A stretch of DNA of 23,315 nucleotides from Actinomycetota bacterium (GTDB lineage: Bacteria; Actinomycetota; Actinomycetes; Streptosporangiales; Streptosporangiaceae). A model generated the notes under the pieces. The model made no database searches and was not told where the DNA came from. It was given only the letters and a program-made list of their open reading frames with translations. This document shows positions 1 to 23,315 of the stretch, piece after piece. How positions within the stretch are numbered: the stretch's first letter is position 1; every line of letters starts with the position of its first letter. The translations under genes were made by a program, and so were the position numbers. The stretch lies in assembly GCA_027306495.1 (NCBI GenBank), contig DAHUZQ010000235.1:1-23315 (forward strand), given 5' to 3'.

Positions 1-39
1 TCGGTGCCCCCTGGAGCGGCGCATCAGGCCCGGGGCCGC

Positions 40-113
40 GCGGGTGTAGCTCAATGGCTAGAGTCCCAGCCTTCCAAGCTGGTTATGCGGGTTCGATTCC
101 CGTCACCCGCTCC
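40..113 (+). tRNA. tRNA-Gly, anticodon UCC (TCC)
   Basis: Cloverleaf read directly from the sequence. Acceptor stem gcgggtg pairs with cacccgc. D-arm is GCTCAATGG..GAGT. Anticodon stem-loop is ccagc-cTTCCaa-gctgg, giving anticodon TCC. T-arm is gcggg-TTCGATT-cccgt. Discriminator is T, followed by an encoded CC. Length about 74 nt. Confidence 0.85.
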
Positions 114-211
114 GTCCGCAGGAGGCTAGCGGGGCGAGACCGCGAACGCCCGCCGTCTGGCCGAAGTAGCTGGTGTAGCCGTCGGCGACCACGCAAACCC
201 AAGCACGCCAA

Positions 212-227
212 GCGCCGGCTTCGGCGC
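212..227. other. GC-rich hairpin GCGCCG-GCTT-CGGCGC about 100 nt 3' of the tRNA; possible transcript-end structure
   Basis: Perfect 6-bp stem with a 4-nt loop seen in the sequence. No U-tract follows, so it is not a canonical intrinsic terminator. Confidence 0.3.
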
Positions 228-562
228 CTCCCCCAACAGGGGGCCGGGATCCCGGCGCGCAAAGCGGAGATCTCGATGGCTGCCGCCCACCGTCGTTATG
301 CTCGACGTCACGAACGACTGGTCCGGGCCCGCGCGGTCGACCTGGCCGACGCGGTCGACCGGGCCGCGGTCAGCCCCGCAGTTCCGCTGCTCCTCGCCGG
401 GTGGCCGCACCCCAGCTTCGGATCACTCGTCAGCGAACTGCCCCGACAGCCGCTGCGGAGCCACGTTCCACGAGAAAGTCCCTCCACAGACCCGTGTTTG
501 GGCACTAGCTTTCCGTATGGTGGCCAGCGGCCCAGCGCACGGCGGAAACCGGAGCCCTTGAC

Positions 563-796
563 ATGAGCCCCGCAATCACGGCGGTGATCATTGCCGTCAT
601 CGCGCTTGTCGCACAACTGATCTTCCAGCGACACCTGACGAGCAAATACGACTATCAATGCGATAACTGCGGTCAGAGGTTCAACCTCACCCCGCTCACG
701 GCGTCAGTCGCTCCACACCGCTTCGGCGGCAGCAAGTATGTCAGATGTCCTCATTGTGGTGTGCGCTCATGGGTTTCGCCGGTGCCCAAGCAATAG
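563..796 (+). CDS. small (77 aa) membrane-anchored zinc-ribbon protein, hypothetical
   Basis: ATG start with stop TAG at 794-796. Hydrophobic N-terminal helix (AITAVIIAVIALVAQLIF) is followed by CDNCG...CPHCG, a double CxxC zinc ribbon. Local GC (about 57%) and third-position GC are below the window average, so the coding call is moderate. Confidence 0.45.
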   Translation: MSPAITAVIIAVIALVAQLIFQRHLTSKYDYQCDNCGQRFNLTPLTASVAPHRFGGSKYVRCPHCGVRSWVSPVPKQ

Positions 797-894
797 GGGA
801 CTGCCGTGCACACGCGGGCCCTGCCGACGCGACTGCTGCGCTCCCCCACAACCCCTCTCCCGTCGGCGGCAACCGGGGGTTCAGACGCACAGGC

Positions 895-1683
895 TCATGA
901 GCACACCAGGACGCCCGTAGCCGTGCGCACCCGCAGGAGTCCGTCGGCTCCGAACCTCAGGCCCCGGACAACTTCGGCGACCACCGACTCATAATCCGCC
1001 ACCTGCTCGGCGATGACCATGCTGCGCAGGTAGTCCTCGACTGGCCGCCCGTCCGGCAGGAGCAACTCCCCCACGAATTCGTGACGGGCCACCGAACTGA
1101 AAACCTGCCGCGCCAGCGCCTCGCCCGCGTCCAGACGCAGCGACTCATGCACCGCCAGGCCCTCACCACGGCCGCGCAGGACCGCCGACAGCGCGCTGAG
1201 CAATTCCAGCAGGTGACCCTCACCGTTGAACATGATCAGCACCCGGCCGCCGAGACGGGTGACACGGCGCAGTTCCCAGACCGCACAGACGGGTTGGGCC
1301 ACGTGGTAGAGCATGTGCATCGCCAGGGCCACATCGCAGCAAGCGTCCCGCAGTGGCAGGGACGCCGCGTCCCCGACCACCAACGACGCGGCCGGGAGGC
1401 GCCGGCGCACCGCGCTGAGCATGCCCGGTGACAAGTCGACGCCCAGCACCCGCCGCACCCGCCCGGGCCCCAGAAACTCGGCCAGGTACTTGCCGTTCCC
1501 GCAGCCAATGTCGGCAACAGTCTCGTCGCCGCACGGCCCGAGCAGCGACACGATCTCCCGGGCGAGATCGACCACCGGCCGCTGATAGGCGTAGATGGAC
1601 TGACGGGCCGCGAGGTTGTCCTCGGTCCGGTACTGGGAATCCAGCGACGCGCGGCCTGACCATGCCTGCGCATCGTCCGCCAC
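895..1683 (-). CDS. class I SAM-dependent methyltransferase
   Basis: Glycine-rich SAM-binding motif I (VADIGCGNGKYL) with an acidic motif II (LGVDLS) about 20 aa downstream. The GTG start overlaps the TAG stop of the upstream FHA-PrsW gene (CTAGTG), and AGGAG lies 9 nt upstream. Stop is TGA at 895-897. Confidence 0.8.
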   Translation of the reverse strand: MADDAQAWSGRASLDSQYRTEDNLAARQSIYAYQRPVVDLAREIVSLLGPCGDETVADIGCGNGKYLAEFLGPGRVRRVLGVDLSPGMLSAVRRRLPAASLVVGDAASLPLRDACCDVALAMHMLYHVAQPVCAVWELRRVTRLGGRVLIMFNGEGHLLELLSALSAVLRGRGEGLAVHESLRLDAGEALARQVFSSVARHEFVGELLLPDGRPVEDYLRSMVIAEQVADYESVVAEVVRGLRFGADGLLRVRTATGVLVCS

Positions 1684-3122
1684 TAGGCGATCTCCTCGTG
1701 CCCGGCCGAATGCCCCGGCGGCCCCGCATGCTGCGGCGCGTGCCCTGTCCCTGCTGCGTGCCCTGTCCCTGCTGCGTGCCCCGGCCCCGCGGCGTGCCCC
1801 GGCGGGCCAGCGACTCGCGGCGCGTGCGCCTGTCCAGGCGAGGCCAGCCCCGGCAGATCCATCACCATCGACTCACCCCGGAAGATCGGCATGTACCGGA
1901 CGTCCCTCTCGATCACCGCCGCCGTGGCGGTGTACCCGAGGAACAAGAACAGCGAGACCGCCTGGATCACGATCCACGGCCACAGATCCCGCCCGAACGC
2001 ACCACTCAGGCTCCAGTCGTTGAGGCCGTGCAGCACCGAGGGCAGCAGCAGGCCGAGCATCCACAACGTCACACGCTGACGATGGTAATTCGCGCCCAGC
2101 CCAATGAAGAATCCCGCGATACCGGCCCACAGGGCATGCTGCAGGCCGTCGAGGAATACGCGTTCCACAAATTCCGGGATGCCGAAAGCCGAGCCGTGCG
2201 CTATCTGCGCGACGTCCATGGGCACATAGATCGTGGACGCCTCATAGACGCCGAACATGAGGCCCGACAGCGTCGCCAGGAACGTCCACATCCGCACGTC
2301 TAGTTTCTGCTTGCGTGCGGTGAGCAACACGATGGCGGCGACCAGCAGTGGCAGGGCCTTCGTGAATTCCTCGGCAACCCCGACCCCGAAGATCCAGCCC
2401 GCCAGGTTGGCACTGCCGGCCCGGGGCTCCAGCGCATTCTCCCAGGGCACGGTCAGCACGGGGATGAGCACGACTTCCGCGAGCAGCAGGAAGCCGGCGA
2501 TAGCCGCCTCGACCTTGCCGAACCGGCCGGGCGGGCGGATCAGGTACCAGAACACCAGTGCCCACAACGGCGCCACGTACAGGCAGTACACCCAGCCCAG
2601 CGTCCGCAGGCTGCTCGTGTGCTGAAGCGTGGCCAGCATGATCAGCGGAGCCATCGCATAAGCGGCCACCAGCAGGCGGTACCACGAGCGCAGCGCAGGG
2701 TCCCTGGCCCAGGTGCTGATCGGGATCAAGATCTTCAGGGCGCTGACGACGTTCTGCTGCTGGGGGGGCCGAGACGCTGGACCGCCGGCGGCGGCGCCCG
2801 GCGAGAACGGCTCCGGCGTGGTCGCTGGCTCGAACCGGACGACGGGCCCGTCGGCGGCCGCCAACCGCACCTCCAGTGGCCCGGTCAGCGTCACCGTGGT
2901 CACCCGGTGGGCACCTGCGTAGGTCCCGCCGCTGCCGACGCTGTCCAGCACCCAGCCGTTCGCGCGCCAGGTCAGGCGCAGGTGCTCCCGCGACACCCGC
3001 GGATCCGCTACCCGCAGCGAACTTCCCGCCCCGCGGCCCACCACCGCGCCCGATCCCGGCGGCACGACGATCCGCTGGTCGCCGTGCCGGATGACAAGGT
3101 CGTTCATCATGTCCTGCCCCAC
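1683..3122 (-). CDS. FHA domain fused to a PrsW-family (M82-like) polytopic intramembrane protease, with a C-terminal His/Gly/Ala-rich repeat tail
   Basis: N-terminal FHA signature (VVGRG...SREHLRL...WVLDSVGS.GGTYAG.HRV) and a Pro-rich linker. Multiple TM helices carry PrsW motifs: AEEFTKAL (EExxK), the FLDGLQHALWAG region, and LHGLND (HxxxN/D). The tail is GHAAGPGHAAGTGHAAGTGHA. The GTG start is at 3122; an alternative ATG is at 3110, preceded by a GGGGCAGGA RBS-like run. Confidence 0.75.
   Translation of the reverse strand: MGQDMMNDLVIRHGDQRIVVPPGSGAVVGRGAGSSLRVADPRVSREHLRLTWRANGWVLDSVGSGGTYAGAHRVTTVTLTGPLEVRLAAADGPVVRFEPATTPEPFSPGAAAGGPASRPPQQQNVVSALKILIPISTWARDPALRSWYRLLVAAYAMAPLIMLATLQHTSSLRTLGWVYCLYVAPLWALVFWYLIRPPGRFGKVEAAIAGFLLLAEVVLIPVLTVPWENALEPRAGSANLAGWIFGVGVAEEFTKALPLLVAAIVLLTARKQKLDVRMWTFLATLSGLMFGVYEASTIYVPMDVAQIAHGSAFGIPEFVERVFLDGLQHALWAGIAGFFIGLGANYHRQRVTLWMLGLLLPSVLHGLNDWSLSGAFGRDLWPWIVIQAVSLFLFLGYTATAAVIERDVRYMPIFRGESMVMDLPGLASPGQAHAPRVAGPPGHAAGPGHAAGTGHAAGTGHAPQHAGPPGHSAGHEEIA
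1738..1791. repeat. 18-bp tandem repeat (gcgtgccctgtccctgct), 2 perfect plus 1-2 degenerate copies, encoding GHAAGT repeats of the FHA-PrsW C-terminus
   Basis: Direct repeat units at 1738-1755 and 1756-1773, followed by diverged copies. In frame in the minus-strand CDS. Confidence 0.7.
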
Positions 3123-3241
3123 CGGCCGCGCCCCGCACCGACCGCCGCGCTCCCCACGGCTCCGCCACTCCTGGAATGGCGGTGGACGGCGTTATCGCGG
3201 CTATTGTGATTCATTTCGGAACGAATGATCGGGTGCCCTCC

Positions 3242-4186
3242 CTATTCCCTGGCCGCCCCGGGCCGGTGTATTCCGAGCGGTCGCGGCGGGGACGGTGCCA
3301 CCTCGAGGGCCTCATCCCGCAGCAGCAGGGCAACAGCGGTGTCATCGCCGCTGCCCGCCGCCGACGCGCACGCCGCGGCCCAGGCCGGCAACTGCGCGCG
3401 GACCCAGCCGATGCCCTGGTCACGGGCGAACCGCACCAGATCGGACCCCACCGGCTGCTGCCAGGGATCGGTTACCAGCGCGTTCCCGAATCCGTCGGTC
3501 GCCAGCAGGACGGCAGCGACGTCCTCGCGGGCCAGATCGAGCACGGCACACCGGAACGATCGCACCGCGTCCGGTTGGCACAGGCTGGTCGTCCGGCGCC
3601 CATCCAGCCGTTCATCCCCGGGAACGGGCGTCGAAGCCCTGCCCTGCCCGTCAACCACGACGATGTCACCATCGCCGATCTGGCAGAGTCCCAGCCAGGA
3701 GCCCACCACGGCCGCCAGCAGCAGGGTGGTCCCATACGCCACCGAACCGCTCTCACCGGGCCGCAACCACCCACGTTCGTCCTGATCGAGGGGGTGCTCG
3801 AGCAGGTCATCCTCGACAGCGAACCGCCAGGCGGCGATGATGGCCGGGATCACGGCACCGCCCAGGACATGCTCCACCTCGCCGGTGGCCCCGCCGGCCG
3901 CGAGGTCGGCGGACCGTTCGATCAGCGCCGATCCGGCGACGCGGACGGCGAACTGCGCGCCCGTGGCGCTGCGGCCGTGCCGTGGGTGCCCGTGCCCGTC
4001 AGCCACCGCCAGGGCCAGGAGGCCACCGGGGTGCCCCGGATCGCCGAAGCAGGCCACCACGTCCTGGATGGGCCGCCCGGCCGCTTCGTGAGCGGCGCCG
4101 CGGGCGGTGGCTGTCAGGGTCTGCCACCGCAGGGGAAGGGCACGGGGAGGTGCCCCGGAGTCAGACAATCGGGTCCTTCTCAGCAT
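3242..4186 (-). CDS. PP2C-family Ser/Thr protein phosphatase
   Basis: PP2C motifs are present: LAVADGHGH (metal-binding DGxGG-like), GTTLLLAAV, GDGDIVVV, LLATDGF and DDTAVALL. Stop is TAG at 3242-3244. The start is uncertain: ATG at 4186, or TTG at 4168 preceded by a GAGAAGGA RBS. Confidence 0.8.
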   Translation of the reverse strand: MLRRTRLSDSGAPPRALPLRWQTLTATARGAAHEAAGRPIQDVVACFGDPGHPGGLLALAVADGHGHPRHGRSATGAQFAVRVAGSALIERSADLAAGGATGEVEHVLGGAVIPAIIAAWRFAVEDDLLEHPLDQDERGWLRPGESGSVAYGTTLLLAAVVGSWLGLCQIGDGDIVVVDGQGRASTPVPGDERLDGRRTTSLCQPDAVRSFRCAVLDLAREDVAAVLLATDGFGNALVTDPWQQPVGSDLVRFARDQGIGWVRAQLPAWAAACASAAGSGDDTAVALLLRDEALEVAPSPPRPLGIHRPGAARE

Positions 4187-4400
4187 CGCCCGGCGCAGCC
4201 GCCGCCGGCTGGATCAGCCTGCTCATGATCGCCTCCCGGTCCGCACCAGTCTCCGACAGGCGGGACACCGTAGGCGAGGCCGTCACCAGCGGGCTGGTTG
4301 TCCGCTCCACGGTATCCGCCACCAGCGCCGGAACCGGCCGGTCGCCGGCGAACCTGGCCAGATATTGCAGGTTCTGGCCCCGGAAGCTGTCGGGGGACAC
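4161..4400 (-). CDS. candidate small ORF (79 aa, GTG start) immediately upstream of, and overlapping, the PP2C start; hypothetical
   Basis: Third-position GC is about 85%, typical of coding DNA in this window. Its TGA overlaps the candidate TTG start of PP2C (TTGTCTGA). It has no recognisable domain and no hydrophobic core. Confidence 0.2.
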   Translation of the reverse strand: MSPDSFRGQNLQYLARFAGDRPVPALVADTVERTTSPLVTASPTVSRLSETGADREAIMSRLIQPAAAAPGDAEKDPIV

Positions 4401-4463
4401 CGGCCGCGGGCCCGCCCATCACGGGTCAGCCATCCCGCCCGCCGCCGGCCCAGCATAACCGCG

Positions 4464-5669
4464 CTAGCCTGCGGCGCGATCCACGACGCGCCCTTTCCAG
4501 GCACCACCCCGCCCGCTGTGATGGCGGCGGGCGGAATCGACTGTCATGGCCGCATACAGGACGGCGACCAGCGGCAGCGTGGCCGCACGCAGCGGTGAGA
4601 GCCGGTACATCCGCAACACGGGAACATAGGTCGCGGTCATGAGCAGAGCGGCGGCCCAGCCAGCGGCAGCCGTCACTGCCGCGGCCACTGTCCCGTTCGC
4701 CAGCCAGGCGGCCAGGCCACCCACCGCGGCCACCGGCGGCACCAGGTAGATCCATGCCAGCCCGACCACCACCAGAGCCAGCAGCATCGGTGAATACCGG
4801 AGCTGGGTGTAGGCACTGCGGGCGATCATCTCCCACAGCGACCGCAGGGTCGGATACGGCCGCCGGCTCTCAAGATCCACCGAGAACCCGAGCCAGCACG
4901 GCGACCGCGCCGGAGAACGCTTGAGAAGCCGCGCGAGAGCGACATCATCGATCCGCGCACCGGAGATCATCTGCAGCCCGCCCGCAGCGGCCAGCGCGGA
5001 CCGGCGCACCAGCATGCAGCCGCCCGCCGCCGCGGCCGTGCGGCTGCGGGCGCGGCTCGCGCGCCGGAATGGATAGAGCTGGCCGAAAAAGTACACAAAG
5101 GCCGGCACGATCAACCGCTCCCAGCCGCTGTCGGCCCGCAGCAACACCATCTGCGACACCAGATCGAACGGGCCGCCCTCGGCCGCCCGTACCAGCGACC
5201 GCAGGGCGTCCGGCGACCAGCTGATGTCGGCGTCGGTGAACAGAAGGTAGTCGCTGCCGCCGGCCGCCGTGACGCCCTGCGCCATCGCCCAGACCTTGCC
5301 CGCCCAGCCGGCAGGAGGAGGACAACCTGCGATGACACGCAGCCGGGAGCCAGGGCCGGCCAGCGACGAAGCCACTTGTGCCGTCCCATCGGTGCTGGCG
5401 TCGTCGACCAGCACGACCCGCAGCCTGCCCGGATAGTCCTGCCTCAGCAGCGTCGGCAAGGTCTGCGGCAAGATCGCGGCCTCGTCGCGGGCAGGCACGA
5501 CCACGCTCACGCACGGCCAGGTCCCCGGTCCCGGACCTGGCCGTCGCGCGTCATCGCCTGCTGGGCAATCTGGCAGGCGATGATCCGCCCGCCAGTAGCC
5601 GCCGTGCCCCAGCAGCAGGTATCCCCAGGCGAGGGCGGCGAGCACCGTGACCGCAACGGCGACGATCAC
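4464..5669 (-). CDS. family-2 glycosyltransferase with N- and C-terminal TM segments; HpnB-like (hopanoid-associated glycosyltransferase) by architecture and context
   Basis: GT-A motifs are present: VSVVVPARDEA, LVDDASTDGT and a DAD-like TDADI. It has an N-terminal TM helix and 3-4 C-terminal TM helices. The GTG start has GAGG 6 nt upstream, only 8 bp after the flotillin stop. Membership of the HpnB family cannot be proven without an HMM search. Confidence 0.7.
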   Translation of the reverse strand: MIVAVAVTVLAALAWGYLLLGHGGYWRADHRLPDCPAGDDARRPGPGPGTWPCVSVVVPARDEAAILPQTLPTLLRQDYPGRLRVVLVDDASTDGTAQVASSLAGPGSRLRVIAGCPPPAGWAGKVWAMAQGVTAAGGSDYLLFTDADISWSPDALRSLVRAAEGGPFDLVSQMVLLRADSGWERLIVPAFVYFFGQLYPFRRASRARSRTAAAAGGCMLVRRSALAAAGGLQMISGARIDDVALARLLKRSPARSPCWLGFSVDLESRRPYPTLRSLWEMIARSAYTQLRYSPMLLALVVVGLAWIYLVPPVAAVGGLAAWLANGTVAAAVTAAAGWAAALLMTATYVPVLRMYRLSPLRAATLPLVAVLYAAMTVDSARRHHSGRGGAWKGRVVDRAAG

Positions 5670-5677
5670 GTGCTACC

Positions 5678-6856
5678 TCAGCCGGCCCCCTGGCCATCCG
5701 CCTGCCCATCGGGCTGACCGTCCGCCCCGCCGGCTGCGGGGAGCCCGGCGGACTGGCTGCCGGGCGCGCGGTCCAGTTCGCCGTTCACGCTCTTCCTCAC
5801 CGTGCTGAGGATCGACAAGCCCTGGCCAACGAGACTCGCGGCGATCTCACTCAGCCCATCGGCGCCGTTCAGCACGCTGACGTTGGCTCCTCCGAGGCCA
5901 GCGGCGGCTTCCTTGACGATCTGGGGAAGCTGGTTGATGAGCATCTGGTCGAGCGCGATCCGGTTGTTGGAGGCAGCCGCCTGCGCCTGGATCGTCACCC
6001 GCTCCGCCTCGGCTCTGGCCAGCACACGCACGCGTTCGGCTTCGGCTTCGGCCGGCTTGACCACCTCGGCCACGAGTTGGCGCTCGCGCAGTTCCGCCTG
6101 CTGACGGGCGAGTTCGGCCTGTGCCGCGATGACCTTGAGTTGCGCCTGCGCCTGGGAGAGCGGCCCGGCCTGGGCCGCCTCGGCCTGGGCCTTGTCGATC
6201 TGGGCCTTGTACTCGGCCTGCACGACCGCGGTCTGCCGGGCGTACTCGGCCTGCTTGCGCTGCGATTCCTGCTCGGCCTCGGCCGCCGCCTGGTTGGCCT
6301 GAGCCTGGGCGATCTGAGCCTGGCGGCGGATCGCCGCGTTGTGTGGCGCGGCCATCGAGTCGATATAGCCCGCGTTCATATCGTCGATCGACTGGATTTG
6401 CAGGGAGTCCACGGTCAGGCCGATCTTGACCATCTCCACCTTGGATCCGTCGAGGACCTCCGTCGCCAGTTTCTGGCGTTCGGTGACGATTTCCTCGACC
6501 GTCATGGATCCCACGATCGACCGCAGGTGGCCCGCGAAGATCCGCCCGGTCAGAGTTGACATCTGATCCTGATCGGACAGGAAACGCTGGCCCGCATTGA
6601 CGATGCTTTCCTCGTCGTTGCCAACCTTGAAAGCGATGACCGCTCGCACGTTGAGTGCAATACCCTGCCGGGTCACACAGGTCTCGGCGACTTCCGCCTC
6701 CTGCATTGACAAGGTCAGGTAACGAGCCTTGCGGAAGAAGGGGGCGACGAATGCGCCATGGCCGACCACCACCCGGAACGGCGCTCCACTGTGCCAGCGC
6801 CTGCCGCCGGCGACCAGCATGGCCTCGTCAGGCGCTGGGACACGGTATCCGAACAT
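5678..6856 (-). CDS. flotillin (SPFH/band-7 domain plus Ala/Glu/Gln-rich coiled-coil flotillin domain), FloT homologue lacking an N-terminal membrane hairpin
   Basis: GHLRSIVGSMTVEEI is identical to the FloT core motif. The N-terminal PDEAMLVAGG aligns to FloT GPDEALIVTG. A long EA/AQ-rich coiled-coil segment follows. A strong RBS (GGAACAGGAGCAGG) precedes the ATG. An in-frame upstream stop prevents any N-terminal extension. Confidence 0.85.
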   Translation of the reverse strand: MFGYRVPAPDEAMLVAGGRRWHSGAPFRVVVGHGAFVAPFFRKARYLTLSMQEAEVAETCVTRQGIALNVRAVIAFKVGNDEESIVNAGQRFLSDQDQMSTLTGRIFAGHLRSIVGSMTVEEIVTERQKLATEVLDGSKVEMVKIGLTVDSLQIQSIDDMNAGYIDSMAAPHNAAIRRQAQIAQAQANQAAAEAEQESQRKQAEYARQTAVVQAEYKAQIDKAQAEAAQAGPLSQAQAQLKVIAAQAELARQQAELRERQLVAEVVKPAEAEAERVRVLARAEAERVTIQAQAAASNNRIALDQMLINQLPQIVKEAAAGLGGANVSVLNGADGLSEIAASLVGQGLSILSTVRKSVNGELDRAPGSQSAGLPAAGGADGQPDGQADGQGAG

Positions 6857-6901
6857 GCTGCCTGCTCCTGTTCCTATGTCAGCGAGCCCGCCCGGGCGGA
6901 C

Positions 6902-7144
6902 TCAATAGTCCTCGTCCTGGAATGGGCGGAGTGGGTCATTCCATTCGCTGACATCAACCGTCCGTGTCCCCCGATCATTGATGACCAGGACAGAAGTACC
7001 CCGTTTCAGCGGCTGGGCCGACCAGGCAATAAGCGCTTCAGAGCCACCGCGGTAGGAGATCAGCACCTCTCCGGGACCGGACTGCCCCCGTGTCGCGACG
7101 ATGATCCGGCCGATACAGCCGACCACGGAACTGTCCTGAGCCAC
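6902..7144 (-). CDS. short NfeD-like OB-fold (beta-barrel) protein, the usual operon partner of flotillin
   Basis: 80 aa with a Gly/Val pattern (GEVLISYRGG...GTSVLVIN..GTRTVDV) typical of the NfeD C-terminal domain. GTG start with GAGGAG 8 nt upstream. An in-frame stop 4 codons upstream bounds the N-terminus. It sits directly 5' of the flotillin gene. Confidence 0.5.
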   Translation of the reverse strand: MAQDSSVVGCIGRIIVATRGQSGPGEVLISYRGGSEALIAWSAQPLKRGTSVLVINDRGTRTVDVSEWNDPLRPFQDEDY

Positions 7145-7280
7145 CGCCGGCGCTCCTCACACATTCCCATGAATGCGAATCACCACCCTATCTGTTCACA
7201 GCGTCCACGGCGGTTTCCGGGGGGTGACGATGTGGCCGGGATGCTGCTCGCGCCACAGCGAACTCGCAGGCAGCCCAGAC

Positions 7281-7320
7281 ATGCTGATGGCGCCCCGGTC
7301 AACCGGGGCGCCATCAGCAT
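7281..7320. repeat. perfect 18-bp inverted repeat with a 4-nt spacer (ATGCTGATGGCGCCCCGG-TCAA-CCGGGGCGCCATCAGCAT); hairpin or palindromic operator
   Basis: Exact reverse-complement arms read directly from the sequence. It lies in the 313-bp gap between the ribokinase stop (7458) and the NfeD start (7144). There is no adjacent U-tract on either strand. Confidence 0.9.
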
Positions 7321-7457
7321 GGGGCCGGTGTGTGGTCGCCTCCTCGGCGAGTGGCACAACGCGGCTCCAGCCGGACGGTATTCCGCGAAGGCAGTGATAT
7401 TGCGGCCCGGGGGACACATCACACCAGCACTGATCGATAACAGTGCCGGTAGCTGAG

Positions 7458-8486
7458 CTATTCCGGGCGGCCGCACGGTCCCGGCCACACCAGGCCGGTG
7501 GCCGCGAGCACTGCTTCGGCGTCAGGCATGGCAGCCTGGGCACCACGGACGGTGACCGCCGTCGCCGCCACCGCGCACGCGGCGCGGACGGCCCGTTCCG
7601 GCTCAATCCCAGCCCCCACGGCCACAGCGAGCGCCCCGCAGAATGCGTCGCCTGCCCCGACCGTGTCAACCGCCCTCACCGGGAACGCTGGCACCACCAC
7701 CGTCGGCACCGGGGCGGTGGGACGACCGCCGCGGGCCCGGGCTGCCTTCGGGGACTGAGCCGTGCCCGGCGCGGACTGAGCCGTGCCCGGCGCGGATGCC
7801 AGGACCGCGCCCATAGCACCGAGCGTGATCACCACATGCCCGGGCCCCCACCCGGCCAGCGTCGCCGCGGCCTGTTCGGCCTGGCTCAGCCCGTGTACGC
7901 CCGTCCCAAGCAAGGACGCCGCTTCGCGGGCGTTGACCACCAGCCACCGCGGCCGCGCGGCCAGCAGGTCCCGCCCGCCCGCCGGGACGGGCGCGAGGTT
8001 GAGCACGGCCGGGATTTCGTGCCGGTGCGCCGCCACGAGTGCCGCGGCGAGTGCGGCCACCCCGATCTCGGCGCTGAGCAGGATCACCTCGCACGGGTGA
8101 ACCAGTGCCGCGTTCACGTCCTGTTCGCCAAGCAGCGAATTGGCGCCTGGCGCCACCGTGATCGCGTTCTCCCCCGCTTCATCCACGCTGATCAGGGCGA
8201 GCCCGGTGACCGCGCCCTCAGCCACCCGCAGCCCACTGGTGTCCACCCCCCGCGATCGCAGGCCGCTGACCAGCGTGGCCGCGAACTCATCGGCACCCAC
8301 GCACCCGTGCAGGCGCACCCGCGCGCCCAGTCGGGCAGCCGCGACGGCCTGGTTCGCACCCTTGCCGCCGGGGCCGATCACGGCTCCCGAGCCCAGGACC
8401 GTCTCTCCGGGGCTGGGCAACCGCGGCACCCTCACGCAGATGTCGGTATTCAGGCTGCCGATCACGGTGATGGTGGGACCCGGCAT
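7458..8486 (-). CDS. rbsK: ribokinase (PfkB family carbohydrate kinase) with a low-complexity insertion
   Basis: N-terminal ITVIGSLNTD...PxxGET matches the ribokinase pattern. The GGKGANQAVAAARLG signature-1 and DTVGAGDAF signature-2 are present. ATG start with GAGGAGG 7 nt upstream. Confidence 0.75.
   Translation of the reverse strand: MPGPTITVIGSLNTDICVRVPRLPSPGETVLGSGAVIGPGGKGANQAVAAARLGARVRLHGCVGADEFAATLVSGLRSRGVDTSGLRVAEGAVTGLALISVDEAGENAITVAPGANSLLGEQDVNAALVHPCEVILLSAEIGVAALAAALVAAHRHEIPAVLNLAPVPAGGRDLLAARPRWLVVNAREAASLLGTGVHGLSQAEQAAATLAGWGPGHVVITLGAMGAVLASAPGTAQSAPGTAQSPKAARARGGRPTAPVPTVVVPAFPVRAVDTVGAGDAFCGALAVAVGAGIEPERAVRAACAVAATAVTVRGAQAAMPDAEAVLAATGLVWPGPCGRPE
7752..7793. repeat. 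perfect 21-bp tandem duplication (ggactgagccgtgcccggcgc x2) inside the ribokinase CDS, encoding SAPGTAQ-SAPGTAQ
   Basis: Two identical adjacent 21-bp units read from the sequence. It is in frame, and lies within an insertion of about 25 aa relative to canonical ribokinases, just before the DTVGAGD motif. Confidence 0.9.
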
Positions 8487-8601
8487 CGCTGCGCCTCCTC
8501 GGGCGACACCCCGGCCACGGGCTGGGCCCGCAGTCGGGGTGGACCAGCGGGTTCACGGTATCCCGGCCGGGCCGCGCACCGCGCACATCGGGTAGTGTTC
8601 A

Positions 8602-10632
8602 ATGATCGTTGCGATGGTTAGCCACACATCCGTCCGGACCCTGATCCTGGGTGTAACGGCCTCGGGGCGGCTAGTGGAGCATGACCGCACCGCCCCCGAA
8701 GTCATCGCCGCCCCGGACGGGCCGCTGCTTGGTGCGCAGTTCAGCGATGTGATCGCCGAACCGGCGCTGCCGGGGTCTGCGCTCGCGGGTGTGCTGGAGG
8801 CGATCTCAGCCGGACGGGAGGCTACCGCCGTCCTCGCCGTACGGACCCGCCGCGGCCACCCGGTCGAGGCCGTCGTGTCCGTGCAGCCCATGCGCAGCAG
8901 TGAATCCAAGGTCGCGGCGCTGATCATGCTACGGGTCCCACCACCGAGCGAAGAGCAGTTCATGGACCCGGCGGTCATCCGTTACGCACTGCTCAGCGAC
9001 ACCTTCCGGCATATCGGGACCACTTTGGACCTCGACCAGATGGCCCGGGGGCTGGTCAACATCCTGGTCCCGCATTTCTGCAACGCCGCCGGCCTGCTGG
9101 TGCTGGAAAGCCTCGCCGCGGCCGACGAGCCCACGCCGCGGGCAGAGGGCGACCATCTGCTGCGCCGGCTCGCGTTCGCCGGCGACCCCGGCGACGCGGC
9201 GTGGGAGGCGATGTTCCCGCTCGGCGAAACCGTGCGGCACGCACCCGGCAGCCCGCAGGCACTCTGCCTGCAAACAGGTAAGCCCATGCGGGAGTCGGAT
9301 GTCGGCATCGGCCACTCCTTCACACGCTCCCCGATGCACGGGCCGGCGACGCATCTGCTCGATCGTGCGTCCATGCTGGTGCTTCCCCTGATATCCGGCG
9401 ACAGCGTGCTGGGCGAGATCGTGTGCCTGCGCCGCTCGGGCCTGCGCGCCTTCGACTCCTATGACACAGAGATCGGCATGGAGTTCGCGAGCCGGGCCGC
9501 CATCTTCACCGAGAACGCGCGGCGCTACAACCGGGAACGGACCACGGCGATCATGTTGCAGCGCAGCCTGCTGCCGACCGGCCTGACGGTTCCCTCCTCC
9601 GTCCAGGTTGCCCACCGCTATCTGCCCGGCAGCCATCTCGTCGAGGTCGGCGGCGATTGGTATGAGTCGCTCACGCTGCCCGGGGCGCGGGCGGCCCTGG
9701 TGGTCGGGGATGTGGCAGGCCACGGGGTGGGTGCCGCCGTGACCATGGGCCGGCTGCGGACCGCCATCCAGACCCTCGCCATGCTGGAACTCCCGCCGTC
9801 GGAGTCGCTGCAGCAGCTCGACGAACTCATGCATGTGATCGGCGTCCGCGAACCGCACTTCGCCACCTGCGTCTACGCGACCTACGACGCGGTGAACGGC
9901 ACCTGCGAGATCGCGTCGGCGGGCCACCTCCCGCCCCTGCTCGTCAGCCCCGATGGGGCCGCCCGCTACCTTGACCTGCCCGCGGCACCACCGCTGGGCG
10001 TGGGTGAAGGCCCCATCCGCAGCACGGCCCTCACCGTAGAGGACGGGAGCCTGCTGATCCTCTACACCGACGGCCTGGTGGAGAGCCGCACCGCCGACAT
10101 CGATGTGGGCCTGGAACGGCTGCGGGCGGCGTTCGCCGCCGGTGTGGCGGACCTGACGGTAGAGGAACTCTGCACGGCCGCCCTGGCCAGTGCCTATGCC
10201 GAGGAGCAGCGTGACGATATCGCCGTGCTGATCGCGCGGTTGCGCCGGATCGACCCTGGGCAGCACGTCTCCTGGGATCTGCCGGGGGAGGTCACAACCG
10301 CCGGCCGGGCGCGGGCGCTGGTCGGCGAGCCGCTGGCGCGGTGGGACCTGGCGGCCATGCTGCCGCTCACCCAGTTGCTCGTATCCGAACTGGTGACCAA
10401 CGCGATCCGCTACACCAGCGGCCCGGTGATGGTGCGTCTCATCAACGAGGGCTCGCTGGTGTGCGAGGTGTACGACAACTCACCGGCATTGCCCAGGCTC
10501 CGGCATGCGGCCCGCGACGATGAATGCGGCCGCGGGCTGGAGATCGTCAGCCAGATGTCGGACCGGTGGGGCGCGCGGCGCACTCCTTCGGGCAAAGTCG
10601 TCTGGTGCGAGCAGAAGCTCCCCAATCGCTGA
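8602..10632 (+). CDS. multidomain signalling protein: N-terminal sensor region + GAF + PP2C/SpoIIE phosphatase + C-terminal RsbW/SpoIIAB-like HATPase_c kinase domain
   Basis: GAF-like region spans about aa 130-300. SpoIIE/PP2C motifs are present: ERTTAIMLQRSLLP, GGDWYE, GDVAGHGVGAA and LLILYTDGLVE. The C-terminal part carries ELVTNAIRY...GRGLEIV, the N-box/G-box of anti-sigma-factor-type kinases. ATG at 8602; an alternative start is the ATG at 8614. Confidence 0.8.
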   Translation: MIVAMVSHTSVRTLILGVTASGRLVEHDRTAPEVIAAPDGPLLGAQFSDVIAEPALPGSALAGVLEAISAGREATAVLAVRTRRGHPVEAVVSVQPMRSSESKVAALIMLRVPPPSEEQFMDPAVIRYALLSDTFRHIGTTLDLDQMARGLVNILVPHFCNAAGLLVLESLAAADEPTPRAEGDHLLRRLAFAGDPGDAAWEAMFPLGETVRHAPGSPQALCLQTGKPMRESDVGIGHSFTRSPMHGPATHLLDRASMLVLPLISGDSVLGEIVCLRRSGLRAFDSYDTEIGMEFASRAAIFTENARRYNRERTTAIMLQRSLLPTGLTVPSSVQVAHRYLPGSHLVEVGGDWYESLTLPGARAALVVGDVAGHGVGAAVTMGRLRTAIQTLAMLELPPSESLQQLDELMHVIGVREPHFATCVYATYDAVNGTCEIASAGHLPPLLVSPDGAARYLDLPAAPPLGVGEGPIRSTALTVEDGSLLILYTDGLVESRTADIDVGLERLRAAFAAGVADLTVEELCTAALASAYAEEQRDDIAVLIARLRRIDPGQHVSWDLPGEVTTAGRARALVGEPLARWDLAAMLPLTQLLVSELVTNAIRYTSGPVMVRLINEGSLVCEVYDNSPALPRLRHAARDDECGRGLEIVSQMSDRWGARRTPSGKVVWCEQKLPNR

Positions 10633-10660
10633 CCAGGTCCAGCGGTCAGGACGCCGGCGT

Positions 10661-11662
10661 TCAGCCACGCAGCGCGCGCAGTGACTGCCGCAGTGAGCCC
10701 ATGGTGGCGAGCACCGCGGACGGCTCGTAGCCGCAGTGCGCCATGCAGTTCGCGCACCGGGGGTCCCTGCCCCGGCCGTAGGCTTCCCAGTCGGTGGTCT
10801 CGATGAGCTCGGCGTACGTGCGGGCGTAGCCGTCGGCCATCAGGTAGCAGGGCCGCTGCCAGCCGAGCAGCGAGTAGGACGGGATACCCCAGGCGGTGCA
10901 GCCGAAGTCGGTCTTGCCCTCCAGGAAGTCCAGGAACAGCGGTGAGTGGTTCAGCCGCCAGCGCCGCCGGTTACCGCCTGCGAACGCCTTGCGGAACAGT
11001 TCCCGGGTCTCACCGACACCCAGGAAGTGCTCCTGGTCGGGCGCCTTCTCGTAGGCATAGGCCGGGGAGATCTGCATCTGGTCGATGCCCAGGTCGTCGT
11101 TGAGGTAGCTCAGCACGTCGATCACGGTCTGCGCAGTGTCGGTGTTGAAGAAGGTGGTGTTGGTGTTGACCTTGAACCCGCGCGCCTTGAGTTGGCGCAC
11201 CGCTGCCACAGCTTCGTCGAAGACGCCCTCCTTGCAGACTGATTCGTCGTGGCGGTCCCGCAGGCCGTCGATGTGCACGACCCACGCGAAGTAGGGCGAC
11301 GGGGCGAACTTGTCGATCTTCTTGCTGACGAGCAGCGCGTTGGTGCACAGGAACACGAACTTCTTGCGGGCGATGAGCCCGCGCACGATCTGGTCTATCT
11401 GCGGGTGCATCAGCGGCTCGCCGCCGGCGATCGACACCATCGGCGCCCCGCACTCCTCGATCGCCGCGATCGCCTGCTCGACCGGCATCCGTTGCTTCAG
11501 GATGTCGTGCGGATGGGCGATCTTGCCGCACCCTGCGCACTTCAGGTTGCACGCGAACAGCGGCTCCAGTTCCACCAGCAGCGGGAACTTCTGCCTTCCG
11601 GCCAGCTTCTGGCGCAGCAGATATGACCCGATCGCGAGGCTCTGGCGCAGTGGCATGCTCAT
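10661..11662 (-). CDS. hpnH: adenosylhopane synthase HpnH (radical SAM, hopanoid side-chain formation)
   Basis: CNLKCAGC radical-SAM cluster motif (CxxxCxxC) near the N-terminus. C-terminal Cys cluster (CANCMAHCGYEP) typical of HpnH. Located in the hopanoid operon. Confidence 0.9.
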   Translation of the reverse strand: MSMPLRQSLAIGSYLLRQKLAGRQKFPLLVELEPLFACNLKCAGCGKIAHPHDILKQRMPVEQAIAAIEECGAPMVSIAGGEPLMHPQIDQIVRGLIARKKFVFLCTNALLVSKKIDKFAPSPYFAWVVHIDGLRDRHDESVCKEGVFDEAVAAVRQLKARGFKVNTNTTFFNTDTAQTVIDVLSYLNDDLGIDQMQISPAYAYEKAPDQEHFLGVGETRELFRKAFAGGNRRRWRLNHSPLFLDFLEGKTDFGCTAWGIPSYSLLGWQRPCYLMADGYARTYAELIETTDWEAYGRGRDPRCANCMAHCGYEPSAVLATMGSLRQSLRALRG

Positions 11663-13209
11663 CAGGACCTGACCTCCCTCGGCAGGCTGAATCGGATGTT
11701 CTCAGTGGTGATCACACGCTCGCTGACCCGCACCGGGCCGAGCCCGCCGAGCGCGTCGATGATCTCTGCGACCACCGAAGGCGGGGCGGACGCCCCAGCC
11801 GTCAGCCCCACCGTCCTCACCCCGGCCAGCCAGCTCAGCGCGATGTCGGCGGGCCCGTCGATCAGGTGCGCCCGAACCCCCGTGCGCTCGGCGGTCTCCA
11901 CCAGCCGGACCGAATTGGAGGAGTTCGCCGACCCGGCCACCAGCACCAGGTCCGAGGCGGCCGCGACCGCCCGGACCGCGTGCTGACGGTTGGTCGTCGC
12001 GTAGCAGATGTCGTCGCTGCCCGGCGCGCGGGCAGCCGGGAAGCGCTCCAGCAGCGCCCGGGCGACCTCAGCCGCCTCGTCCGTGGACAGGGTCGTCTGC
12101 ATGAGGTAGGCGACCTTGCCCTCGTCGGCGGGGCGCAGCCGGGCCACATCCTCGACGGTTTCCACCAGCGCCATCGCCGCGGGCGCCTCGCCGAGTGTCC
12201 CCTCGACCTCTTCGTGCCCGGCGTGACCGATCAGGGCCACCAGGTAGCCTTCGGCGGCGAACCGCCGGGCCTCGGCATGGACCTTGGACACTAGCGGGCA
12301 GGTGGCGTCCACCGCCGTAAGCCCGCGCCCGGCGGCCTCCTCCCGCACCGCCGGTGAAACCCCGTGTGCGGAGAACACCACCCGGGCCCCGTCCGGCACC
12401 TGCGACAGTTCGTCGACGAATACCGCGCCCCGCCGCTCCAGGCCGGCCACCACGTGGGTGTTGTGCACGATCTGCTTGCGCACGTAGACCGGTGGCCCAT
12501 GCTGGGCAAGCACGCGTTCCACGATCTCGACAGCACGCTCCACCCCCGCGCAGAACGACCTCGGGCCGGCCAGCAGCACTTCCCGCGGGCCGGCGGCGGC
12601 GGCCCACCTGGCGAGCACCGGCCCGGCCGCGCGCAGCGAGCGCAGTGCCGCGGTGCCGCCGCGGATCAGCGCCGGGGAGAGCAGCGGCTGGCCCGCCGTA
12701 TCCGATACCGCCCGGATCACCGCCAGCGGCCGGTCACCCGCGGCCGCCGCCAGGTCGAACGATTCGCGGTCGGCCACCAGCGCTCCCCAGCCAGCCAGCC
12801 GTTCCCGCTGATGGCCGCGCACAAGGCGGTCCACGGTCACCACCCGCCCCGCCCGGGCGCGCAGGCCCGCCCGCCGTAGCTCGCCGGCCAGCAGGGGAGC
12901 GGCCGGGCACGCGATCATGGCACGGCCGTCGGTCACCTCGTTCCCTACCACACTGTCGCCGGGGACCAGGTCCGCGGCAAGCCCTCCGCTGGTCCCCGCG
13001 ACCGCCAGCATCCGGAAATCCTCGCGGGTGAGCCGTGCCGCCCGGCTGCGCGCCCGGGCCCGGCCATAGCCGGTGACCAGCACCCGCCCGCCGTTCCCGA
13101 GTCCACCCCGGACAGCCCGCGCCTCCGGCCACAGCGGGGCACAGACCACCAGTGCCGGACCGGGTGGCCCAGGATCGGCCGGCGCCGCCCGCTGGGGTGG
13201 CCCGGTCAT
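11662..13209 (-). CDS. ispH: fusion protein: N-terminal HpnG-like purine nucleosidase (PNP/MTA-nucleosidase fold) + C-terminal IspH/LytB (4-hydroxy-3-methylbut-2-enyl diphosphate reductase)
   Basis: N-terminal part has [14 protein letters not shown] (catalytic Glu region) and [11 protein letters not shown] (SDxA motif), as in MTA/adenosylhopane nucleosidases. From about aa 205 ([23 protein letters not shown]) to the end is a full-length IspH, with the conserved Cys at AVDATCPLV and a third Cys near ICYATTNRQ. The ATG overlaps the shc stop (ATGA). Confidence 0.8.
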
Positions 13210-15140
13210 GGTGTCACCGCCAGATACCGGCCGAGTGCGCTCACCGGGAACACCAGCCGGTAGAGGTGGTAGTTCAGGTAGAAGTCACCGGGGAACCCAG
13301 TCCCGGTGAACTGCGGTTCGTCCCAGCCGCCGTCACCGCGCTGGTGCTCGGCCAGCCAGCCGATGCCGCGCTCCACAGCGGGGCCGGTTTCCGGTACGGC
13401 GAGCAGGGCCAGCAGCGCCCAGGCCGTCTGGGAGGCGGTGGAGACGCCGCGCCCAGCCAGCGACCTCTCATCGTAGGAACGCAGATCCTCGCCCCACCCG
13501 CCGTCGGAGTTCTGGTGCTCCTCCAGCCAGGCGACCGCCCGCCGGATGGCCGGCTTGGAGGCCGGGACGCCGGCCGCGATCAGCGCGGGGACCACGGCGC
13601 CGGTGCCATAGATGTAGTTGGCGCCCCAGCGGCCGAACCATGATCCGTCGGCTTCCTGTGCCCGCAGCAGCCAGACGACTCCACGCCGGGCGGCCGGGCT
13701 GCGGGCCAGGCCCTCGGCGGCCAGTGCCTCGACCACATGGGCGGTCACATCGGCCGACGGCGGGTCGGTCACAGCCCCGAAGTCGCAGAACGGCAGCTTG
13801 CCCACCAGGGTGGAGGTGTTGTCGGCGTCGAACGCTGCCCACCCTCCGTCCCGGCTCGCCATGGCGGTCATCCACCGCATGCCACGCTCGATGGCGGCCA
13901 GGCGGCCAGCGTCCGCGCCGTCCGTGCGGGCCCGCCGCAGCGCCAGCACTACCTCGGCGGTGTCATCGATGTCGGGATAGTTGTCGTTGTCGAACTCGAA
14001 CGCCCAGCCCCCGGGCGCCGCGCGCGGCCTGCGGACCCGCCAGTCGCCCGGGCCGGCGATCTCCTCGGCGAGCAGCCACCCGGCGGCCGCCCTGATCGCG
14101 GGGTGGTCCGGGGGCAGCCCGGCGTCGGCCAGGGCGGTGACCGCCAGCGCCGTGTCCCACACCGGTGACTGGCACGCCTCCAGGCGGCGTACCGGGCCCT
14201 CGGGCGAGTCCTCGACGATGGTGAACCTCTCCAGCCCGGCCAGCGCCCGCCGCATCACCGGGTGGCTGTTGCCGTACCCGAGCAGATGCAGTGCGATGAG
14301 CGAGTACACCCAGGGTGGCTGGATCCCGCCCCAGCAGCCGTCCCGTTCCTGGCGGGCCAGGATCCAGTCCGCGCAGCGGCGCAGCGCTGCCCGCCGGGCG
14401 GCGGTGGCGGGAGCGGCCCGGCCCACGTACCGCTCCCAGGTGTGCAGGGCCCGGTCCAGCTTGCCGAATGCCGCAGCCCACCCCCGGGAGTCCGGCGCCG
14501 TGGCCCGGCGGCGCCCGGCCGGGCCGCCCACCCGCAGTTCGGCCACCGTGAACGGCAGCGACCGCACCGGCCGCAACGCGGAGACGACCGTGAGCGGGAC
14601 GATGGTCTGACGTGCCCAGCATCCCCAGTCATAAATGTTGAAGGGCGCCCACGAGGGCAGGTAGATCAGTTCGGGGGGCATCACCGGCAGGTCGTCCCAC
14701 GACCATTCGCCGAACAGTGCGAGCCAGATCCGGGTGAACACGCGGGTGGCGTTGATGCCGCCCTGTTCGCGGATCCACGCCGCGGCCAGCCGCAGCGGCT
14801 CCTCCCGGGGGGAGTGCCCGGCCAGTCGCAGCGCGATGTATGCCTCCACCGTCGTGGACAGGTCGCCGGGGCCGCCGAAGAAGTTTGCCCACGTGCCGTC
14901 CTGGCGCTGCTGTGAGGCGATCCACCGGGCGGATGCCAGCGTCTGCTCCGCCGTCCGCACCCCGAGGAATTCGCGCATCAGCAGATCCTCGGCGTCCATG
15001 GTGACGTTCGTCTCCAGCTCGCCTTTCCACCAGCCCTGCCCCTGCTGCAGGCCGAGCAGGTGATCGACCGCCCGCCGCAGGGCGGCCCGGGCCGCGGGGG
15101 TGGCAGCGGGCTGGCTGGGGCGCGGCGCGGTCACGGTCAT
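13206..15140 (-). CDS. shc: squalene-hopene cyclase
   Basis: Multiple QW repeats ([45 protein letters not shown]) and the catalytic DIDDTAEV (DxDDTA) motif. The track ORF starts at a GTG at 15314, giving a 58-aa Arg/Pro-rich extension that overlaps the upstream gene. The ATG at about 15140 is preceded by GGAGGTG 8 nt upstream and leaves a 34-bp gap, so it is the preferred start. Confidence 0.9.
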
Positions 15141-15174
15141 GGGTGCGGGCACCTCCGTCTCGGCACGGCCGCGC

Positions 15175-16230
15175 TCACCACTGCCGGGCCGTGATGAACT
15201 CGGCGATGCTGGCGAACTCCGCCCGGACCTCGTCCGGCATCGGCGCCTGCGCCAGGCAGGCGTGCGCGGCGGCAAGCTGGGCGGCGGCCTCCTGCTCGGT
15301 CCAGCTCTTGCCACCTGCCTCCTCGACCAGCCGGGCGGCCCGCGCCAGCTCCGGTTCGCTCAGCGCCGCGCTGTCGCGCAGGAGGTCCGCCAGAGCGGCG
15401 GCGGGGGCGGTGCCGGCCTGCAGGGCTGCCACCACAGGCAGGGACTTCTTGCGCGCGCGCAGGTCCGAGCGGACGGGCTTGCCGGTCACCTCTGGCGCGC
15501 CCCAGATCCCGAGCAGGTCATCGGTGAGCTGGAAGGCCAGGCCCACATGCGCGCCGAACCCGGCCAGGCCCATCGCCAGCTCCGGGGATGCCCCCACGTG
15601 GATGGCGCCGATGCTGCACGCGCAGGCCATGAGCGCGGCCGTCTTGTCCCCGGCCATGGCCAGGCACTCGGCGAGCGGGACGTCCTCCCGCTGCTCGAAT
15701 GCCAGGTCCGCGCCCTGACCCGCGATCAGCCGCTGGACCGCCACCGACAGGCATCTGGCGGCCCACAGGCCCTGCGGTGCGGTGTCCTCGAGCAGCAGGT
15801 CCTGGGCGAGTGCGAGCAGCGCGTCGCCGGCCAGGATGGCCGCGCCCACCCCGAAAACAGTCCATGCGGTGGGCCGGTGCCGGCGCTCGGTGTCGCCGTC
15901 CATGATGTCGTCGTGCAGCAGCGAGAAGTTGTGCACCAGTTCCACCGCTACCGCGGCGGGAATCCCCTGCTCCGGGACGGCGTGGGCGGCACGGGCCGAG
16001 AGCAGGGTGAGTGCGGGCCGCAGCGCTTTGCCCCCGGACTTGCCACGGCCAGCAGCCGCGCCCGGATGCCGGCCGGCCCGGGCCGGAACGGTGGACTCGC
16101 TCCAGCCGTCGCCGCCGGCGAGCCCGAGGTGATAGACCGCCACCTTGCGCACGTCTGGGCTGAGCCGCGCCACCGCCGCTCCCAGTGCGGGACCGACCAG
16201 GTCACGGGCGTACTCAACGCCGGCCGGCAT
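15175..16230 (-). CDS. polyprenyl diphosphate synthase (FPP/GGPP synthase family) of the hopanoid operon
   Basis: First Asp-rich motif LLHDDIMD (DDxxD) and second Asp-rich motif LTDDLLG. The track ORF begins 89 codons upstream (16497) in an Arg-rich overlap with hpnE. The ATG at 16228-16230 (MPAGVEYARDL...) lies 8 bp after the hpnE stop. Confidence 0.8.
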   Translation of the reverse strand: MPAGVEYARDLVGPALGAAVARLSPDVRKVAVYHLGLAGGDGWSESTVPARAGRHPGAAAGRGKSGGKALRPALTLLSARAAHAVPEQGIPAAVAVELVHNFSLLHDDIMDGDTERRHRPTAWTVFGVGAAILAGDALLALAQDLLLEDTAPQGLWAARCLSVAVQRLIAGQGADLAFEQREDVPLAECLAMAGDKTAALMACACSIGAIHVGASPELAMGLAGFGAHVGLAFQLTDDLLGIWGAPEVTGKPVRSDLRARKKSLPVVAALQAGTAPAAALADLLRDSAALSEPELARAARLVEEAGGKSWTEQEAAAQLAAAHACLAQAPMPDEVRAEFASIAEFITARQW

Positions 16231-16238
16231 GACGGCGG

Positions 16239-17759
16239 TCACGCGCTCACCCCCGCCGGGCCGGGATCGGACAGCGGCAGGCCCTGCCTGCCGCCGGGCC
16301 TGGCGGGCGGTGGGACGGTCCAGTCCCCAGCGGGCCCGGCCGGGCCAGCCGCAAGGTCCGAGCGCACCTGGCGCGTCGCCATCAGTCCGCTGCGCACTGC
16401 TCCCTCCATCGTGTCCGGCCATCCGGTTTCGGTCCACGCTCCAGCCAGCACCAGCCCGGGCAGCGCTGTCGCCGACCCGGGGCGCAGCACGCCACACCCG
16501 GGACCCTGGCGGATCGTCGCCCGGCGCTCCCTGGTCACGAAGAAATCCAGCACCCGGGCCTGGCGCGCGGCGGGGAACAGCTCAGCAAGAGCGGGGATGA
16601 ACCGCTCCTCGAACGCGGCAGCGGGTGCGTCGACACAAGCGTCCGCGGCCGACAGCGACACCGCCAGGTACTGACCTGACGCAAGCCCGGCCGTCCCGCT
16701 CCGGTCGAACACCCACTGGACCGGTGAGTCCACCGCCGCGGCGAACGGCAGGCGGGTCACGCGCCGGTCATAGACCACATGAACGTTGACGATCGGCGAT
16801 TCCCCGAGGCCGGCCCACTGCGCCGGGCCGGGACCGTGCGTCACCGCACCCGGCGGAACCAGGCCGGCGGCCATCTTCGGCGGCACCGCCAGCACCCCGG
16901 CGTCGGCATCGATCCGCGGGCCGGCGGCCCGCGCGGGCCCGGCACCGCCCGCGGGCTCGCGCAGCCGGATACTGAACCCTCCGGCCCTGGCCGGCTCGAT
17001 CGCGCTCACCTTGGCGCAAAGCCGGACCGTCGCCCCGAGGCGGGCCAGCAGAGCGGCGGCGGCCCGCCCGTGCAGATCCCCCAACGGCACCGTGGGGACG
17101 CCGATGTCCGCCGCGTCCGCCCGGCCCAGCAGGGCTGTCCGCACGACGGTGGCCGCCAGGGCAAGGTCGGCGCCGTCCCCGGCCATGTTGAGGGTGGAGA
17201 CGGTGAACAGATCCCATAGCACCCGCCTGGTCCGCTCATCCTGGCCGTGGGCGGCGAGCCATTCTCCCAGGCTGGCCGCGCCGCCGGGCTTCGGGGAGGA
17301 GCCACGGGCAGTGGCCAGACCGGCGTCCGCCCGGCCCGCCGGCGCGAGCCTGGCCAGCGCGGCCGCGGCGGGGAACACCCGCAACCGCTGGGCCGGCGTC
17401 AGGAACCGGTAACCAGCCAGGGCGCGGCCCATATGCAGCGGCCCCGGCAGCCCGTCGCGCCACAGCCGGGCGCGGTCCCGCGGCGCGAGGACCGTCACGT
17501 CGAACCGGTCCTGCAGGGCGACCGAGCCGCTCATGCCGAGCCGGGCAAGCAACGTCCGGTAGGCATGGCAACAGCGCAGGAATATGTGCTGCCCATTGTC
17601 GACGCTCAGGCCCCCGCGCGAGAACGACGTTGTCGCTCCGCCGAGCCGTGGCCTGGCCTCCAGCAGGGTCACCCGCGCACCCGTCTCCGAAAGCGCGATG
17701 GCAGCGGTGATGCCAGCCAGCCCACCGCCCACCACGGCGACGTGACGCTGCGGCCTCAC
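16239..17759 (-). CDS. hpnE: HpnE, FAD-dependent hydroxysqualene dehydroxylase (amine-oxidase/phytoene-desaturase family)
   Basis: Rossmann FAD motif VAVVGGGLAGITAAIALSETGARVTLLE. The track ORF (start 18266) carries about 170 aa of Arg/Gly-rich artefact that overlaps hpnD. The preferred start is GTG at 17757-17759, which overlaps the hpnD TGA (GTGA). Confidence 0.8.
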   Translation of the reverse strand: MRPQRHVAVVGGGLAGITAAIALSETGARVTLLEARPRLGGATTSFSRGGLSVDNGQHIFLRCCHAYRTLLARLGMSGSVALQDRFDVTVLAPRDRARLWRDGLPGPLHMGRALAGYRFLTPAQRLRVFPAAAALARLAPAGRADAGLATARGSSPKPGGAASLGEWLAAHGQDERTRRVLWDLFTVSTLNMAGDGADLALAATVVRTALLGRADAADIGVPTVPLGDLHGRAAAALLARLGATVRLCAKVSAIEPARAGGFSIRLREPAGGAGPARAAGPRIDADAGVLAVPPKMAAGLVPPGAVTHGPGPAQWAGLGESPIVNVHVVYDRRVTRLPFAAAVDSPVQWVFDRSGTAGLASGQYLAVSLSAADACVDAPAAAFEERFIPALAELFPAARQARVLDFFVTRERRATIRQGPGCGVLRPGSATALPGLVLAGAWTETGWPDTMEGAVRSGLMATRQVRSDLAAGPAGPAGDWTVPPPARPGGRQGLPLSDPGPAGVSA

Positions 17760-18670
17760 CGCGCGGCTCCCGCCGGCGGCTGCACTGGCGCGCGGCCCTG
17801 CCACAGGCCTGCCGCCAGCGAACGGACGGCGACCATCGCCTTCTCCCGTCCCGGCAGGGAGAGCCTGCCCTCGAGCACCGCGGCGGGGGTTGCCTCGATG
17901 TGCTCGAGCAGGCGCTGGTAGATGCCGGCCATGGCGCCGGCCGACGCGGCGCTGCGCCGGTCGAGCAGCGGTATCAGCGCCAGCCCGCGCTGATACCAGC
18001 CCCGGGCACGGTCCGCCTCGAACTCGACCAGCGATGCGAGGCGGCCGTCCCCAGCGGAGGGCCCGGCGGCGAAGGAGCATCCGAAGCGTTCGAGGTCTTC
18101 GGCCGGCAGATACACCCGCCCGGTGAGGTAGTCCTCCCGGATATCGCGCAGGATGTTGGTGAGTTGCAGCGCCACGCCCAGCGCATCGGCCAGCGGAGCC
18201 GCGGTGGCCGGGTCGTCGCAGCCGAAGACGCCCAGTGACAGCCGGCCTATCGAACCCGCCACGCACCTGCAGTAGTGCAGGAGGTCATCGAAGGTGCGAT
18301 AGGTGACCCCCCTGACATCGGCCTCGCACCCGTCGATGAGCTCGCCGAAGGCGGCCAGCGGGATGTCGAACCGGTGCGCGGCGTCGGCCAGTGCCGTCAG
18401 GACCGGATCGCCGCTGGCGGCAGGGCCTGCGGCGTTCCCATCGCCGCTCACCAGGTCCGCCAGGCTCTGCCGGGCACCCGCCAGCGCCACCAGCTTGGCC
18501 TCCTGCGGCAGGTCGCCATCCCCGATGTCGTCTATCCGGCGCGCGAAGGCGTAGACGGCCGCCAGTGCCTGCCGCTTGGCTGGGACCAGCAGCCTGATCC
18601 CGTAGGAGAAGTTCCTCGCCTGCGACCAGGTGATCTCCTCACAGGTCCGGTAGGCCGCCCGGACGTCCAT
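17756..18670 (-). CDS. hpnD: HpnD, presqualene diphosphate synthase (squalene/phytoene synthase family)
   Basis: SQS/PSY family motifs AAVYAFARRIDDIGD and YCRCVAGSIG, and the NILRDIRED region. The preferred start is the second ATG (MDVRAAYRTCEEIT), with GGAGGTG 6 nt upstream that contains the hpnC TGA stop. Confidence 0.85.
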   Translation of the reverse strand: MDVRAAYRTCEEITWSQARNFSYGIRLLVPAKRQALAAVYAFARRIDDIGDGDLPQEAKLVALAGARQSLADLVSGDGNAAGPAASGDPVLTALADAAHRFDIPLAAFGELIDGCEADVRGVTYRTFDDLLHYCRCVAGSIGRLSLGVFGCDDPATAAPLADALGVALQLTNILRDIREDYLTGRVYLPAEDLERFGCSFAAGPSAGDGRLASLVEFEADRARGWYQRGLALIPLLDRRSAASAGAMAGIYQRLLEHIEATPAAVLEGRLSLPGREKAMVAVRSLAAGLWQGRAPVQPPAGAAR

Positions 18671-18674
18671 CGCT

Positions 18675-19601
18675 TCACCTCCCCGTCGCATAGGCCTTCA
18701 GCAGTTCCGCGGCGACGGCTCCGCCGCGCGGCCGGGGAGTGGACCGCAGCACGTCATGTCCGCTGCGGGCAACCGCGGCCAGGGCGGCCCGGCCGCCTGC
18801 GACGTAGCCCGCGACCGCGGCCCGGGCGGCCCCGCGCAGCGTCCCGATCAGCGGTGCGCCCCGGTCCAGCAGGTAGCGGGCCCGGTCGGCCTCGAAGGCG
18901 ACCAGCGCCACAACCCGCGGCCCGGCGGCGGGGGCAGCAAGGTCCCGCTCGCCGCAGCCGAACCGCCGCAAATCCTCCACAGGCAGGTAGATACGGCCCT
19001 TCCGCAGGTCCTCAGCGACATCCTGGATGTGCTCTACCAGTTGCAGGGCCGTGCAAACATCATCTGAGCGGGTGATGCGCCCAGGGGTCGCGGCACCGAA
19101 GATGTGCAGCACAACCTGGCCCACCGGGTTGGCCGAGAGCCGGCAATAGGCCACCAGGTCATCGAACGCCGGGTAGCGGCTCACCTCCTGGTCCTGGCGA
19201 TTCGCCTGGATCAGGTCGAGAAAGGGCTGTGCCGGTATAGCGCACTGTGCGACCGCCGGGGCGAGGGCGCGGATCACGGGCAGATGAGGCCCGTCCGGCG
19301 CGGGCGGGAGCGGCACATCCTGCCAGAGCCGGCCGTCGTAGAGACGGCGCAGGTCCGCTTCGAGTTCATCGAGCAGCGCCCGGCGCGGGCCCGGTGCTTC
19401 GTCGCCGATGTCGTCAGCCGTCCGTGCGAACGCGTAGAGGGCGGCCAGATGGCGCCGGTGGCGGCGCGGCAGGAACCGCAACGCCACCGGGAAGTTCTCA
19501 CTCGAAGCCTGGCGGGCCGCGCCCGCGGCGACTCCGGCGACGGCTTCGGCCGCTGATCCGGGCGGTGCCTGCCCGGCGGCCGGCGGCTGATCCGGGATCA
19601 T
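18675..19601 (-). CDS. hpnC: HpnC, hydroxysqualene synthase (squalene/phytoene synthase family)
   Basis: ENFPVA motif near the N-terminus, plus LYAFARTADDIGDE and YCRLSANPVGQ. The preferred start is the ATG at 19599-19601 (MIPDQ...), with GAAGGGA about 9 nt upstream in a locally AT-richer region. The track start is at 19637. Confidence 0.85.
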   Translation of the reverse strand: MIPDQPPAAGQAPPGSAAEAVAGVAAGAARQASSENFPVALRFLPRRHRRHLAALYAFARTADDIGDEAPGPRRALLDELEADLRRLYDGRLWQDVPLPPAPDGPHLPVIRALAPAVAQCAIPAQPFLDLIQANRQDQEVSRYPAFDDLVAYCRLSANPVGQVVLHIFGAATPGRITRSDDVCTALQLVEHIQDVAEDLRKGRIYLPVEDLRRFGCGERDLAAPAAGPRVVALVAFEADRARYLLDRGAPLIGTLRGAARAAVAGYVAGGRAALAAVARSGHDVLRSTPRPRGGAVAAELLKAYATGR

Positions 19602-20032
19602 GAACTCTATCCCTTCACAGTTTCCGGCTAATTGCAAACAATGACATTCGCGTCACCTGACATCTGTGTCGGGGAATGCGTCGCGGTGGTCATCAAAGAC
19701 CTCGCAGCCGCAGCCGCCCCGGTCCGCGCGGCGATCCGGGCAGCCGCCAAGCTGGCGCCCATACCGGCCCGGCCAGCCGGGACATCCCGCGTAAAGTGCG
19801 CCATCGCCCTGCTGGAAGGTCATTGCCCGAGTACTCGCCACCGGGCACTGCCCCTGACCGCCCGGGTGGCACAGCCGCATTGCGGCCAGCAGCATGCGGA
19901 CCAGGCAAAAGCGCGCTAATCGTCACGGGATGTTTTCTGGAAACAAGCGAGATGAATGACATCCGCAATGGGAGTGGCCACTGGTGAAACAGCAGAAAAG
20001 GCATGTGCCCAGCCGGGGGGCGGGCCAGGGCG
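19602..20032. promoter_or_regulatory. 430-bp non-coding leader/promoter region of the hopanoid operon, with lower-GC segments at 19602-19660 and 19920-20000
   Basis: No ORF with convincing codon bias; the two overlapping same-phase antisense ORFs have third-position GC of only 71-79%. AT-richer stretches (ttgcaaacaatgacattc; gatgttttctggaaacaagcgagatgaatgacatcc) stand out against about 72% GC. It lies upstream of hpnC and downstream of the membrane PP2C gene. Confidence 0.4.
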
Positions 20033-21127
20033 TCAGTGCCGCCAGATGATCGCCAGCGCGCAGTCGTCCGTGCTCGGGCCCGACTGCATGGACTTCACCA
20101 GGTCGTCCGCTGCCCGGAAGCCGGAATTGGCCAGCCGGTCGGCCTCCCCGAGCAACCGGTCGGTGCCGTAGTCGATGTCCCGGCCGGGCAACTCCACCAG
20201 CCCATCGGTGTAGATCATGAGGGCGTCACCCGGTCGCAGGGTGCCCCGCTCCGGCGTCAAGCGCAGATCCTCCACGACACCGAGGACAATGCCGTGCGCC
20301 CGGGTCATCCGCCAGGTGGCGCTGGCCCCGTCGAAATGCGCCGCAGGCGGATGCCCCGCACAGCCCACCAGATAGTCGCCACTTGCCAGATCGATGGTGA
20401 CGTGGATGGCGGTGACAAAGCCGTCCGATCCGCCGCCCCGCAGCAGGTAGGCGTTGCACGCCGGCAGGAACTCGTGCCGCGCCACCGTGCCGAGCAGGCC
20501 GCCGAACGCCCCAGAGAGCAGCAGGGCCCGTGTCCCGGCGGTGACCCCCTTGCCCGCCACGTCCACCAGGGCGATTTCCAGCACCTTCTCGTCGCAGGTG
20601 GAGACCAGAAAGTCGCCACCGAACGAGGAACCGCCAGCAGCCTTGAGCACCGAAACCGACCCCCAGCCCTCCGGGAGTTCCGGCAGGGTGCCCTGAGCAC
20701 GGATCCGGTCCCGCAACTCGATCAGCATGTGCTCGCCGCGCAAGCCCTTCATGCCGAGTTTTTTGCGGGTGCGGGCGAGGACGTCGGCGAGCAGTGCCGT
20801 CACCACAATGGTCGCGATGAGCCCGGGGCCGGCCCGGCCGCGCAGGAAGTCGTACAGCAGGCCAGCCGCGACGATCACATACAGCGCCCGCAGTGCCCGG
20901 GGCGTCAGCAGCAGGCCACCCGCCAGCACCGGCAGGATCAGCAGGCCGGGGGAGAACCATGCCCTCGACACGTGGACGGCGCCGACGCTGATCGCCACGG
21001 TCGCGAGCGCGAGGCCGAGCGCCAGCCGCCGGTTCCGGGTGATGACCTGCCGCCTCGCCAGGCCACCGGCATAGGCCGCGCCCGCACGTGCGGCGCGCAC
21101 CAGCCGGAACCGGGTGGGGGAAACCAT
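20033..21127 (-). CDS. membrane-anchored SpoIIE/PP2C-family phosphatase (RsbU-like), with 4-5 N-terminal TM helices
   Basis: Hydrophobic N-terminal third (LALGLALATVAISVGAV, LLILPVLAGGLLL, LYVIVAAGLLY, LIATIVVTALLADVL). PP2C/SpoIIE motifs are FGGDFL, DVAGKGV, LMIYTDGLVE and DDCALAII. Confidence 0.8.
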   Translation of the reverse strand: MVSPTRFRLVRAARAGAAYAGGLARRQVITRNRRLALGLALATVAISVGAVHVSRAWFSPGLLILPVLAGGLLLTPRALRALYVIVAAGLLYDFLRGRAGPGLIATIVVTALLADVLARTRKKLGMKGLRGEHMLIELRDRIRAQGTLPELPEGWGSVSVLKAAGGSSFGGDFLVSTCDEKVLEIALVDVAGKGVTAGTRALLLSGAFGGLLGTVARHEFLPACNAYLLRGGGSDGFVTAIHVTIDLASGDYLVGCAGHPPAAHFDGASATWRMTRAHGIVLGVVEDLRLTPERGTLRPGDALMIYTDGLVELPGRDIDYGTDRLLGEADRLANSGFRAADDLVKSMQSGPSTDDCALAIIWRH

Positions 21128-21333
21128 GATGGCCGCACTGTATCCGGCCAGGGCCGCGCTGGCACCCCTTCTCAGGGTCCTTATCCAGCGATGATGCGCG
21201 GCATGGTGCCCGCCGGGGCAGCCGGGGCCGGACCGCCCGGCGGCATCCGATCGCCCGCCAGGGCCGCGCGGACAGTGCGCCCCGGCCCGATATCTGGTGG
21301 CGCCCTGCCGCGCGGCCCGGTAGGAAGGCGGAC

Positions 21334-22620
21334 ATGGCCAGCGAATACCCCATCCGCCCGATCAGCCCCGGCGAGTACCCGGCCTTTGCGGCCGTTCACT
21401 CTCATGCTTTCAATTCGGCCCCGCACGGCCAGGACCGCCGGGAAAGAGCCCTGGCACTGATGGAGTTCGAGCGCAGCCTGGCGGCGTTCGACGGGACCAC
21501 CCTGGTCGGCAAGGCGGGGGCCTACAGCCTCCGGCTGTGCGTGCCCGGCGCGGTGACACCGGTGGCGGGAGTGACCATGGTCGGGGTGCTGCCCTCCCAT
21601 CGGCGCCGGGGCATCCTGTCGGCGCTCATGCGGCGGCAACTGCACGACATCCACGACCGGGGCGAGGCCGTGGCCGTCCTGTGGGCCTCCGAGGCCGGCA
21701 TCTACGAACGGTACGGGTACGGCCCGGCTTCATGGCATGCCGCGTTCAGCGTCAACCGCCATGAGGTGCGCCTGCGGGCCCACGTTCCCGGTGACGCGGG
21801 GCTGCGGCTGCGGATCGCCGAACCCGGCGCGTCCCGGGATGACCTGGCGAGGGTGTACGACACCGTCCTGGACGGCCAACCGGGCCTGTTCAAGCGTGAC
21901 GAAGCCTGGTGGAACAGGGTGCTGGCCGAGCGTGATCCAGCGCCAACTTCCACCCCACTGCGCTGCGTCATAGCCGAGGATGATGACGGCCCACGCGGCT
22001 ATGCGCTGTTCACAGCACAGGAGGCCTGGGATGAGGACTCGTTCCTGCCCGCCGCGAAGATGGCTGTGCAGGAGGTCATGACCGCCGATCCCAGCGCCAC
22101 GGCGGCGATCTGGCGAGATCTGCTCAGCCGCGACCTCATCGAGCAGGTGCGTGCCGACCTGCGGCCCGTTGACGACCCGCTGATCCACCTGCTGGCTGAC
22201 CCGCGCCGGCTTCGCGCCCGGGTCAGCGACGGGCTGTGGGCGCGGGTCGTCGACGTAGGCGCGGCGGCGGGCCAGCGCCACTATGCCTGCCCGGTCGAGG
22301 TAGTGCTCGACGTCGTCGACGACGTGTGCCCGTGGAACTCCGGGCGCTGGCGGCTGGCCGCCGGCCCGGACGGCTCCGGCCGGGCATCCGCGCCGGGCCT
22401 GGCCCCGCCCGGCGGCTACCGGGCCGTCTGCGAGCGAACGGCCGCCCCGGCGGATCTCACCCTGCCCGCCCACGCGCTCGGAGCGGTTTACCTGGGCGGC
22501 ACCAGGCTCGGGCCGCTGCGTCAGGCGGGGATCGTCATCGAGCACCGGCCGGGCGCGGTAGCGGCCCTCTCCGCCGCCATGGCGTGGGATCCCGCACCCT
22601 GGTGCCCGGTCATCTTCTGA
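21334..22620 (+). CDS. eis: Eis-family GNAT N-acetyltransferase (enhanced intracellular survival protein-like)
   Basis: Clear similarity to mycobacterial Eis: VGVLPSHRRRGILSALMRRQLHDIHDRG, VLWASEAGIYERYGYGP and the C-terminal LGAVYLGGTRLGPL. ATG with AGGAAGG 7 nt upstream. About 428 aa, matching the Eis tripartite architecture. Confidence 0.85.
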   Translation: MASEYPIRPISPGEYPAFAAVHSHAFNSAPHGQDRRERALALMEFERSLAAFDGTTLVGKAGAYSLRLCVPGAVTPVAGVTMVGVLPSHRRRGILSALMRRQLHDIHDRGEAVAVLWASEAGIYERYGYGPASWHAAFSVNRHEVRLRAHVPGDAGLRLRIAEPGASRDDLARVYDTVLDGQPGLFKRDEAWWNRVLAERDPAPTSTPLRCVIAEDDDGPRGYALFTAQEAWDEDSFLPAAKMAVQEVMTADPSATAAIWRDLLSRDLIEQVRADLRPVDDPLIHLLADPRRLRARVSDGLWARVVDVGAAAGQRHYACPVEVVLDVVDDVCPWNSGRWRLAAGPDGSGRASAPGLAPPGGYRAVCERTAAPADLTLPAHALGAVYLGGTRLGPLRQAGIVIEHRPGAVAALSAAMAWDPAPWCPVIF

Positions 22621-22676
22621 CGGTGGCACGGTCGCCCGAGGCCGGCGGTGGCACGGTCGCCCGAGGCCGGCGGTGG
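22621..22676. repeat. 25-bp tandem repeat (cggtggcacggtcgcccgaggccgg x2.2) starting one base after the eis stop codon
   Basis: Two perfect adjacent copies (22621-22645 and 22646-22670) plus a partial third copy, read directly from the sequence. Confidence 0.9.
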
Positions 22677-23165
22677 GCTCTGGCTGACCCGCTGCCACCG
22701 AGTGCGCGACCATGGGTGACATGAAGATCTCCGTGGACGCAGCGATGCGAGCGCGTGACGTGGGCCGGCCGCTGCCCCAGCATGAGGCGGCGCGGGCCAG
22801 GGCGGGCGCGAGCGCCCACGATGGTGCGCCGGGAGCGGGCGACCGAGGCGCGGCCATACCCGCTGACCCAGCTCCGGGCCACCCCACAGTGGATGAAGCC
22901 ACCGCTTCCCACCCCGCGACCAGGCCTGCGGCGGCACTTCCAGATGGGCCAGACCAAGCGGGCCCGGCGGGTCCGGGCGATGCGCCACCCCCGCCAGCCC
23001 GGCGCGGCAGGCGGCGCACCCGGCGCCGGGGCTGATCCCGGCCACTCCCCCGGGCGAAGCCCGCCGCCGGCAGGACCCCATCAGGGCGTGCCCCGTAGAC
23101 CTGTGCCGTCGCGAGCGGACGCCGGCGGGATGCATCGTGAGGCGGAGGAGGAGCCAATAGCGGAG

Positions 23166-23315
23166 CTATTCGCGATGGCGGCAACGCCGCGGCTGCCCGT
23201 CCGGTGGACGCGCAGCCGGCTGAACGATCTTCAGGTCCTGCCCTAGCCCGAGTTTCCTGGCTATCTCGATCTTGATGGGCTGACGCCCGGCCCGGATCGA
23301 CGCTGGCCTGCAGTG
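23166..23315 (-). CDS. possible 3' end of a gene running off the window (C-terminus ...GRQPIKIEIARKLGLGQDLKIVQPAARPPDGQPRRCRHRE), function unknown
   Basis: Open frame from the window edge to TAG at 23166-23168. Third-position GC is about 78%. It may contain an HTH-like IARKLGL segment. The evidence is weak. Confidence 0.2.
   Translation of the reverse strand, partial: HCRPASIRAGRQPIKIEIARKLGLGQDLKIVQPAARPPDGQPRRCRHRE

Follow-up and report, generated by a model that had tools for sequence, protein, structure and literature searches.

A PP2C_2 phosphatase gene and an FHA-PrsW membrane protease gene as the probable remainder of a four-gene operon in an actinomycete

We analyzed a 23,315-nucleotide stretch of DNA from a member of the Streptosporangiaceae (contig DAHUZQ010000235.1 of assembly GCA_027306495.1), which we call the window. 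Its minus strand encodes a PP2C_2-family phosphatase, a protein that fuses an FHA domain to a PrsW-type protease (FHA-PrsW), and a methyltransferase (Table 1). We give a probability of roughly 55% to the following explanation: the ancestral operon had four genes, of which the phosphatase and FHA-PrsW genes survive here, and the intact form of this operon is a phospho-switch with a protease as its output. In the window, a vWA gene lost its first ~166 codons through a rearrangement against hpnB, and the kinase gene was deleted.

Table 1. Features of the FHA-PrsW locus, in window coordinates.
Feature	Position	Strand	Details
Class I SAM-dependent methyltransferase, 262 aa	895..1683	-	Methyltransf_11, 76.1 bits
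FHA-PrsW, whole ORF	1683..3122	-	479 aa from GTG 3122; 474 aa from likely start ATG 3107
18-nt tandem repeat, 3.4 copies	1738..1799	-	Encodes AG(P/T)GHA repeats; TRF
Conserved cytoplasmic motif after TM8	1869..1913	-	IE(R/K)xVRx-T-P-phi-F-R-G-[DE]-S; family alignment
Eight-helix PrsW-type protease core	1878..2765	-	Residues 120-415
Cytoplasmic FHA domain	2823..3101	-	Residues 8-100 of 479-aa ORF; G29-R30, S44-R45-x-H47
PP2C/FHA-PrsW intergenic gap	3108..3241	-	In relatives, slot of ~450-aa Ser/Thr kinase with zinc ribbon
PP2C_2-family Ser/Thr phosphatase, 314 aa, intact	3242..4186	-	PF13672, 97.5 bits
5'-truncated TerY-like vWA remnant	4164..4400	-	ORF 4161-4400; HMM match 4164-4379

Gene content of the locus

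The three genes lie on the strand and at the positions given by the original prediction, which was made from the sequence alone. It also described the protease/methyltransferase junction correctly (cacgAGGAGatcgccTAGTGgcg): the protease's stop codon TAG (1685-1683) and the methyltransferase's start codon GTG (1683-1681) have one base in common, with AGGAG upstream. For FHA-PrsW, ATG 3107 (MNDLV..., as in its homologs and in P0001) is more likely to be the start than GTG 3122. With this start, the gap between the phosphatase gene and the FHA-PrsW gene is 134 nt. The gap had been suggested to hold an internal promoter; it is confirmed and is relatively AT-rich, but a strict sigma-70 scan, which says little for an actinomycete, found no sigma-70-like promoter in it.

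By Pfam, the phosphatase falls in the PP2C_2 family (97.5 bits versus a cut-off of 24), which is the kind known from TerY-P triads, rather than in the classical PP2C/SpoIIE type that had been proposed. It retains the family-invariant motifs ADGHG, GDGD, TDG, and GDD, and its metal-binding motifs are intact. Its gene had been drawn as extending to 4400. We rejected this because 4187-4400 belongs to a separate ORF of 79 codons, whose stop overlaps the phosphatase's start, and which matches the C-terminus of vWA proteins only. Specifically, we built a profile of 238 positions from the vWA genes of related operons (see below), and the ORF matches only positions 167-238 (the C-terminal 72; E = 2e-18). 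The remnant is without the DxSxS MIDAS motif. The identity of the vWA family is supported by Pfam (VWA_2/VWA) and by PDB profile matches to vWA and integrin I domains.

The vWA remnant abuts hpnB of a hopanoid cluster. An independent assembly (GCA_027313635.1) carries the same remnant and has identical junctions across the locus, so the arrangement is not a chimera. Using hmmsearch at maximum sensitivity with a kinase profile, we found no kinase remnant in any frame, and blastn did not identify a deletion scar at the kinase's position. Nowhere in the 23 kb window did we find a kinase, the N-terminal part of vWA, or the accessory genes.

An FHA domain joined to a PrsW-type protease

Both domains of the fusion protein are above their Pfam cut-offs, as is the phosphatase (30.5 bits versus 20.7 for FHA, PF00498; 44.6 bits versus 23.5 for PrsW-protease, PF13367). 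FHA domains read phosphothreonine, and their classical partners in actinobacteria are Ser/Thr kinases and PP2C phosphatases. In the AlphaFold2 model, the FHA domain has a pLDDT of ~96, and its best Foldseek match is FHA-1 of Rv1747 (6ccd; target-normalized TM-score of 0.90, rmsd of 1.1 Å, and 30% identity). Two structures of Sulfolobus ArnA/ArnB (5a8i and 5a8j) are also among the structure or profile matches. Across the family, the Arg and Ser that contact the phosphate are invariant or nearly so, as is the His of SxxH, while the usual Asn of the NG(T) turn is replaced by Ser, and by Gly in the window protein. The domain had been described as canonical; it is nearly but not fully so, as GR and SxxH are kept and the turn Asn is lost.

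The core motifs of the protease are E251-E252-x-x-K255, F290-x-x-x-E294, H329, and H365-x-x-N368-D369, which correspond to E75E76xxK79, F110xxxE114, H138, and H175xxxD/N179 of Bacillus subtilis PrsW (PMC12943098). No motif residue varies among 82 sequences, and the window protein keeps all four motifs. The model has eight helices, and the loops carry 12 Lys and Arg residues on the inside versus 2 on the outside. Both features point to an N-in/C-in topology with a cytoplasmic FHA domain, in agreement with the original prediction. The catalytic Glu and His residues lie between mid-membrane and the outer leaflet, on the opposite side from the FHA domain, so direct targeting would require a bitopic substrate.

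Beyond TM8, the window protein has Met (codon 1890-1892, checked) instead of the Thr of the family's T-P-x-F motif. Among the 70 family members listed, this position is Thr in ~61, Ser in 3, and Ala or Asn in 6; Met is found in the window only. A 99%-identical strain shows no difference in this motif. The motif is also present in relatives that apparently lack FHA, and FHA-PrsW proteins at greater distance do not have it; its role may thus be a structural one and not that of a phosphorylation site. The C-terminal tail of the window protein extends beyond its homologs and is disordered (pLDDT < 50 for residues 420-475).

A four-gene operon in related genomes

In the closest relatives (63–71% identity), FHA-PrsW is encoded in a coupled operon with vWA, PP2C_2, and a Ser/Thr kinase with a zinc ribbon (CxxC...CxxC). 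Both P0002 (63% identity) and P0003 (71%) are in the order vWA-PP2C_2-kinase-FHA-PrsW, and at the P0002 locus, the PP2C/kinase and kinase/FHA-PrsW junctions each overlap by 4 nt. The same order is found at loci L004, L014, L019, L052, and L058, and, by cluster membership, at L055. A proline-rich bitopic membrane protein often accompanies the intact operon.

More broadly, across 76 related loci, about one in three has PP2C_2, kinase, and/or vWA within a few genes. This supports the proposed link of the family to Ser/Thr phospho-signaling, but locally the module is incomplete, as the kinase is absent and the vWA gene is truncated. In a neighbor-joining tree, the window protein lies beside that of L011, which has PP2C and kinase, and this clade shows widespread linkage to the triad with repeated losses. 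From these comparisons, the coupled vWA-PP2C_2-kinase-FHA-PrsW operon appears to be ancestral in the window's clade. The direction of evolution (loss here, not gain elsewhere) rests on this tree and on the truncated vWA gene.

Alternative explanations

The phosphatase and FHA-PrsW might instead have become functionless when the kinase and vWA were lost, and be on their way to pseudogenes. We consider this unlikely, but it is the most plausible of the alternatives. Besides the two losses, it could account for the unique change from Thr to Met and for the expansion of the tail by a polymorphic tandem repeat, where most of the differences between the two strains' FHA-PrsW genes fall. Also, internal deletions are a known route of decay for TerY-P clusters. 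On the other hand, both ORFs are full length and retain every catalytic and ligand-binding residue, and their GC3 (0.83–0.87) is like that of neighboring genes. Outside the tail, there are just 11 substitutions between the strains in the phosphatase, FHA-PrsW, and methyltransferase genes, and 9 of these are synonymous versus 2 non-synonymous (6 and 2 in the phosphatase gene). Finally, PP2C lies directly upstream of FHA-PrsW with no kinase in ~8 other loci (L034, L036, L040, L051, L054, L070, L079, and L080), so such pairs recur in other lineages. Purifying selection appears to be still acting on both genes.

We are more doubtful that FHA-PrsW is a housekeeping membrane protease, with FHA as a phosphorylation-independent adaptor and PP2C as an incidental neighbor. 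Most of the loci (50/76) have no signaling neighbor, among them one whole clade with AurF-like and GH1 neighbors and a second with upp/GT4/SCO1 neighbors, and the family-wide absence of the turn Asn would fit as well. However, the phosphate-contacting residues and the SxxH His are conserved, and the nearest relatives have overlapping junctions with the kinase gene. Also, PP2C_2 is within six genes of FHA-PrsW in 17/76 loci, versus a chance of under 1% per locus (a rough estimate that assumes a few such genes per genome).

It is improbable that the three genes form a complete operon, including a functional methyltransferase, for phospho-gated intramembrane proteolysis of an anti-sigma-like substrate, as originally proposed. 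The genes are adjacent on the same strand, their domains are intact, the TAG/GTG overlap has its AGGAG, and kinase-less pairs exist elsewhere. Yet phosphatase and protease are 134 nt apart, and the truncated vWA and absent kinase show that the arrangement is derived. In our survey of gene neighborhoods, PP2C, kinase, and vWA recur beside FHA-PrsW, but a methyltransferase adjoins it in 0/80 related loci, which largely refutes its membership in the operon. Homologs of the methyltransferase (~50–55% identity) are scattered in unrelated contexts, and it does not reach the cut-off of any NCBIfam model. It is a lineage-specific, accidental neighbor outside the conserved module, and probably has no role in the switch. 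The apparent translational coupling arises where the protease's frame runs through its disordered, repeat-rich, polymorphic tail into the start of this unrelated gene. The proposed analogy to RsiW is not backed by synteny, as we found no sigma or anti-sigma genes in the window or in the annotated related loci.

That the ancestral module was an anti-phage defense system of the TerY-P type, with the window as its remnant, seems very improbable: TerY-P-like modules are reported as stand-alone defense systems (PMC11090510) and the module is patchy and repeatedly lost, but PADLOC's TerY-P models do not match the PP2C, the vWA, or (as TerY-P) the kinase, the genes flanking related operons are housekeeping genes and not defense islands, and the output is a membrane protease instead of a nuclease.

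Comparison to known systems

Like PrsW from B. subtilis, the window protein is a polytopic membrane protein with similarly spaced motifs whose residues lie inside transmembrane helices, and it is above threshold for the same Pfam family. B. subtilis PrsW (YpdC; MEROPS M82, PF13367) is the site-1 protease of the anti-sigma factor RsiW. In contrast, the window protein reaches just 22.9 bits with the PrsW equivalog model (cut-off 225), is about twice as long, and has no sigW- or rsiW-like genes nearby. It has eight helices and adds the N-terminal cytoplasmic FHA domain, a Pro-rich linker, and the conserved cytoplasmic tail motif.

The ABC transporter Rv1747 from Mycobacterium tuberculosis, whose FHA-1 is the best structural match, carries its FHA domains at the N-terminus and is regulated by the adjacent kinase PknF. 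In both cases, cytoplasmic FHA is fused to a polytopic membrane machine beside its kinase. The effector here is a protease instead of a transporter, there is one FHA domain and not two, and the relatives encode a soluble kinase that bears a zinc ribbon instead of a membrane-anchored Pkn kinase.

In Sulfolobus, ArnA (FHA and zinc ribbon) and ArnB (vWA), with the kinases ArnC/D, control the transcription of the archaellum. The Arn system also brings together FHA and vWA proteins, a Ser/Thr kinase, and a phosphatase as a single regulatory unit, but it is archaeal, its output is transcription, and it has no protease.

FHA-PrsW fusions were already predicted in 2012, by Zhang, de Souza, Anantharaman, Iyer & Aravind (PMC3482391). 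That paper describes PrsW "signalling peptidases" that are joined to domains of the FHA, PilZ, cNMP-binding, or Zn-ribbon type, names the fusion of phosphopeptide-binding FHA to PrsW, and predicts cleavage upon a signal that is sensed by the fused domain. (A PilZ-PrsW protein is LIC_20173 of Leptospira; PMC12943098.) The window protein has exactly this architecture. The paper's accessible text gives the class one sentence and no operon context; here, the family is linked to a vWA-PP2C_2-kinase operon, and the copy in the window is a reduced form. We found no experimental study of FHA-PrsW in the literature, so the original claim of novelty stands for experiments and not for the architecture.

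The TerY-P triad comprises a TerY-like vWA protein, a PP2C phosphatase, and a Ser/Thr kinase with a C-terminal zinc ribbon (Anantharaman, Iyer & Aravind 2012, via PMC11090510 and PMC4978471). The relatives' operon has the same three components, and there too a zinc ribbon follows the kinase. It differs in its output, which is an FHA-tethered membrane protease and not DNA-processing, restriction, or tellurite-resistance genes. Because the PADLOC models fail to match the three proteins, we use "TerY-P-like" for the architecture only. The window retains just PP2C and 72 codons of vWA from the triad.

A proposed mechanism

The intact operon looks like a TerY-P-type phosphorylation switch with a PrsW-type intramembrane protease as its output. 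We propose that in the relatives, the cytoplasmic kinase would lay down a phosphothreonine mark, which the protease's FHA domain would read. Reading of the mark would recruit or release the protease to cut a membrane protein, and PP2C_2 would remove the mark. Candidates for the phosphothreonine ligand are the protease's own T-P-x-F tail motif, the kinase, the vWA protein, and the proline-rich bitopic membrane protein.

In the window, PP2C and FHA-PrsW are probably still functional, and would either depend on a kinase that is encoded elsewhere or be constitutive. Since about two-thirds of the family have no signaling neighbor, FHA-PrsW seems able to work without a switch encoded in its operon.

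The FHA-PrsW protein

As was originally predicted, the minus strand of the window encodes a PP2C_2 phosphatase, a fusion of an FHA domain to a PrsW-type protease (FHA-PrsW), and a methyltransferase, and Pfam searches support all three genes. The PrsW-protease domain (PF13367; MEROPS family M82) matches residues 220–375 of FHA-PrsW with 44.6 bits, versus a gathering score of 23.5. PrsW from B. subtilis has four conserved motifs (E75E76xxK79, F110xxxE114, H138, and H175xxxD/N179), and its function requires E75/E76 and H175 (PMC12943098). FHA-PrsW from the window matches all four motifs with similar spacing: E251-E252-F-T-K255 (EExxK), F290-G-V-Y-E294 (FxxxE), H329, and H365-G-L-N368-D369 (HxxxD/N, where residue 369 is Asp). 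These motifs are invariant across 82 aligned homologs (by residue, E251-E252-x-x-K255, F290-x-x-x-E294, H329, and H365-x-x-N368-D369), and the motifs are intact. From its profile match, motifs, and topology, FHA-PrsW belongs to the PrsW family and is a putative protease.

FHA-PrsW is not an ortholog of B. subtilis PrsW, as it scores 22.9 bits against the PrsW equivalog of the sigma-W/RsiW pathway (NCBIfam NF033739), whose cutoff is 225 bits. The original prediction drew an analogy to cleavage of the anti-sigma factor RsiW, but neither the window nor the annotated loci of relatives contain sigma or anti-sigma genes.

In the AlphaFold (AF2) model of FHA-PrsW (mean pLDDT of 81), the FHA β-sandwich (residues 8–100, pLDDT of ~96) is followed by a disordered proline-rich linker, eight long helices, and a disordered tail. 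If the FHA domain is placed inside the cell, then the inside loops contain 12 Lys or Arg residues and the outside loops contain 2; this bias implies that both termini are cytoplasmic. Together with hydropathy and the eight predicted helices, it agrees with the earlier expectation of a cytoplasmic FHA domain. By this model, FHA-PrsW is a polytopic membrane protein with its PrsW motifs within transmembrane helices, and the catalytic residues are predicted to lie between the middle of the membrane and the outer leaflet. Comparing the whole model to the PDB with Foldseek gave matches to the FHA domain only, with no solved PrsW or PrsW-like membrane domain among them.

For membership in the FHA family, we considered the profile match along with the 11-strand β-sandwich fold. 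The domain matches PF00498 (30.5 bits versus a cutoff of 20.7), and its best Foldseek match is FHA-1 of Rv1747, with a target-normalized TM-score of 0.90, an rmsd of 1.1 Å, and 30% identity. The predicted phosphothreonine-contacting residues G29-R30 and S44-R45-E-H47 (Ser-x-x-His) are conserved. At the position of the Asn in the NG(T) turn, the family has Ser and the window's protein has Gly.

Homologs of FHA-PrsW, including its near-identical twin in the database (P0001), start with MN(D/E)L. The likely start codon is thus the ATG at 3107, which leaves a gap of 134 nt to the PP2C gene.

Some relatives of FHA-PrsW are encoded with a phosphatase, a kinase, and a vWA protein

Proteins with both FHA and PrsW domains form over 200 clusters at 90% identity, and nearly all of them are from soil MAGs of uncultured Streptosporangiaceae/Trebonia-like bacteria and Acidimicrobiia. 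Clustering at 50% identity gives a modest family, with 44 representatives below 1e-30. We fetched 80 genomic loci, called their genes, clustered the neighbors, and built profiles; 76 of the loci were usable, and neighbors were counted within six genes. About a third of the 76 loci have at least one of five neighbors: PP2C_2 (17/76), a Pkinase with a CxxC...CxxC ribbon (16/76), a vWA protein of ~238 amino acids (14/76), a proline-rich bitopic membrane protein, or an FHA-FHA-TM-trypsin protease (identified with Pfam and a PDB profile).

The recurrent gene order is vWA, PP2C_2, kinase, FHA-PrsW. Exactly this order is found, in independent gene calls from JGI, at the loci of the nearest relatives in the database, P0002 (63% identity) and P0003 (71% identity). 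At the P0002 locus, the PP2C/kinase and kinase/protease junctions both have 4-nt overlaps. The proposed link between phospho-signaling and PrsW is supported at the level of the family.

In a neighbor-joining tree, the window's protein is beside that of locus L011, which has both PP2C and kinase genes. Both fall within a clade where this linkage is common, with several losses. In another, large clade, whose members adjoin AurF-like and GH1 genes, signaling neighbors are entirely absent.

Some of the loci have additional FHA proteins. In cluster C25 of the neighboring genes (loci L008, L012, L015, L017, L018, L020, and L021), a second FHA-tethered membrane protease is encoded beside vWA/kinase and FHA-PrsW, which makes two FHA-linked proteases per neighborhood. 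This second protease has two FHA domains, one transmembrane segment, and a trypsin-like serine protease domain (Trypsin_2, 70.5 bits). Several loci of this type also encode a proline-rich bitopic membrane protein of ~430–500 amino acids that has no match in Pfam. At loci L051 and L070, the PP2C_2/FHA-PrsW pair is directly downstream of a small FHA protein and then two MerR-like genes, an arrangement which we take to resemble the garA-Rv1828 region of mycobacteria.

The window contains a reduced copy of the operon

The PP2C_2 domain (PF13672) in the window scores 97.5 bits versus a cutoff of 24 and covers positions 1–207 of the 209 in the profile. Its metal-binding aspartate motifs (ADGHG, GDGD, TDG, and GDD) are conserved in 17 family members. 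A sequence search with this protein against the PDB had no matches.

The stretch just upstream, which had been counted with the PP2C gene, is a separate remnant of a vWA gene. The remnant ends with the C-terminal ..D-x-I-V of the family and overlaps the start of the PP2C gene, as in the intact operons. The MIDAS motif (DCSGSM) is missing from it, and the N-terminal two thirds of the vWA protein were found nowhere in the window. Only 64 nt separate the remnant from the stop codon of hpnB.

A kinase was also expected nearby, but we found no Ser/Thr kinase with a zinc ribbon in any of the six frames of the window. Searching the whole window in six frames with profiles for vWA, the kinase, the proline-rich protein, and the FHA-trypsin protease identified only the vWA remnant and PP2C. 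Neither hmmsearch at maximum sensitivity in all frames of the gap nor short-word blastn against ten intact operons found a remnant of the kinase, and blastn found no deletion scar. The gap between PP2C and FHA-PrsW is relatively AT-rich, and an internal promoter had been suggested there. We scanned 600–4700 for strict sigma-70 promoters and intrinsic terminators, and neither intergenic gap had any on the minus strand. Two sites resembling terminators were within coding sequence, at chance level.

We considered if the hpnB/vWA junction could be an assembly chimera. This is ruled out because the junctions are identical in a second, independent assembly (GCA_027313635.1, contig DAHVDI010000197, 99.2% identical). 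We conclude that the window contains a reduced, degenerate member of the FHA-PrsW operon family, with a truncated vWA gene and a deleted kinase.

Within the hpnB/vWA-remnant junction (4408–4466), the two strains differ: in L081, the locus from the other strain's assembly, the TAG stop codon of hpnB is CAG, which makes HpnB ~15 codons longer, and the two sequences also differ by a 7-nt indel at 4444. This polymorphism fits with a junction that is young and little constrained.

The remaining PP2C and FHA-PrsW genes are full length, with catalytic residues that are typical of their families and a coding-type GC3. Outside of the repeat tail (see below), the two strains have 9 synonymous versus 2 non-synonymous differences across PP2C, FHA-PrsW, and the methyltransferase; these few sites fit with purifying selection. 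The window's pair may rely on a kinase that is encoded elsewhere, or the protease may now be independent of phosphorylation. A kinase in trans is plausible for this pair, since PP2C is directly followed by FHA-PrsW, without a kinase between them, at about eight further loci.

The methyltransferase is a recent neighbor

The methyltransferase is a class I SAM-dependent (Rossmann-type) protein, with 76.1 bits for Methyltransf_11 and 60.7 bits for Methyltransf_25, and no specific NCBIfam equivalog reaches its cutoff. As originally described, the stop codon of the protease gene overlaps the start codon of the methyltransferase gene (TAGTG), with AGGAG upstream, and the two may well be co-translated. 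However, the idea of a conserved PP2C / FHA-PrsW / methyltransferase module is not supported: 17 of the 76 loci have PP2C near FHA-PrsW, and this methyltransferase adjoins FHA-PrsW in none of the 80. Homologs of the methyltransferase (~50–55% identity, from Streptosporangiaceae-like metagenomes) are scattered across contexts that are unrelated and differ from each other. Synteny thus gives no support for a role of the methyltransferase in the module, and its pairing with the protease is young and lineage-specific. We also considered a role in hopanoid metabolism, which is unsupported, as the homologs are outside of hpn clusters.

The C-terminal tail of FHA-PrsW is disordered and longer than in its homologs, and most of the within-gene differences between the two strains are in or beside its tandem repeat. 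This is most simply explained if a rearrangement joined the 3' end of the protease gene to the ribosome-binding site that belongs to the methyltransferase, so that the reading frame runs to the first stop codon.

Two small ORFs between tRNA-Gly and the methyltransferase converge on the latter, at the end of the string of minus-strand genes. One of these (77 amino acids) has a faint match to Zn_ribbon_8 in the precomputed annotation of the twin contig.

Features of the window (Thr411 is numbered within FHA-PrsW)
Feature	Position	Strand	Description
tRNA-Gly	40–113		Only hit of an Rfam search of 1–5000
Small ORF	233–559	+	
Small ORF	556–789	+	
Methyltransferase	895–1683	−	
FHA-PrsW	1683–3122	−	
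Tandem repeat	1738–1799	−	18 nt, 3.4 copies; encodes the AG(P/T)GHA repeats of FHA-PrsW's disordered C-terminal tail
Tail motif	1869–1913	−	
Thr411 to Met	1890–1892	−	Codon 411 of FHA-PrsW; from the family alignment
PP2C_2	3242–4186	−	
vWA remnant	4161–4400	−	79-codon ORF; matches only positions 167–238 of the 238-position vWA profile, E = 2e-18
HpnB	4464–5669		TIGR03469, 456 bits
Flotillin/SPFH	5678–6856		Band_7, 82.8 bits; FloT model, 145 bits (below its cutoff); 8 nt upstream of hpnB
Small ORF	6902–7144		80 amino acids, directly before flotillin; NfeD-type partner by appearance; no Pfam match
PfkB	7458–8486		
SpoIIE-type PP2C phosphatase	8602–10632	+	Flanks or interrupts the hopanoid cluster
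Nucleosidase-IspH ORF	11662–13209	−	515 amino acids; PNP_UDP_1 nucleosidase (HpnG-like, residues 33–174) and full LytB/IspH (211–487)
SpoIIE-type PP2C phosphatase	20033–21127	−	Flanks or interrupts the hopanoid cluster

A conserved motif in the cytoplasmic tail

Directly past helix 8, on the predicted cytoplasmic side, every clade of the family has the motif IE(R/K)xVRx-T-P-[ILVM]-F-R-G-[DE]-S. The threonine is retained in ~61 of 70 family sequences, and methionine is found only in the window's protein and its 99% identical twin. Many FHA domains favor a hydrophobic residue at pT+3. Because pT-x-x-Phe would fit this preference, the motif is a candidate self-ligand of the FHA domain, by analogy to GarA/OdhI or Rv1747. 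The change to methionine coincides with the absence of the operon's kinase. Across the 70 sequences, Thr411 does not track with a neighboring kinase: threonine is near-universal and methionine is confined to the window. Apparently FHA-less close relatives retain the motif, and distant FHA-PrsW proteins are without it.

A more specific reading, which we consider unlikely, is that in intact relatives, a soluble switch of vWA, Ser/Thr kinase, and PP2C gates the PrsW-type protease via its own FHA domain, which would bind the phosphorylated T-P-x-F latch of the cytoplasmic tail, either in cis or from another subunit; the window's protein would then be a natural "latch-less" variant that arose together with the loss of the kinase. 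If true, this would be the first bacterial example of a site-1-type membrane protease that is gated by phosphorylation.

The surrounding hopanoid cluster

The window is actinomycete sequence with 71% GC, and it contains a hopanoid cluster: two SQS_PSY proteins, an amine oxidase, a polyprenyl synthase, squalene-hopene cyclase, an IspH/nucleosidase fusion, the radical-SAM protein HpnH, and HpnB. Interspersed among these are genes for flotillin, a PfkB kinase, and SpoIIE-type phosphatases. The presence of a raft-scaffold (flotillin) gene among genes for sterol-like lipids, between hpnB and PfkB, is a suggestive pairing. The IspH/nucleosidase ORF lies between squalene-hopene cyclase and hpnH and apparently fuses two functions of the hopanoid cluster. 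Both SpoIIE-type phosphatases are unrelated to the PP2C_2 gene; one is encoded on the opposite strand and has the fused architecture GAF-SpoIIE-HATPase_c_2.

Comparison to TerY-P and potential functions

The TerY-P triad comprises a TerY-like vWA protein, a PP2C phosphatase, and a kinase with a zinc ribbon (PMC11090510; PMC4978471). The operons of FHA-PrsW's relatives contain the same set of components, but PADLOC's models for TerY-P do not match the window's PP2C or the relatives' vWA or kinase proteins. Other defense models in PADLOC likewise had no matches to PP2C, FHA-PrsW, or vWA, and gave only generic matches for the kinase and the methyltransferase. Of the triad, the window has a PP2C-like phosphatase in the operon, and it has neither an intact vWA with MIDAS nor a kinase-zinc ribbon protein.

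In intact operons, we infer that the kinase would write a phosphothreonine mark that is read by the protease's cytoplasmic FHA domain, which would control the cleavage of a membrane protein, and that PP2C_2 would erase this mark. The proline-rich bitopic neighbor would be the most obvious candidate for the substrate. The vWA protein may be the sensor, as has been proposed for TerY-P (PMC11090510).

Fusions of PrsW to the phosphopeptide-binding FHA domain are already listed, as predicted signaling peptidases, by Zhang et al. 2012 (PMC3482391). We found no experimental work on FHA-PrsW proteins in the literature. As far as we checked, in the literature outside of the original TerY-P paper, neither the link to a TerY-P-like triad nor the conserved tail motif has been described.

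Because the window contains a reduced copy, the intact operons of relatives, such as those on the P0002 and P0003 contigs, are better suited to experiments, and the window's copy is chiefly useful as a natural deletion variant. To our knowledge, the only described role of PrsW is to trigger a single stress pathway in Bacillus as its protease. A PrsW core with a phosphothreonine reader, in an operon that also encodes a kinase, a phosphatase, and a putative vWA sensor, is an experimentally accessible case in which Ser/Thr phosphorylation may drive regulated membrane proteolysis. A triad of the TerY-P type would thereby gain a protease as its output, in contrast to the DNA-processing outputs that have been described so far.

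Follow-up and report, generated by a model that had tools for sequence, protein, structure and literature searches.

A flotillin and a small NfeD-type protein, neither of them with a membrane-spanning segment, make up a self-contained module that is vertically conserved across many actinobacteria, and in the uncultured soil actinobacterium analysed here, as in a subset of its relatives, hpnB follows the pair on the same strand. NfeD-flotillin (NfeD2-SPFH2) pairs are a known type, of which this is a variant: neither protein has retained its membrane-spanning parts. The reading that we prefer, at a probability of about 0.6, is that the two proteins would form a peripheral scaffold, with HpnB co-expressed as a plausible client. 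In the window (the whole stretch of DNA analysed, 23,315 nucleotides), the three minus-strand ORFs lie exactly where the initial annotation had placed them, among the following features:

4464-5669, minus strand: polytopic GT2 of the HpnB family, 401 aa, GTG start
5670-5677, minus strand: spacer between flotillin and HpnB, 8 nt, with a GAGG overlapping the flotillin stop
5678-6856, minus strand: flotillin (SPFH2-type) without an N-terminal anchor, 392 aa, ATG start
6857-6901, minus strand: spacer between NfeD-like gene and flotillin, 45 nt, with a GC-rich palindrome at 6884-6903
6902-7144, minus strand: NfeD-type OB-fold protein without a transmembrane region, 80 aa, GTG start
7280-7321, no strand assigned: perfect 20+2+20 palindrome upstream of the trio
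7458-8486, minus strand: PfkB-family sugar kinase (ribokinase-like; rbsK), TIGR02152 at 253 bits, under the 300-bit cut-off
8602-10632, plus strand: divergent PAS/GAF-SpoIIE(PP2C)-HATPase regulatory phosphatase, from Pfam matches
10661-19637, minus strand: hopanoid and squalene cluster (HpnH, HpnG-like/IspH fusion, SHC, polyprenyl synthase, HpnE, HpnD, HpnC), from NCBIfam and Pfam matches

Single-sequence searches of Pfam and NCBIfam with the 80-aa protein gave no match even at E = 5, and it could be assigned to NfeD only through a family profile together with a structure model. The latter (AF2, pLDDT 85.9) has five beta-strands, and its five best Foldseek matches in the PDB are all NfeD C-terminal domains (2k14, 2k5h, 3wwv, 3cp0 and 8z5g), headed by that of YuaF (2k14; E = 8e-5, TM 0.69, 30% identity). 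YuaF also ranked first when the family profile was compared with PDB sequences (E = 0.01), and 24 of 36 family members matched Pfam NfeD (PF01957) weakly (best E = 6.8e-4), a family model whose threshold the 80-aa protein itself does not reach. Model and fold search thus give the five-stranded OB-fold of NfeD that the initial annotation had proposed, and the gene order is also that of NfeD, with an SPFH gene following the ORF directly on its strand. Proteins of the NfeD2/YuaF type carry N-terminal hydrophobic stretches before the OB domain and are typically 140-150 aa long (PMC2636767). The 80-aa protein has no such stretch, its Kyte-Doolittle maximum being 0.90 (19-residue window, with 1.6 as the threshold for membrane segments throughout), and it is an NfeD partner reduced to its OB-fold domain.

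The 392-aa product, which contains the motif GHLRSIVGSMTVEEI, combines an SPFH domain (Band_7 match of 3.9e-23 over residues 23-188) with a long coiled-coil/flotillin region. Its score for the Flot domain PF15975 (24.7 bits) is slightly below the 27-bit cut-off, and many of its homologues carry a precomputed match to that domain. The best relatives by sequence in the PDB are human flotillin-1 and -2 (E about 1e-26), with the FLOT1 alignment spanning query residues 8-357 and query residue 8 aligning with FLOT1 residue 6. The best NCBIfam match is FloT (NF058507), at 145.2 bits against a cut-off of 700, and it begins at profile position 21, leaving positions 1-20 unmatched. The protein is thus a flotillin, though not a FloT orthologue. 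It shows neither a hairpin nor a TM segment of the bacterial FloT/FloA type at its N-terminus, and its Kyte-Doolittle maximum (1.29) stays under the threshold; its AF2 model, built on a shallow 12-sequence alignment, was too poor for use (pLDDT 52).

That the true starts lie further upstream or in another frame, with anchors encoded there, is very improbable. Misleading long open frames and ambiguous starts are indeed frequent in high-GC genomes, but in-frame stops were read directly five codons upstream of the 80-aa start (TGA, 7159-7157) and 15 codons upstream of the flotillin ATG (TGA, 6904-6902), and ribosome-binding sites are plausible, with a GGAG 8 nt before the GTG of the 80-aa ORF. 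The same start Met is found in 11 of 11 aligned close flotillin homologues, the 120 homologues listed are all 361-404 aa long, the open frame that precedes the OB-fold ORF is free of hydrophobic segments in 76 of 77 related loci, and independent gene calls on two public contigs give proteins of 80 and 392 aa. The claims of the initial annotation that the larger protein is a flotillin and that both scaffold proteins lack an N-terminal TM segment thus stood, and no alternative start or frame yields a TM helix here or in relatives, an outcome named beforehand as one that would overturn them. Among 65 full-length representatives of 50% clusters, 29 begin at MF.Y.VP.P.EA and are equally anchorless; the other 36 (33-45% identity) have a hydrophobic N-terminal extension of 18-46 aa. 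The anchorless state is a family trait.

Relatives of the pair are encoded in at least 547 genome stretches of a one-genome-per-species collection, Streptomyces included, and NfeD-like and flotillin genes occur together in 76 of 78 related loci. Clustering of all neighbours within 5 kb revealed no conserved third gene and no conserved membrane-protein gene adjoining the pair, and a membrane anchor supplied by a conserved neighbour was rejected on this basis. The commonest neighbour is the SpoIIE-type phosphatase gene (35 of 80 loci), the PfkB kinase gene is kept upstream of the pair in HpnB-carrying loci, and no hopanoid gene lies within 10 kb of the Streptomyces pairs. Here the NfeD-like and flotillin ORFs are in the same frame, with one TGA and 15 sense codons between them, and one related locus (L004) has a true in-frame NfeD-flotillin fusion. 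Stop read-through to give such a fusion was discarded as a general mechanism, the frames coinciding in ~27 of 69 loci, near the one-third expected by chance.

A textbook bacterial flotillin has an N-terminal hairpin or helix and a TM-anchored NfeD partner. In the Bacillus subtilis YuaF-FloT pair (YuaG; NfeD2-SPFH2a operon, PMC2636767), the order is the same, a small NfeD-type gene lying directly upstream of the flotillin gene, and the YuaF soluble domain is the closest solved structure to the 80-aa protein, but the N-terminal hydrophobic stretches of YuaF and the N-terminal membrane-binding hairpin loop of FloT (PMC2636767, PMC8581546) are both absent here. The N-terminal boundary of the 392-aa flotillin is instead that of FLOT1/FLOT2 (PDB 9bq2, 9l3g), which have no TM domain and bind membranes peripherally (PMC12624060), and the description of the scaffold as an anchorless, eukaryote-like SPFH protein was thereby borne out. 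Eukaryotic flotillins differ from the bacterial pair in relying partly on palmitoylation and myristoylation (no lipidation signal was evident in the bacterial flotillin), in having no NfeD partner, and in forming a FLOT1/FLOT2 hetero-oligomer, whereas the sampled bacterial loci have one flotillin gene beside the NfeD-like ORF. Another bacterial SPFH protein, B. subtilis YdjI (SamI), is also predicted to be anchorless and yet is found in membrane foci (PMC8581546); it needs the operon-encoded membrane proteins YdjG and YdjH, works with PspA and has no NfeD partner (PMC8581546), whereas no membrane-protein gene is conserved beside the actinobacterial pair. In Escherichia coli QmcA-YbbJ (PDB 8z5g), NfeD and SPFH proteins assemble into a cage (PMC13086221), and the YbbJ chain is among the five best fold matches of the 80-aa protein; QmcA, however, is a stomatin-type SPFH1 protein, and only ~71 columns of the 148-residue YbbJ chain align with the 80-aa protein. 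A literature search of incomplete coverage found no report of a doubly anchorless NfeD-flotillin pair, nor any linking flotillin with hpnB.

HpnB has been known from hopanoid clusters since their first description. The GT2 scores 456.1 bits against the HpnB model TIGR03469 (cut-off 379.25) over profile positions 2-384 of 386, with a Glycos_transf_2 match at 6e-25 and TM-like segments at residues 1-23, 290-321 and 326-346; CruG and HpnI, the families next in rank, remain far under their cut-offs. The assignment to the HpnB family made by the initial annotation thus holds over the curated cut-off, and a non-HpnB family, which would have spoken against it, did not emerge. Like proteobacterial hpn clusters, the locus combines an HpnB above the cut-off across the full profile with shc (13206-15314) and hpnH (10661-11662) nearby, and in the cluster HpnH (531 bits), SHC (741), HpnE (370) and HpnD (285) all score above their NCBIfam cut-offs, with further Pfam matches to SQS_PSY and polyprenyl_synt. 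In Alphaproteobacteria, hpnB usually lies inside the hpn cluster (PMC12583986), whereas here it is five genes apart from it. The trio had been described as sitting next to the hopanoid locus: the distance to hpnH is 3.5 kb, and the PfkB gene, the divergent SpoIIE-type phosphatase gene and a very stable hairpin lie between. HpnB has no established function in any organism (PMC12583986).

Read from the sequence alone, the trio lies on one strand with gaps of 45 and 8 nt and a strong hairpin upstream. The flotillin TGA (5680-5678) and the GT2 GTG (5669-5667) are separated by 8 nt, which, with the overlapping GAGG, is compatible with translational coupling of flotillin and HpnB. No terminator-like sites were predicted between the three genes, including the 45-nt spacer. 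The palindrome at 7280-7321 folds as RNA at -54.7 kcal/mol (z -7.7; none of 200 shuffles equally stable) and retains pairing in a strain variant; it is present only in near-identical strains and is therefore uninformative on the wider family. It is likely to be a transcriptional boundary with rbsK, or an operator. A sigma-70 promoter scan, a consensus method unsuited to actinobacteria, gave two weak matches, both on the wrong strand, and a PADLOC defence-system search with the three proteins and the downstream 79-aa ORF gave no match.

Of 74 flotillin-sampled loci, about 20 have HpnB downstream of flotillin on the same strand and the other ~54 do not. Flotillin lies upstream of HpnB, always in this order, in 15 of 42 HpnB-sampled loci, and in 26 of the 42 the stretch of 2 kb or more upstream of HpnB contains no flotillin gene. 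The co-occurrence that the initial annotation had put forward as a check thus recurs in some relatives and is absent from most loci. Much of the count can be explained by simple inheritance, since in the largest HpnB-adjacent clade the entire SpoIIE, PfkB, NfeD, flotillin and HpnB block is syntenic. Neutral synteny, in which the pair and hpnB would be neighbours by descent in one actinobacterial lineage, perhaps co-transcribed, and unrelated in function, is accordingly a real rival, to which we give somewhat worse than even odds. It is favoured by the loci in which either partner occurs alone, by the conservation of the flanking PfkB and SpoIIE genes in the main clade, by the variable gaps (projected at usually 50-180 bp in relatives, compared to 8 nt here), and by unrelated genes inserted between flotillin and HpnB, namely a same-strand gene for a ~600-aa membrane protein in some relatives and, on the opposite strand, a weak GT87-like membrane protein with an unassigned ORF, or a PIN toxin. 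Against it, gene order and strand have outlasted the divergence of HpnB to 54-68% identity, in adjacency cases scattered over several branches of both the flotillin and the HpnB trees (quick neighbour-joining trees without support values); adjacency persists in two loci (L072 and L080) whose other neighbours are entirely different; and in this genome the spacing is 8 nt, with an overlapping ribosome-binding site. This recurrence, at times far from hopanoid genes (none other lies within 10 kb of the trio in L072 and L080), lends moderate support to a functional flotillin-HpnB link and is suggestive of a tie with HpnB itself; the link with the hopanoid cluster as a whole is weaker. Taken by itself, a functional link of the pair to HpnB seems possible from these genome comparisons, at somewhat less than even odds.

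The initial annotation had gone further, proposing that HpnB or a hopanoid-rich membrane anchors the soluble scaffold and that, through the operon, a raft scaffold may be coupled to the modification or placement of hopanoids. The absence of anchors from both scaffold proteins, an HpnB with TM segments that starts 8 nt after flotillin, a complete hopanoid cluster 3.5 kb away and the precedent of YdjI, an anchorless SPFH protein recruited via operon-encoded membrane proteins (PMC8581546), all speak for this model, which is nevertheless unlikely and found no support as a general rule. HpnB cannot be the general anchor of the pairs, most of which lie near neither HpnB nor a hopanoid gene; nor is any other membrane partner conserved beside the pairs, the trio is found away from hopanoid genes as well, the substrate of HpnB is not established (PMC12583986), and eukaryotic flotillins with the same N-terminal boundary bind membranes without a TM partner (PMC12624060). 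Less improbable, though still doubtful, is that HpnB is here a non-hopanoid enzyme of a lipid-linked glycan pathway acting with a GT-C-like membrane partner, in which case the flotillin link would concern the synthesis of envelope glycans, in line with proposals for other SPFH proteins of bacteria. Around many HpnB orthologues (54-68% identity), the nearest 6 kb contain no hopanoid gene; a conserved polytopic ~600-aa protein, often placed between flotillin and HpnB, is encoded directly upstream of HpnB in 13 metagenome-sampled loci and in L013 and L036; the genes after HpnB in L080 encode a PIG-L deacetylase, an ATP-grasp enzyme, a PHP protein and a PgaC-like GT2; and in Streptomyces a cluster for a cellulose-like glycan includes the gene of the SPFH protein StlP (PMC11920096). 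The GT2 nonetheless passes the HpnB-specific cut-off and has hpnH and shc a few kb away, both here and in the closest relatives, and the match of the ~600-aa protein to DUF2079 (GT-C-like) is weak and under threshold.

In the peripheral-scaffold reading that we prefer, flotillin would use its long coiled coil to assemble a dome or ring lying peripherally on the cytoplasmic face of the membrane, as its homologues suggest, and the OB-fold protein would bind flotillin in the manner of the NfeD domains of known SPFH-NfeD complexes. The polytopic, lipid-facing glycosyltransferase HpnB would be co-expressed and, by analogy with homologous systems, would be a plausible client or resident of the membrane patch rather than the anchor of the scaffold. 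For a polytopic family defined by its association with flotillin genes there is a precedent in the flotillin-associated rhodopsin loci of aquatic bacteria (PMC10308929), with a different partner and in different taxa.

A bolder combination, which we regard as improbable, is that anchorless pairs are the bacterial counterpart of eukaryotic flotillin, a peripheral cage on ordered, hopanoid-rich membrane without TM segments, which would enclose HpnB here and also the GT-C-like partner in relatives. Were it true, no enzyme before HpnB would have been linked genetically to a raft scaffold in bacteria, and HpnB might serve to glycosylate hopanoids or neighbouring lipids inside such domains. Should the adjacency reflect inherited synteny only, a modest addition to the diversity of the SPFH family would remain. 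Altogether, a large conserved actinobacterial subfamily has neither of the two anchors of the known bacterial pairs and has an N-terminus collinear with that of eukaryotic flotillins, and the recurrent flotillin neighbour and recurrent GT-C-like membrane neighbour offer leads on HpnB function. With the same pair present in genetically tractable Streptomyces, peripheral membrane binding, the choice of lipids and the part played by an OB-fold partner without a TM region can be studied directly.

ORF calling placed three minus-strand ORFs at exactly the coordinates of the initial annotation; they are listed here in order of transcription, followed by the features 5′ of them.

6902–7144, minus: 80-aa NfeD-type OB-fold ORF, GTG start
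5678–6856, minus: flotillin ORF, 392 aa, ATG start
4464–5669, minus: GT2 (HpnB) ORF, 401 aa, GTG start
7458–8486, minus: PfkB-type kinase gene, 5′ of the trio on the same strand
8602–10632, divergent: PAS/GAF-SpoIIE-HATPase phosphatase, between the kinase gene and the hopanoid cluster
10661–19637, minus: complete squalene and hopanoid cluster (HpnH, HpnG-like/IspH fusion, SHC, polyprenyl synthase, HpnE, HpnD, HpnC)

The flotillin stop lies 8 nt from the GTG of the GT2, as had been claimed, with a GAGG overlapping that stop, and a search for terminator-like sites inside the trio found none. Independent gene calls on contigs closely similar in sequence to the window, though not identical to it, from MAG GCA_027313635.1 (uncultured actinobacterium) and a Logan assembly also yielded 80- and 392-aa products.

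By itself, the 80-aa protein had no match in Pfam or NCBIfam. A profile of 36 homologues searched against 177,635 PDB sequences gave YuaF as the top hit (E 0.01), and Pfam NfeD was weakly matched by 24 of the 36. The AF2 model (pLDDT 85.9) shows a barrel of five strands, for which the best five Foldseek matches were all NfeD C-terminal domains, YuaF being first (E 8e-5, TM 0.69, 30% identity). On this predicted structure, the protein is an NfeD OB fold without the transmembrane part by which typical NfeD proteins are defined (PMC2636767). In one related locus (L004, 9719–11152) the NfeD-like and flotillin ORFs run together in frame, without an intervening stop, as one 477-aa ORF, a fusion which could be natural or a sequencing error in this long-read MAG and is a single anecdotal hint that the two proteins physically associate; in L009 and L016, two loci closely related to each other, a 1.75-kb insert between about 8215 and 10001 stands between the NfeD-like ORF and the flotillin.

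In the 392-aa protein a Band_7 domain (3.9e-23) is accompanied by a Flot domain near threshold, and among solved structures the closest relatives by sequence are human flotillin-1 and -2 (E about 1e-26). The alignment with FLOT1 begins at query residue 8, opposite FLOT1 residue 6, and is continued by a second stretch as far as query residue 357. The B. subtilis FloT equivalog scored 145 bits (cut-off 700) and matched only from profile position 21. Judged by sequence, the protein belongs to the flotillins without being a FloT orthologue, and FloT's N-terminal segment is absent.

That both proteins are anchorless, as initially annotated, held on closer inspection: Kyte–Doolittle maxima over 19 residues (transmembrane threshold 1.6) reached 1.29 in the flotillin and 0.90 in the NfeD-like protein, indicating no transmembrane segment in either, and an in-frame TGA lies 15 codons 5′ of the flotillin ATG and five codons 5′ of the NfeD-like GTG, ahead of which GGAG is found at 8 nt. 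Nor does a different start or frame supply a transmembrane helix, since homologue starts are conserved (the Met position of the flotillin start, M(F/L)GYRVPAPDEAM, is common to all 11 aligned homologues) and the open frame 5′ of the OB-fold ORF has no hydrophobic stretch in 76 of 77 related loci. OB-fold homologues are 62–103 aa long. The protein collection holds more than 6,600 flotillin homologues, the best 120 of which are 361–404 aa long at about 80% identity. When 50%-identity cluster representatives were searched exhaustively and the nearest 65 full-length flotillins scored for their N-terminus, 29 began right at the motif with no hydrophobic N-terminus, and 36, at 33–45% identity, carried an 18–46-residue N-terminal extension (15-residue Kyte–Doolittle maxima 2.4–4.0). 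Given this division, anchorless flotillins are, on the sequences compared, a large and diverse subfamily alongside the FloT-like anchored ones. Two long-read contigs (L164, 8652–9854; L165, 9000–9881) have the window-type block except that their flotillin is called as two fragments, which may be frameshift errors or pseudogenes.

Assignment of the GT2 to HpnB was borne out against the alternative of a non-HpnB family: it scored 456.1 bits on TIGR03469 (cut-off 379.25), covering nearly the entire profile, and each of the other GT2 families scored far under its own cut-off. Kyte–Doolittle analysis places its hydrophobic segments at 1–23, 290–321 and 326–346. The HpnB family is still without an assigned function (PMC12583986). 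Just 3′ of HpnB are a 79-aa ORF (4161–4400, minus), also called as a gene in the related locus L082 and with no family match in Pfam or PADLOC, and an FHA-PrsW-type intramembrane protease fusion beside a PP2C phosphatase (1683–3122 and 3242–4186, both minus).

The initial annotation had set the trio next to the hopanoid locus. The cluster is indeed present, but it is better described as 3.5 kb away than as adjoining, because the kinase gene, the divergent phosphatase gene and a palindrome intervene. The palindrome (7280–7321), between the kinase gene and the NfeD-like ORF, is perfect (20+2+20; −54.7 kcal/mol, z −7.7), and a strain variant in L081 has a C-to-U change that keeps the pairing; it could act as terminator or as operator and is a probable transcriptional boundary 5′ of the trio. 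The kinase scored 253 bits on the ribokinase model (cut-off 300), and some 20 related loci have its gene in the same position, between the hopanoid cluster and the NfeD–flotillin pair; the enzyme might conceivably have a role with ribosylhopane. Within the cluster, a 515-aa ORF (11662–13209, minus) joins an N-terminal PNP_UDP_1/HpnG-like phosphorylase domain (55 bits on TIGR03468, under the 187-bit cut-off) to a full IspH/LytB; tblastn matches cover it in L035 and L048, and L081 has a 515-aa gene with both domains.

A one-genome-per-species scan found at least 547 flotillin relatives, and among the 80 loci examined the OB-fold gene precedes flotillin in 76 of 78. About 20 of the 74 evaluable flotillin-sampled loci have HpnB downstream in the same orientation (17 within 1.2 kb, three within 5 kb), and nine Streptomyces/Streptantibioticus loci have no hopanoid genes within 10 kb of the pair. 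In a large sister clade the pair is preceded by genes for HpnE, a divergent cyclase, an ABC exporter and the SpoIIE phosphatase, and is followed by a FabV-like gene, not by HpnB. The clade's cyclase shares about 40% identity with the SHC of the window and scores 248 bits on TIGR01507 (cut-off 431). Loci such as L018 (4–2791), L007, L010, L011 and L024 have HpnE and the squalene-cyclase-like gene, then the FtsX/ABC exporter and SpoIIE phosphatase; neither HpnH nor HpnB was found in L018-type loci. Clustering of all neighbours revealed no gene, for a membrane protein or other, that accompanies the pair throughout.

Sampling from HpnB (80 metagenome loci, 54–68% identity; 42 informative) placed flotillin directly upstream in seven loci, 1.2–4.5 kb upstream in eight and inverted in one; it was absent from at least 2 kb 5′ of HpnB in 26. 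On long contigs, another three HpnB homologues also lie in the window-type block. HpnB adjoins uvrC-rapZ in eight of the 80 loci (L088, L090, L098, L100, L106, L117, L126, L133), where it is divergent beside uvrC, with rapZ in seven, and neither flotillin nor hopanoid genes were found within 6 kb. Directly 5′ of HpnB, 13 metagenome-sampled loci, along with L013 and L036, encode a conserved polytopic membrane protein of ~600 aa with a weak DUF2079 (GT-C-like) match (L086, 3631–5502; L093, 1581–3470; L119, 2431–4311; L013, 13599–15374; and others). Its gene often stands between those of flotillin and HpnB, in the same orientation, and the protein may be a functional partner of HpnB.

The flotillin–HpnB adjacency could simply be inherited as neutral synteny, with which it fits that the biggest clade keeps the whole block together, that gaps between the two genes are usually 50–180 bp and that opposite-strand genes are sometimes inserted between them. 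Yet the adjacency occurs on several separate branches of the flotillin and HpnB trees alike, although these are quick neighbour-joining trees without support values, a point that also favours inheritance. Moreover, L072 and L080 carry the trio in a different neighbourhood, with other hopanoid genes absent within 10 kb and a deacetylase, an ATP-grasp enzyme, a PHP protein and a PgaC-like GT2 3′ of HpnB. Because the flotillin-then-HpnB order persists while neighbours change and HpnB diverges to about 55% identity, its persistence argues for more than chance. We put the probability of a real functional link at roughly 35–40%, for what would be a lineage-restricted, putative association. In L080 the genes 3′ of HpnB (12555–17003, same strand), which include a response-regulator/PIG-L deacetylase fusion, look like a glycan or glycolipid cluster.

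With gene identities, missing anchors, conserved pairing and tight spacing in this genome established here, a mechanism can be proposed. By homology, the flotillin would use its long coiled coil to assemble into a dome-shaped oligomer on the cytoplasmic side of the membrane, attached, by analogy with eukaryotic flotillins (PMC12624060), through the hydrophobic face of the SPFH domain, and the OB-fold protein would bind it as NfeD domains do in SPFH–NfeD complexes (PDB 8z5g; PMC13086221). HpnB is probably co-expressed and may reside in the flotillin patch, but its suggested role as general anchor of the scaffold fails because most pairs have no HpnB. The boldest reading, in which a peripheral raft scaffold of eukaryotic type is linked to a hopanoid enzyme, seems to us improbable.

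B. subtilis YdjI is a precedent for an anchorless bacterial SPFH protein like the window flotillin, but it depends on YdjG and YdjH (PMC8581546) and has no NfeD partner, whereas no membrane-protein gene is conserved beside the actinobacterial pair. The NfeD2–SPFH2 operon is a known, conserved arrangement, in which both partners are described as carrying N-terminal hydrophobic stretches (PMC2636767), unlike either member of the actinobacterial pair. Our literature search found no description of a doubly anchorless pair or of flotillin–hpnB linkage, nor is flotillin mentioned in a recent analysis of microsynteny among hopanoid genes. The NfeD–flotillin module, previously undescribed as far as that search shows, is made of ordinary parts, unusual in missing both anchors, and widespread.

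Follow-up and report, generated by a model that had tools for sequence, protein, structure and literature searches.

The window analyzed here, a 23,315-nt stretch of DNA from a member of the Streptosporangiaceae, carries a long perfect palindrome between a sugar kinase gene and two genes encoding an 80-residue protein and a flotillin. What does such a palindrome do at this site? The original prediction, made from the sequence alone, had offered three answers: an intrinsic terminator of the U-tract-less, actinomycete type that separates two transcription units, an RNA stability or processing element, and an operator for a dimeric transcription factor. From the comparative data described below, the palindrome probably forms the 3' stem-loop of a small-RNA gene that is encoded on the minus strand and has its own transcript.

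The palindrome and its neighboring genes

The palindrome is composed of two arms of 20 nt each (positions 7280 to 7299 and 7302 to 7321), which are 100% complementary and separated by 2 nt; it is thus real and slightly larger than first described (18-nt arms, 7281 to 7320). In the minus-strand RNA, it folds into 19 consecutive base pairs with a UUGA loop of 4 nt. Calculation of the folding energy of the minus-strand transcript, which had been proposed as a check, gave -42.1 kcal/mol for the hairpin alone, and the 121-nt region around the palindrome had a z value of -6.1 compared with dinucleotide shuffles. After the palindrome, the longest perfect inverted repeat of the window measures 12 nt, in agreement with the earlier remark that the palindrome is far longer than the 8- to 10-bp palindromes elsewhere. 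The longest perfect inverted repeat in 20 block shuffles of the window was no longer than 13 nt, and at the G+C content of the window (71%) chance alone would yield 3.5e-5 perfect repeats of 20 nt or more. The two short mirrored ORFs on this segment are, as already supposed, by-products of the palindrome. The 3' tail of the hairpin, UCUGGGCUGC, is without a U-tract, and a consensus scan of positions 6500 to 8000 for simple sigma-70 promoters and U-tract terminators yielded no match.

The hairpin is located 136 nt from the kinase stop codon (7458) and 135 nt from the GTG start codon of the 80-aa gene (7144), close to the distances of ~140 and ~137 bp given previously, and all of the genes are on the minus strand (Table 1). 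The upstream gene encodes a kinase of the PfkB family, and its best NCBIfam match was ribokinase; the score of 253 bits was, however, below the curated cut-off of 299.65, and the product is better described as ribokinase-like. The 80-aa protein had no match among the Pfam and NCBIfam models, and the name NfeD is an unverified guess from the position of the gene. In an alignment of 42 upstream regions, a TAnnnT box and a GAGGAG Shine-Dalgarno sequence (7158 to 7153) in front of the 80-aa gene were kept in all gene arrangements, and in the window this box (TAGGGT) may represent a separate promoter of the 80-aa/flotillin operon. An identical flotillin protein is encoded on a 49-kb contig of a metagenome-assembled genome (L001; GCA_027313635.1) and on a Logan contig (L002), both of which are ~99.5% identical to the window at the DNA level. 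The flotillin homologues that carry names, as well as the neighboring proteins, had only the label "Streptosporangiaceae bacterium" from metagenome-assembled genomes.

Table 1. Coordinates of the genes and predicted elements around the palindrome
Feature	Position	Strand	Basis or remark
Family-2 glycosyltransferase gene	4464-5669	-	Neighboring gene
SPFH/flotillin gene, 392 aa	5678..6856	-	Protein-family matches
80-aa gene	6902..7144	-	Always precedes the flotillin gene (synteny)
TAGGGT, -10-like TAnnnT box	7185..7190	-	~40 nt upstream of the GTG of the 80-aa gene, downstream of the hairpin
Palindrome	7280..7321	-	Probable 3' stem-loop (terminator type) of the small RNA; also downstream of the kinase gene
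Inverted promoter-RNA-hairpin module, minimum extent (at least 185 bp)	7280..7464	.	Compared with all other flotillin-linked loci
Small-RNA core, ~105 nt	7324..7428	-	Conservation, P1 covariation, covariance model
ECF-sigma-type promoter of the small RNA (predicted)	7439..7464	-	GGAAT-N18-GTT
PfkB-family sugar kinase gene, ribokinase-like	7458..8486	-	Upstream, co-directional; last codons overlap the small-RNA promoter

A conserved structured element next to the palindrome

The spacer between the kinase and 80-aa genes was aligned to those of three loci (L072, L073, and L075) whose flotillins are ~82 to 84% identical to that of the window. The palindrome is absent from the orthologous spacers, and window positions 7327 to 7428 are 93 to 94% identical, compared with ~85% for the coding flanks. 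The homologue of this conserved stretch in the three loci has the opposite orientation relative to the genes. The original prediction had missed a complete and highly conserved candidate small-RNA gene inside the 136 nt between the kinase stop codon and the hairpin.

The ends of the element pair in a helix of 10 bp, here designated P1, in which 5' GCUGGUGUG... pairs with 3' ...CACACCGGC. P1 encloses an almost invariant interior of ~80 nt that includes UCCCCCGGGCC, a CGCGG/CCGCG stem, and a UCGCC-GAGGA-GGCGA hairpin, and the palindrome hairpin starts 2 nt past P1. Changes on both sides of the helix (CG to UA and others) were seen in 7 of the 10 pairs, and 97% of the cells were paired in the loci among the matches listed. 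None of 500 shuffles reached the observed covariation values, and slid registers collapsed. About 80 P1 cells hold a G.U or U.G wobble, and on the other strand each of these would turn into an A.C mismatch; the functional strand of the small RNA is therefore the minus strand of the window. RNAalifold proposed four small helices for the interior, none of which varies in the sample, so they carry no covariation information. A hint of a U-A to G-C swap within CCUUCGCGGAAU of the small RNA was seen in one locus (L199).

Homologues of the element differ by 1-nt and other non-triplet indels, and one has a 13-nt UUCG hairpin insertion; the element is therefore not protein coding. The overlapping ORFs of 102 and 74 aa had no match in Pfam, and a coding sequence over positions 7324 to 7428 was rejected on the basis of the ORFs without family matches and the non-triplet indels.

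A covariance model of the small RNA (R1), built from 66 sequences, gave a sole significant match in the window (7323 to 7434 on the minus strand; 116 bits) and none in 484 kb of unrelated loci. By the covariance model and nhmmer, a second copy was present neither in the window nor in the loci that were fetched. When the window was compared with the 4,227 models of Rfam 15 at the gathering thresholds, tRNA alone was matched and the small RNA was not, and at E values up to 10 there were chance matches to the bare hairpin alone. Literature searches by keywords and exact sequence strings retrieved no description of this RNA gene, although a prior description is still possible. The 21-mer of the RNA core was absent from viral contigs, and a phage origin of the small RNA was rejected on that ground.

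A predicted promoter at a fixed distance from the RNA

In the window, the putative promoter consists of a -35 element GGAAT (7464 to 7460) and a -10 element GTT (7441 to 7439) with an 18-nt spacer between them, and P1 begins 10 nt further on. The -35 element overlaps the stop codon TAG of the kinase gene (7460 to 7458). The motif GGAA[T/C]-N18-GTT was found in 99 of 102 non-redundant loci among the matches listed, with exactly N18 in 95 of them, and it stands 9 to 12 nt ahead of P1 across the loci. The corresponding frequency in random 85-nt windows was 2.4%. The consensus of SigE-type promoters overlaps that of the SigR/SigH type. The motif equals the SigR consensus, GGAATN18GTT (PMC2375139), and the predicted promoters of the small RNA thus resemble those of the SigR/SigH regulons of actinomycetes in the -35 and -10 motifs and also in the spacing, which is exact in 95 of the 102 loci; a sigma factor of this type is therefore the candidate for the small RNA.

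The hairpin is conserved in predicted structure but not in sequence

When a 21-mer from the conserved stretch was scanned against a metagenome collection, at least 120 stretches of soil and peat metagenome contigs were retrieved. Retrieval by an exact 21-mer biases the sample toward close relatives, making it phylogenetically shallow, and the invariance of the 21-mer itself is by construction. Oriented to the minus strand of the window, the loci among the matches listed show the promoter, the RNA, and the hairpin in the same order. In 101 non-redundant loci among these matches, the offset between the end of P1 and the start of the strongest stem-loop had a median of -1 nt (interquartile range, -3 to +2). 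The energy of this stem-loop had a median of -35.5 kcal/mol, with 98% of the loci at or below -20 kcal/mol and 93% at or below -25 kcal/mol. Control regions upstream of the promoter had a median of -23 kcal/mol and reached -25 kcal/mol in 44% of the cases, as G+C-rich DNA folds well too. Weak or displaced hairpins were seen in L073/L074, L086, and L089. The 101 loci contained 98 different hairpin sequences, and at the level of the predicted fold it is the structure of the hairpin, not its sequence, that is conserved. At least four T residues in the 10-nt tail were found in 28% of the loci among the matches listed, and the median was 3 of 10, compared with a background of 17%.

The module was also recovered independently of the 21-mer. 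Seven of eight flotillin loci chosen by protein similarity alone carry the small RNA, and in three of them, which lack the exact 21-mer, the promoter, the RNA (105 to 121 bits), and a strong downstream hairpin are all present; the module is therefore not an artefact of the 21-mer search. Moreover, about half of the 21-mer loci among the matches listed have no flotillin or kinase homologue nearby, and the hairpin still follows the RNA. In 20 such loci that were examined, the gene downstream of the hairpin was usually convergent, and the neighbors encoded varied products (MscS-like channel, YaaH, amidase, NicO, DAHP synthase, and MerR regulator). Such variable and mostly convergent neighbors fit a stand-alone RNA gene, not a cis-acting leader.

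In the close relatives of the window, the hairpin varies in a manner that would preserve its pairing. In L001, a C-to-U change in one arm turns a base pair of the minus-strand RNA into G.U, and the loop differs as well. In the next clade (L069 to L071), whose flotillin is 97% identical to that of the window, L069 and L071 have an A-U pair in place of G-C, with changes on both arms, and a third loop sequence. Three different loop sequences thus occur in this group, and the loop varies freely; in the stem, each change from strain to strain is compensatory or of the wobble type and leaves the predicted minus-strand pairing intact. The compensatory change in L069 could nevertheless have arisen without selection, because hairpin-templated template switching can yield perfect palindromes as well as paired changes in the arms.

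These comparisons also bear on the idea that the palindrome is a DNA operator at which a dimeric transcription factor controls the 80-aa/flotillin operon. A perfect dyad ~90 nt ahead of the presumed -10 box of these genes would suit an operator, but the palindrome is missing from L072, L073, and L075, other loci carry unrelated hairpins, and the variants keep RNA pairing, including the G.U pair. Furthermore, forty bp of pure G+C-rich stem would be atypical of an operator, and the window contains the palindrome just once. Given that the hairpin sequence is not conserved at orthologous loci (98 different sequences among the 101 loci listed) and that substitutions preserve RNA pairing, this option of the original prediction is extremely unlikely. 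A dispersed repeat of the REP or MITE type, for which nothing but the palindromic form speaks, has a probability close to nil. In 185,579 reference genomes, the 18-nt arm was found in 65 stretches, all of them single arms in unrelated taxa and phyla without a palindrome, and the IMG/VR viral contigs gave one unrelated match. The source genome itself is not in the reference collection, so copies elsewhere in it are formally possible. The hundreds of intergenic copies that were to mark the palindrome as a generic repeat did not appear: it occurred in none of the reference genomes and at no other site in the window.

The module is inverted in the clade of the window

Among the matches listed, 42 non-redundant loci contain the 80-aa gene; in 39 of these, the RNA is divergent from the 80-aa and flotillin genes, whereas in 3 it is co-directional with them. 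The three co-directional loci all belong to the clade of the window, and independently chosen flotillin loci agree with this distribution. In the non-inverted loci with a kinase gene, the RNA is convergent with it, and only in the window clade are the kinase gene, the RNA, the hairpin, the 80-aa gene, and the flotillin gene all co-directional. The orientation was the same in all six contigs of the clade. The kinase and flotillin genes have the same orientation to each other in all of the loci, so that the inversion affected the module and not the genes. The hairpin has been inverted together with the RNA, staying 3' of it in both genomic orientations.

This arrangement is informative about a further possibility, namely, that the hairpin simply terminates transcription of the kinase gene, or insulates two protein-coding units in a generic way, and that the adjacent conserved element is unrelated to it. 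In the window, the hairpin does follow the kinase gene and shares its strand. In 39 of the 42 loci with the 80-aa gene among the matches listed, however, it comes 3' of the RNA, on the strand that does not encode the kinase, and in about half of all the loci it follows the RNA with no kinase or flotillin gene nearby. The hairpin moved with the RNA on inversion, and we regard a mere kinase terminator or insulator, unrelated to the RNA, as very unlikely.

The module is flanked by an 11-nt perfect inverted repeat (7231 to 7241 and 7479 to 7489), the right arm of which coincides with the point where the kinase homology to L073 ends. Flanking repeats of 10 to 12 nt were, however, also found in 20 of 90 non-inverted loci, and the 11-nt repeat is absent from the sister subclade represented by L069; for these reasons, an inversion mediated by inverted repeats is not claimed. 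The genes called in the neighborhood include none for a recombinase. In view of the unexceptional repeat, the lack of a called recombinase gene, and the single orientation in the window clade, a phase-variable inverton was rejected as well. The distribution of orientations looks like the result of a single evolutionary inversion. The module resembles invertons such as fimS in that a promoter segment (~185 to 240 bp) occurs in either orientation between flanking genes that stay fixed; it differs from them in that the orientation is fixed within each clade and that the flanking repeat is no better than those of non-inverted loci.

Could the palindrome instead be a functionless scar of this inversion, a quasi-palindrome perfected by template switching? 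The hairpin of the window is unusually perfect compared with the mismatched and wobble-containing hairpins of the family, and it is situated near one end of the inverted segment. On the other hand, the position that is typical of the family, 2 nt after P1, has been kept, and the 5' arm of the window hairpin, GATGGCGCCCCGG, resembles an arm of the hairpin in the non-inverted locus L083, GATGGCGCCCCCG, a likeness seen by eye and not by formal alignment, which would point to an ancestral hairpin rather than a junction product. A scar is accordingly very unlikely. Given the likeness to the L083 arm, the palindrome of the window would be a perfected, derived version of the ancestral 3' hairpin of the family.

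How the hairpin may act

The element combines properties of a small-RNA gene: a promoter of its own at a fixed distance, covariation on one strand, non-coding character, and no fixed downstream gene. In the mechanism that we propose, an ECF sigma factor of the SigR/SigH/SigE type would start transcription a few nucleotides upstream of position 7428, and the polymerase would transcribe the RNA of ~105 nt, the ends of which pair in P1, and then the GC-rich hairpin of 42 nt. The hairpin would set the 3' end of a transcript of ~150 to 160 nt, most likely by factor-assisted intrinsic termination or, at least, by blocking 3' exonucleases. In the inverted module, the same hairpin would also end the kinase mRNA and insulate the 80-aa/flotillin operon, which has its own -10 box downstream. 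The make-up of the module, its conservation, the covariation in P1, the acting strand, and the joint inversion of hairpin and RNA are seen directly in the sequences; expression of the small RNA, its sigma factor, and the stop of transcription at the hairpin are deduced from them.

The position of the hairpin after P1 in 98% of the 101 loci among the matches listed supports a terminator-type function. Of the attributes of intrinsic terminators, the hairpin has the G+C-rich stem and the location at the 3' end of a transcription unit, and it lacks the U-tract of 7 to 9 nt. The terminator option of the original prediction is therefore favored as regards a 3' stem-loop on the minus-strand transcript, while for a hairpin with no U-tract true intrinsic termination is putative. 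The mycobacterial RNA polymerase depends on a U-tract when it terminates intrinsically in vitro, with help from NusG at weak sites; whether U-tract-poor hairpins terminate unaided is disputed (PMC3993855).

The main rival is a protective 3' structure, in which the hairpin would not stop the polymerase; termination would take place downstream or through Rho, and the stem-loop would just protect the 3' ends of the small RNA and of the kinase mRNA against exonucleases or mark a processing site. It is the main rival because a U-tract is missing from the window, because four or more T residues in the tail are found in only 28% of the family, and because mycobacterial polymerase depended on U-tracts in vitro (PMC3993855). 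In keeping with it, most family members among the matches listed, like the window, are without a U-tract, and a place directly after the RNA suits a protective structure just as well. The modest T enrichment in the tails (median of 3 of 10 versus 17%, with 28% of the loci having at least four T residues) and the location of the hairpin between convergent genes in most loci, a classic place for a terminator, speak against it, and we consider it unlikely. The RNA stability or processing element of the original prediction would be a variant of the reading as a 3' stem-loop.

Taken alone, the hairpin is an ordinary terminator hairpin of the actinomycete style; what is new is the unannotated conserved RNA gene and the inversion of the cassette. 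We speculate, with considerable reservation, that the element represents a new class of structured RNA with a near-invariant interior of ~80 nt in a large uncultured group of soil actinomycetes labeled "Streptosporangiaceae bacterium" under a stress promoter of the SigR/SigH type and that its inversion, together with leaky read-through, newly couples flotillin expression to stress. If this is so, the level of conservation would be better suited to a protein- or ligand-binding RNA than to a simple antisense regulator, and an inversion of ~190 to 240 bp would have put a stress-induced unit head-to-tail ahead of the 80-aa/flotillin operon, where leaky read-through of the U-less hairpin could link membrane-raft (flotillin) genes to the stress response. 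The small RNA is a candidate stress-regulon RNA in a little-studied actinobacterial lineage and is abundant in soil and peat metagenomes (at least 120 contigs); its predicted ECF-type promoter, seen in 99 of 102 loci, is exceptionally well conserved. The ~100 natural long hairpins, with and without U-tracts in the same position, could serve as a test set for actinobacterial termination, and the inverted promoter-RNA-terminator cassette between fixed neighbors offers a clean natural experiment.

Comparison with known systems

Like this hairpin, Rho-independent terminators, including the U-tract-poor ones of actinobacteria, are long, G+C-rich stem-loops that mark the 3' ends of transcription units. 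The hairpin is in most loci located between convergent genes, and its structure is conserved while its sequence drifts. It differs in having no U-tract in the window and a weak T enrichment in the family, and its perfect stem of 19 bp is far longer than that of a canonical terminator.

In the 6C RNA, C-rich stretches have been proposed to pair with G-rich ribosome-binding sites. The small RNA is similar to the 6C RNA and the other actinobacterial small RNAs of Rfam in being small, conserved, and G+C-rich and in having a C-rich stretch (UCCCCC), whereas it matches none of the 4,227 Rfam models. By analogy, one might guess that its UCCCCC stretch has the same kind of target, although an interior that hardly varies would be just as well suited to the binding of a protein or ligand. 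The sigma-E-dependent small RNAs of Escherichia coli (PMC6767563) are likewise short stand-alone RNA genes with an ECF-type promoter and a terminator hairpin of their own, although they belong to an unrelated phylum and are unrelated in sequence and structure. Among base-pairing small RNAs, a near-invariant interior of ~80 nt, such as that enclosed by P1, is unusual.

Sequence variants and copies of the small RNA

In one homologue of the conserved minus-strand small RNA, that of locus L163 (1506 to 1629), a 13-nt insertion, CCTTCGGCCGGCG, follows CCGUCCGG, which marks this position as a site in the small RNA where insertion of a stem is tolerated; the insertion would fold as an additional UUCG-capped hairpin. 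The divergent member at L199 (2231 to 2345) has GCCGUCGCGGACUACC in place of the GCCUUCGCGGAAUACC of the others. This difference could reflect the compensatory replacement of a U-A pair by G-C, in support of a small UUC-GCG-GAA hairpin that departs from the RNAalifold model of the small RNA. Two similar but nonidentical copies of the small RNA were found in a single assembly, one on contig RKMJ01000004.1 (2.0 Mb; L096) and one on contig RKMJ01000015.1 (0.89 Mb; L147), suggesting that a genome could hold more than one copy.

Surroundings of the small RNA in other loci

At four of the loci compared (L090, L092, L143, and L157), the ORF upstream of the RNA covers the RNA promoter and stops only 5 to 11 nt short of the RNA element. 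This ORF encodes a conserved N-terminal domain of ~75 amino acids (…LPRLGEVFFDVRGSSRSMRLSWYADTG…), followed by several hundred residues of low-complexity sequence rich in Q, Y, G, and D and by an arginine-rich C terminus. No Pfam match was obtained for the ORF, and its named homologues belong solely to metagenome-assembled genomes designated "Streptosporangiaceae bacterium."

Repeats were also seen around the RNA. Between the RNA promoter and the gene for the 80-amino-acid protein, the noninverted relative L073 (4530 to 4600), as well as L074, carries tandem repeats of CCCCGGCCGGCTATTCCG. Read on the opposite strand, this motif includes the −35 element GGAAT, and these loci thus have a duplicated −35 region. 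Short tandem repeats of 13 to 15 nt, e.g., three copies of CCCGGACGGCCAG, lie just 3′ of the hairpin in L107, L167, and L170. L094 contains an exact inverted repeat of 35 nt, with one arm directly upstream of the −35 element and the other 175 nt past the RNA, near the contig end; it may be a fold-back assembly artifact. In L072, an IS4-family transposase (6348 to 7739) directly follows the flotillin gene, a place occupied in other loci by a family 2 glycosyltransferase.

Flanks of the inverted module and other features of the window

The kinase residues …WPG, encoded by the right arm of the 11-nt repeat that brackets the inverted module, are the exact end of the homology to the L073 kinase. 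The repeat is statistically unexceptional, and it is not present at L069, which represents the sister sub-clade.

Additional sequence features and their window coordinates
Feature	Position	Details
tRNA-Gly (anticodon TCC)	40-113	Plus strand
Perfect 11-nt inverted repeat	7231-7241 and 7479-7489	TGTGGCCGGGA / TCCCGGCCACA; on both sides of the inverted module
Tandem repeat within the PfkB gene	7749-7792	21-bp (7-codon) unit TCCGCGCCGGGCACGGCTCAG
GAF-SpoIIE-HATPase phosphatase gene	8602-10632	Adjoins the hopanoid-type cluster
Hopanoid-type cluster	About 10.6-16.8 kb	Position transferred from the genes called in L001
Imperfect inverted repeat, 40 nt	22167-22255	70% complementary; 9-nt spacer

The copy number of the PfkB repeat differs among strains. 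In the close relative L001, the PfkB gene is 42 bp longer than in the window, and its product has 356 amino acids versus 342 for the window ORF. An inverted-repeat search of the whole window returned the imperfect 40-nt repeat as the longest besides the palindrome at 7280 to 7321. The hopanoid-type cluster includes amine-oxidase-like, polyprenyl synthase, squalene-hopene cyclase, LytB-like, and radical-SAM/DUF3463 genes.

What the first reader, a model, noticed from the sequence alone, without database searches (positions are those of the whole stretch)
8602..10632. GAF-PP2C-HATPase_c protein convergent on hpnH; three PP2C phosphatases in 23 kb framing the hopanoid locus
Seen in sequence:
- The window contains a cytoplasmic PP2C (3242-4186), a GAF + SpoIIE/PP2C + RsbW-like kinase fusion (8602-10632) that ends 28 bp from the hpnH stop, and a membrane SpoIIE/PP2C (20033-21127) directly upstream of the hopanoid operon leader.
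Established knowledge:
- PP2C plus anti-sigma-type kinase domains form partner-switching modules (RsbU/RsbW, SpoIIE/SpoIIAB) that control sigma factors during stress and differentiation.
- Hopanoid production in actinomycetes is developmentally regulated.
Inference:
- This unusual density of phosphatase signalling genes around the hpn operon suggests phospho-relay control of hopanoid, flotillin and membrane remodelling.
- No STAS-domain antagonist is present in the window.
Basis: partly seen in the sequence, partly recalled or inferred. Interest (0 to 1): 0.5.

Follow-up and report, generated by a model that had tools for sequence, protein, structure and literature searches.

The report
Sensor phosphatase beside hopanoid genes
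The gene encodes an ordinary member of a very large actinomycete family of stress-signalling proteins (a sensor fused to a phosphatase and an anti-sigma-type domain). It has kept its place between hopanoid-lipid and flotillin genes in about fifty related soil species, but nothing shows that it controls them.

Summary
ORF 8602-10632 (+) encodes a 676-aa soluble protein with four domains: PAS-like, GAF, SpoIIE/RsbU-type PP2C and RsbW/RsbA-type HATPase_c_2. It stops 28 bp from the hpnH stop codon. The other two PP2C genes are real, and no STAS gene was found in the window.

The closest solved relative is M. tuberculosis Rv1364c (RsbU and RsbW domains). The PP2C metal motifs and the kinase N-box are invariant in 50 orthologues. 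The kinase G1 box is degenerate (DxSxxxP, not DxGxG).

Gene order is conserved in an uncultured Streptosporangiaceae-like soil clade. In 50 of 80 species loci the gene lies between nfeD-like/flotillin/hpnB and hpnH. It is always convergent with hpnH, and 42 of the 50 have 2-8 kb of other genes inserted between them.

- The membrane SpoIIE gene pairs mainly with an Eis-like acetyltransferase gene.
- The PP2C_2 gene is syntenic only in the 94 %-identical relative.
- A sister clade and one contig keep the regulator without hpn genes.
- A conserved GGGTA(T/C/G) box lies before the regulator but not before hpnC or the flotillin operon.

Verdict: a new member of a known kind. Control of hopanoid genes is possible but not shown.

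The parts
8602..10632 (+). Target gene: 676-aa soluble PAS-like / GAF / SpoIIE-type PP2C / HATPase_c_2 fusion protein
   Evidence: ORF and codon composition; Pfam; 120 listed homologues at 61-94 % identity with the same Pfam set; AlphaFold2 model
8635..8937 (+). N-terminal PAS-like sensor domain (residues 12-112)
   Evidence: Pfam PAS is sub-threshold (E 0.005). AlphaFold2 gives a beta-beta-helices-beta-beta-beta fold with pLDDT 77-91. Foldseek single-PAS match 8pky, TMt 0.69, rmsd 4.0. This is the least conserved part of the protein (50 % mean identity)
8968..9516 (+). GAF domain (about residues 123-305)
   Evidence: Pfam GAF E 4.1e-6, above the gathering score; low-confidence AlphaFold2 region; PAS-GAF bidomain matches to phytochromes in domain order only
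9457..9570 (+). Long helix (residues 286-323) joining GAF to PP2C; candidate signalling linker
   Evidence: AlphaFold2 helix 286-321/323. The linker segment 306-345, which overlaps the C-terminal half of this helix, is the most conserved segment of the protein (78 %). Coiled-coil linker control of PPM phosphatases is described in PMC12143880
9601..10242 (+). SpoIIE/RsbU-type PP2C phosphatase domain (residues 334-547)
   Evidence: Pfam SpoIIE E 3.5e-51. The motifs GGDWY, GDVAGHG, YTDG and RDDIA are invariant in 50 orthologues. Best PDB matches are Rv1364c 3KE6, RssB, SpoIIE and RsbX
10264..10617 (+). RsbW/RsbA-type GHKL (HATPase_c_2) domain (residues 555-672)
   Evidence: Pfam HATPase_c_2 at 38.4 bits, above the cut-off of 27.4. 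NCBIfam RsbA_anti_sig gives a partial match (39 bits, cut-off 210). N-box E596 and N600 are invariant. The G1 position reads D625-N-S627-P-A...P631, with D, S and P invariant in place of DxGxG. G2-like E641-x-G-R-G-L is invariant.
8590..8598 (+). Conserved box GGGTAGTGT, 3 nt upstream of the ATG. It is either a SigB-family -10 (GGGTAG) or a TAnnnT -10
   Evidence: [GA]GGTA[CTG] sits at the same position (-12/-13) in the window and in 38 of the 40 closest species loci, while the flanks diverge. GGGTAT, GGGTAC and GGGTAG are the -10 regions of mapped S. coelicolor SigB-family promoters (PMC8346170). No convincing -35 was found
10633..10660 (.). 28-bp spacer between the convergent stop codons of the target and hpnH
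   Evidence: Sequence; no intrinsic terminator found; fold z-score 0.04
10661..19637 (-). Hopanoid operon: hpnC, hpnD, hpnE, polyprenyl synthase, shc, HpnG-like/IspH fusion, hpnH
   Evidence: Pfam. NCBIfam HpnH, HpnE, HpnD, HpnC and hopene cyclase all score above their cut-offs
4464..7144 (-). nfeD-like small ORF (6902-7144), flotillin (5678-6856) and HpnB glycosyltransferase (4464-5669)
   Evidence: Band_7/Flot Pfam; HpnB TIGR03469 at 456 bits, above the cut-off of 379; the 80-aa ORF is conserved in 39 loci; flotillin lies upstream of the target in 51 of 80 loci
7458..8486 (-). Ribokinase-like PfkB gene, divergent from the target across a 115-bp intergenic region
   Evidence: Pfam PfkB; TIGR02152 at 253 bits, below the cut-off of 300; present upstream of the target in 39 of 80 loci
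20033..21127 (-). Membrane-anchored SpoIIE-type PP2C upstream of hpnC
   Evidence: Pfam SpoIIE E 1e-25; hydrophobic segments at residues 34-120; 80 metagenome loci
21334..22620 (+). Eis-like GNAT acetyltransferase, divergent partner of the membrane SpoIIE gene
   Evidence: Pfam; NCBIfam NF002367 at 473 bits; paired with the SpoIIE gene in 45 of 49 loci that have enough flank
3242..4186 (-). Soluble PP2C_2 (eukaryotic-like Ser/Thr phosphatase type), next to an FHA-PrsW gene (1683-3122)
   Evidence: Pfam. No homologue in 2.18 Mb of related loci. Present only in the 94 %-identical relative L082

Best explanation
The gene encodes a soluble, single-polypeptide partner-switching regulator from the very large actinomycete RsbU/RsbW-type family.

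Shown here:
- The domain order is PAS-like, GAF, long helix, PP2C, GHKL (HATPase_c_2).
- The PP2C catalytic motifs are intact.
- The GHKL domain keeps its N-box and G2-like box but has a degenerate G1 box.

Inferred mechanism:
- An unknown cytoplasmic signal bound by the PAS/GAF pair is passed through the conserved helical linker and switches the PP2C domain on or off.
- The active phosphatase removes the phosphate from a STAS-type anti-sigma antagonist encoded elsewhere in the genome.
- The C-terminal RsbW/RsbA-like domain binds that same antagonist, may re-phosphorylate it, or sequesters a SigB/SigF-like sigma factor.
- The one protein would therefore set the activity of a stress or development sigma factor.
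- The conserved GGGTA(T/C/G) box just upstream suggests that such a sigma factor also transcribes this gene.

Its place between the flotillin/hpnB operon and the hpn operon is ancestral gene order in this clade. That makes membrane-lipid genes candidate targets, but no sequence evidence ties its output to them.
For: - Domains and boundaries.
- The nearest solved structure is the RsbU plus RsbW part of Rv1364c (phmmer E 2e-29; Foldseek E 5.5e-19).
- Rv1364c phosphorylates and dephosphorylates its own STAS domain and binds SigF (PMC7693655).
- OsaC, which has the same four domain types, binds SigB through its kinase domain (PMC10117811).
- Catalytic motif conservation in 50 orthologues.
- The linker segment 306-345 is the most conserved segment. 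Linker-mediated control is proposed as general for PAS/GAF-PPM phosphatases, including OsaC and Rv1364c (PMC12143880).
- The family is huge: 7270 of 8000 scored candidates were significant. S. coelicolor alone has 44 PP2C, 45 RsbW, 17 RsbV and 9 SigB homologues (PMC8346170).
- The GGGTA box is conserved in 38 of the 40 closest loci and matches SigB-family -10 regions.
- Synteny.
Against: - No STAS or sigma gene lies in the window or in the 10-kb flanks of 80 relatives, so the partners are hypothetical.
- The G1 box is not DxGxG, so kinase activity is doubtful.
- The conserved box is equally compatible with an ordinary TAnnnT -10. No -35 was found, and the start codon is unclear in several orthologues.
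- The AlphaFold2 models have only moderate confidence (pLDDT 68-70).
- No ligand can be proposed for the PAS/GAF pair.
Confidence: 0.6

Rival explanations
1. One reading: the fusion protein, together with the membrane SpoIIE phosphatase and the PP2C_2, is a dedicated signalling system. It would sense membrane or lipid state and control expression of the hpn operon and the flotillin/hpnB operon.
For: - The gene is flanked on both sides by hopanoid-associated genes: hpnB (TIGR03469, above cut-off) and hpnH.
- This position is kept in 50 of 80 species loci, in clades on both sides of the NJ tree, despite repeated insertions and deletions nearby.
- The membrane SpoIIE gene lies upstream of hpnC in 21 of 34 loci with at least 3 kb of flank.
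Against: - The gene is convergent with hpnH and never co-transcribed with it. In 42 of 50 loci it is 1.9-8.2 kb away.
- PP2C_2 is absent from all 80 species loci.
- A 15-species sister clade has the gene beside LmeA-like, UbiE-type methyltransferase and glmS genes instead.
- Contig L149 has both SpoIIE-type genes about 7.5 kb apart, with conservon-like genes and no hpn genes between them.
- There is no shared promoter box.
- No paper found links PP2C or partner switching to hopanoid loci.
- Gene order among relatives of this divergence is often conserved without any functional coupling.
Confidence: 0.2
2. Phosphatase with a pseudo-kinase domain: the C-terminal GHKL domain no longer binds ATP. 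It serves only as a docking or auto-inhibitory module, or as a plain anti-sigma binder. The protein would then act as a sensor phosphatase only.
For: - The G1 box reads D-N-S-P-A, with S627 and P631 invariant in 50 orthologues, where DevS has D-N-G-R-G.
- Only 18 residues separate the G1 Asp from the G2 Gly, which suggests a short ATP lid.
- The NCBIfam RsbA match is partial and far below its cut-off.
Against: - N-box Glu and Asn, the G1 Asp and the GRG motif are all invariant, which would be unnecessary in a pure docking module.
- The kinase domain of Rv1364c is reported as active on its STAS domain (PMC7693655).
Confidence: 0.3
3. The three PP2C genes act in series as one phospho-relay.
For: Co-location in 23 kb in the window and in the 94 %-identical relative.
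Against: - They belong to different classes: a PP2C_2 paired with an FHA protein, a SpoIIE-type PP2C fused to GHKL, and a membrane SpoIIE-type PP2C.
- They lie in three separate transcription units.
- Only two are positionally conserved, and those two are independently separable from the hpn genes.
- Phosphatases do not pass phosphate on to one another.
Confidence: 0.03

Closest known systems
Mycobacterium tuberculosis Rv1364c (PDB 3KE6 covers its RsbU and RsbW domains)
   Same: A sensor domain followed by a PP2C and then an RsbW-type GHKL domain in one polypeptide and in the same order. It is the best sequence and fold match in the PDB. It belongs to SigF partner switching.
   Different: Rv1364c also carries a C-terminal STAS (RsbV-like) domain, which is its own substrate; the protein here ends after the GHKL domain. 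Rv1364c has a single PAS sensor; here the sensor is PAS-like plus GAF. Identity is only about 25 % in the Foldseek alignment.
Streptomyces coelicolor OsaC
   Same: The same four domain types (RsbW-like kinase, PAS, GAF, PP2C). It is an actinomycete protein and modulates a SigB-type sigma factor through its kinase domain.
   Different: The domain order differs: the kinase domain is N-terminal in OsaC and C-terminal here. OsaC sits in the osaABC osmoadaptation locus, not beside lipid genes. No direct sequence comparison was run here.
Bacillus subtilis RsbU/RsbP with RsbW and RsbV; Clostridioides difficile RsbZ (GAF-GAF-PP2C)
   Same: PPM phosphatases with N-terminal sensor domains joined by a helical linker. 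They dephosphorylate a STAS antagonist to release a SigB-type sigma factor.
   Different: In those systems the phosphatase and the anti-sigma kinase are separate proteins, encoded in one operon with the STAS and sigma genes. Here they are fused, and the partner genes are not nearby.
Control of hopanoid methylase hpnP by EcfG (PhyR-NepR-EcfG partner switch) in Rhodopseudomonas palustris (from memory, not checked here)
   Same: A precedent for a partner-switching stress pathway that controls a hopanoid gene.
   Different: An unrelated protein family (ECF sigma with PhyR/NepR) in an alphaproteobacterium. The link there was shown by genetics, not by gene position.

Membership tests
SpoIIE/RsbU-type PPM (PP2C) phosphatases | Profile match above the curated threshold | tested here: met
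   Pfam PF07228 at 174 bits against a cut-off of 25, covering positions 2-191 of the 192-position model
SpoIIE/RsbU-type PPM (PP2C) phosphatases | Metal-binding Asp motifs (GGDxY, GDVxGHG, YTDG, DD at the C-terminus) present | tested here: met
   EVGGDWYE, GDVAGHG, YTDGLVE and RDDIA are invariant in 50 orthologues
SpoIIE/RsbU-type PPM (PP2C) phosphatases | Mn/Mg-dependent phospho-Ser/Thr phosphatase activity | not testable with these tools
   Needs an enzyme assay
RsbW/SpoIIAB-type anti-sigma serine kinases (HATPase_c_2) | Profile match above the curated threshold | tested here: met
   PF13581 at 38.4 bits against a cut-off of 27.4. The NCBIfam RsbA_anti_sig model reaches only 39 bits against 210 and covers only its C-terminal third
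RsbW/SpoIIAB-type anti-sigma serine kinases (HATPase_c_2) | N-box (ExxxN) for Mg-ATP | tested here: met
   SELVTNA, with E596 and N600 invariant
RsbW/SpoIIAB-type anti-sigma serine kinases (HATPase_c_2) | G1 box DxGxG | tested here: not met
   The sequence is D625-N-S-P-A. D625, S627 and P631 are invariant in 50 orthologues. It aligns to DNGRG of DevS
RsbW/SpoIIAB-type anti-sigma serine kinases (HATPase_c_2) | Binds a sigma factor and/or phosphorylates a STAS protein | not testable with these tools
   Needs interaction and kinase assays
Rv1364c-type all-in-one regulators | Sensor, PP2C, GHKL kinase and STAS all in one polypeptide | tested here: not met
   No STAS domain in the protein, nor in the precomputed Pfam lists of the 120 best homologues, including the longer ones
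OsaC-type regulators | Domain order kinase, PAS, GAF, PP2C | tested here: not met
   The order here is PAS-like, GAF, PP2C, kinase
Complete partner-switching module (phosphatase, kinase/anti-sigma, STAS antagonist, sigma factor) | STAS antagonist and cognate sigma factor encoded with the phosphatase/kinase | tested here: not met
   None in the window and none among the conserved gene clusters in the 10-kb flanks of 80 relatives. The rest of the genome could not be searched
Hopanoid (hpn) gene cluster | Conserved co-location with shc/hpn genes | tested here: met
   hpnH lies within 10 kb in 50 of 80 species loci and flotillin in 51 of 80. This holds within one clade only
Hopanoid (hpn) gene cluster | Same transcription unit, or a shared regulatory motif, with hpn genes | tested here: not met
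   Convergent orientation in all 50 loci. The GGGTA box is absent from hpnC and flotillin upstream regions
Hopanoid (hpn) gene cluster | Co-occurrence with hpn genes in other hopanoid-producing lineages | not tested
A sister clade and L149 already show the gene without adjacent hpn genes

The most novel reading that the evidence does not exclude
The PAS/GAF-PP2C-GHKL protein and the membrane SpoIIE phosphatase are the input arms of a lineage-specific membrane-homeostasis circuit. In this reading they sense a hopanoid or isoprenoid intermediate, or the state of flotillin microdomains, and set the activity of a SigB-like sigma factor. That sigma factor would tune the hpn, hpnB/flotillin and neighbouring envelope (ABC, GT-C) genes. 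This would be the first partner-switching control of hopanoid synthesis in Actinomycetes.
Probability: 0.12. Interest if true: 0.6.

Novelty: new member of a known kind. Interest (0 to 1): 0.3.

Why it matters
The regulation of hopanoid synthesis in Actinomycetes is poorly understood, and the papers searched here name no dedicated regulator. A sensor phosphatase that has stayed wedged between the hopanoid operon and a flotillin/hpnB operon in about fifty species is a reasonable first candidate to test by knockout. As it stands, the gene is one more copy of a family present in dozens of copies per actinomycete genome. The value of this work is mainly in bounding the claim: two of the three phosphatase genes are positionally conserved and one is not, and there is no sequence-level sign of shared regulation.

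Tried and rejected
- A search for STAS genes with B. subtilis RsbV and SpoIIAA against six-frame translations of the window and of 162 loci found nothing even at E 10.
- I searched for a shared SigB-type box upstream of hpnC (36 loci; 22 full intergenic regions) and upstream of the nfeD-like/flotillin operon (39 loci). There is no positionally conserved GGGTA box. The flotillin operon instead has its own conserved TAGTGT/TAGGGT box followed by GAGGAG.
- No intrinsic terminator or stable structure lies in the 28-bp convergent spacer (z-score 0.04).
- Rfam found only tRNA-Gly at 40-111.
- I looked for extra PP2C genes in 2.18 Mb of related loci to estimate a background density. None were found beyond the two defining genes. 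These loci are the same neighbourhood repeated across species, so this is not a genome-wide density.
- The idea of a leaderless mRNA starting at the ATG is inconsistent across orthologues. Several have no canonical start at that codon, others have a GTG two codons upstream, and the start codon remains unresolved.
- The phytochrome-like reading of the PAS-GAF pair is rejected. The matches have rmsd of about 20 Å and reflect domain order only, so there is no basis for bilin binding.
- Literature searches for any link between PP2C or partner switching and hopanoid or flotillin loci found none.
Full report
**1. What is there**

The window is high-GC (67-76 %) actinomycete DNA. ORF 8602-10632 (+) has coding-type codon composition, with GC3 of 0.86.

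Its 676-aa product gives these Pfam hits:
- SpoIIE-type PP2C, residues 361-547, E 3.5e-51.
- HATPase_c_2, residues 568-668, 38.4 bits against a cut-off of 27.4.
- GAF, residues 143-301, 27.8 bits against 22.4.
- PAS, residues 11-110, E 0.005, below threshold.

Two AlphaFold2 models were built from 50 orthologues, one of the full length and one of residues 1-326 (pLDDT 68 and 70). Both give the same layout:
- A confident PAS-type fold at residues 12-112.
- A less confident GAF domain up to about residue 305.
- A long helix at 286-323.
- The PP2C domain, then a compact alpha/beta GHKL domain at 555-672.

Foldseek matches the sensor half to PAS-GAF bidomains in domain order only (rmsd about 20 Å) and to single PAS/LOV domains (TMt 0.69). 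It matches the catalytic half best to the RsbU plus RsbW fragment of M. tuberculosis Rv1364c (3KE6, E 5.5e-19). Rv1364c is also the best sequence hit in the PDB (E 2e-29).

The stop codon lies 28 bp from the hpnH stop on the other strand. There is no terminator-like structure in the spacer.

PP2C_2 is at 3242-4186 (-). A SpoIIE-type gene with about three N-terminal hydrophobic segments is at 20033-21127 (-).

**2. Gene map**

All of the following are on the minus strand unless marked:
- tRNA-Gly 40-113 (+).
- Methyltransferase 895-1683.
- FHA-PrsW 1683-3122.
- PP2C_2 3242-4186.
- HpnB glycosyltransferase 4464-5669 (TIGR03469, 456 bits, above the cut-off of 379).
- Flotillin 5678-6856.
- A conserved 80-aa ORF 6902-7144.
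- Ribokinase-like PfkB 7458-8486.
- The target 8602-10632 (+).
- hpnH, an HpnG-like/IspH fusion, shc, polyprenyl synthase, hpnE, hpnD and hpnC, together 10661-19637.
- Membrane SpoIIE 20033-21127.
- Eis-like GNAT 21334-22620 (+).

The target is therefore flanked on both sides by hopanoid-associated genes.

No STAS or sigma-factor gene was found in the window.

**3. State of the catalytic sites**

The analysis used 50 orthologues at 61-94 % identity.
- The PP2C motifs GGDWY, GDVAGHG, YTDG and RDDIA are invariant.
- In the GHKL domain the N-box (E596, N600) and a G2-like ExGRGL are invariant.
- The G1 box reads D625-N-S627-P-A-L-P631, with D, S and P invariant. It is not DxGxG.
- It aligns to DNGRG of the DevS ATP-binding domain.

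The phosphatase therefore looks competent. The kinase function is uncertain.

Conservation is highest in the linker segment (78 %) and the PP2C domain (72 %), and lowest in the PAS-like domain (50 %).

**4. Relatives and synteny**

Database searches placed the gene as follows.
- The protein search returned thousands of homologues. The 120 best share the same Pfam set, none has a STAS domain, and several are named after Streptosporangiaceae MAGs.
- The genome scan gave 80 loci, one per species, at 55-67 % identity. Almost all are from uncultured soil Actinomycetes or Streptosporangiaceae MAGs.

tblastn with the window's proteins gave these results:
- hpnH lies downstream and convergent in 50 of 80 loci.
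- Flotillin lies upstream in 51 of 80.
- PfkB lies upstream in 39 of 80.

The distance from the target to hpnH varies:
- 32-139 bp in only 6 loci. These lie within one sub-clade of the NJ tree, next to the branch holding the window.
- 450-570 bp in 2 loci.
- 1.9-8.2 kb in 42 loci.

The inserted genes are on the hpnH strand. They are a MacB/FtsX-type ABC pair and one to three PMT_2-type GT-C glycosyltransferases.

Fifteen loci form one clade in an NJ tree and have none of these neighbours. There the gene follows LmeA-like, UbiE-type methyltransferase and membrane-protein genes and precedes glmS. Outside that clade, 50 of 55 evaluable loci keep hpnH within 10 kb.

The 94 %-identical relative (L082) has exactly the window's order, including both other phosphatases.

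**5. The other two phosphatases**

PP2C_2, FHA-PrsW and the methyltransferase have no homologue in any of the 80 species loci, nor in 2.18 Mb of related DNA. They are a recent, lineage-specific addition.

For the membrane SpoIIE gene, 80 metagenome loci at 61-77 % identity show:
- The divergent Eis-like GNAT partner in 45 of 49 loci with enough flank.
- hpnC downstream in 21 of 34 loci with at least 3 kb of flank, and in 7 of 12 with at least 9 kb. The gaps range from 0.55 to 5.7 kb.
- Several long contigs carry response-regulator and pilus-type genes there instead.
- Contig L149 has the membrane SpoIIE gene and a target-like gene convergent about 7.5 kb apart. Conservon-like genes, and no hpn genes, lie between them.

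**6. Promoter-level test**

A box [GA]GGTA[CTG] sits 12-13 nt before the first aligned codon in the window (GGGTAG, 8590-8595) and in 38 of the 40 closest loci. The surrounding sequence diverges.

GGGTAT, GGGTAC and GGGTAG are the -10 regions of mapped S. coelicolor SigB-family promoters (PMC8346170). This fits the common autoregulation of partner-switch genes.

The box also contains a TAnnnT hexamer. No -35 could be assigned, and the start codon is unclear in several orthologues. The reading is therefore tentative.

No such box is positionally conserved upstream of hpnC. The nfeD-like/flotillin operon has its own conserved TAGTGT/TAGGGT box. There is thus no sequence sign that the three units share a sigma factor.

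**7. Mechanism**

*Shown:* the domain architecture, intact PP2C motifs, a partly degenerate GHKL domain, a conserved helical linker, and the absence of a fused or neighbouring STAS gene.

*From the literature:*
- Rv1364c phosphorylates and dephosphorylates its own STAS domain and binds SigF (PMC7693655).
- OsaC binds SigB through its kinase domain (PMC10117811).

*Inferred:* the PAS/GAF pair senses a cytoplasmic signal and the linker gates the PP2C domain. The PP2C domain dephosphorylates a STAS antagonist encoded elsewhere. The GHKL domain binds or re-phosphorylates that antagonist, or holds a SigB-like sigma factor.

The regulon is unknown. The hpn and flotillin/hpnB operons are candidates by position only.

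**8. Comparison with known systems, and novelty**

The architecture is the Rv1364c type without STAS, or the OsaC set of domains in another order. It fails membership of both on a defining feature, but it most likely works like them.

S. coelicolor alone has 44 PP2C, 45 RsbW, 17 RsbV and 9 SigB homologues. One more member is therefore ordinary.

The papers searched describe no PP2C or partner-switching link to hopanoid or flotillin loci. The conserved position is the only new element.

Verdict: a new member of a known kind, of modest interest.

Noticed in passing
window 4464-7144 (-): An apparent operon of a conserved 80-aa ORF (nfeD-like by position only; no Pfam or NCBIfam hit), flotillin, and a GT2 that scores as HpnB (TIGR03469, 456 bits, above the cut-off of 379). 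A flotillin gene is thus physically tied to a hopanoid-associated glycosyltransferase. The arrangement is conserved upstream of the target in about 50 species loci.
   Followed up: partly
window 11662-13209 (-): A single ORF fuses an HpnG-like nucleoside phosphorylase domain (residues 20-176; PNP_UDP_1; TIGR03468 at 55 bits, below cut-off) to a full IspH/LytB (residues 206-514). Full-length matches occur in 48 related loci.
   Followed up: partly
window 7458-8486 (-): A ribokinase-like PfkB gene (TIGR02152 at 253 bits, just below the cut-off of 300) lies divergent from the target and close to the ribosylhopane genes hpnH and hpnG. It is present in 39 of 80 loci. A role in hopanoid side-chain chemistry or ribose salvage is conceivable but untested.
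   Followed up: no
L001-L080, between the target and hpnH (e.g. L017 12106-16000): Most relatives carry a MacB/FtsX-type ABC transporter pair (the permease has long Gly-rich inserts) and one to three PMT_2-type GT-C glycosyltransferases downstream of hpnH on the same strand. These genes are missing from the window.
   Followed up: partly
window 7145-7457 and the corresponding regions of 39 loci: A conserved TAGTGT/TAGGGT box is followed about 25-30 nt later by GAGGAG upstream of the nfeD-like ORF. This is a likely promoter and ribosome-binding site for the flotillin/hpnB operon.
   Followed up: partly
window 20033-22620; L083-L162: The membrane SpoIIE phosphatase and an Eis-like GNAT/SCP2 acetyltransferase form a divergent pair with a 150-490 bp intergenic region in 45 of 49 loci. 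This association is tighter than the one with the hpn operon.
   Followed up: partly
L149 2512-7254: Conservon-like genes (a small GTPase-like protein, a roadblock-size protein and a 1093-aa membrane sensor; judged from size and N-terminal sequence only) occupy the place of the hpn operon between the membrane SpoIIE gene and a target-like gene.
   Followed up: no
window 15175-16497 (-): The best NCBIfam hit for the polyprenyl synthase of the hpn operon is 'family 2 encapsulin nanocompartment cargo protein polyprenyl transferase' (398 bits, below the cut-off of 450). The longest ORF also overlaps shc by 140 bp, so the true starts of several hpn genes are shorter than the longest ORFs.
   Followed up: no
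window 1683-4186 (-): An FHA-PrsW (intramembrane protease-like) fusion gene lies directly downstream of the PP2C_2 gene. The pair is present only here and in the 94 % relative, and looks like a recently acquired Ser/Thr-signalling cassette.
   Followed up: partly
window 40-113 (+): tRNA-Gly (anticodon TCC) at the left edge of the window. The far-left flank differs from the 94 % relative, which has TetR and MFS genes there.
   Followed up: no
L042, L046, L050, L054, L055, L062-L065, L067, L069, L070, L074, L075, L079: A sister clade of target homologues (55-59 % identity) lies directly after LmeA-like (phospholipid-binding), UbiE-type methyltransferase and membrane-protein genes on the same strand, and before glmS. 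This is another envelope-related neighbourhood.
   Followed up: partly

Follow-up and report, generated by a model that had tools for sequence, protein, structure and literature searches.

A 'UDP/PNP phosphorylase-IspH' fusion appears in a 2015 listing by Rao et al. (Chem Sci, PMC4746011) for three strains of Frankia sp. (QA3, EUN1f and EAN1pec), as possibly a random event; it was treated as confined to one genus, and no link was drawn to HpnG or to a hopanoid cluster. For HpnG itself, the knockout phenotype, accumulation of adenosylhopane, is cited generally in PMC13459092, according to which the mechanism, hydrolysis or phosphorolysis, is not settled for this enzyme; on HpnG, PMC12583986 refers to Liu et al. 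2014. In Proteobacteria, hpnG and ispH usually occur as separate genes of the same cluster, as in the Rhodomicrobium order ispH-hpnH-hpnG-shc. Our literature search found no paper tying the PNP-IspH fusion to HpnG.

The locus described here lies in a window of 23,315 nucleotides (the whole 23-kb contig), and all features given below are on its reverse (-) strand. A single open reading frame of 515 codons plus stop (11662..13209) encodes an HpnG-like N-terminal domain of the NP-I fold (residues ~20-205; 12595..13152) followed by a complete IspH (LytB) domain (residues 207-515; 11665..12591). The Pfam model LYTB (PF02401) matches residues 211-487 over profile positions 1-266 of 267, with 300.2 bits against a cut-off of 24.5 (E = 1.6e-89), and the NCBIfam IspH models TIGR00216 and NF002190 reach 296.2 bits (cut-off 187.85) and 397.7 bits (cut-off 389), respectively. 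PNP_UDP_1 (PF01048) matches residues 33-174 with 27.2 bits, a marginal pass of its cut-off of 25.1; its scores for relatives are 27-47. At the junction (12577..12609), defined from the sequence and an AF2 model, the nucleosidase domain's C-terminal helix (..RWAAAAG) is joined directly to the first IspH strand, with no linker and no stop; the model places a helix at residues 180-205 and then a strand at 209-214, in a fixed and confident domain arrangement (pTM 0.84). These results confirm that the gene encodes a genuine two-domain polypeptide, as originally predicted: the frame is open throughout, both Pfam domains exceed their cut-offs, and the N-terminal region is recognized as a PNP/MTAN-family nucleosidase with HpnG as its best family.

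The gene also lies, as had been claimed, within a hopanoid cluster, in which shc, hpnH, hpnC, hpnD and hpnE all score above curated cut-offs. Immediately upstream is shc (squalene-hopene cyclase; 13206..15314; TIGR01507, 740.6 bits, cut-off 431), the ORF start of which probably lies too far upstream, given that the family match starts only at residue 63; immediately downstream is hpnH (adenosylhopane synthase, radical SAM; 10661..11662; TIGR03470, 530.6 bits, cut-off 225), with Radical_SAM and DUF3463 domains. The genes upstream of shc encode a polyprenyl diphosphate synthase (15175-16497), HpnE (within 16239-18266; 370 bits), HpnD (17756-18691; 285 bits) and HpnC (18675-19637; 294 bits), and together span 15175..19637. 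The fusion gene is predicted to be translationally coupled to both of its neighbours. Its start overlaps the shc stop in an ATGA (13206..13209), which bears out the tight coupling to shc noted earlier, and its stop overlaps the hpnH start in a TGATG (11660-11664), with a Shine-Dalgarno-like site for hpnH, GAGGGAGG (11673-11680, within the element 11660..11680), located within the final IspH codons (LPREVRS). A GGAG, GAGG or AGGA motif precedes the hpnH start by at most 24 nt in 69 of 76 related loci, and in fused genes it usually falls in LPKEV codons, CCC AAG GAG GT. A position between shc and hpnH is kept in at least 70 of 80 related loci, the fused forms having the order shc-[fusion]-hpnH, and the Frankia and Pseudofrankia loci (L016-L018) show the same shc-fusion context. 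One idea considered was that the 3' end of Streptomyces hpnG (CTC CCC AGG AGG TGA) derives by frameshift from the LPKEV codons of IspH (CCC AAG GAG GTG); it is unproven, because the bases in common amount to little more than the Shine-Dalgarno consensus.

To place the fusion among its relatives, genome loci were found by a scan with an alignment of seven N-domain sequences sharing AVDMESA, and ~6 kb was taken on each side. An in-frame fusion without a stop is present in 52 of the 80 independent loci, from three classes of Actinomycetota: Streptosporangiaceae, Amycolatopsis, Pseudonocardia, Prauserella, Saccharomonospora, Frankia, Thermoleophilia and Acidimicrobiia are all represented. At the protein level, more than 120 clusters have this architecture; the best 120 (90% identity) all align over 91-100% of the query, and 116 of them contain both Pfam domains (the other four are recorded with PF02401 only); the nearest named relatives of the window protein are from Streptosporangiaceae MAGs, at ~76% identity. 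Long spurious ORFs are common in high-GC DNA, and in two related MAG loci (L037 and L080) the IspH part is broken by a frameshift, so a sequencing or assembly frameshift joining two neighbouring genes has to be considered as the source of the single ORF. We regard that explanation as having next to no chance of being correct: the conserved junction sequence runs without stop or frame change through the 52 independent loci, cultured strains included (Amycolatopsis, Prauserella, Saccharomonospora, Pseudonocardia and Pseudofrankia), and the best 120 clusters span both parts. Furthermore, dN/dS values for ten close pairs are low (N-terminal half, 0.03-0.39; IspH, 0.04-0.26; HpnH, 0.07-0.25), which shows purifying selection on both halves. 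The original view of the fusion as unusual is not upheld, as it is the commonest state among the sampled Actinomycetota loci and had already been listed for Frankia (PMC4746011). That the two genes are as a rule separate neighbours, as was also stated, holds for Proteobacteria, on the Rhodomicrobium order, but not for Actinomycetota; none of the 80 sampled loci has intact, separate and adjacent hpnG and ispH genes.

The fold of the N-terminal half is NP-I (PNP/MTAN), and the family's catalytic Glu and Asp are present. The hallmark motifs that the original prediction had cited were found around the putative catalytic residues E29 (13123-13125) and D170 (12700-12702), both invariant in 58 fused homologues; with the putative E149 (12763-12765) they form a catalytic Glu, Glu, Asp set that is invariant among relatives. 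The top NCBIfam family for this half is HpnG (TIGR03468; profile positions 19-162 of 212), although its 55.3 bits do not reach the cut-off of 187.1. That shortfall, together with closest solved folds that are MTANs and a weak PDB sequence match (E = 0.045), would fit a nucleosidase of another NP-I type (resembling MTAN or futalosine hydrolase) or a domain with a structural role and no activity, as would Arg148 (12766-12768, codon CGC), which adjoins the conserved Glu149, occupies a position that is Leu or Met in 57 of 57 relatives, and could impair substrate binding. Such an assignment is nevertheless improbable. All members tested match HpnG best, with the MTAN and futalosine hydrolase models far lower, and TIGR03468 also stays below its cut-off for the Streptomyces standalone gene (80 bits), for Myxococcota (76-96 bits) and for other fused N-terminal halves (55-88 bits). 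Since the whole actinobacterial and myxobacterial branch falls under the cut-off, the low score is a lineage effect; because the cut-off is missed, we call the N-terminal half HpnG-like (actinobacterial branch), and not a member of TIGR03468 as curated. The invariant catalytic residues, the low dN/dS and the position between shc and hpnH likewise speak for HpnG. The same shc/hpnH slot is filled in Streptomyces by a standalone 215-aa PNP-family gene, which in S. coelicolor we take to be orf14/SCO6765; its deletion by Liu et al. in 2014 reportedly caused adenosylhopane to accumulate.

The IspH half has the three-domain trefoil fold and, from its residues, is predicted to form a canonical [4Fe-4S] active site. 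C220 (in SFCAGV; 12550-12552), C304 (in DATCPLV; 12298-12300) and C402 (in ICYATTNRQ; 12004-12006) align with the cluster cysteines C12, C96 and C197 of E. coli IspH and are invariant in the 58 fused homologues. The Cys motifs quoted in the original prediction thus correspond to C304 and C402, and the third ligand, C220, was missing from it. The HMBPP-binding and catalytic residues of E. coli IspH (H41, H74, H124, E126, T167, S225, S226, N227 and S269) have their counterparts in the fusion in H249, H282, H332, E334, T372, S430, S431, N432 and S474, which are invariant in the same 58 homologues. The invariance of all residues that bind the diphosphate and hydroxyl of HMBPP in the E. coli enzyme argues for the normal IspH substrate.

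In many relatives, the IspH half is decayed or deleted, while the nucleosidase half and hpnH persist. Truncated or decayed forms (P0209, P0131 and P0141) have lost the IspH Cys ligands, some relatives keep only the last IspH domain, and some standalone forms end in IspH C-terminal remnants, such as ..RFTIPKEVG; the standalone forms of Streptomyces and Myxococcota carry no clear IspH remnant. One truncated form (P0132) is a singleton whose nearest relatives are full fusions, at ~50% identity. In neighbour-joining trees of the N-domain, the reduced forms are interspersed among the fused ones; as these trees are star-like, with short internal branches and no bootstrap support, they are used only to show interspersion and not to count events, and the number and direction of fusion and loss events are not firmly resolved. 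Judged from these sequences, the IspH half appears to be dispensable in relatives.

This pattern bears on whether the fused IspH is the organism's only, housekeeping enzyme, which would tie essential isoprenoid synthesis to the hopanoid operon. There is no other ispH in the window, and some Proteobacteria have their only ispH in the hopanoid cluster (PMC4263297). However, IspG and IspH are kept by essentially all MEP-using bacteria (PMC10663253), yet the IspH half has been deleted or inactivated in close relatives of lineages with the fusion, so a sole, housekeeping role is unlikely. Loss of the half in organisms that must retain an IspH requires a second ispH copy, at least in those lineages, and this genome, too, presumably has a separate housekeeping ispH.

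IspH yields IPP and DMAPP, whereas the HpnG substrate, adenosylhopane, arises many steps further on, at the opposite end of the pathway. The original prediction had suggested metabolic channelling or a moonlighting role of the IspH domain; in the latter case, IspH might have been recruited to hopanoid side-chain chemistry. A mechanistic purpose of this kind has some attractions: no enzyme is assigned to the conversion of ribosylhopane to bacteriohopanetetrol (PMC12583986; PMC5462960), the fusion is old, it is widespread, purifying selection acts on it, the AF2 model shows a confident, fixed domain arrangement, and the fusion is translationally coupled to hpnH. Candidate steps for recruitment are the reduction of (phospho)ribosylhopane to bacteriohopanetetrol and the supply of electrons to HpnH. 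Even so, we consider it very unlikely. Channelling is implausible because the two steps lie far apart and share no common intermediate. Moonlighting is disfavoured because the active site is canonical, with its HMBPP- and cluster-binding residues invariant, and because many lineages keep the N-terminal half and hpnH but have an IspH half that is deleted or lacks its Cys ligands; Streptomyces, without the IspH half, still produces C35 hopanoids (PMC9228677). The more specific proposal, in which the IspH half would sit in one side-chain complex with HpnG and HpnH and serve the bacteriohopanetetrol-forming reduction or support HpnH, has a slimmer chance still.

Instead, the protein is probably a genuine two-enzyme component of the hopanoid cluster, in which an actinobacterial HpnG and a canonical extra copy of IspH, merged from adjacent genes, are co-expressed. 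The N-terminal half, as an NP-I nucleosidase or phosphorylase, would take adenine off adenosylhopane, the HpnH product, and the IspH half would reduce HMBPP to IPP and DMAPP via its [4Fe-4S] cluster; both activities are assigned from sequence. Most likely, the IspH half is a cluster-resident extra copy that raises precursor supply once the operon is turned on, a role proposed from the repeated loss of the half in relatives. Extra copies of MEP enzymes are a feature of other terpenoid clusters: ispG and dxs occur in the S. coelicolor hopanoid cluster, and the M. tuberculosis diterpene cluster has lytB1 and dxs2 nearby. Because the halves catalyse unrelated, non-consecutive steps, the fusion would provide co-expression, at a fixed 1:1 ratio, and no channelling of substrate. 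Its most likely origin is the merger of adjacent, overlapping genes (hpnG-ispH-hpnH) in an ancestor of many Actinomycetota; presumably, the fusion is ancestral and was not gained several times over. In Frankia alni, the 'HMBPP reductase' FRAAL1433, which adjoins the shc gene FRAAL1432, is induced ~5-fold in nodules together with shc (PMC10252897); from locus L016, we infer that FRAAL1433 is the fused gene.

These findings matter chiefly for annotation and for genome-based surveys of hopanoid synthesis. The fusions are annotated solely as 'IspH', and standalone Streptomyces HpnG is often misnamed HMBPP reductase: 215-aa Streptomyces and 178-aa Kutzneria proteins, which have no IspH domain, carry that label. 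As the HpnG-like halves score far under the TIGR03468 cut-off, surveys that use this model miss HpnG in Actinomycetota; a 2025 preprint that used it reports some Actinomycetota with HpnH but without the downstream enzymes (PMC12324291). The family also provides a clear natural series of domain decay within a fusion protein. Our results suggest that many actinomycetotal hopanoid clusters, including the nodule-induced Frankia cluster, carry their own IspH, which may be of interest for engineering terpenoid flux. The known chemistry of both enzymes is unchanged, and there is no sign of new chemistry.

Compared with the systems described previously, the window protein matches the Frankia fusion in order (PNP_UDP_1 N-terminal, complete IspH C-terminal, one ORF) but comes from a different lineage, and is 44-45% identical to the Frankia and Pseudofrankia proteins (L016-L018) over the N-terminal half and 63-64% identical over IspH. 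With standalone HpnG (TIGR03468; Proteobacteria and Streptomyces), it shares the NP-I fold, the catalytic Glu/Asp positions, HpnG as top-scoring family and a hopanoid-cluster site adjoining hpnH and shc; it differs in its fusion to IspH, in scoring 55 bits against a cut-off of 187, and in a shortened C-terminal helix, its match stopping at profile position 162 of 212. Relative to E. coli IspH/LytB (PDB 3zgl, 3f7t and others), it adds an N-terminal enzyme domain of ~205 residues, and its gene lies in a hopanoid operon, with last codons that are predicted to double as the hpnH ribosome-binding site. The 'Rosetta stone' fusions IspH-RPS1 and IspH-UbiA (PMC4746011) and the bifunctional IspH/S1 of NF000907 likewise join an intact IspH to an unrelated protein, but their partner is C-terminal and not hopanoid-related, whereas here it precedes IspH and is part of the same end-product pathway. 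Like the cluster-resident MEP paralogues, the IspH half would duplicate a rate-limiting MEP enzyme within a terpenoid cluster, presumably to raise precursor supply; those paralogues are separate genes, whereas this one is fused to a tailoring enzyme. The architecture itself was thus already known, and what is new here is the identity of the partner, the breadth of the fusion in Actinomycetota, the IspH decay series and the annotation problem.

The minus-strand ORF at 11662..13209 comprises 515 open codons with matches to both PNP_UDP_1 and LYTB, confirming the single polypeptide, HpnG-like half plus IspH, of the original prediction. It lies on the minus strand in the gene order hpnC-hpnD-hpnE-polyprenyl synthase-shc-fusion-hpnH, where its start overlaps the shc stop (ATGA), the coupling that had been noted, and its stop overlaps the hpnH start (TGATG). 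Curated profile cut-offs are passed by HpnH (530 bits), SHC (740 bits), HpnE (370 bits), HpnD (285 bits) and HpnC (294 bits). The best NCBIfam for the polyprenyl diphosphate synthase of the cluster (15175-16497, minus strand) is NF041169, ‘family 2 encapsulin cargo polyprenyl transferase’, at 397.6 bits, under the cut-off of 450; its ORF carries ~90–150 surplus residues at the N-terminus, perhaps no more than the effect of a start placed too far upstream in high-GC DNA. Approximately 5 kb from hpnH, an HpnB-type hopene-associated glycosyltransferase (4464-5669, minus strand; TIGR03469, 456 bits against a cut-off of 379) adjoins an SPFH/flotillin-like gene (5678-6856, minus strand; Band_7 plus Flot), and this pairing of a hopanoid gene with a membrane-microdomain gene may be meaningful. 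Signalling genes border the hopanoid cluster: a GAF-SpoIIE(PP2C)-HATPase protein that immediately adjoins hpnH (8602-10632, plus strand), two more PP2C/SpoIIE phosphatases (3242-4186 and 20033-21127, both minus strand) and an FHA-PrsW protease (1683-3122, minus strand).

Pfam LYTB covers residues 211-487 of the fused protein (300.2 bits, E = 1.6e-89), and its C-terminal part also exceeds the cut-offs of TIGR00216 (296 bits versus 188) and NF002190 (397.7 bits versus 389). The alignment to E. coli IspH (325 bits) runs the whole length of the IspH half and places C220, C304 and C402 opposite E. coli C12, C96 and C197, bearing out the claim of a complete IspH with its Cys ligands. Counterparts of E. 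coli H41, H74, H124, E126, T167, S225, S226, N227 and S269 are all present, and an alignment of 58 fused homologues shows no variation at these nine or at the three Cys. Nothing in the sequence suggests an altered substrate.

The HMM search that had been proposed as a check likewise places PNP_UDP_1 in the N-terminal half (residues 33-174, 27.2 bits against a cut-off of 25.1). The top family for this part is HpnG (TIGR03468), as in every branch member scored, but its score, 55.3 bits where the cut-off is 187, is too low for formal membership. The standalone gene that Streptomyces has in the shc-hpnH slot scores 80 bits, Myxococcota genes 76–96 and other fused N-terminal halves 55–88, and the sub-cut-off score is therefore a feature of the whole branch, not of the window protein alone. 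E29, E149 and D170 align with the two Glu and the Asp that are catalytic in MTAN and, with R166, are invariant in fused, truncated and standalone relatives. Beside the invariant Glu149, codon 148 (12766-12768, minus strand) encodes Arg (CGC), a single base from Leu CTC; the other 57 fused homologues all carry Leu or Met there. Arg148 could be a real variant affecting the substrate pocket, or it could stem from a sequencing error. In Streptomyces coelicolor, the gene in the shc-hpnH slot is SCO6765 (named orf14 by Liu et al. 2014), deletion of which reportedly causes adenosylhopane to accumulate. Because E29, E149 and D170 are invariant, HpnG is always the top family and the Streptomyces same-slot gene has this reported phenotype, the N-terminal half is read as a putative actinobacterial form of HpnG. 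Knockouts of hpnG generally lead to adenosylhopane build-up (PMC13459092), and Liu et al. 2014 is cited for HpnG by PMC12583986.

The fusion is widespread. In a search of 5.8 billion proteins, the best 120 clusters showed 71–79% identity and lengths of 474–588 aa, with 91–100% of the query aligned in all; both Pfam domains were recorded for 116, and PF02401 only for four. A genome scan with the N-domain motif, at one genome per species, gave 343 confirmed relatives, of which the best 80 loci were examined for an intact fusion, defined as the N-terminal part plus at least 300 of 310 IspH residues in one frame with no stop. Such a fusion is present at 52 of these 80 loci, so the comparison with related genomes, proposed as a frameshift check, upholds a continuous frame, and the implied rarity does not hold. 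The IspH part is absent at 26 of the 80, one of them ended by a contig edge, and frameshift-broken at two, both long-read-assembly MAGs (L037 and L080), as an assembly error or early pseudogenisation. Intact fusions span three Actinomycetota classes and occur in Streptosporangiaceae, Prauserella, Saccharomonospora, Amycolatopsis, Pseudonocardia, Frankia, Pseudofrankia, Jatrophihabitantaceae, Mycobacteriales and Propionibacteriales MAGs, many Thermoleophilia and some Acidimicrobiia; named fused proteins include those of Actinomadura bangladeshensis and Frankia sp. Cr1. Intact, separate and adjacent hpnG and ispH genes were found at none of the best 80 loci. The expectation that the two are usually separate stands for Proteobacteria (Rhodomicrobium has the order ispH-hpnH-hpnG-shc; PMC4263297) and fails in the clade examined, where the pair is either fused or without ispH.

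At the Thermoleophilia loci (L008-L062, e.g. L012, L014, L021 and L028; Solirubrobacterales/Thermoleophilaceae), shc lies ~3 kb upstream of the fusion with genes inserted between. Locus L045, labelled ‘MAG: Burkholderia sp. PAMC 26561’, has a fusion of actinobacterial type with hpnH behind it and groups with Solirubrobacterales in trees; the contig has probably been mis-binned. The 494-aa fused protein CND58371.1 (P0301), labelled ‘lytB-related protein lytB1 [Mycobacterium tuberculosis]’, shares a 90%-identity cluster with WP_131939061.1 of Actinomadura bangladeshensis, and the M. tuberculosis label almost certainly reflects contamination or mislabelling.

Nei-Gojobori dN/dS for ten close pairs of loci was 0.03–0.39 in the N-terminal half, 0.04–0.26 in the IspH half and 0.07–0.25 in HpnH; lineages with an intact fusion maintain both halves. 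Elsewhere the IspH half decays. With the N-terminal half as query against 1.84 billion representative proteins, 933 matches were obtained at E ≤ 1e-3, and the best 150 comprise full fusions, a form of ~290–370 aa and a form of ~190–230 aa. The intermediate form joins the N-terminal half to a damaged IspH: in P0209 the first two Cys ligands have become Tyr and Val and GHAGHEEV has become GDAGREES, P0141 is missing IspH residues ~30–190, and ~20 further proteins retain the last IspH domain alone (Pfam LYTB ~185–266). Many of the shortest proteins end in IspH C-terminal fragments (..TMRFTIPKEVG, ..ARFALPKEVHDH, ..DVHFTLPKEKRPR), and some ‘standalone’ relatives terminate in the IspH C-terminal LPKEVR motif. 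Among the loci, the C-terminus is ..KVKEVRQ in Kutzneria and ..SREVGTK in Gandjariella, both with Pseudonocardiaceae relatives that have full fusions, and ..LTKEVV in the sponge-associated Acidimicrobiia. Graded decay is seen in proteins P0131, P0132, P0134, P0141, P0162, P0181, P0194, P0209, P0253 and others, and at loci L013, L051, L056 and L063. Reduced forms are interspersed with fused ones in neighbour-joining trees of the N-terminal half, which carry no support values. Where remnants exist the direction of change is clear, because the F.LPKEVR tail belongs to IspH and is shared by E. coli IspH; the standalone Streptomyces and Myxococcota genes showed no convincing remnant. A Shine-Dalgarno-like site lies in the 24 nt upstream of hpnH in 69 of 76 loci (GAGGGAGG, 11673-11680, in the window), and the 3′ end of IspH probably persists because its LPKEV codons (CCC AAG GAG GT) double as the predicted hpnH Shine-Dalgarno site.

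IspH acts at the head of the pathway, yielding IPP and DMAPP, and the HpnG step comes after squalene synthesis, cyclisation and HpnH. The metabolic channelling originally proposed is implausible because the two steps are far apart and have no common intermediate; a moonlighting role for IspH in side-chain processing is likewise disfavoured, since its active site is canonical and lineages that retain HpnG and HpnH have repeatedly lost this half. The fusion and its context are thus confirmed, and the interpretation is only partly supported, with rarity, channelling and moonlighting set aside. The simplest reading is that two adjacent, overlapping operon genes merged, which would fix co-expression of a tailoring enzyme with a cluster-resident copy of a rate-limiting MEP enzyme; repeated decay in relatives suggests that this IspH copy is redundant. 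In Frankia alni, the ‘HMBPP reductase’ FRAAL1433, adjoining shc (FRAAL1432), is ~5-fold up in nodules along with shc (PMC10252897), and from the Frankia locus L016 we infer that FRAAL1433 is the fused gene.

The main value of these results is for the annotation and evolution of the fused enzymes. Where named, fused proteins are called ‘HMBPP reductase’ or IspH alone, and HpnG is therefore invisible in such genomes. Conversely, many 215-aa Streptomyces proteins (the cluster of L070) and 178-aa Kutzneria proteins (L063) that lack LYTB go by the name ‘1-hydroxy-2-methyl-2-butenyl 4-diphosphate reductase’ or ‘HMBPP reductase’ in the NCBI, UniRef and IMG databases, a name presumably taken over from fused relatives. 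In 2025, a survey using TIGR03468 found some Actinomycetota with HpnH but without downstream enzymes (PMC12324291), for which sub-threshold TIGR03468 scores offer an explanation.

A ‘UDP/PNP phosphorylase-IspH’ fusion in Frankia sp. QA3, EUN1f and EAN1pec was reported by Rao et al. 2015 (PMC4746011), filed under fusions ‘found only in single species’ and possibly random events, with remarks on the partner limited to its handling phosphorus. No tie to HpnG or hopanoids was drawn there, and none was found in the literature searched beyond that paper. As the architecture is already listed, the window protein is an added member of a published fusion family, and the present analysis adds that the partner is HpnG-like, that the operon context is conserved, that the fusion spans three Actinomycetota classes and that its IspH half decays in a series.
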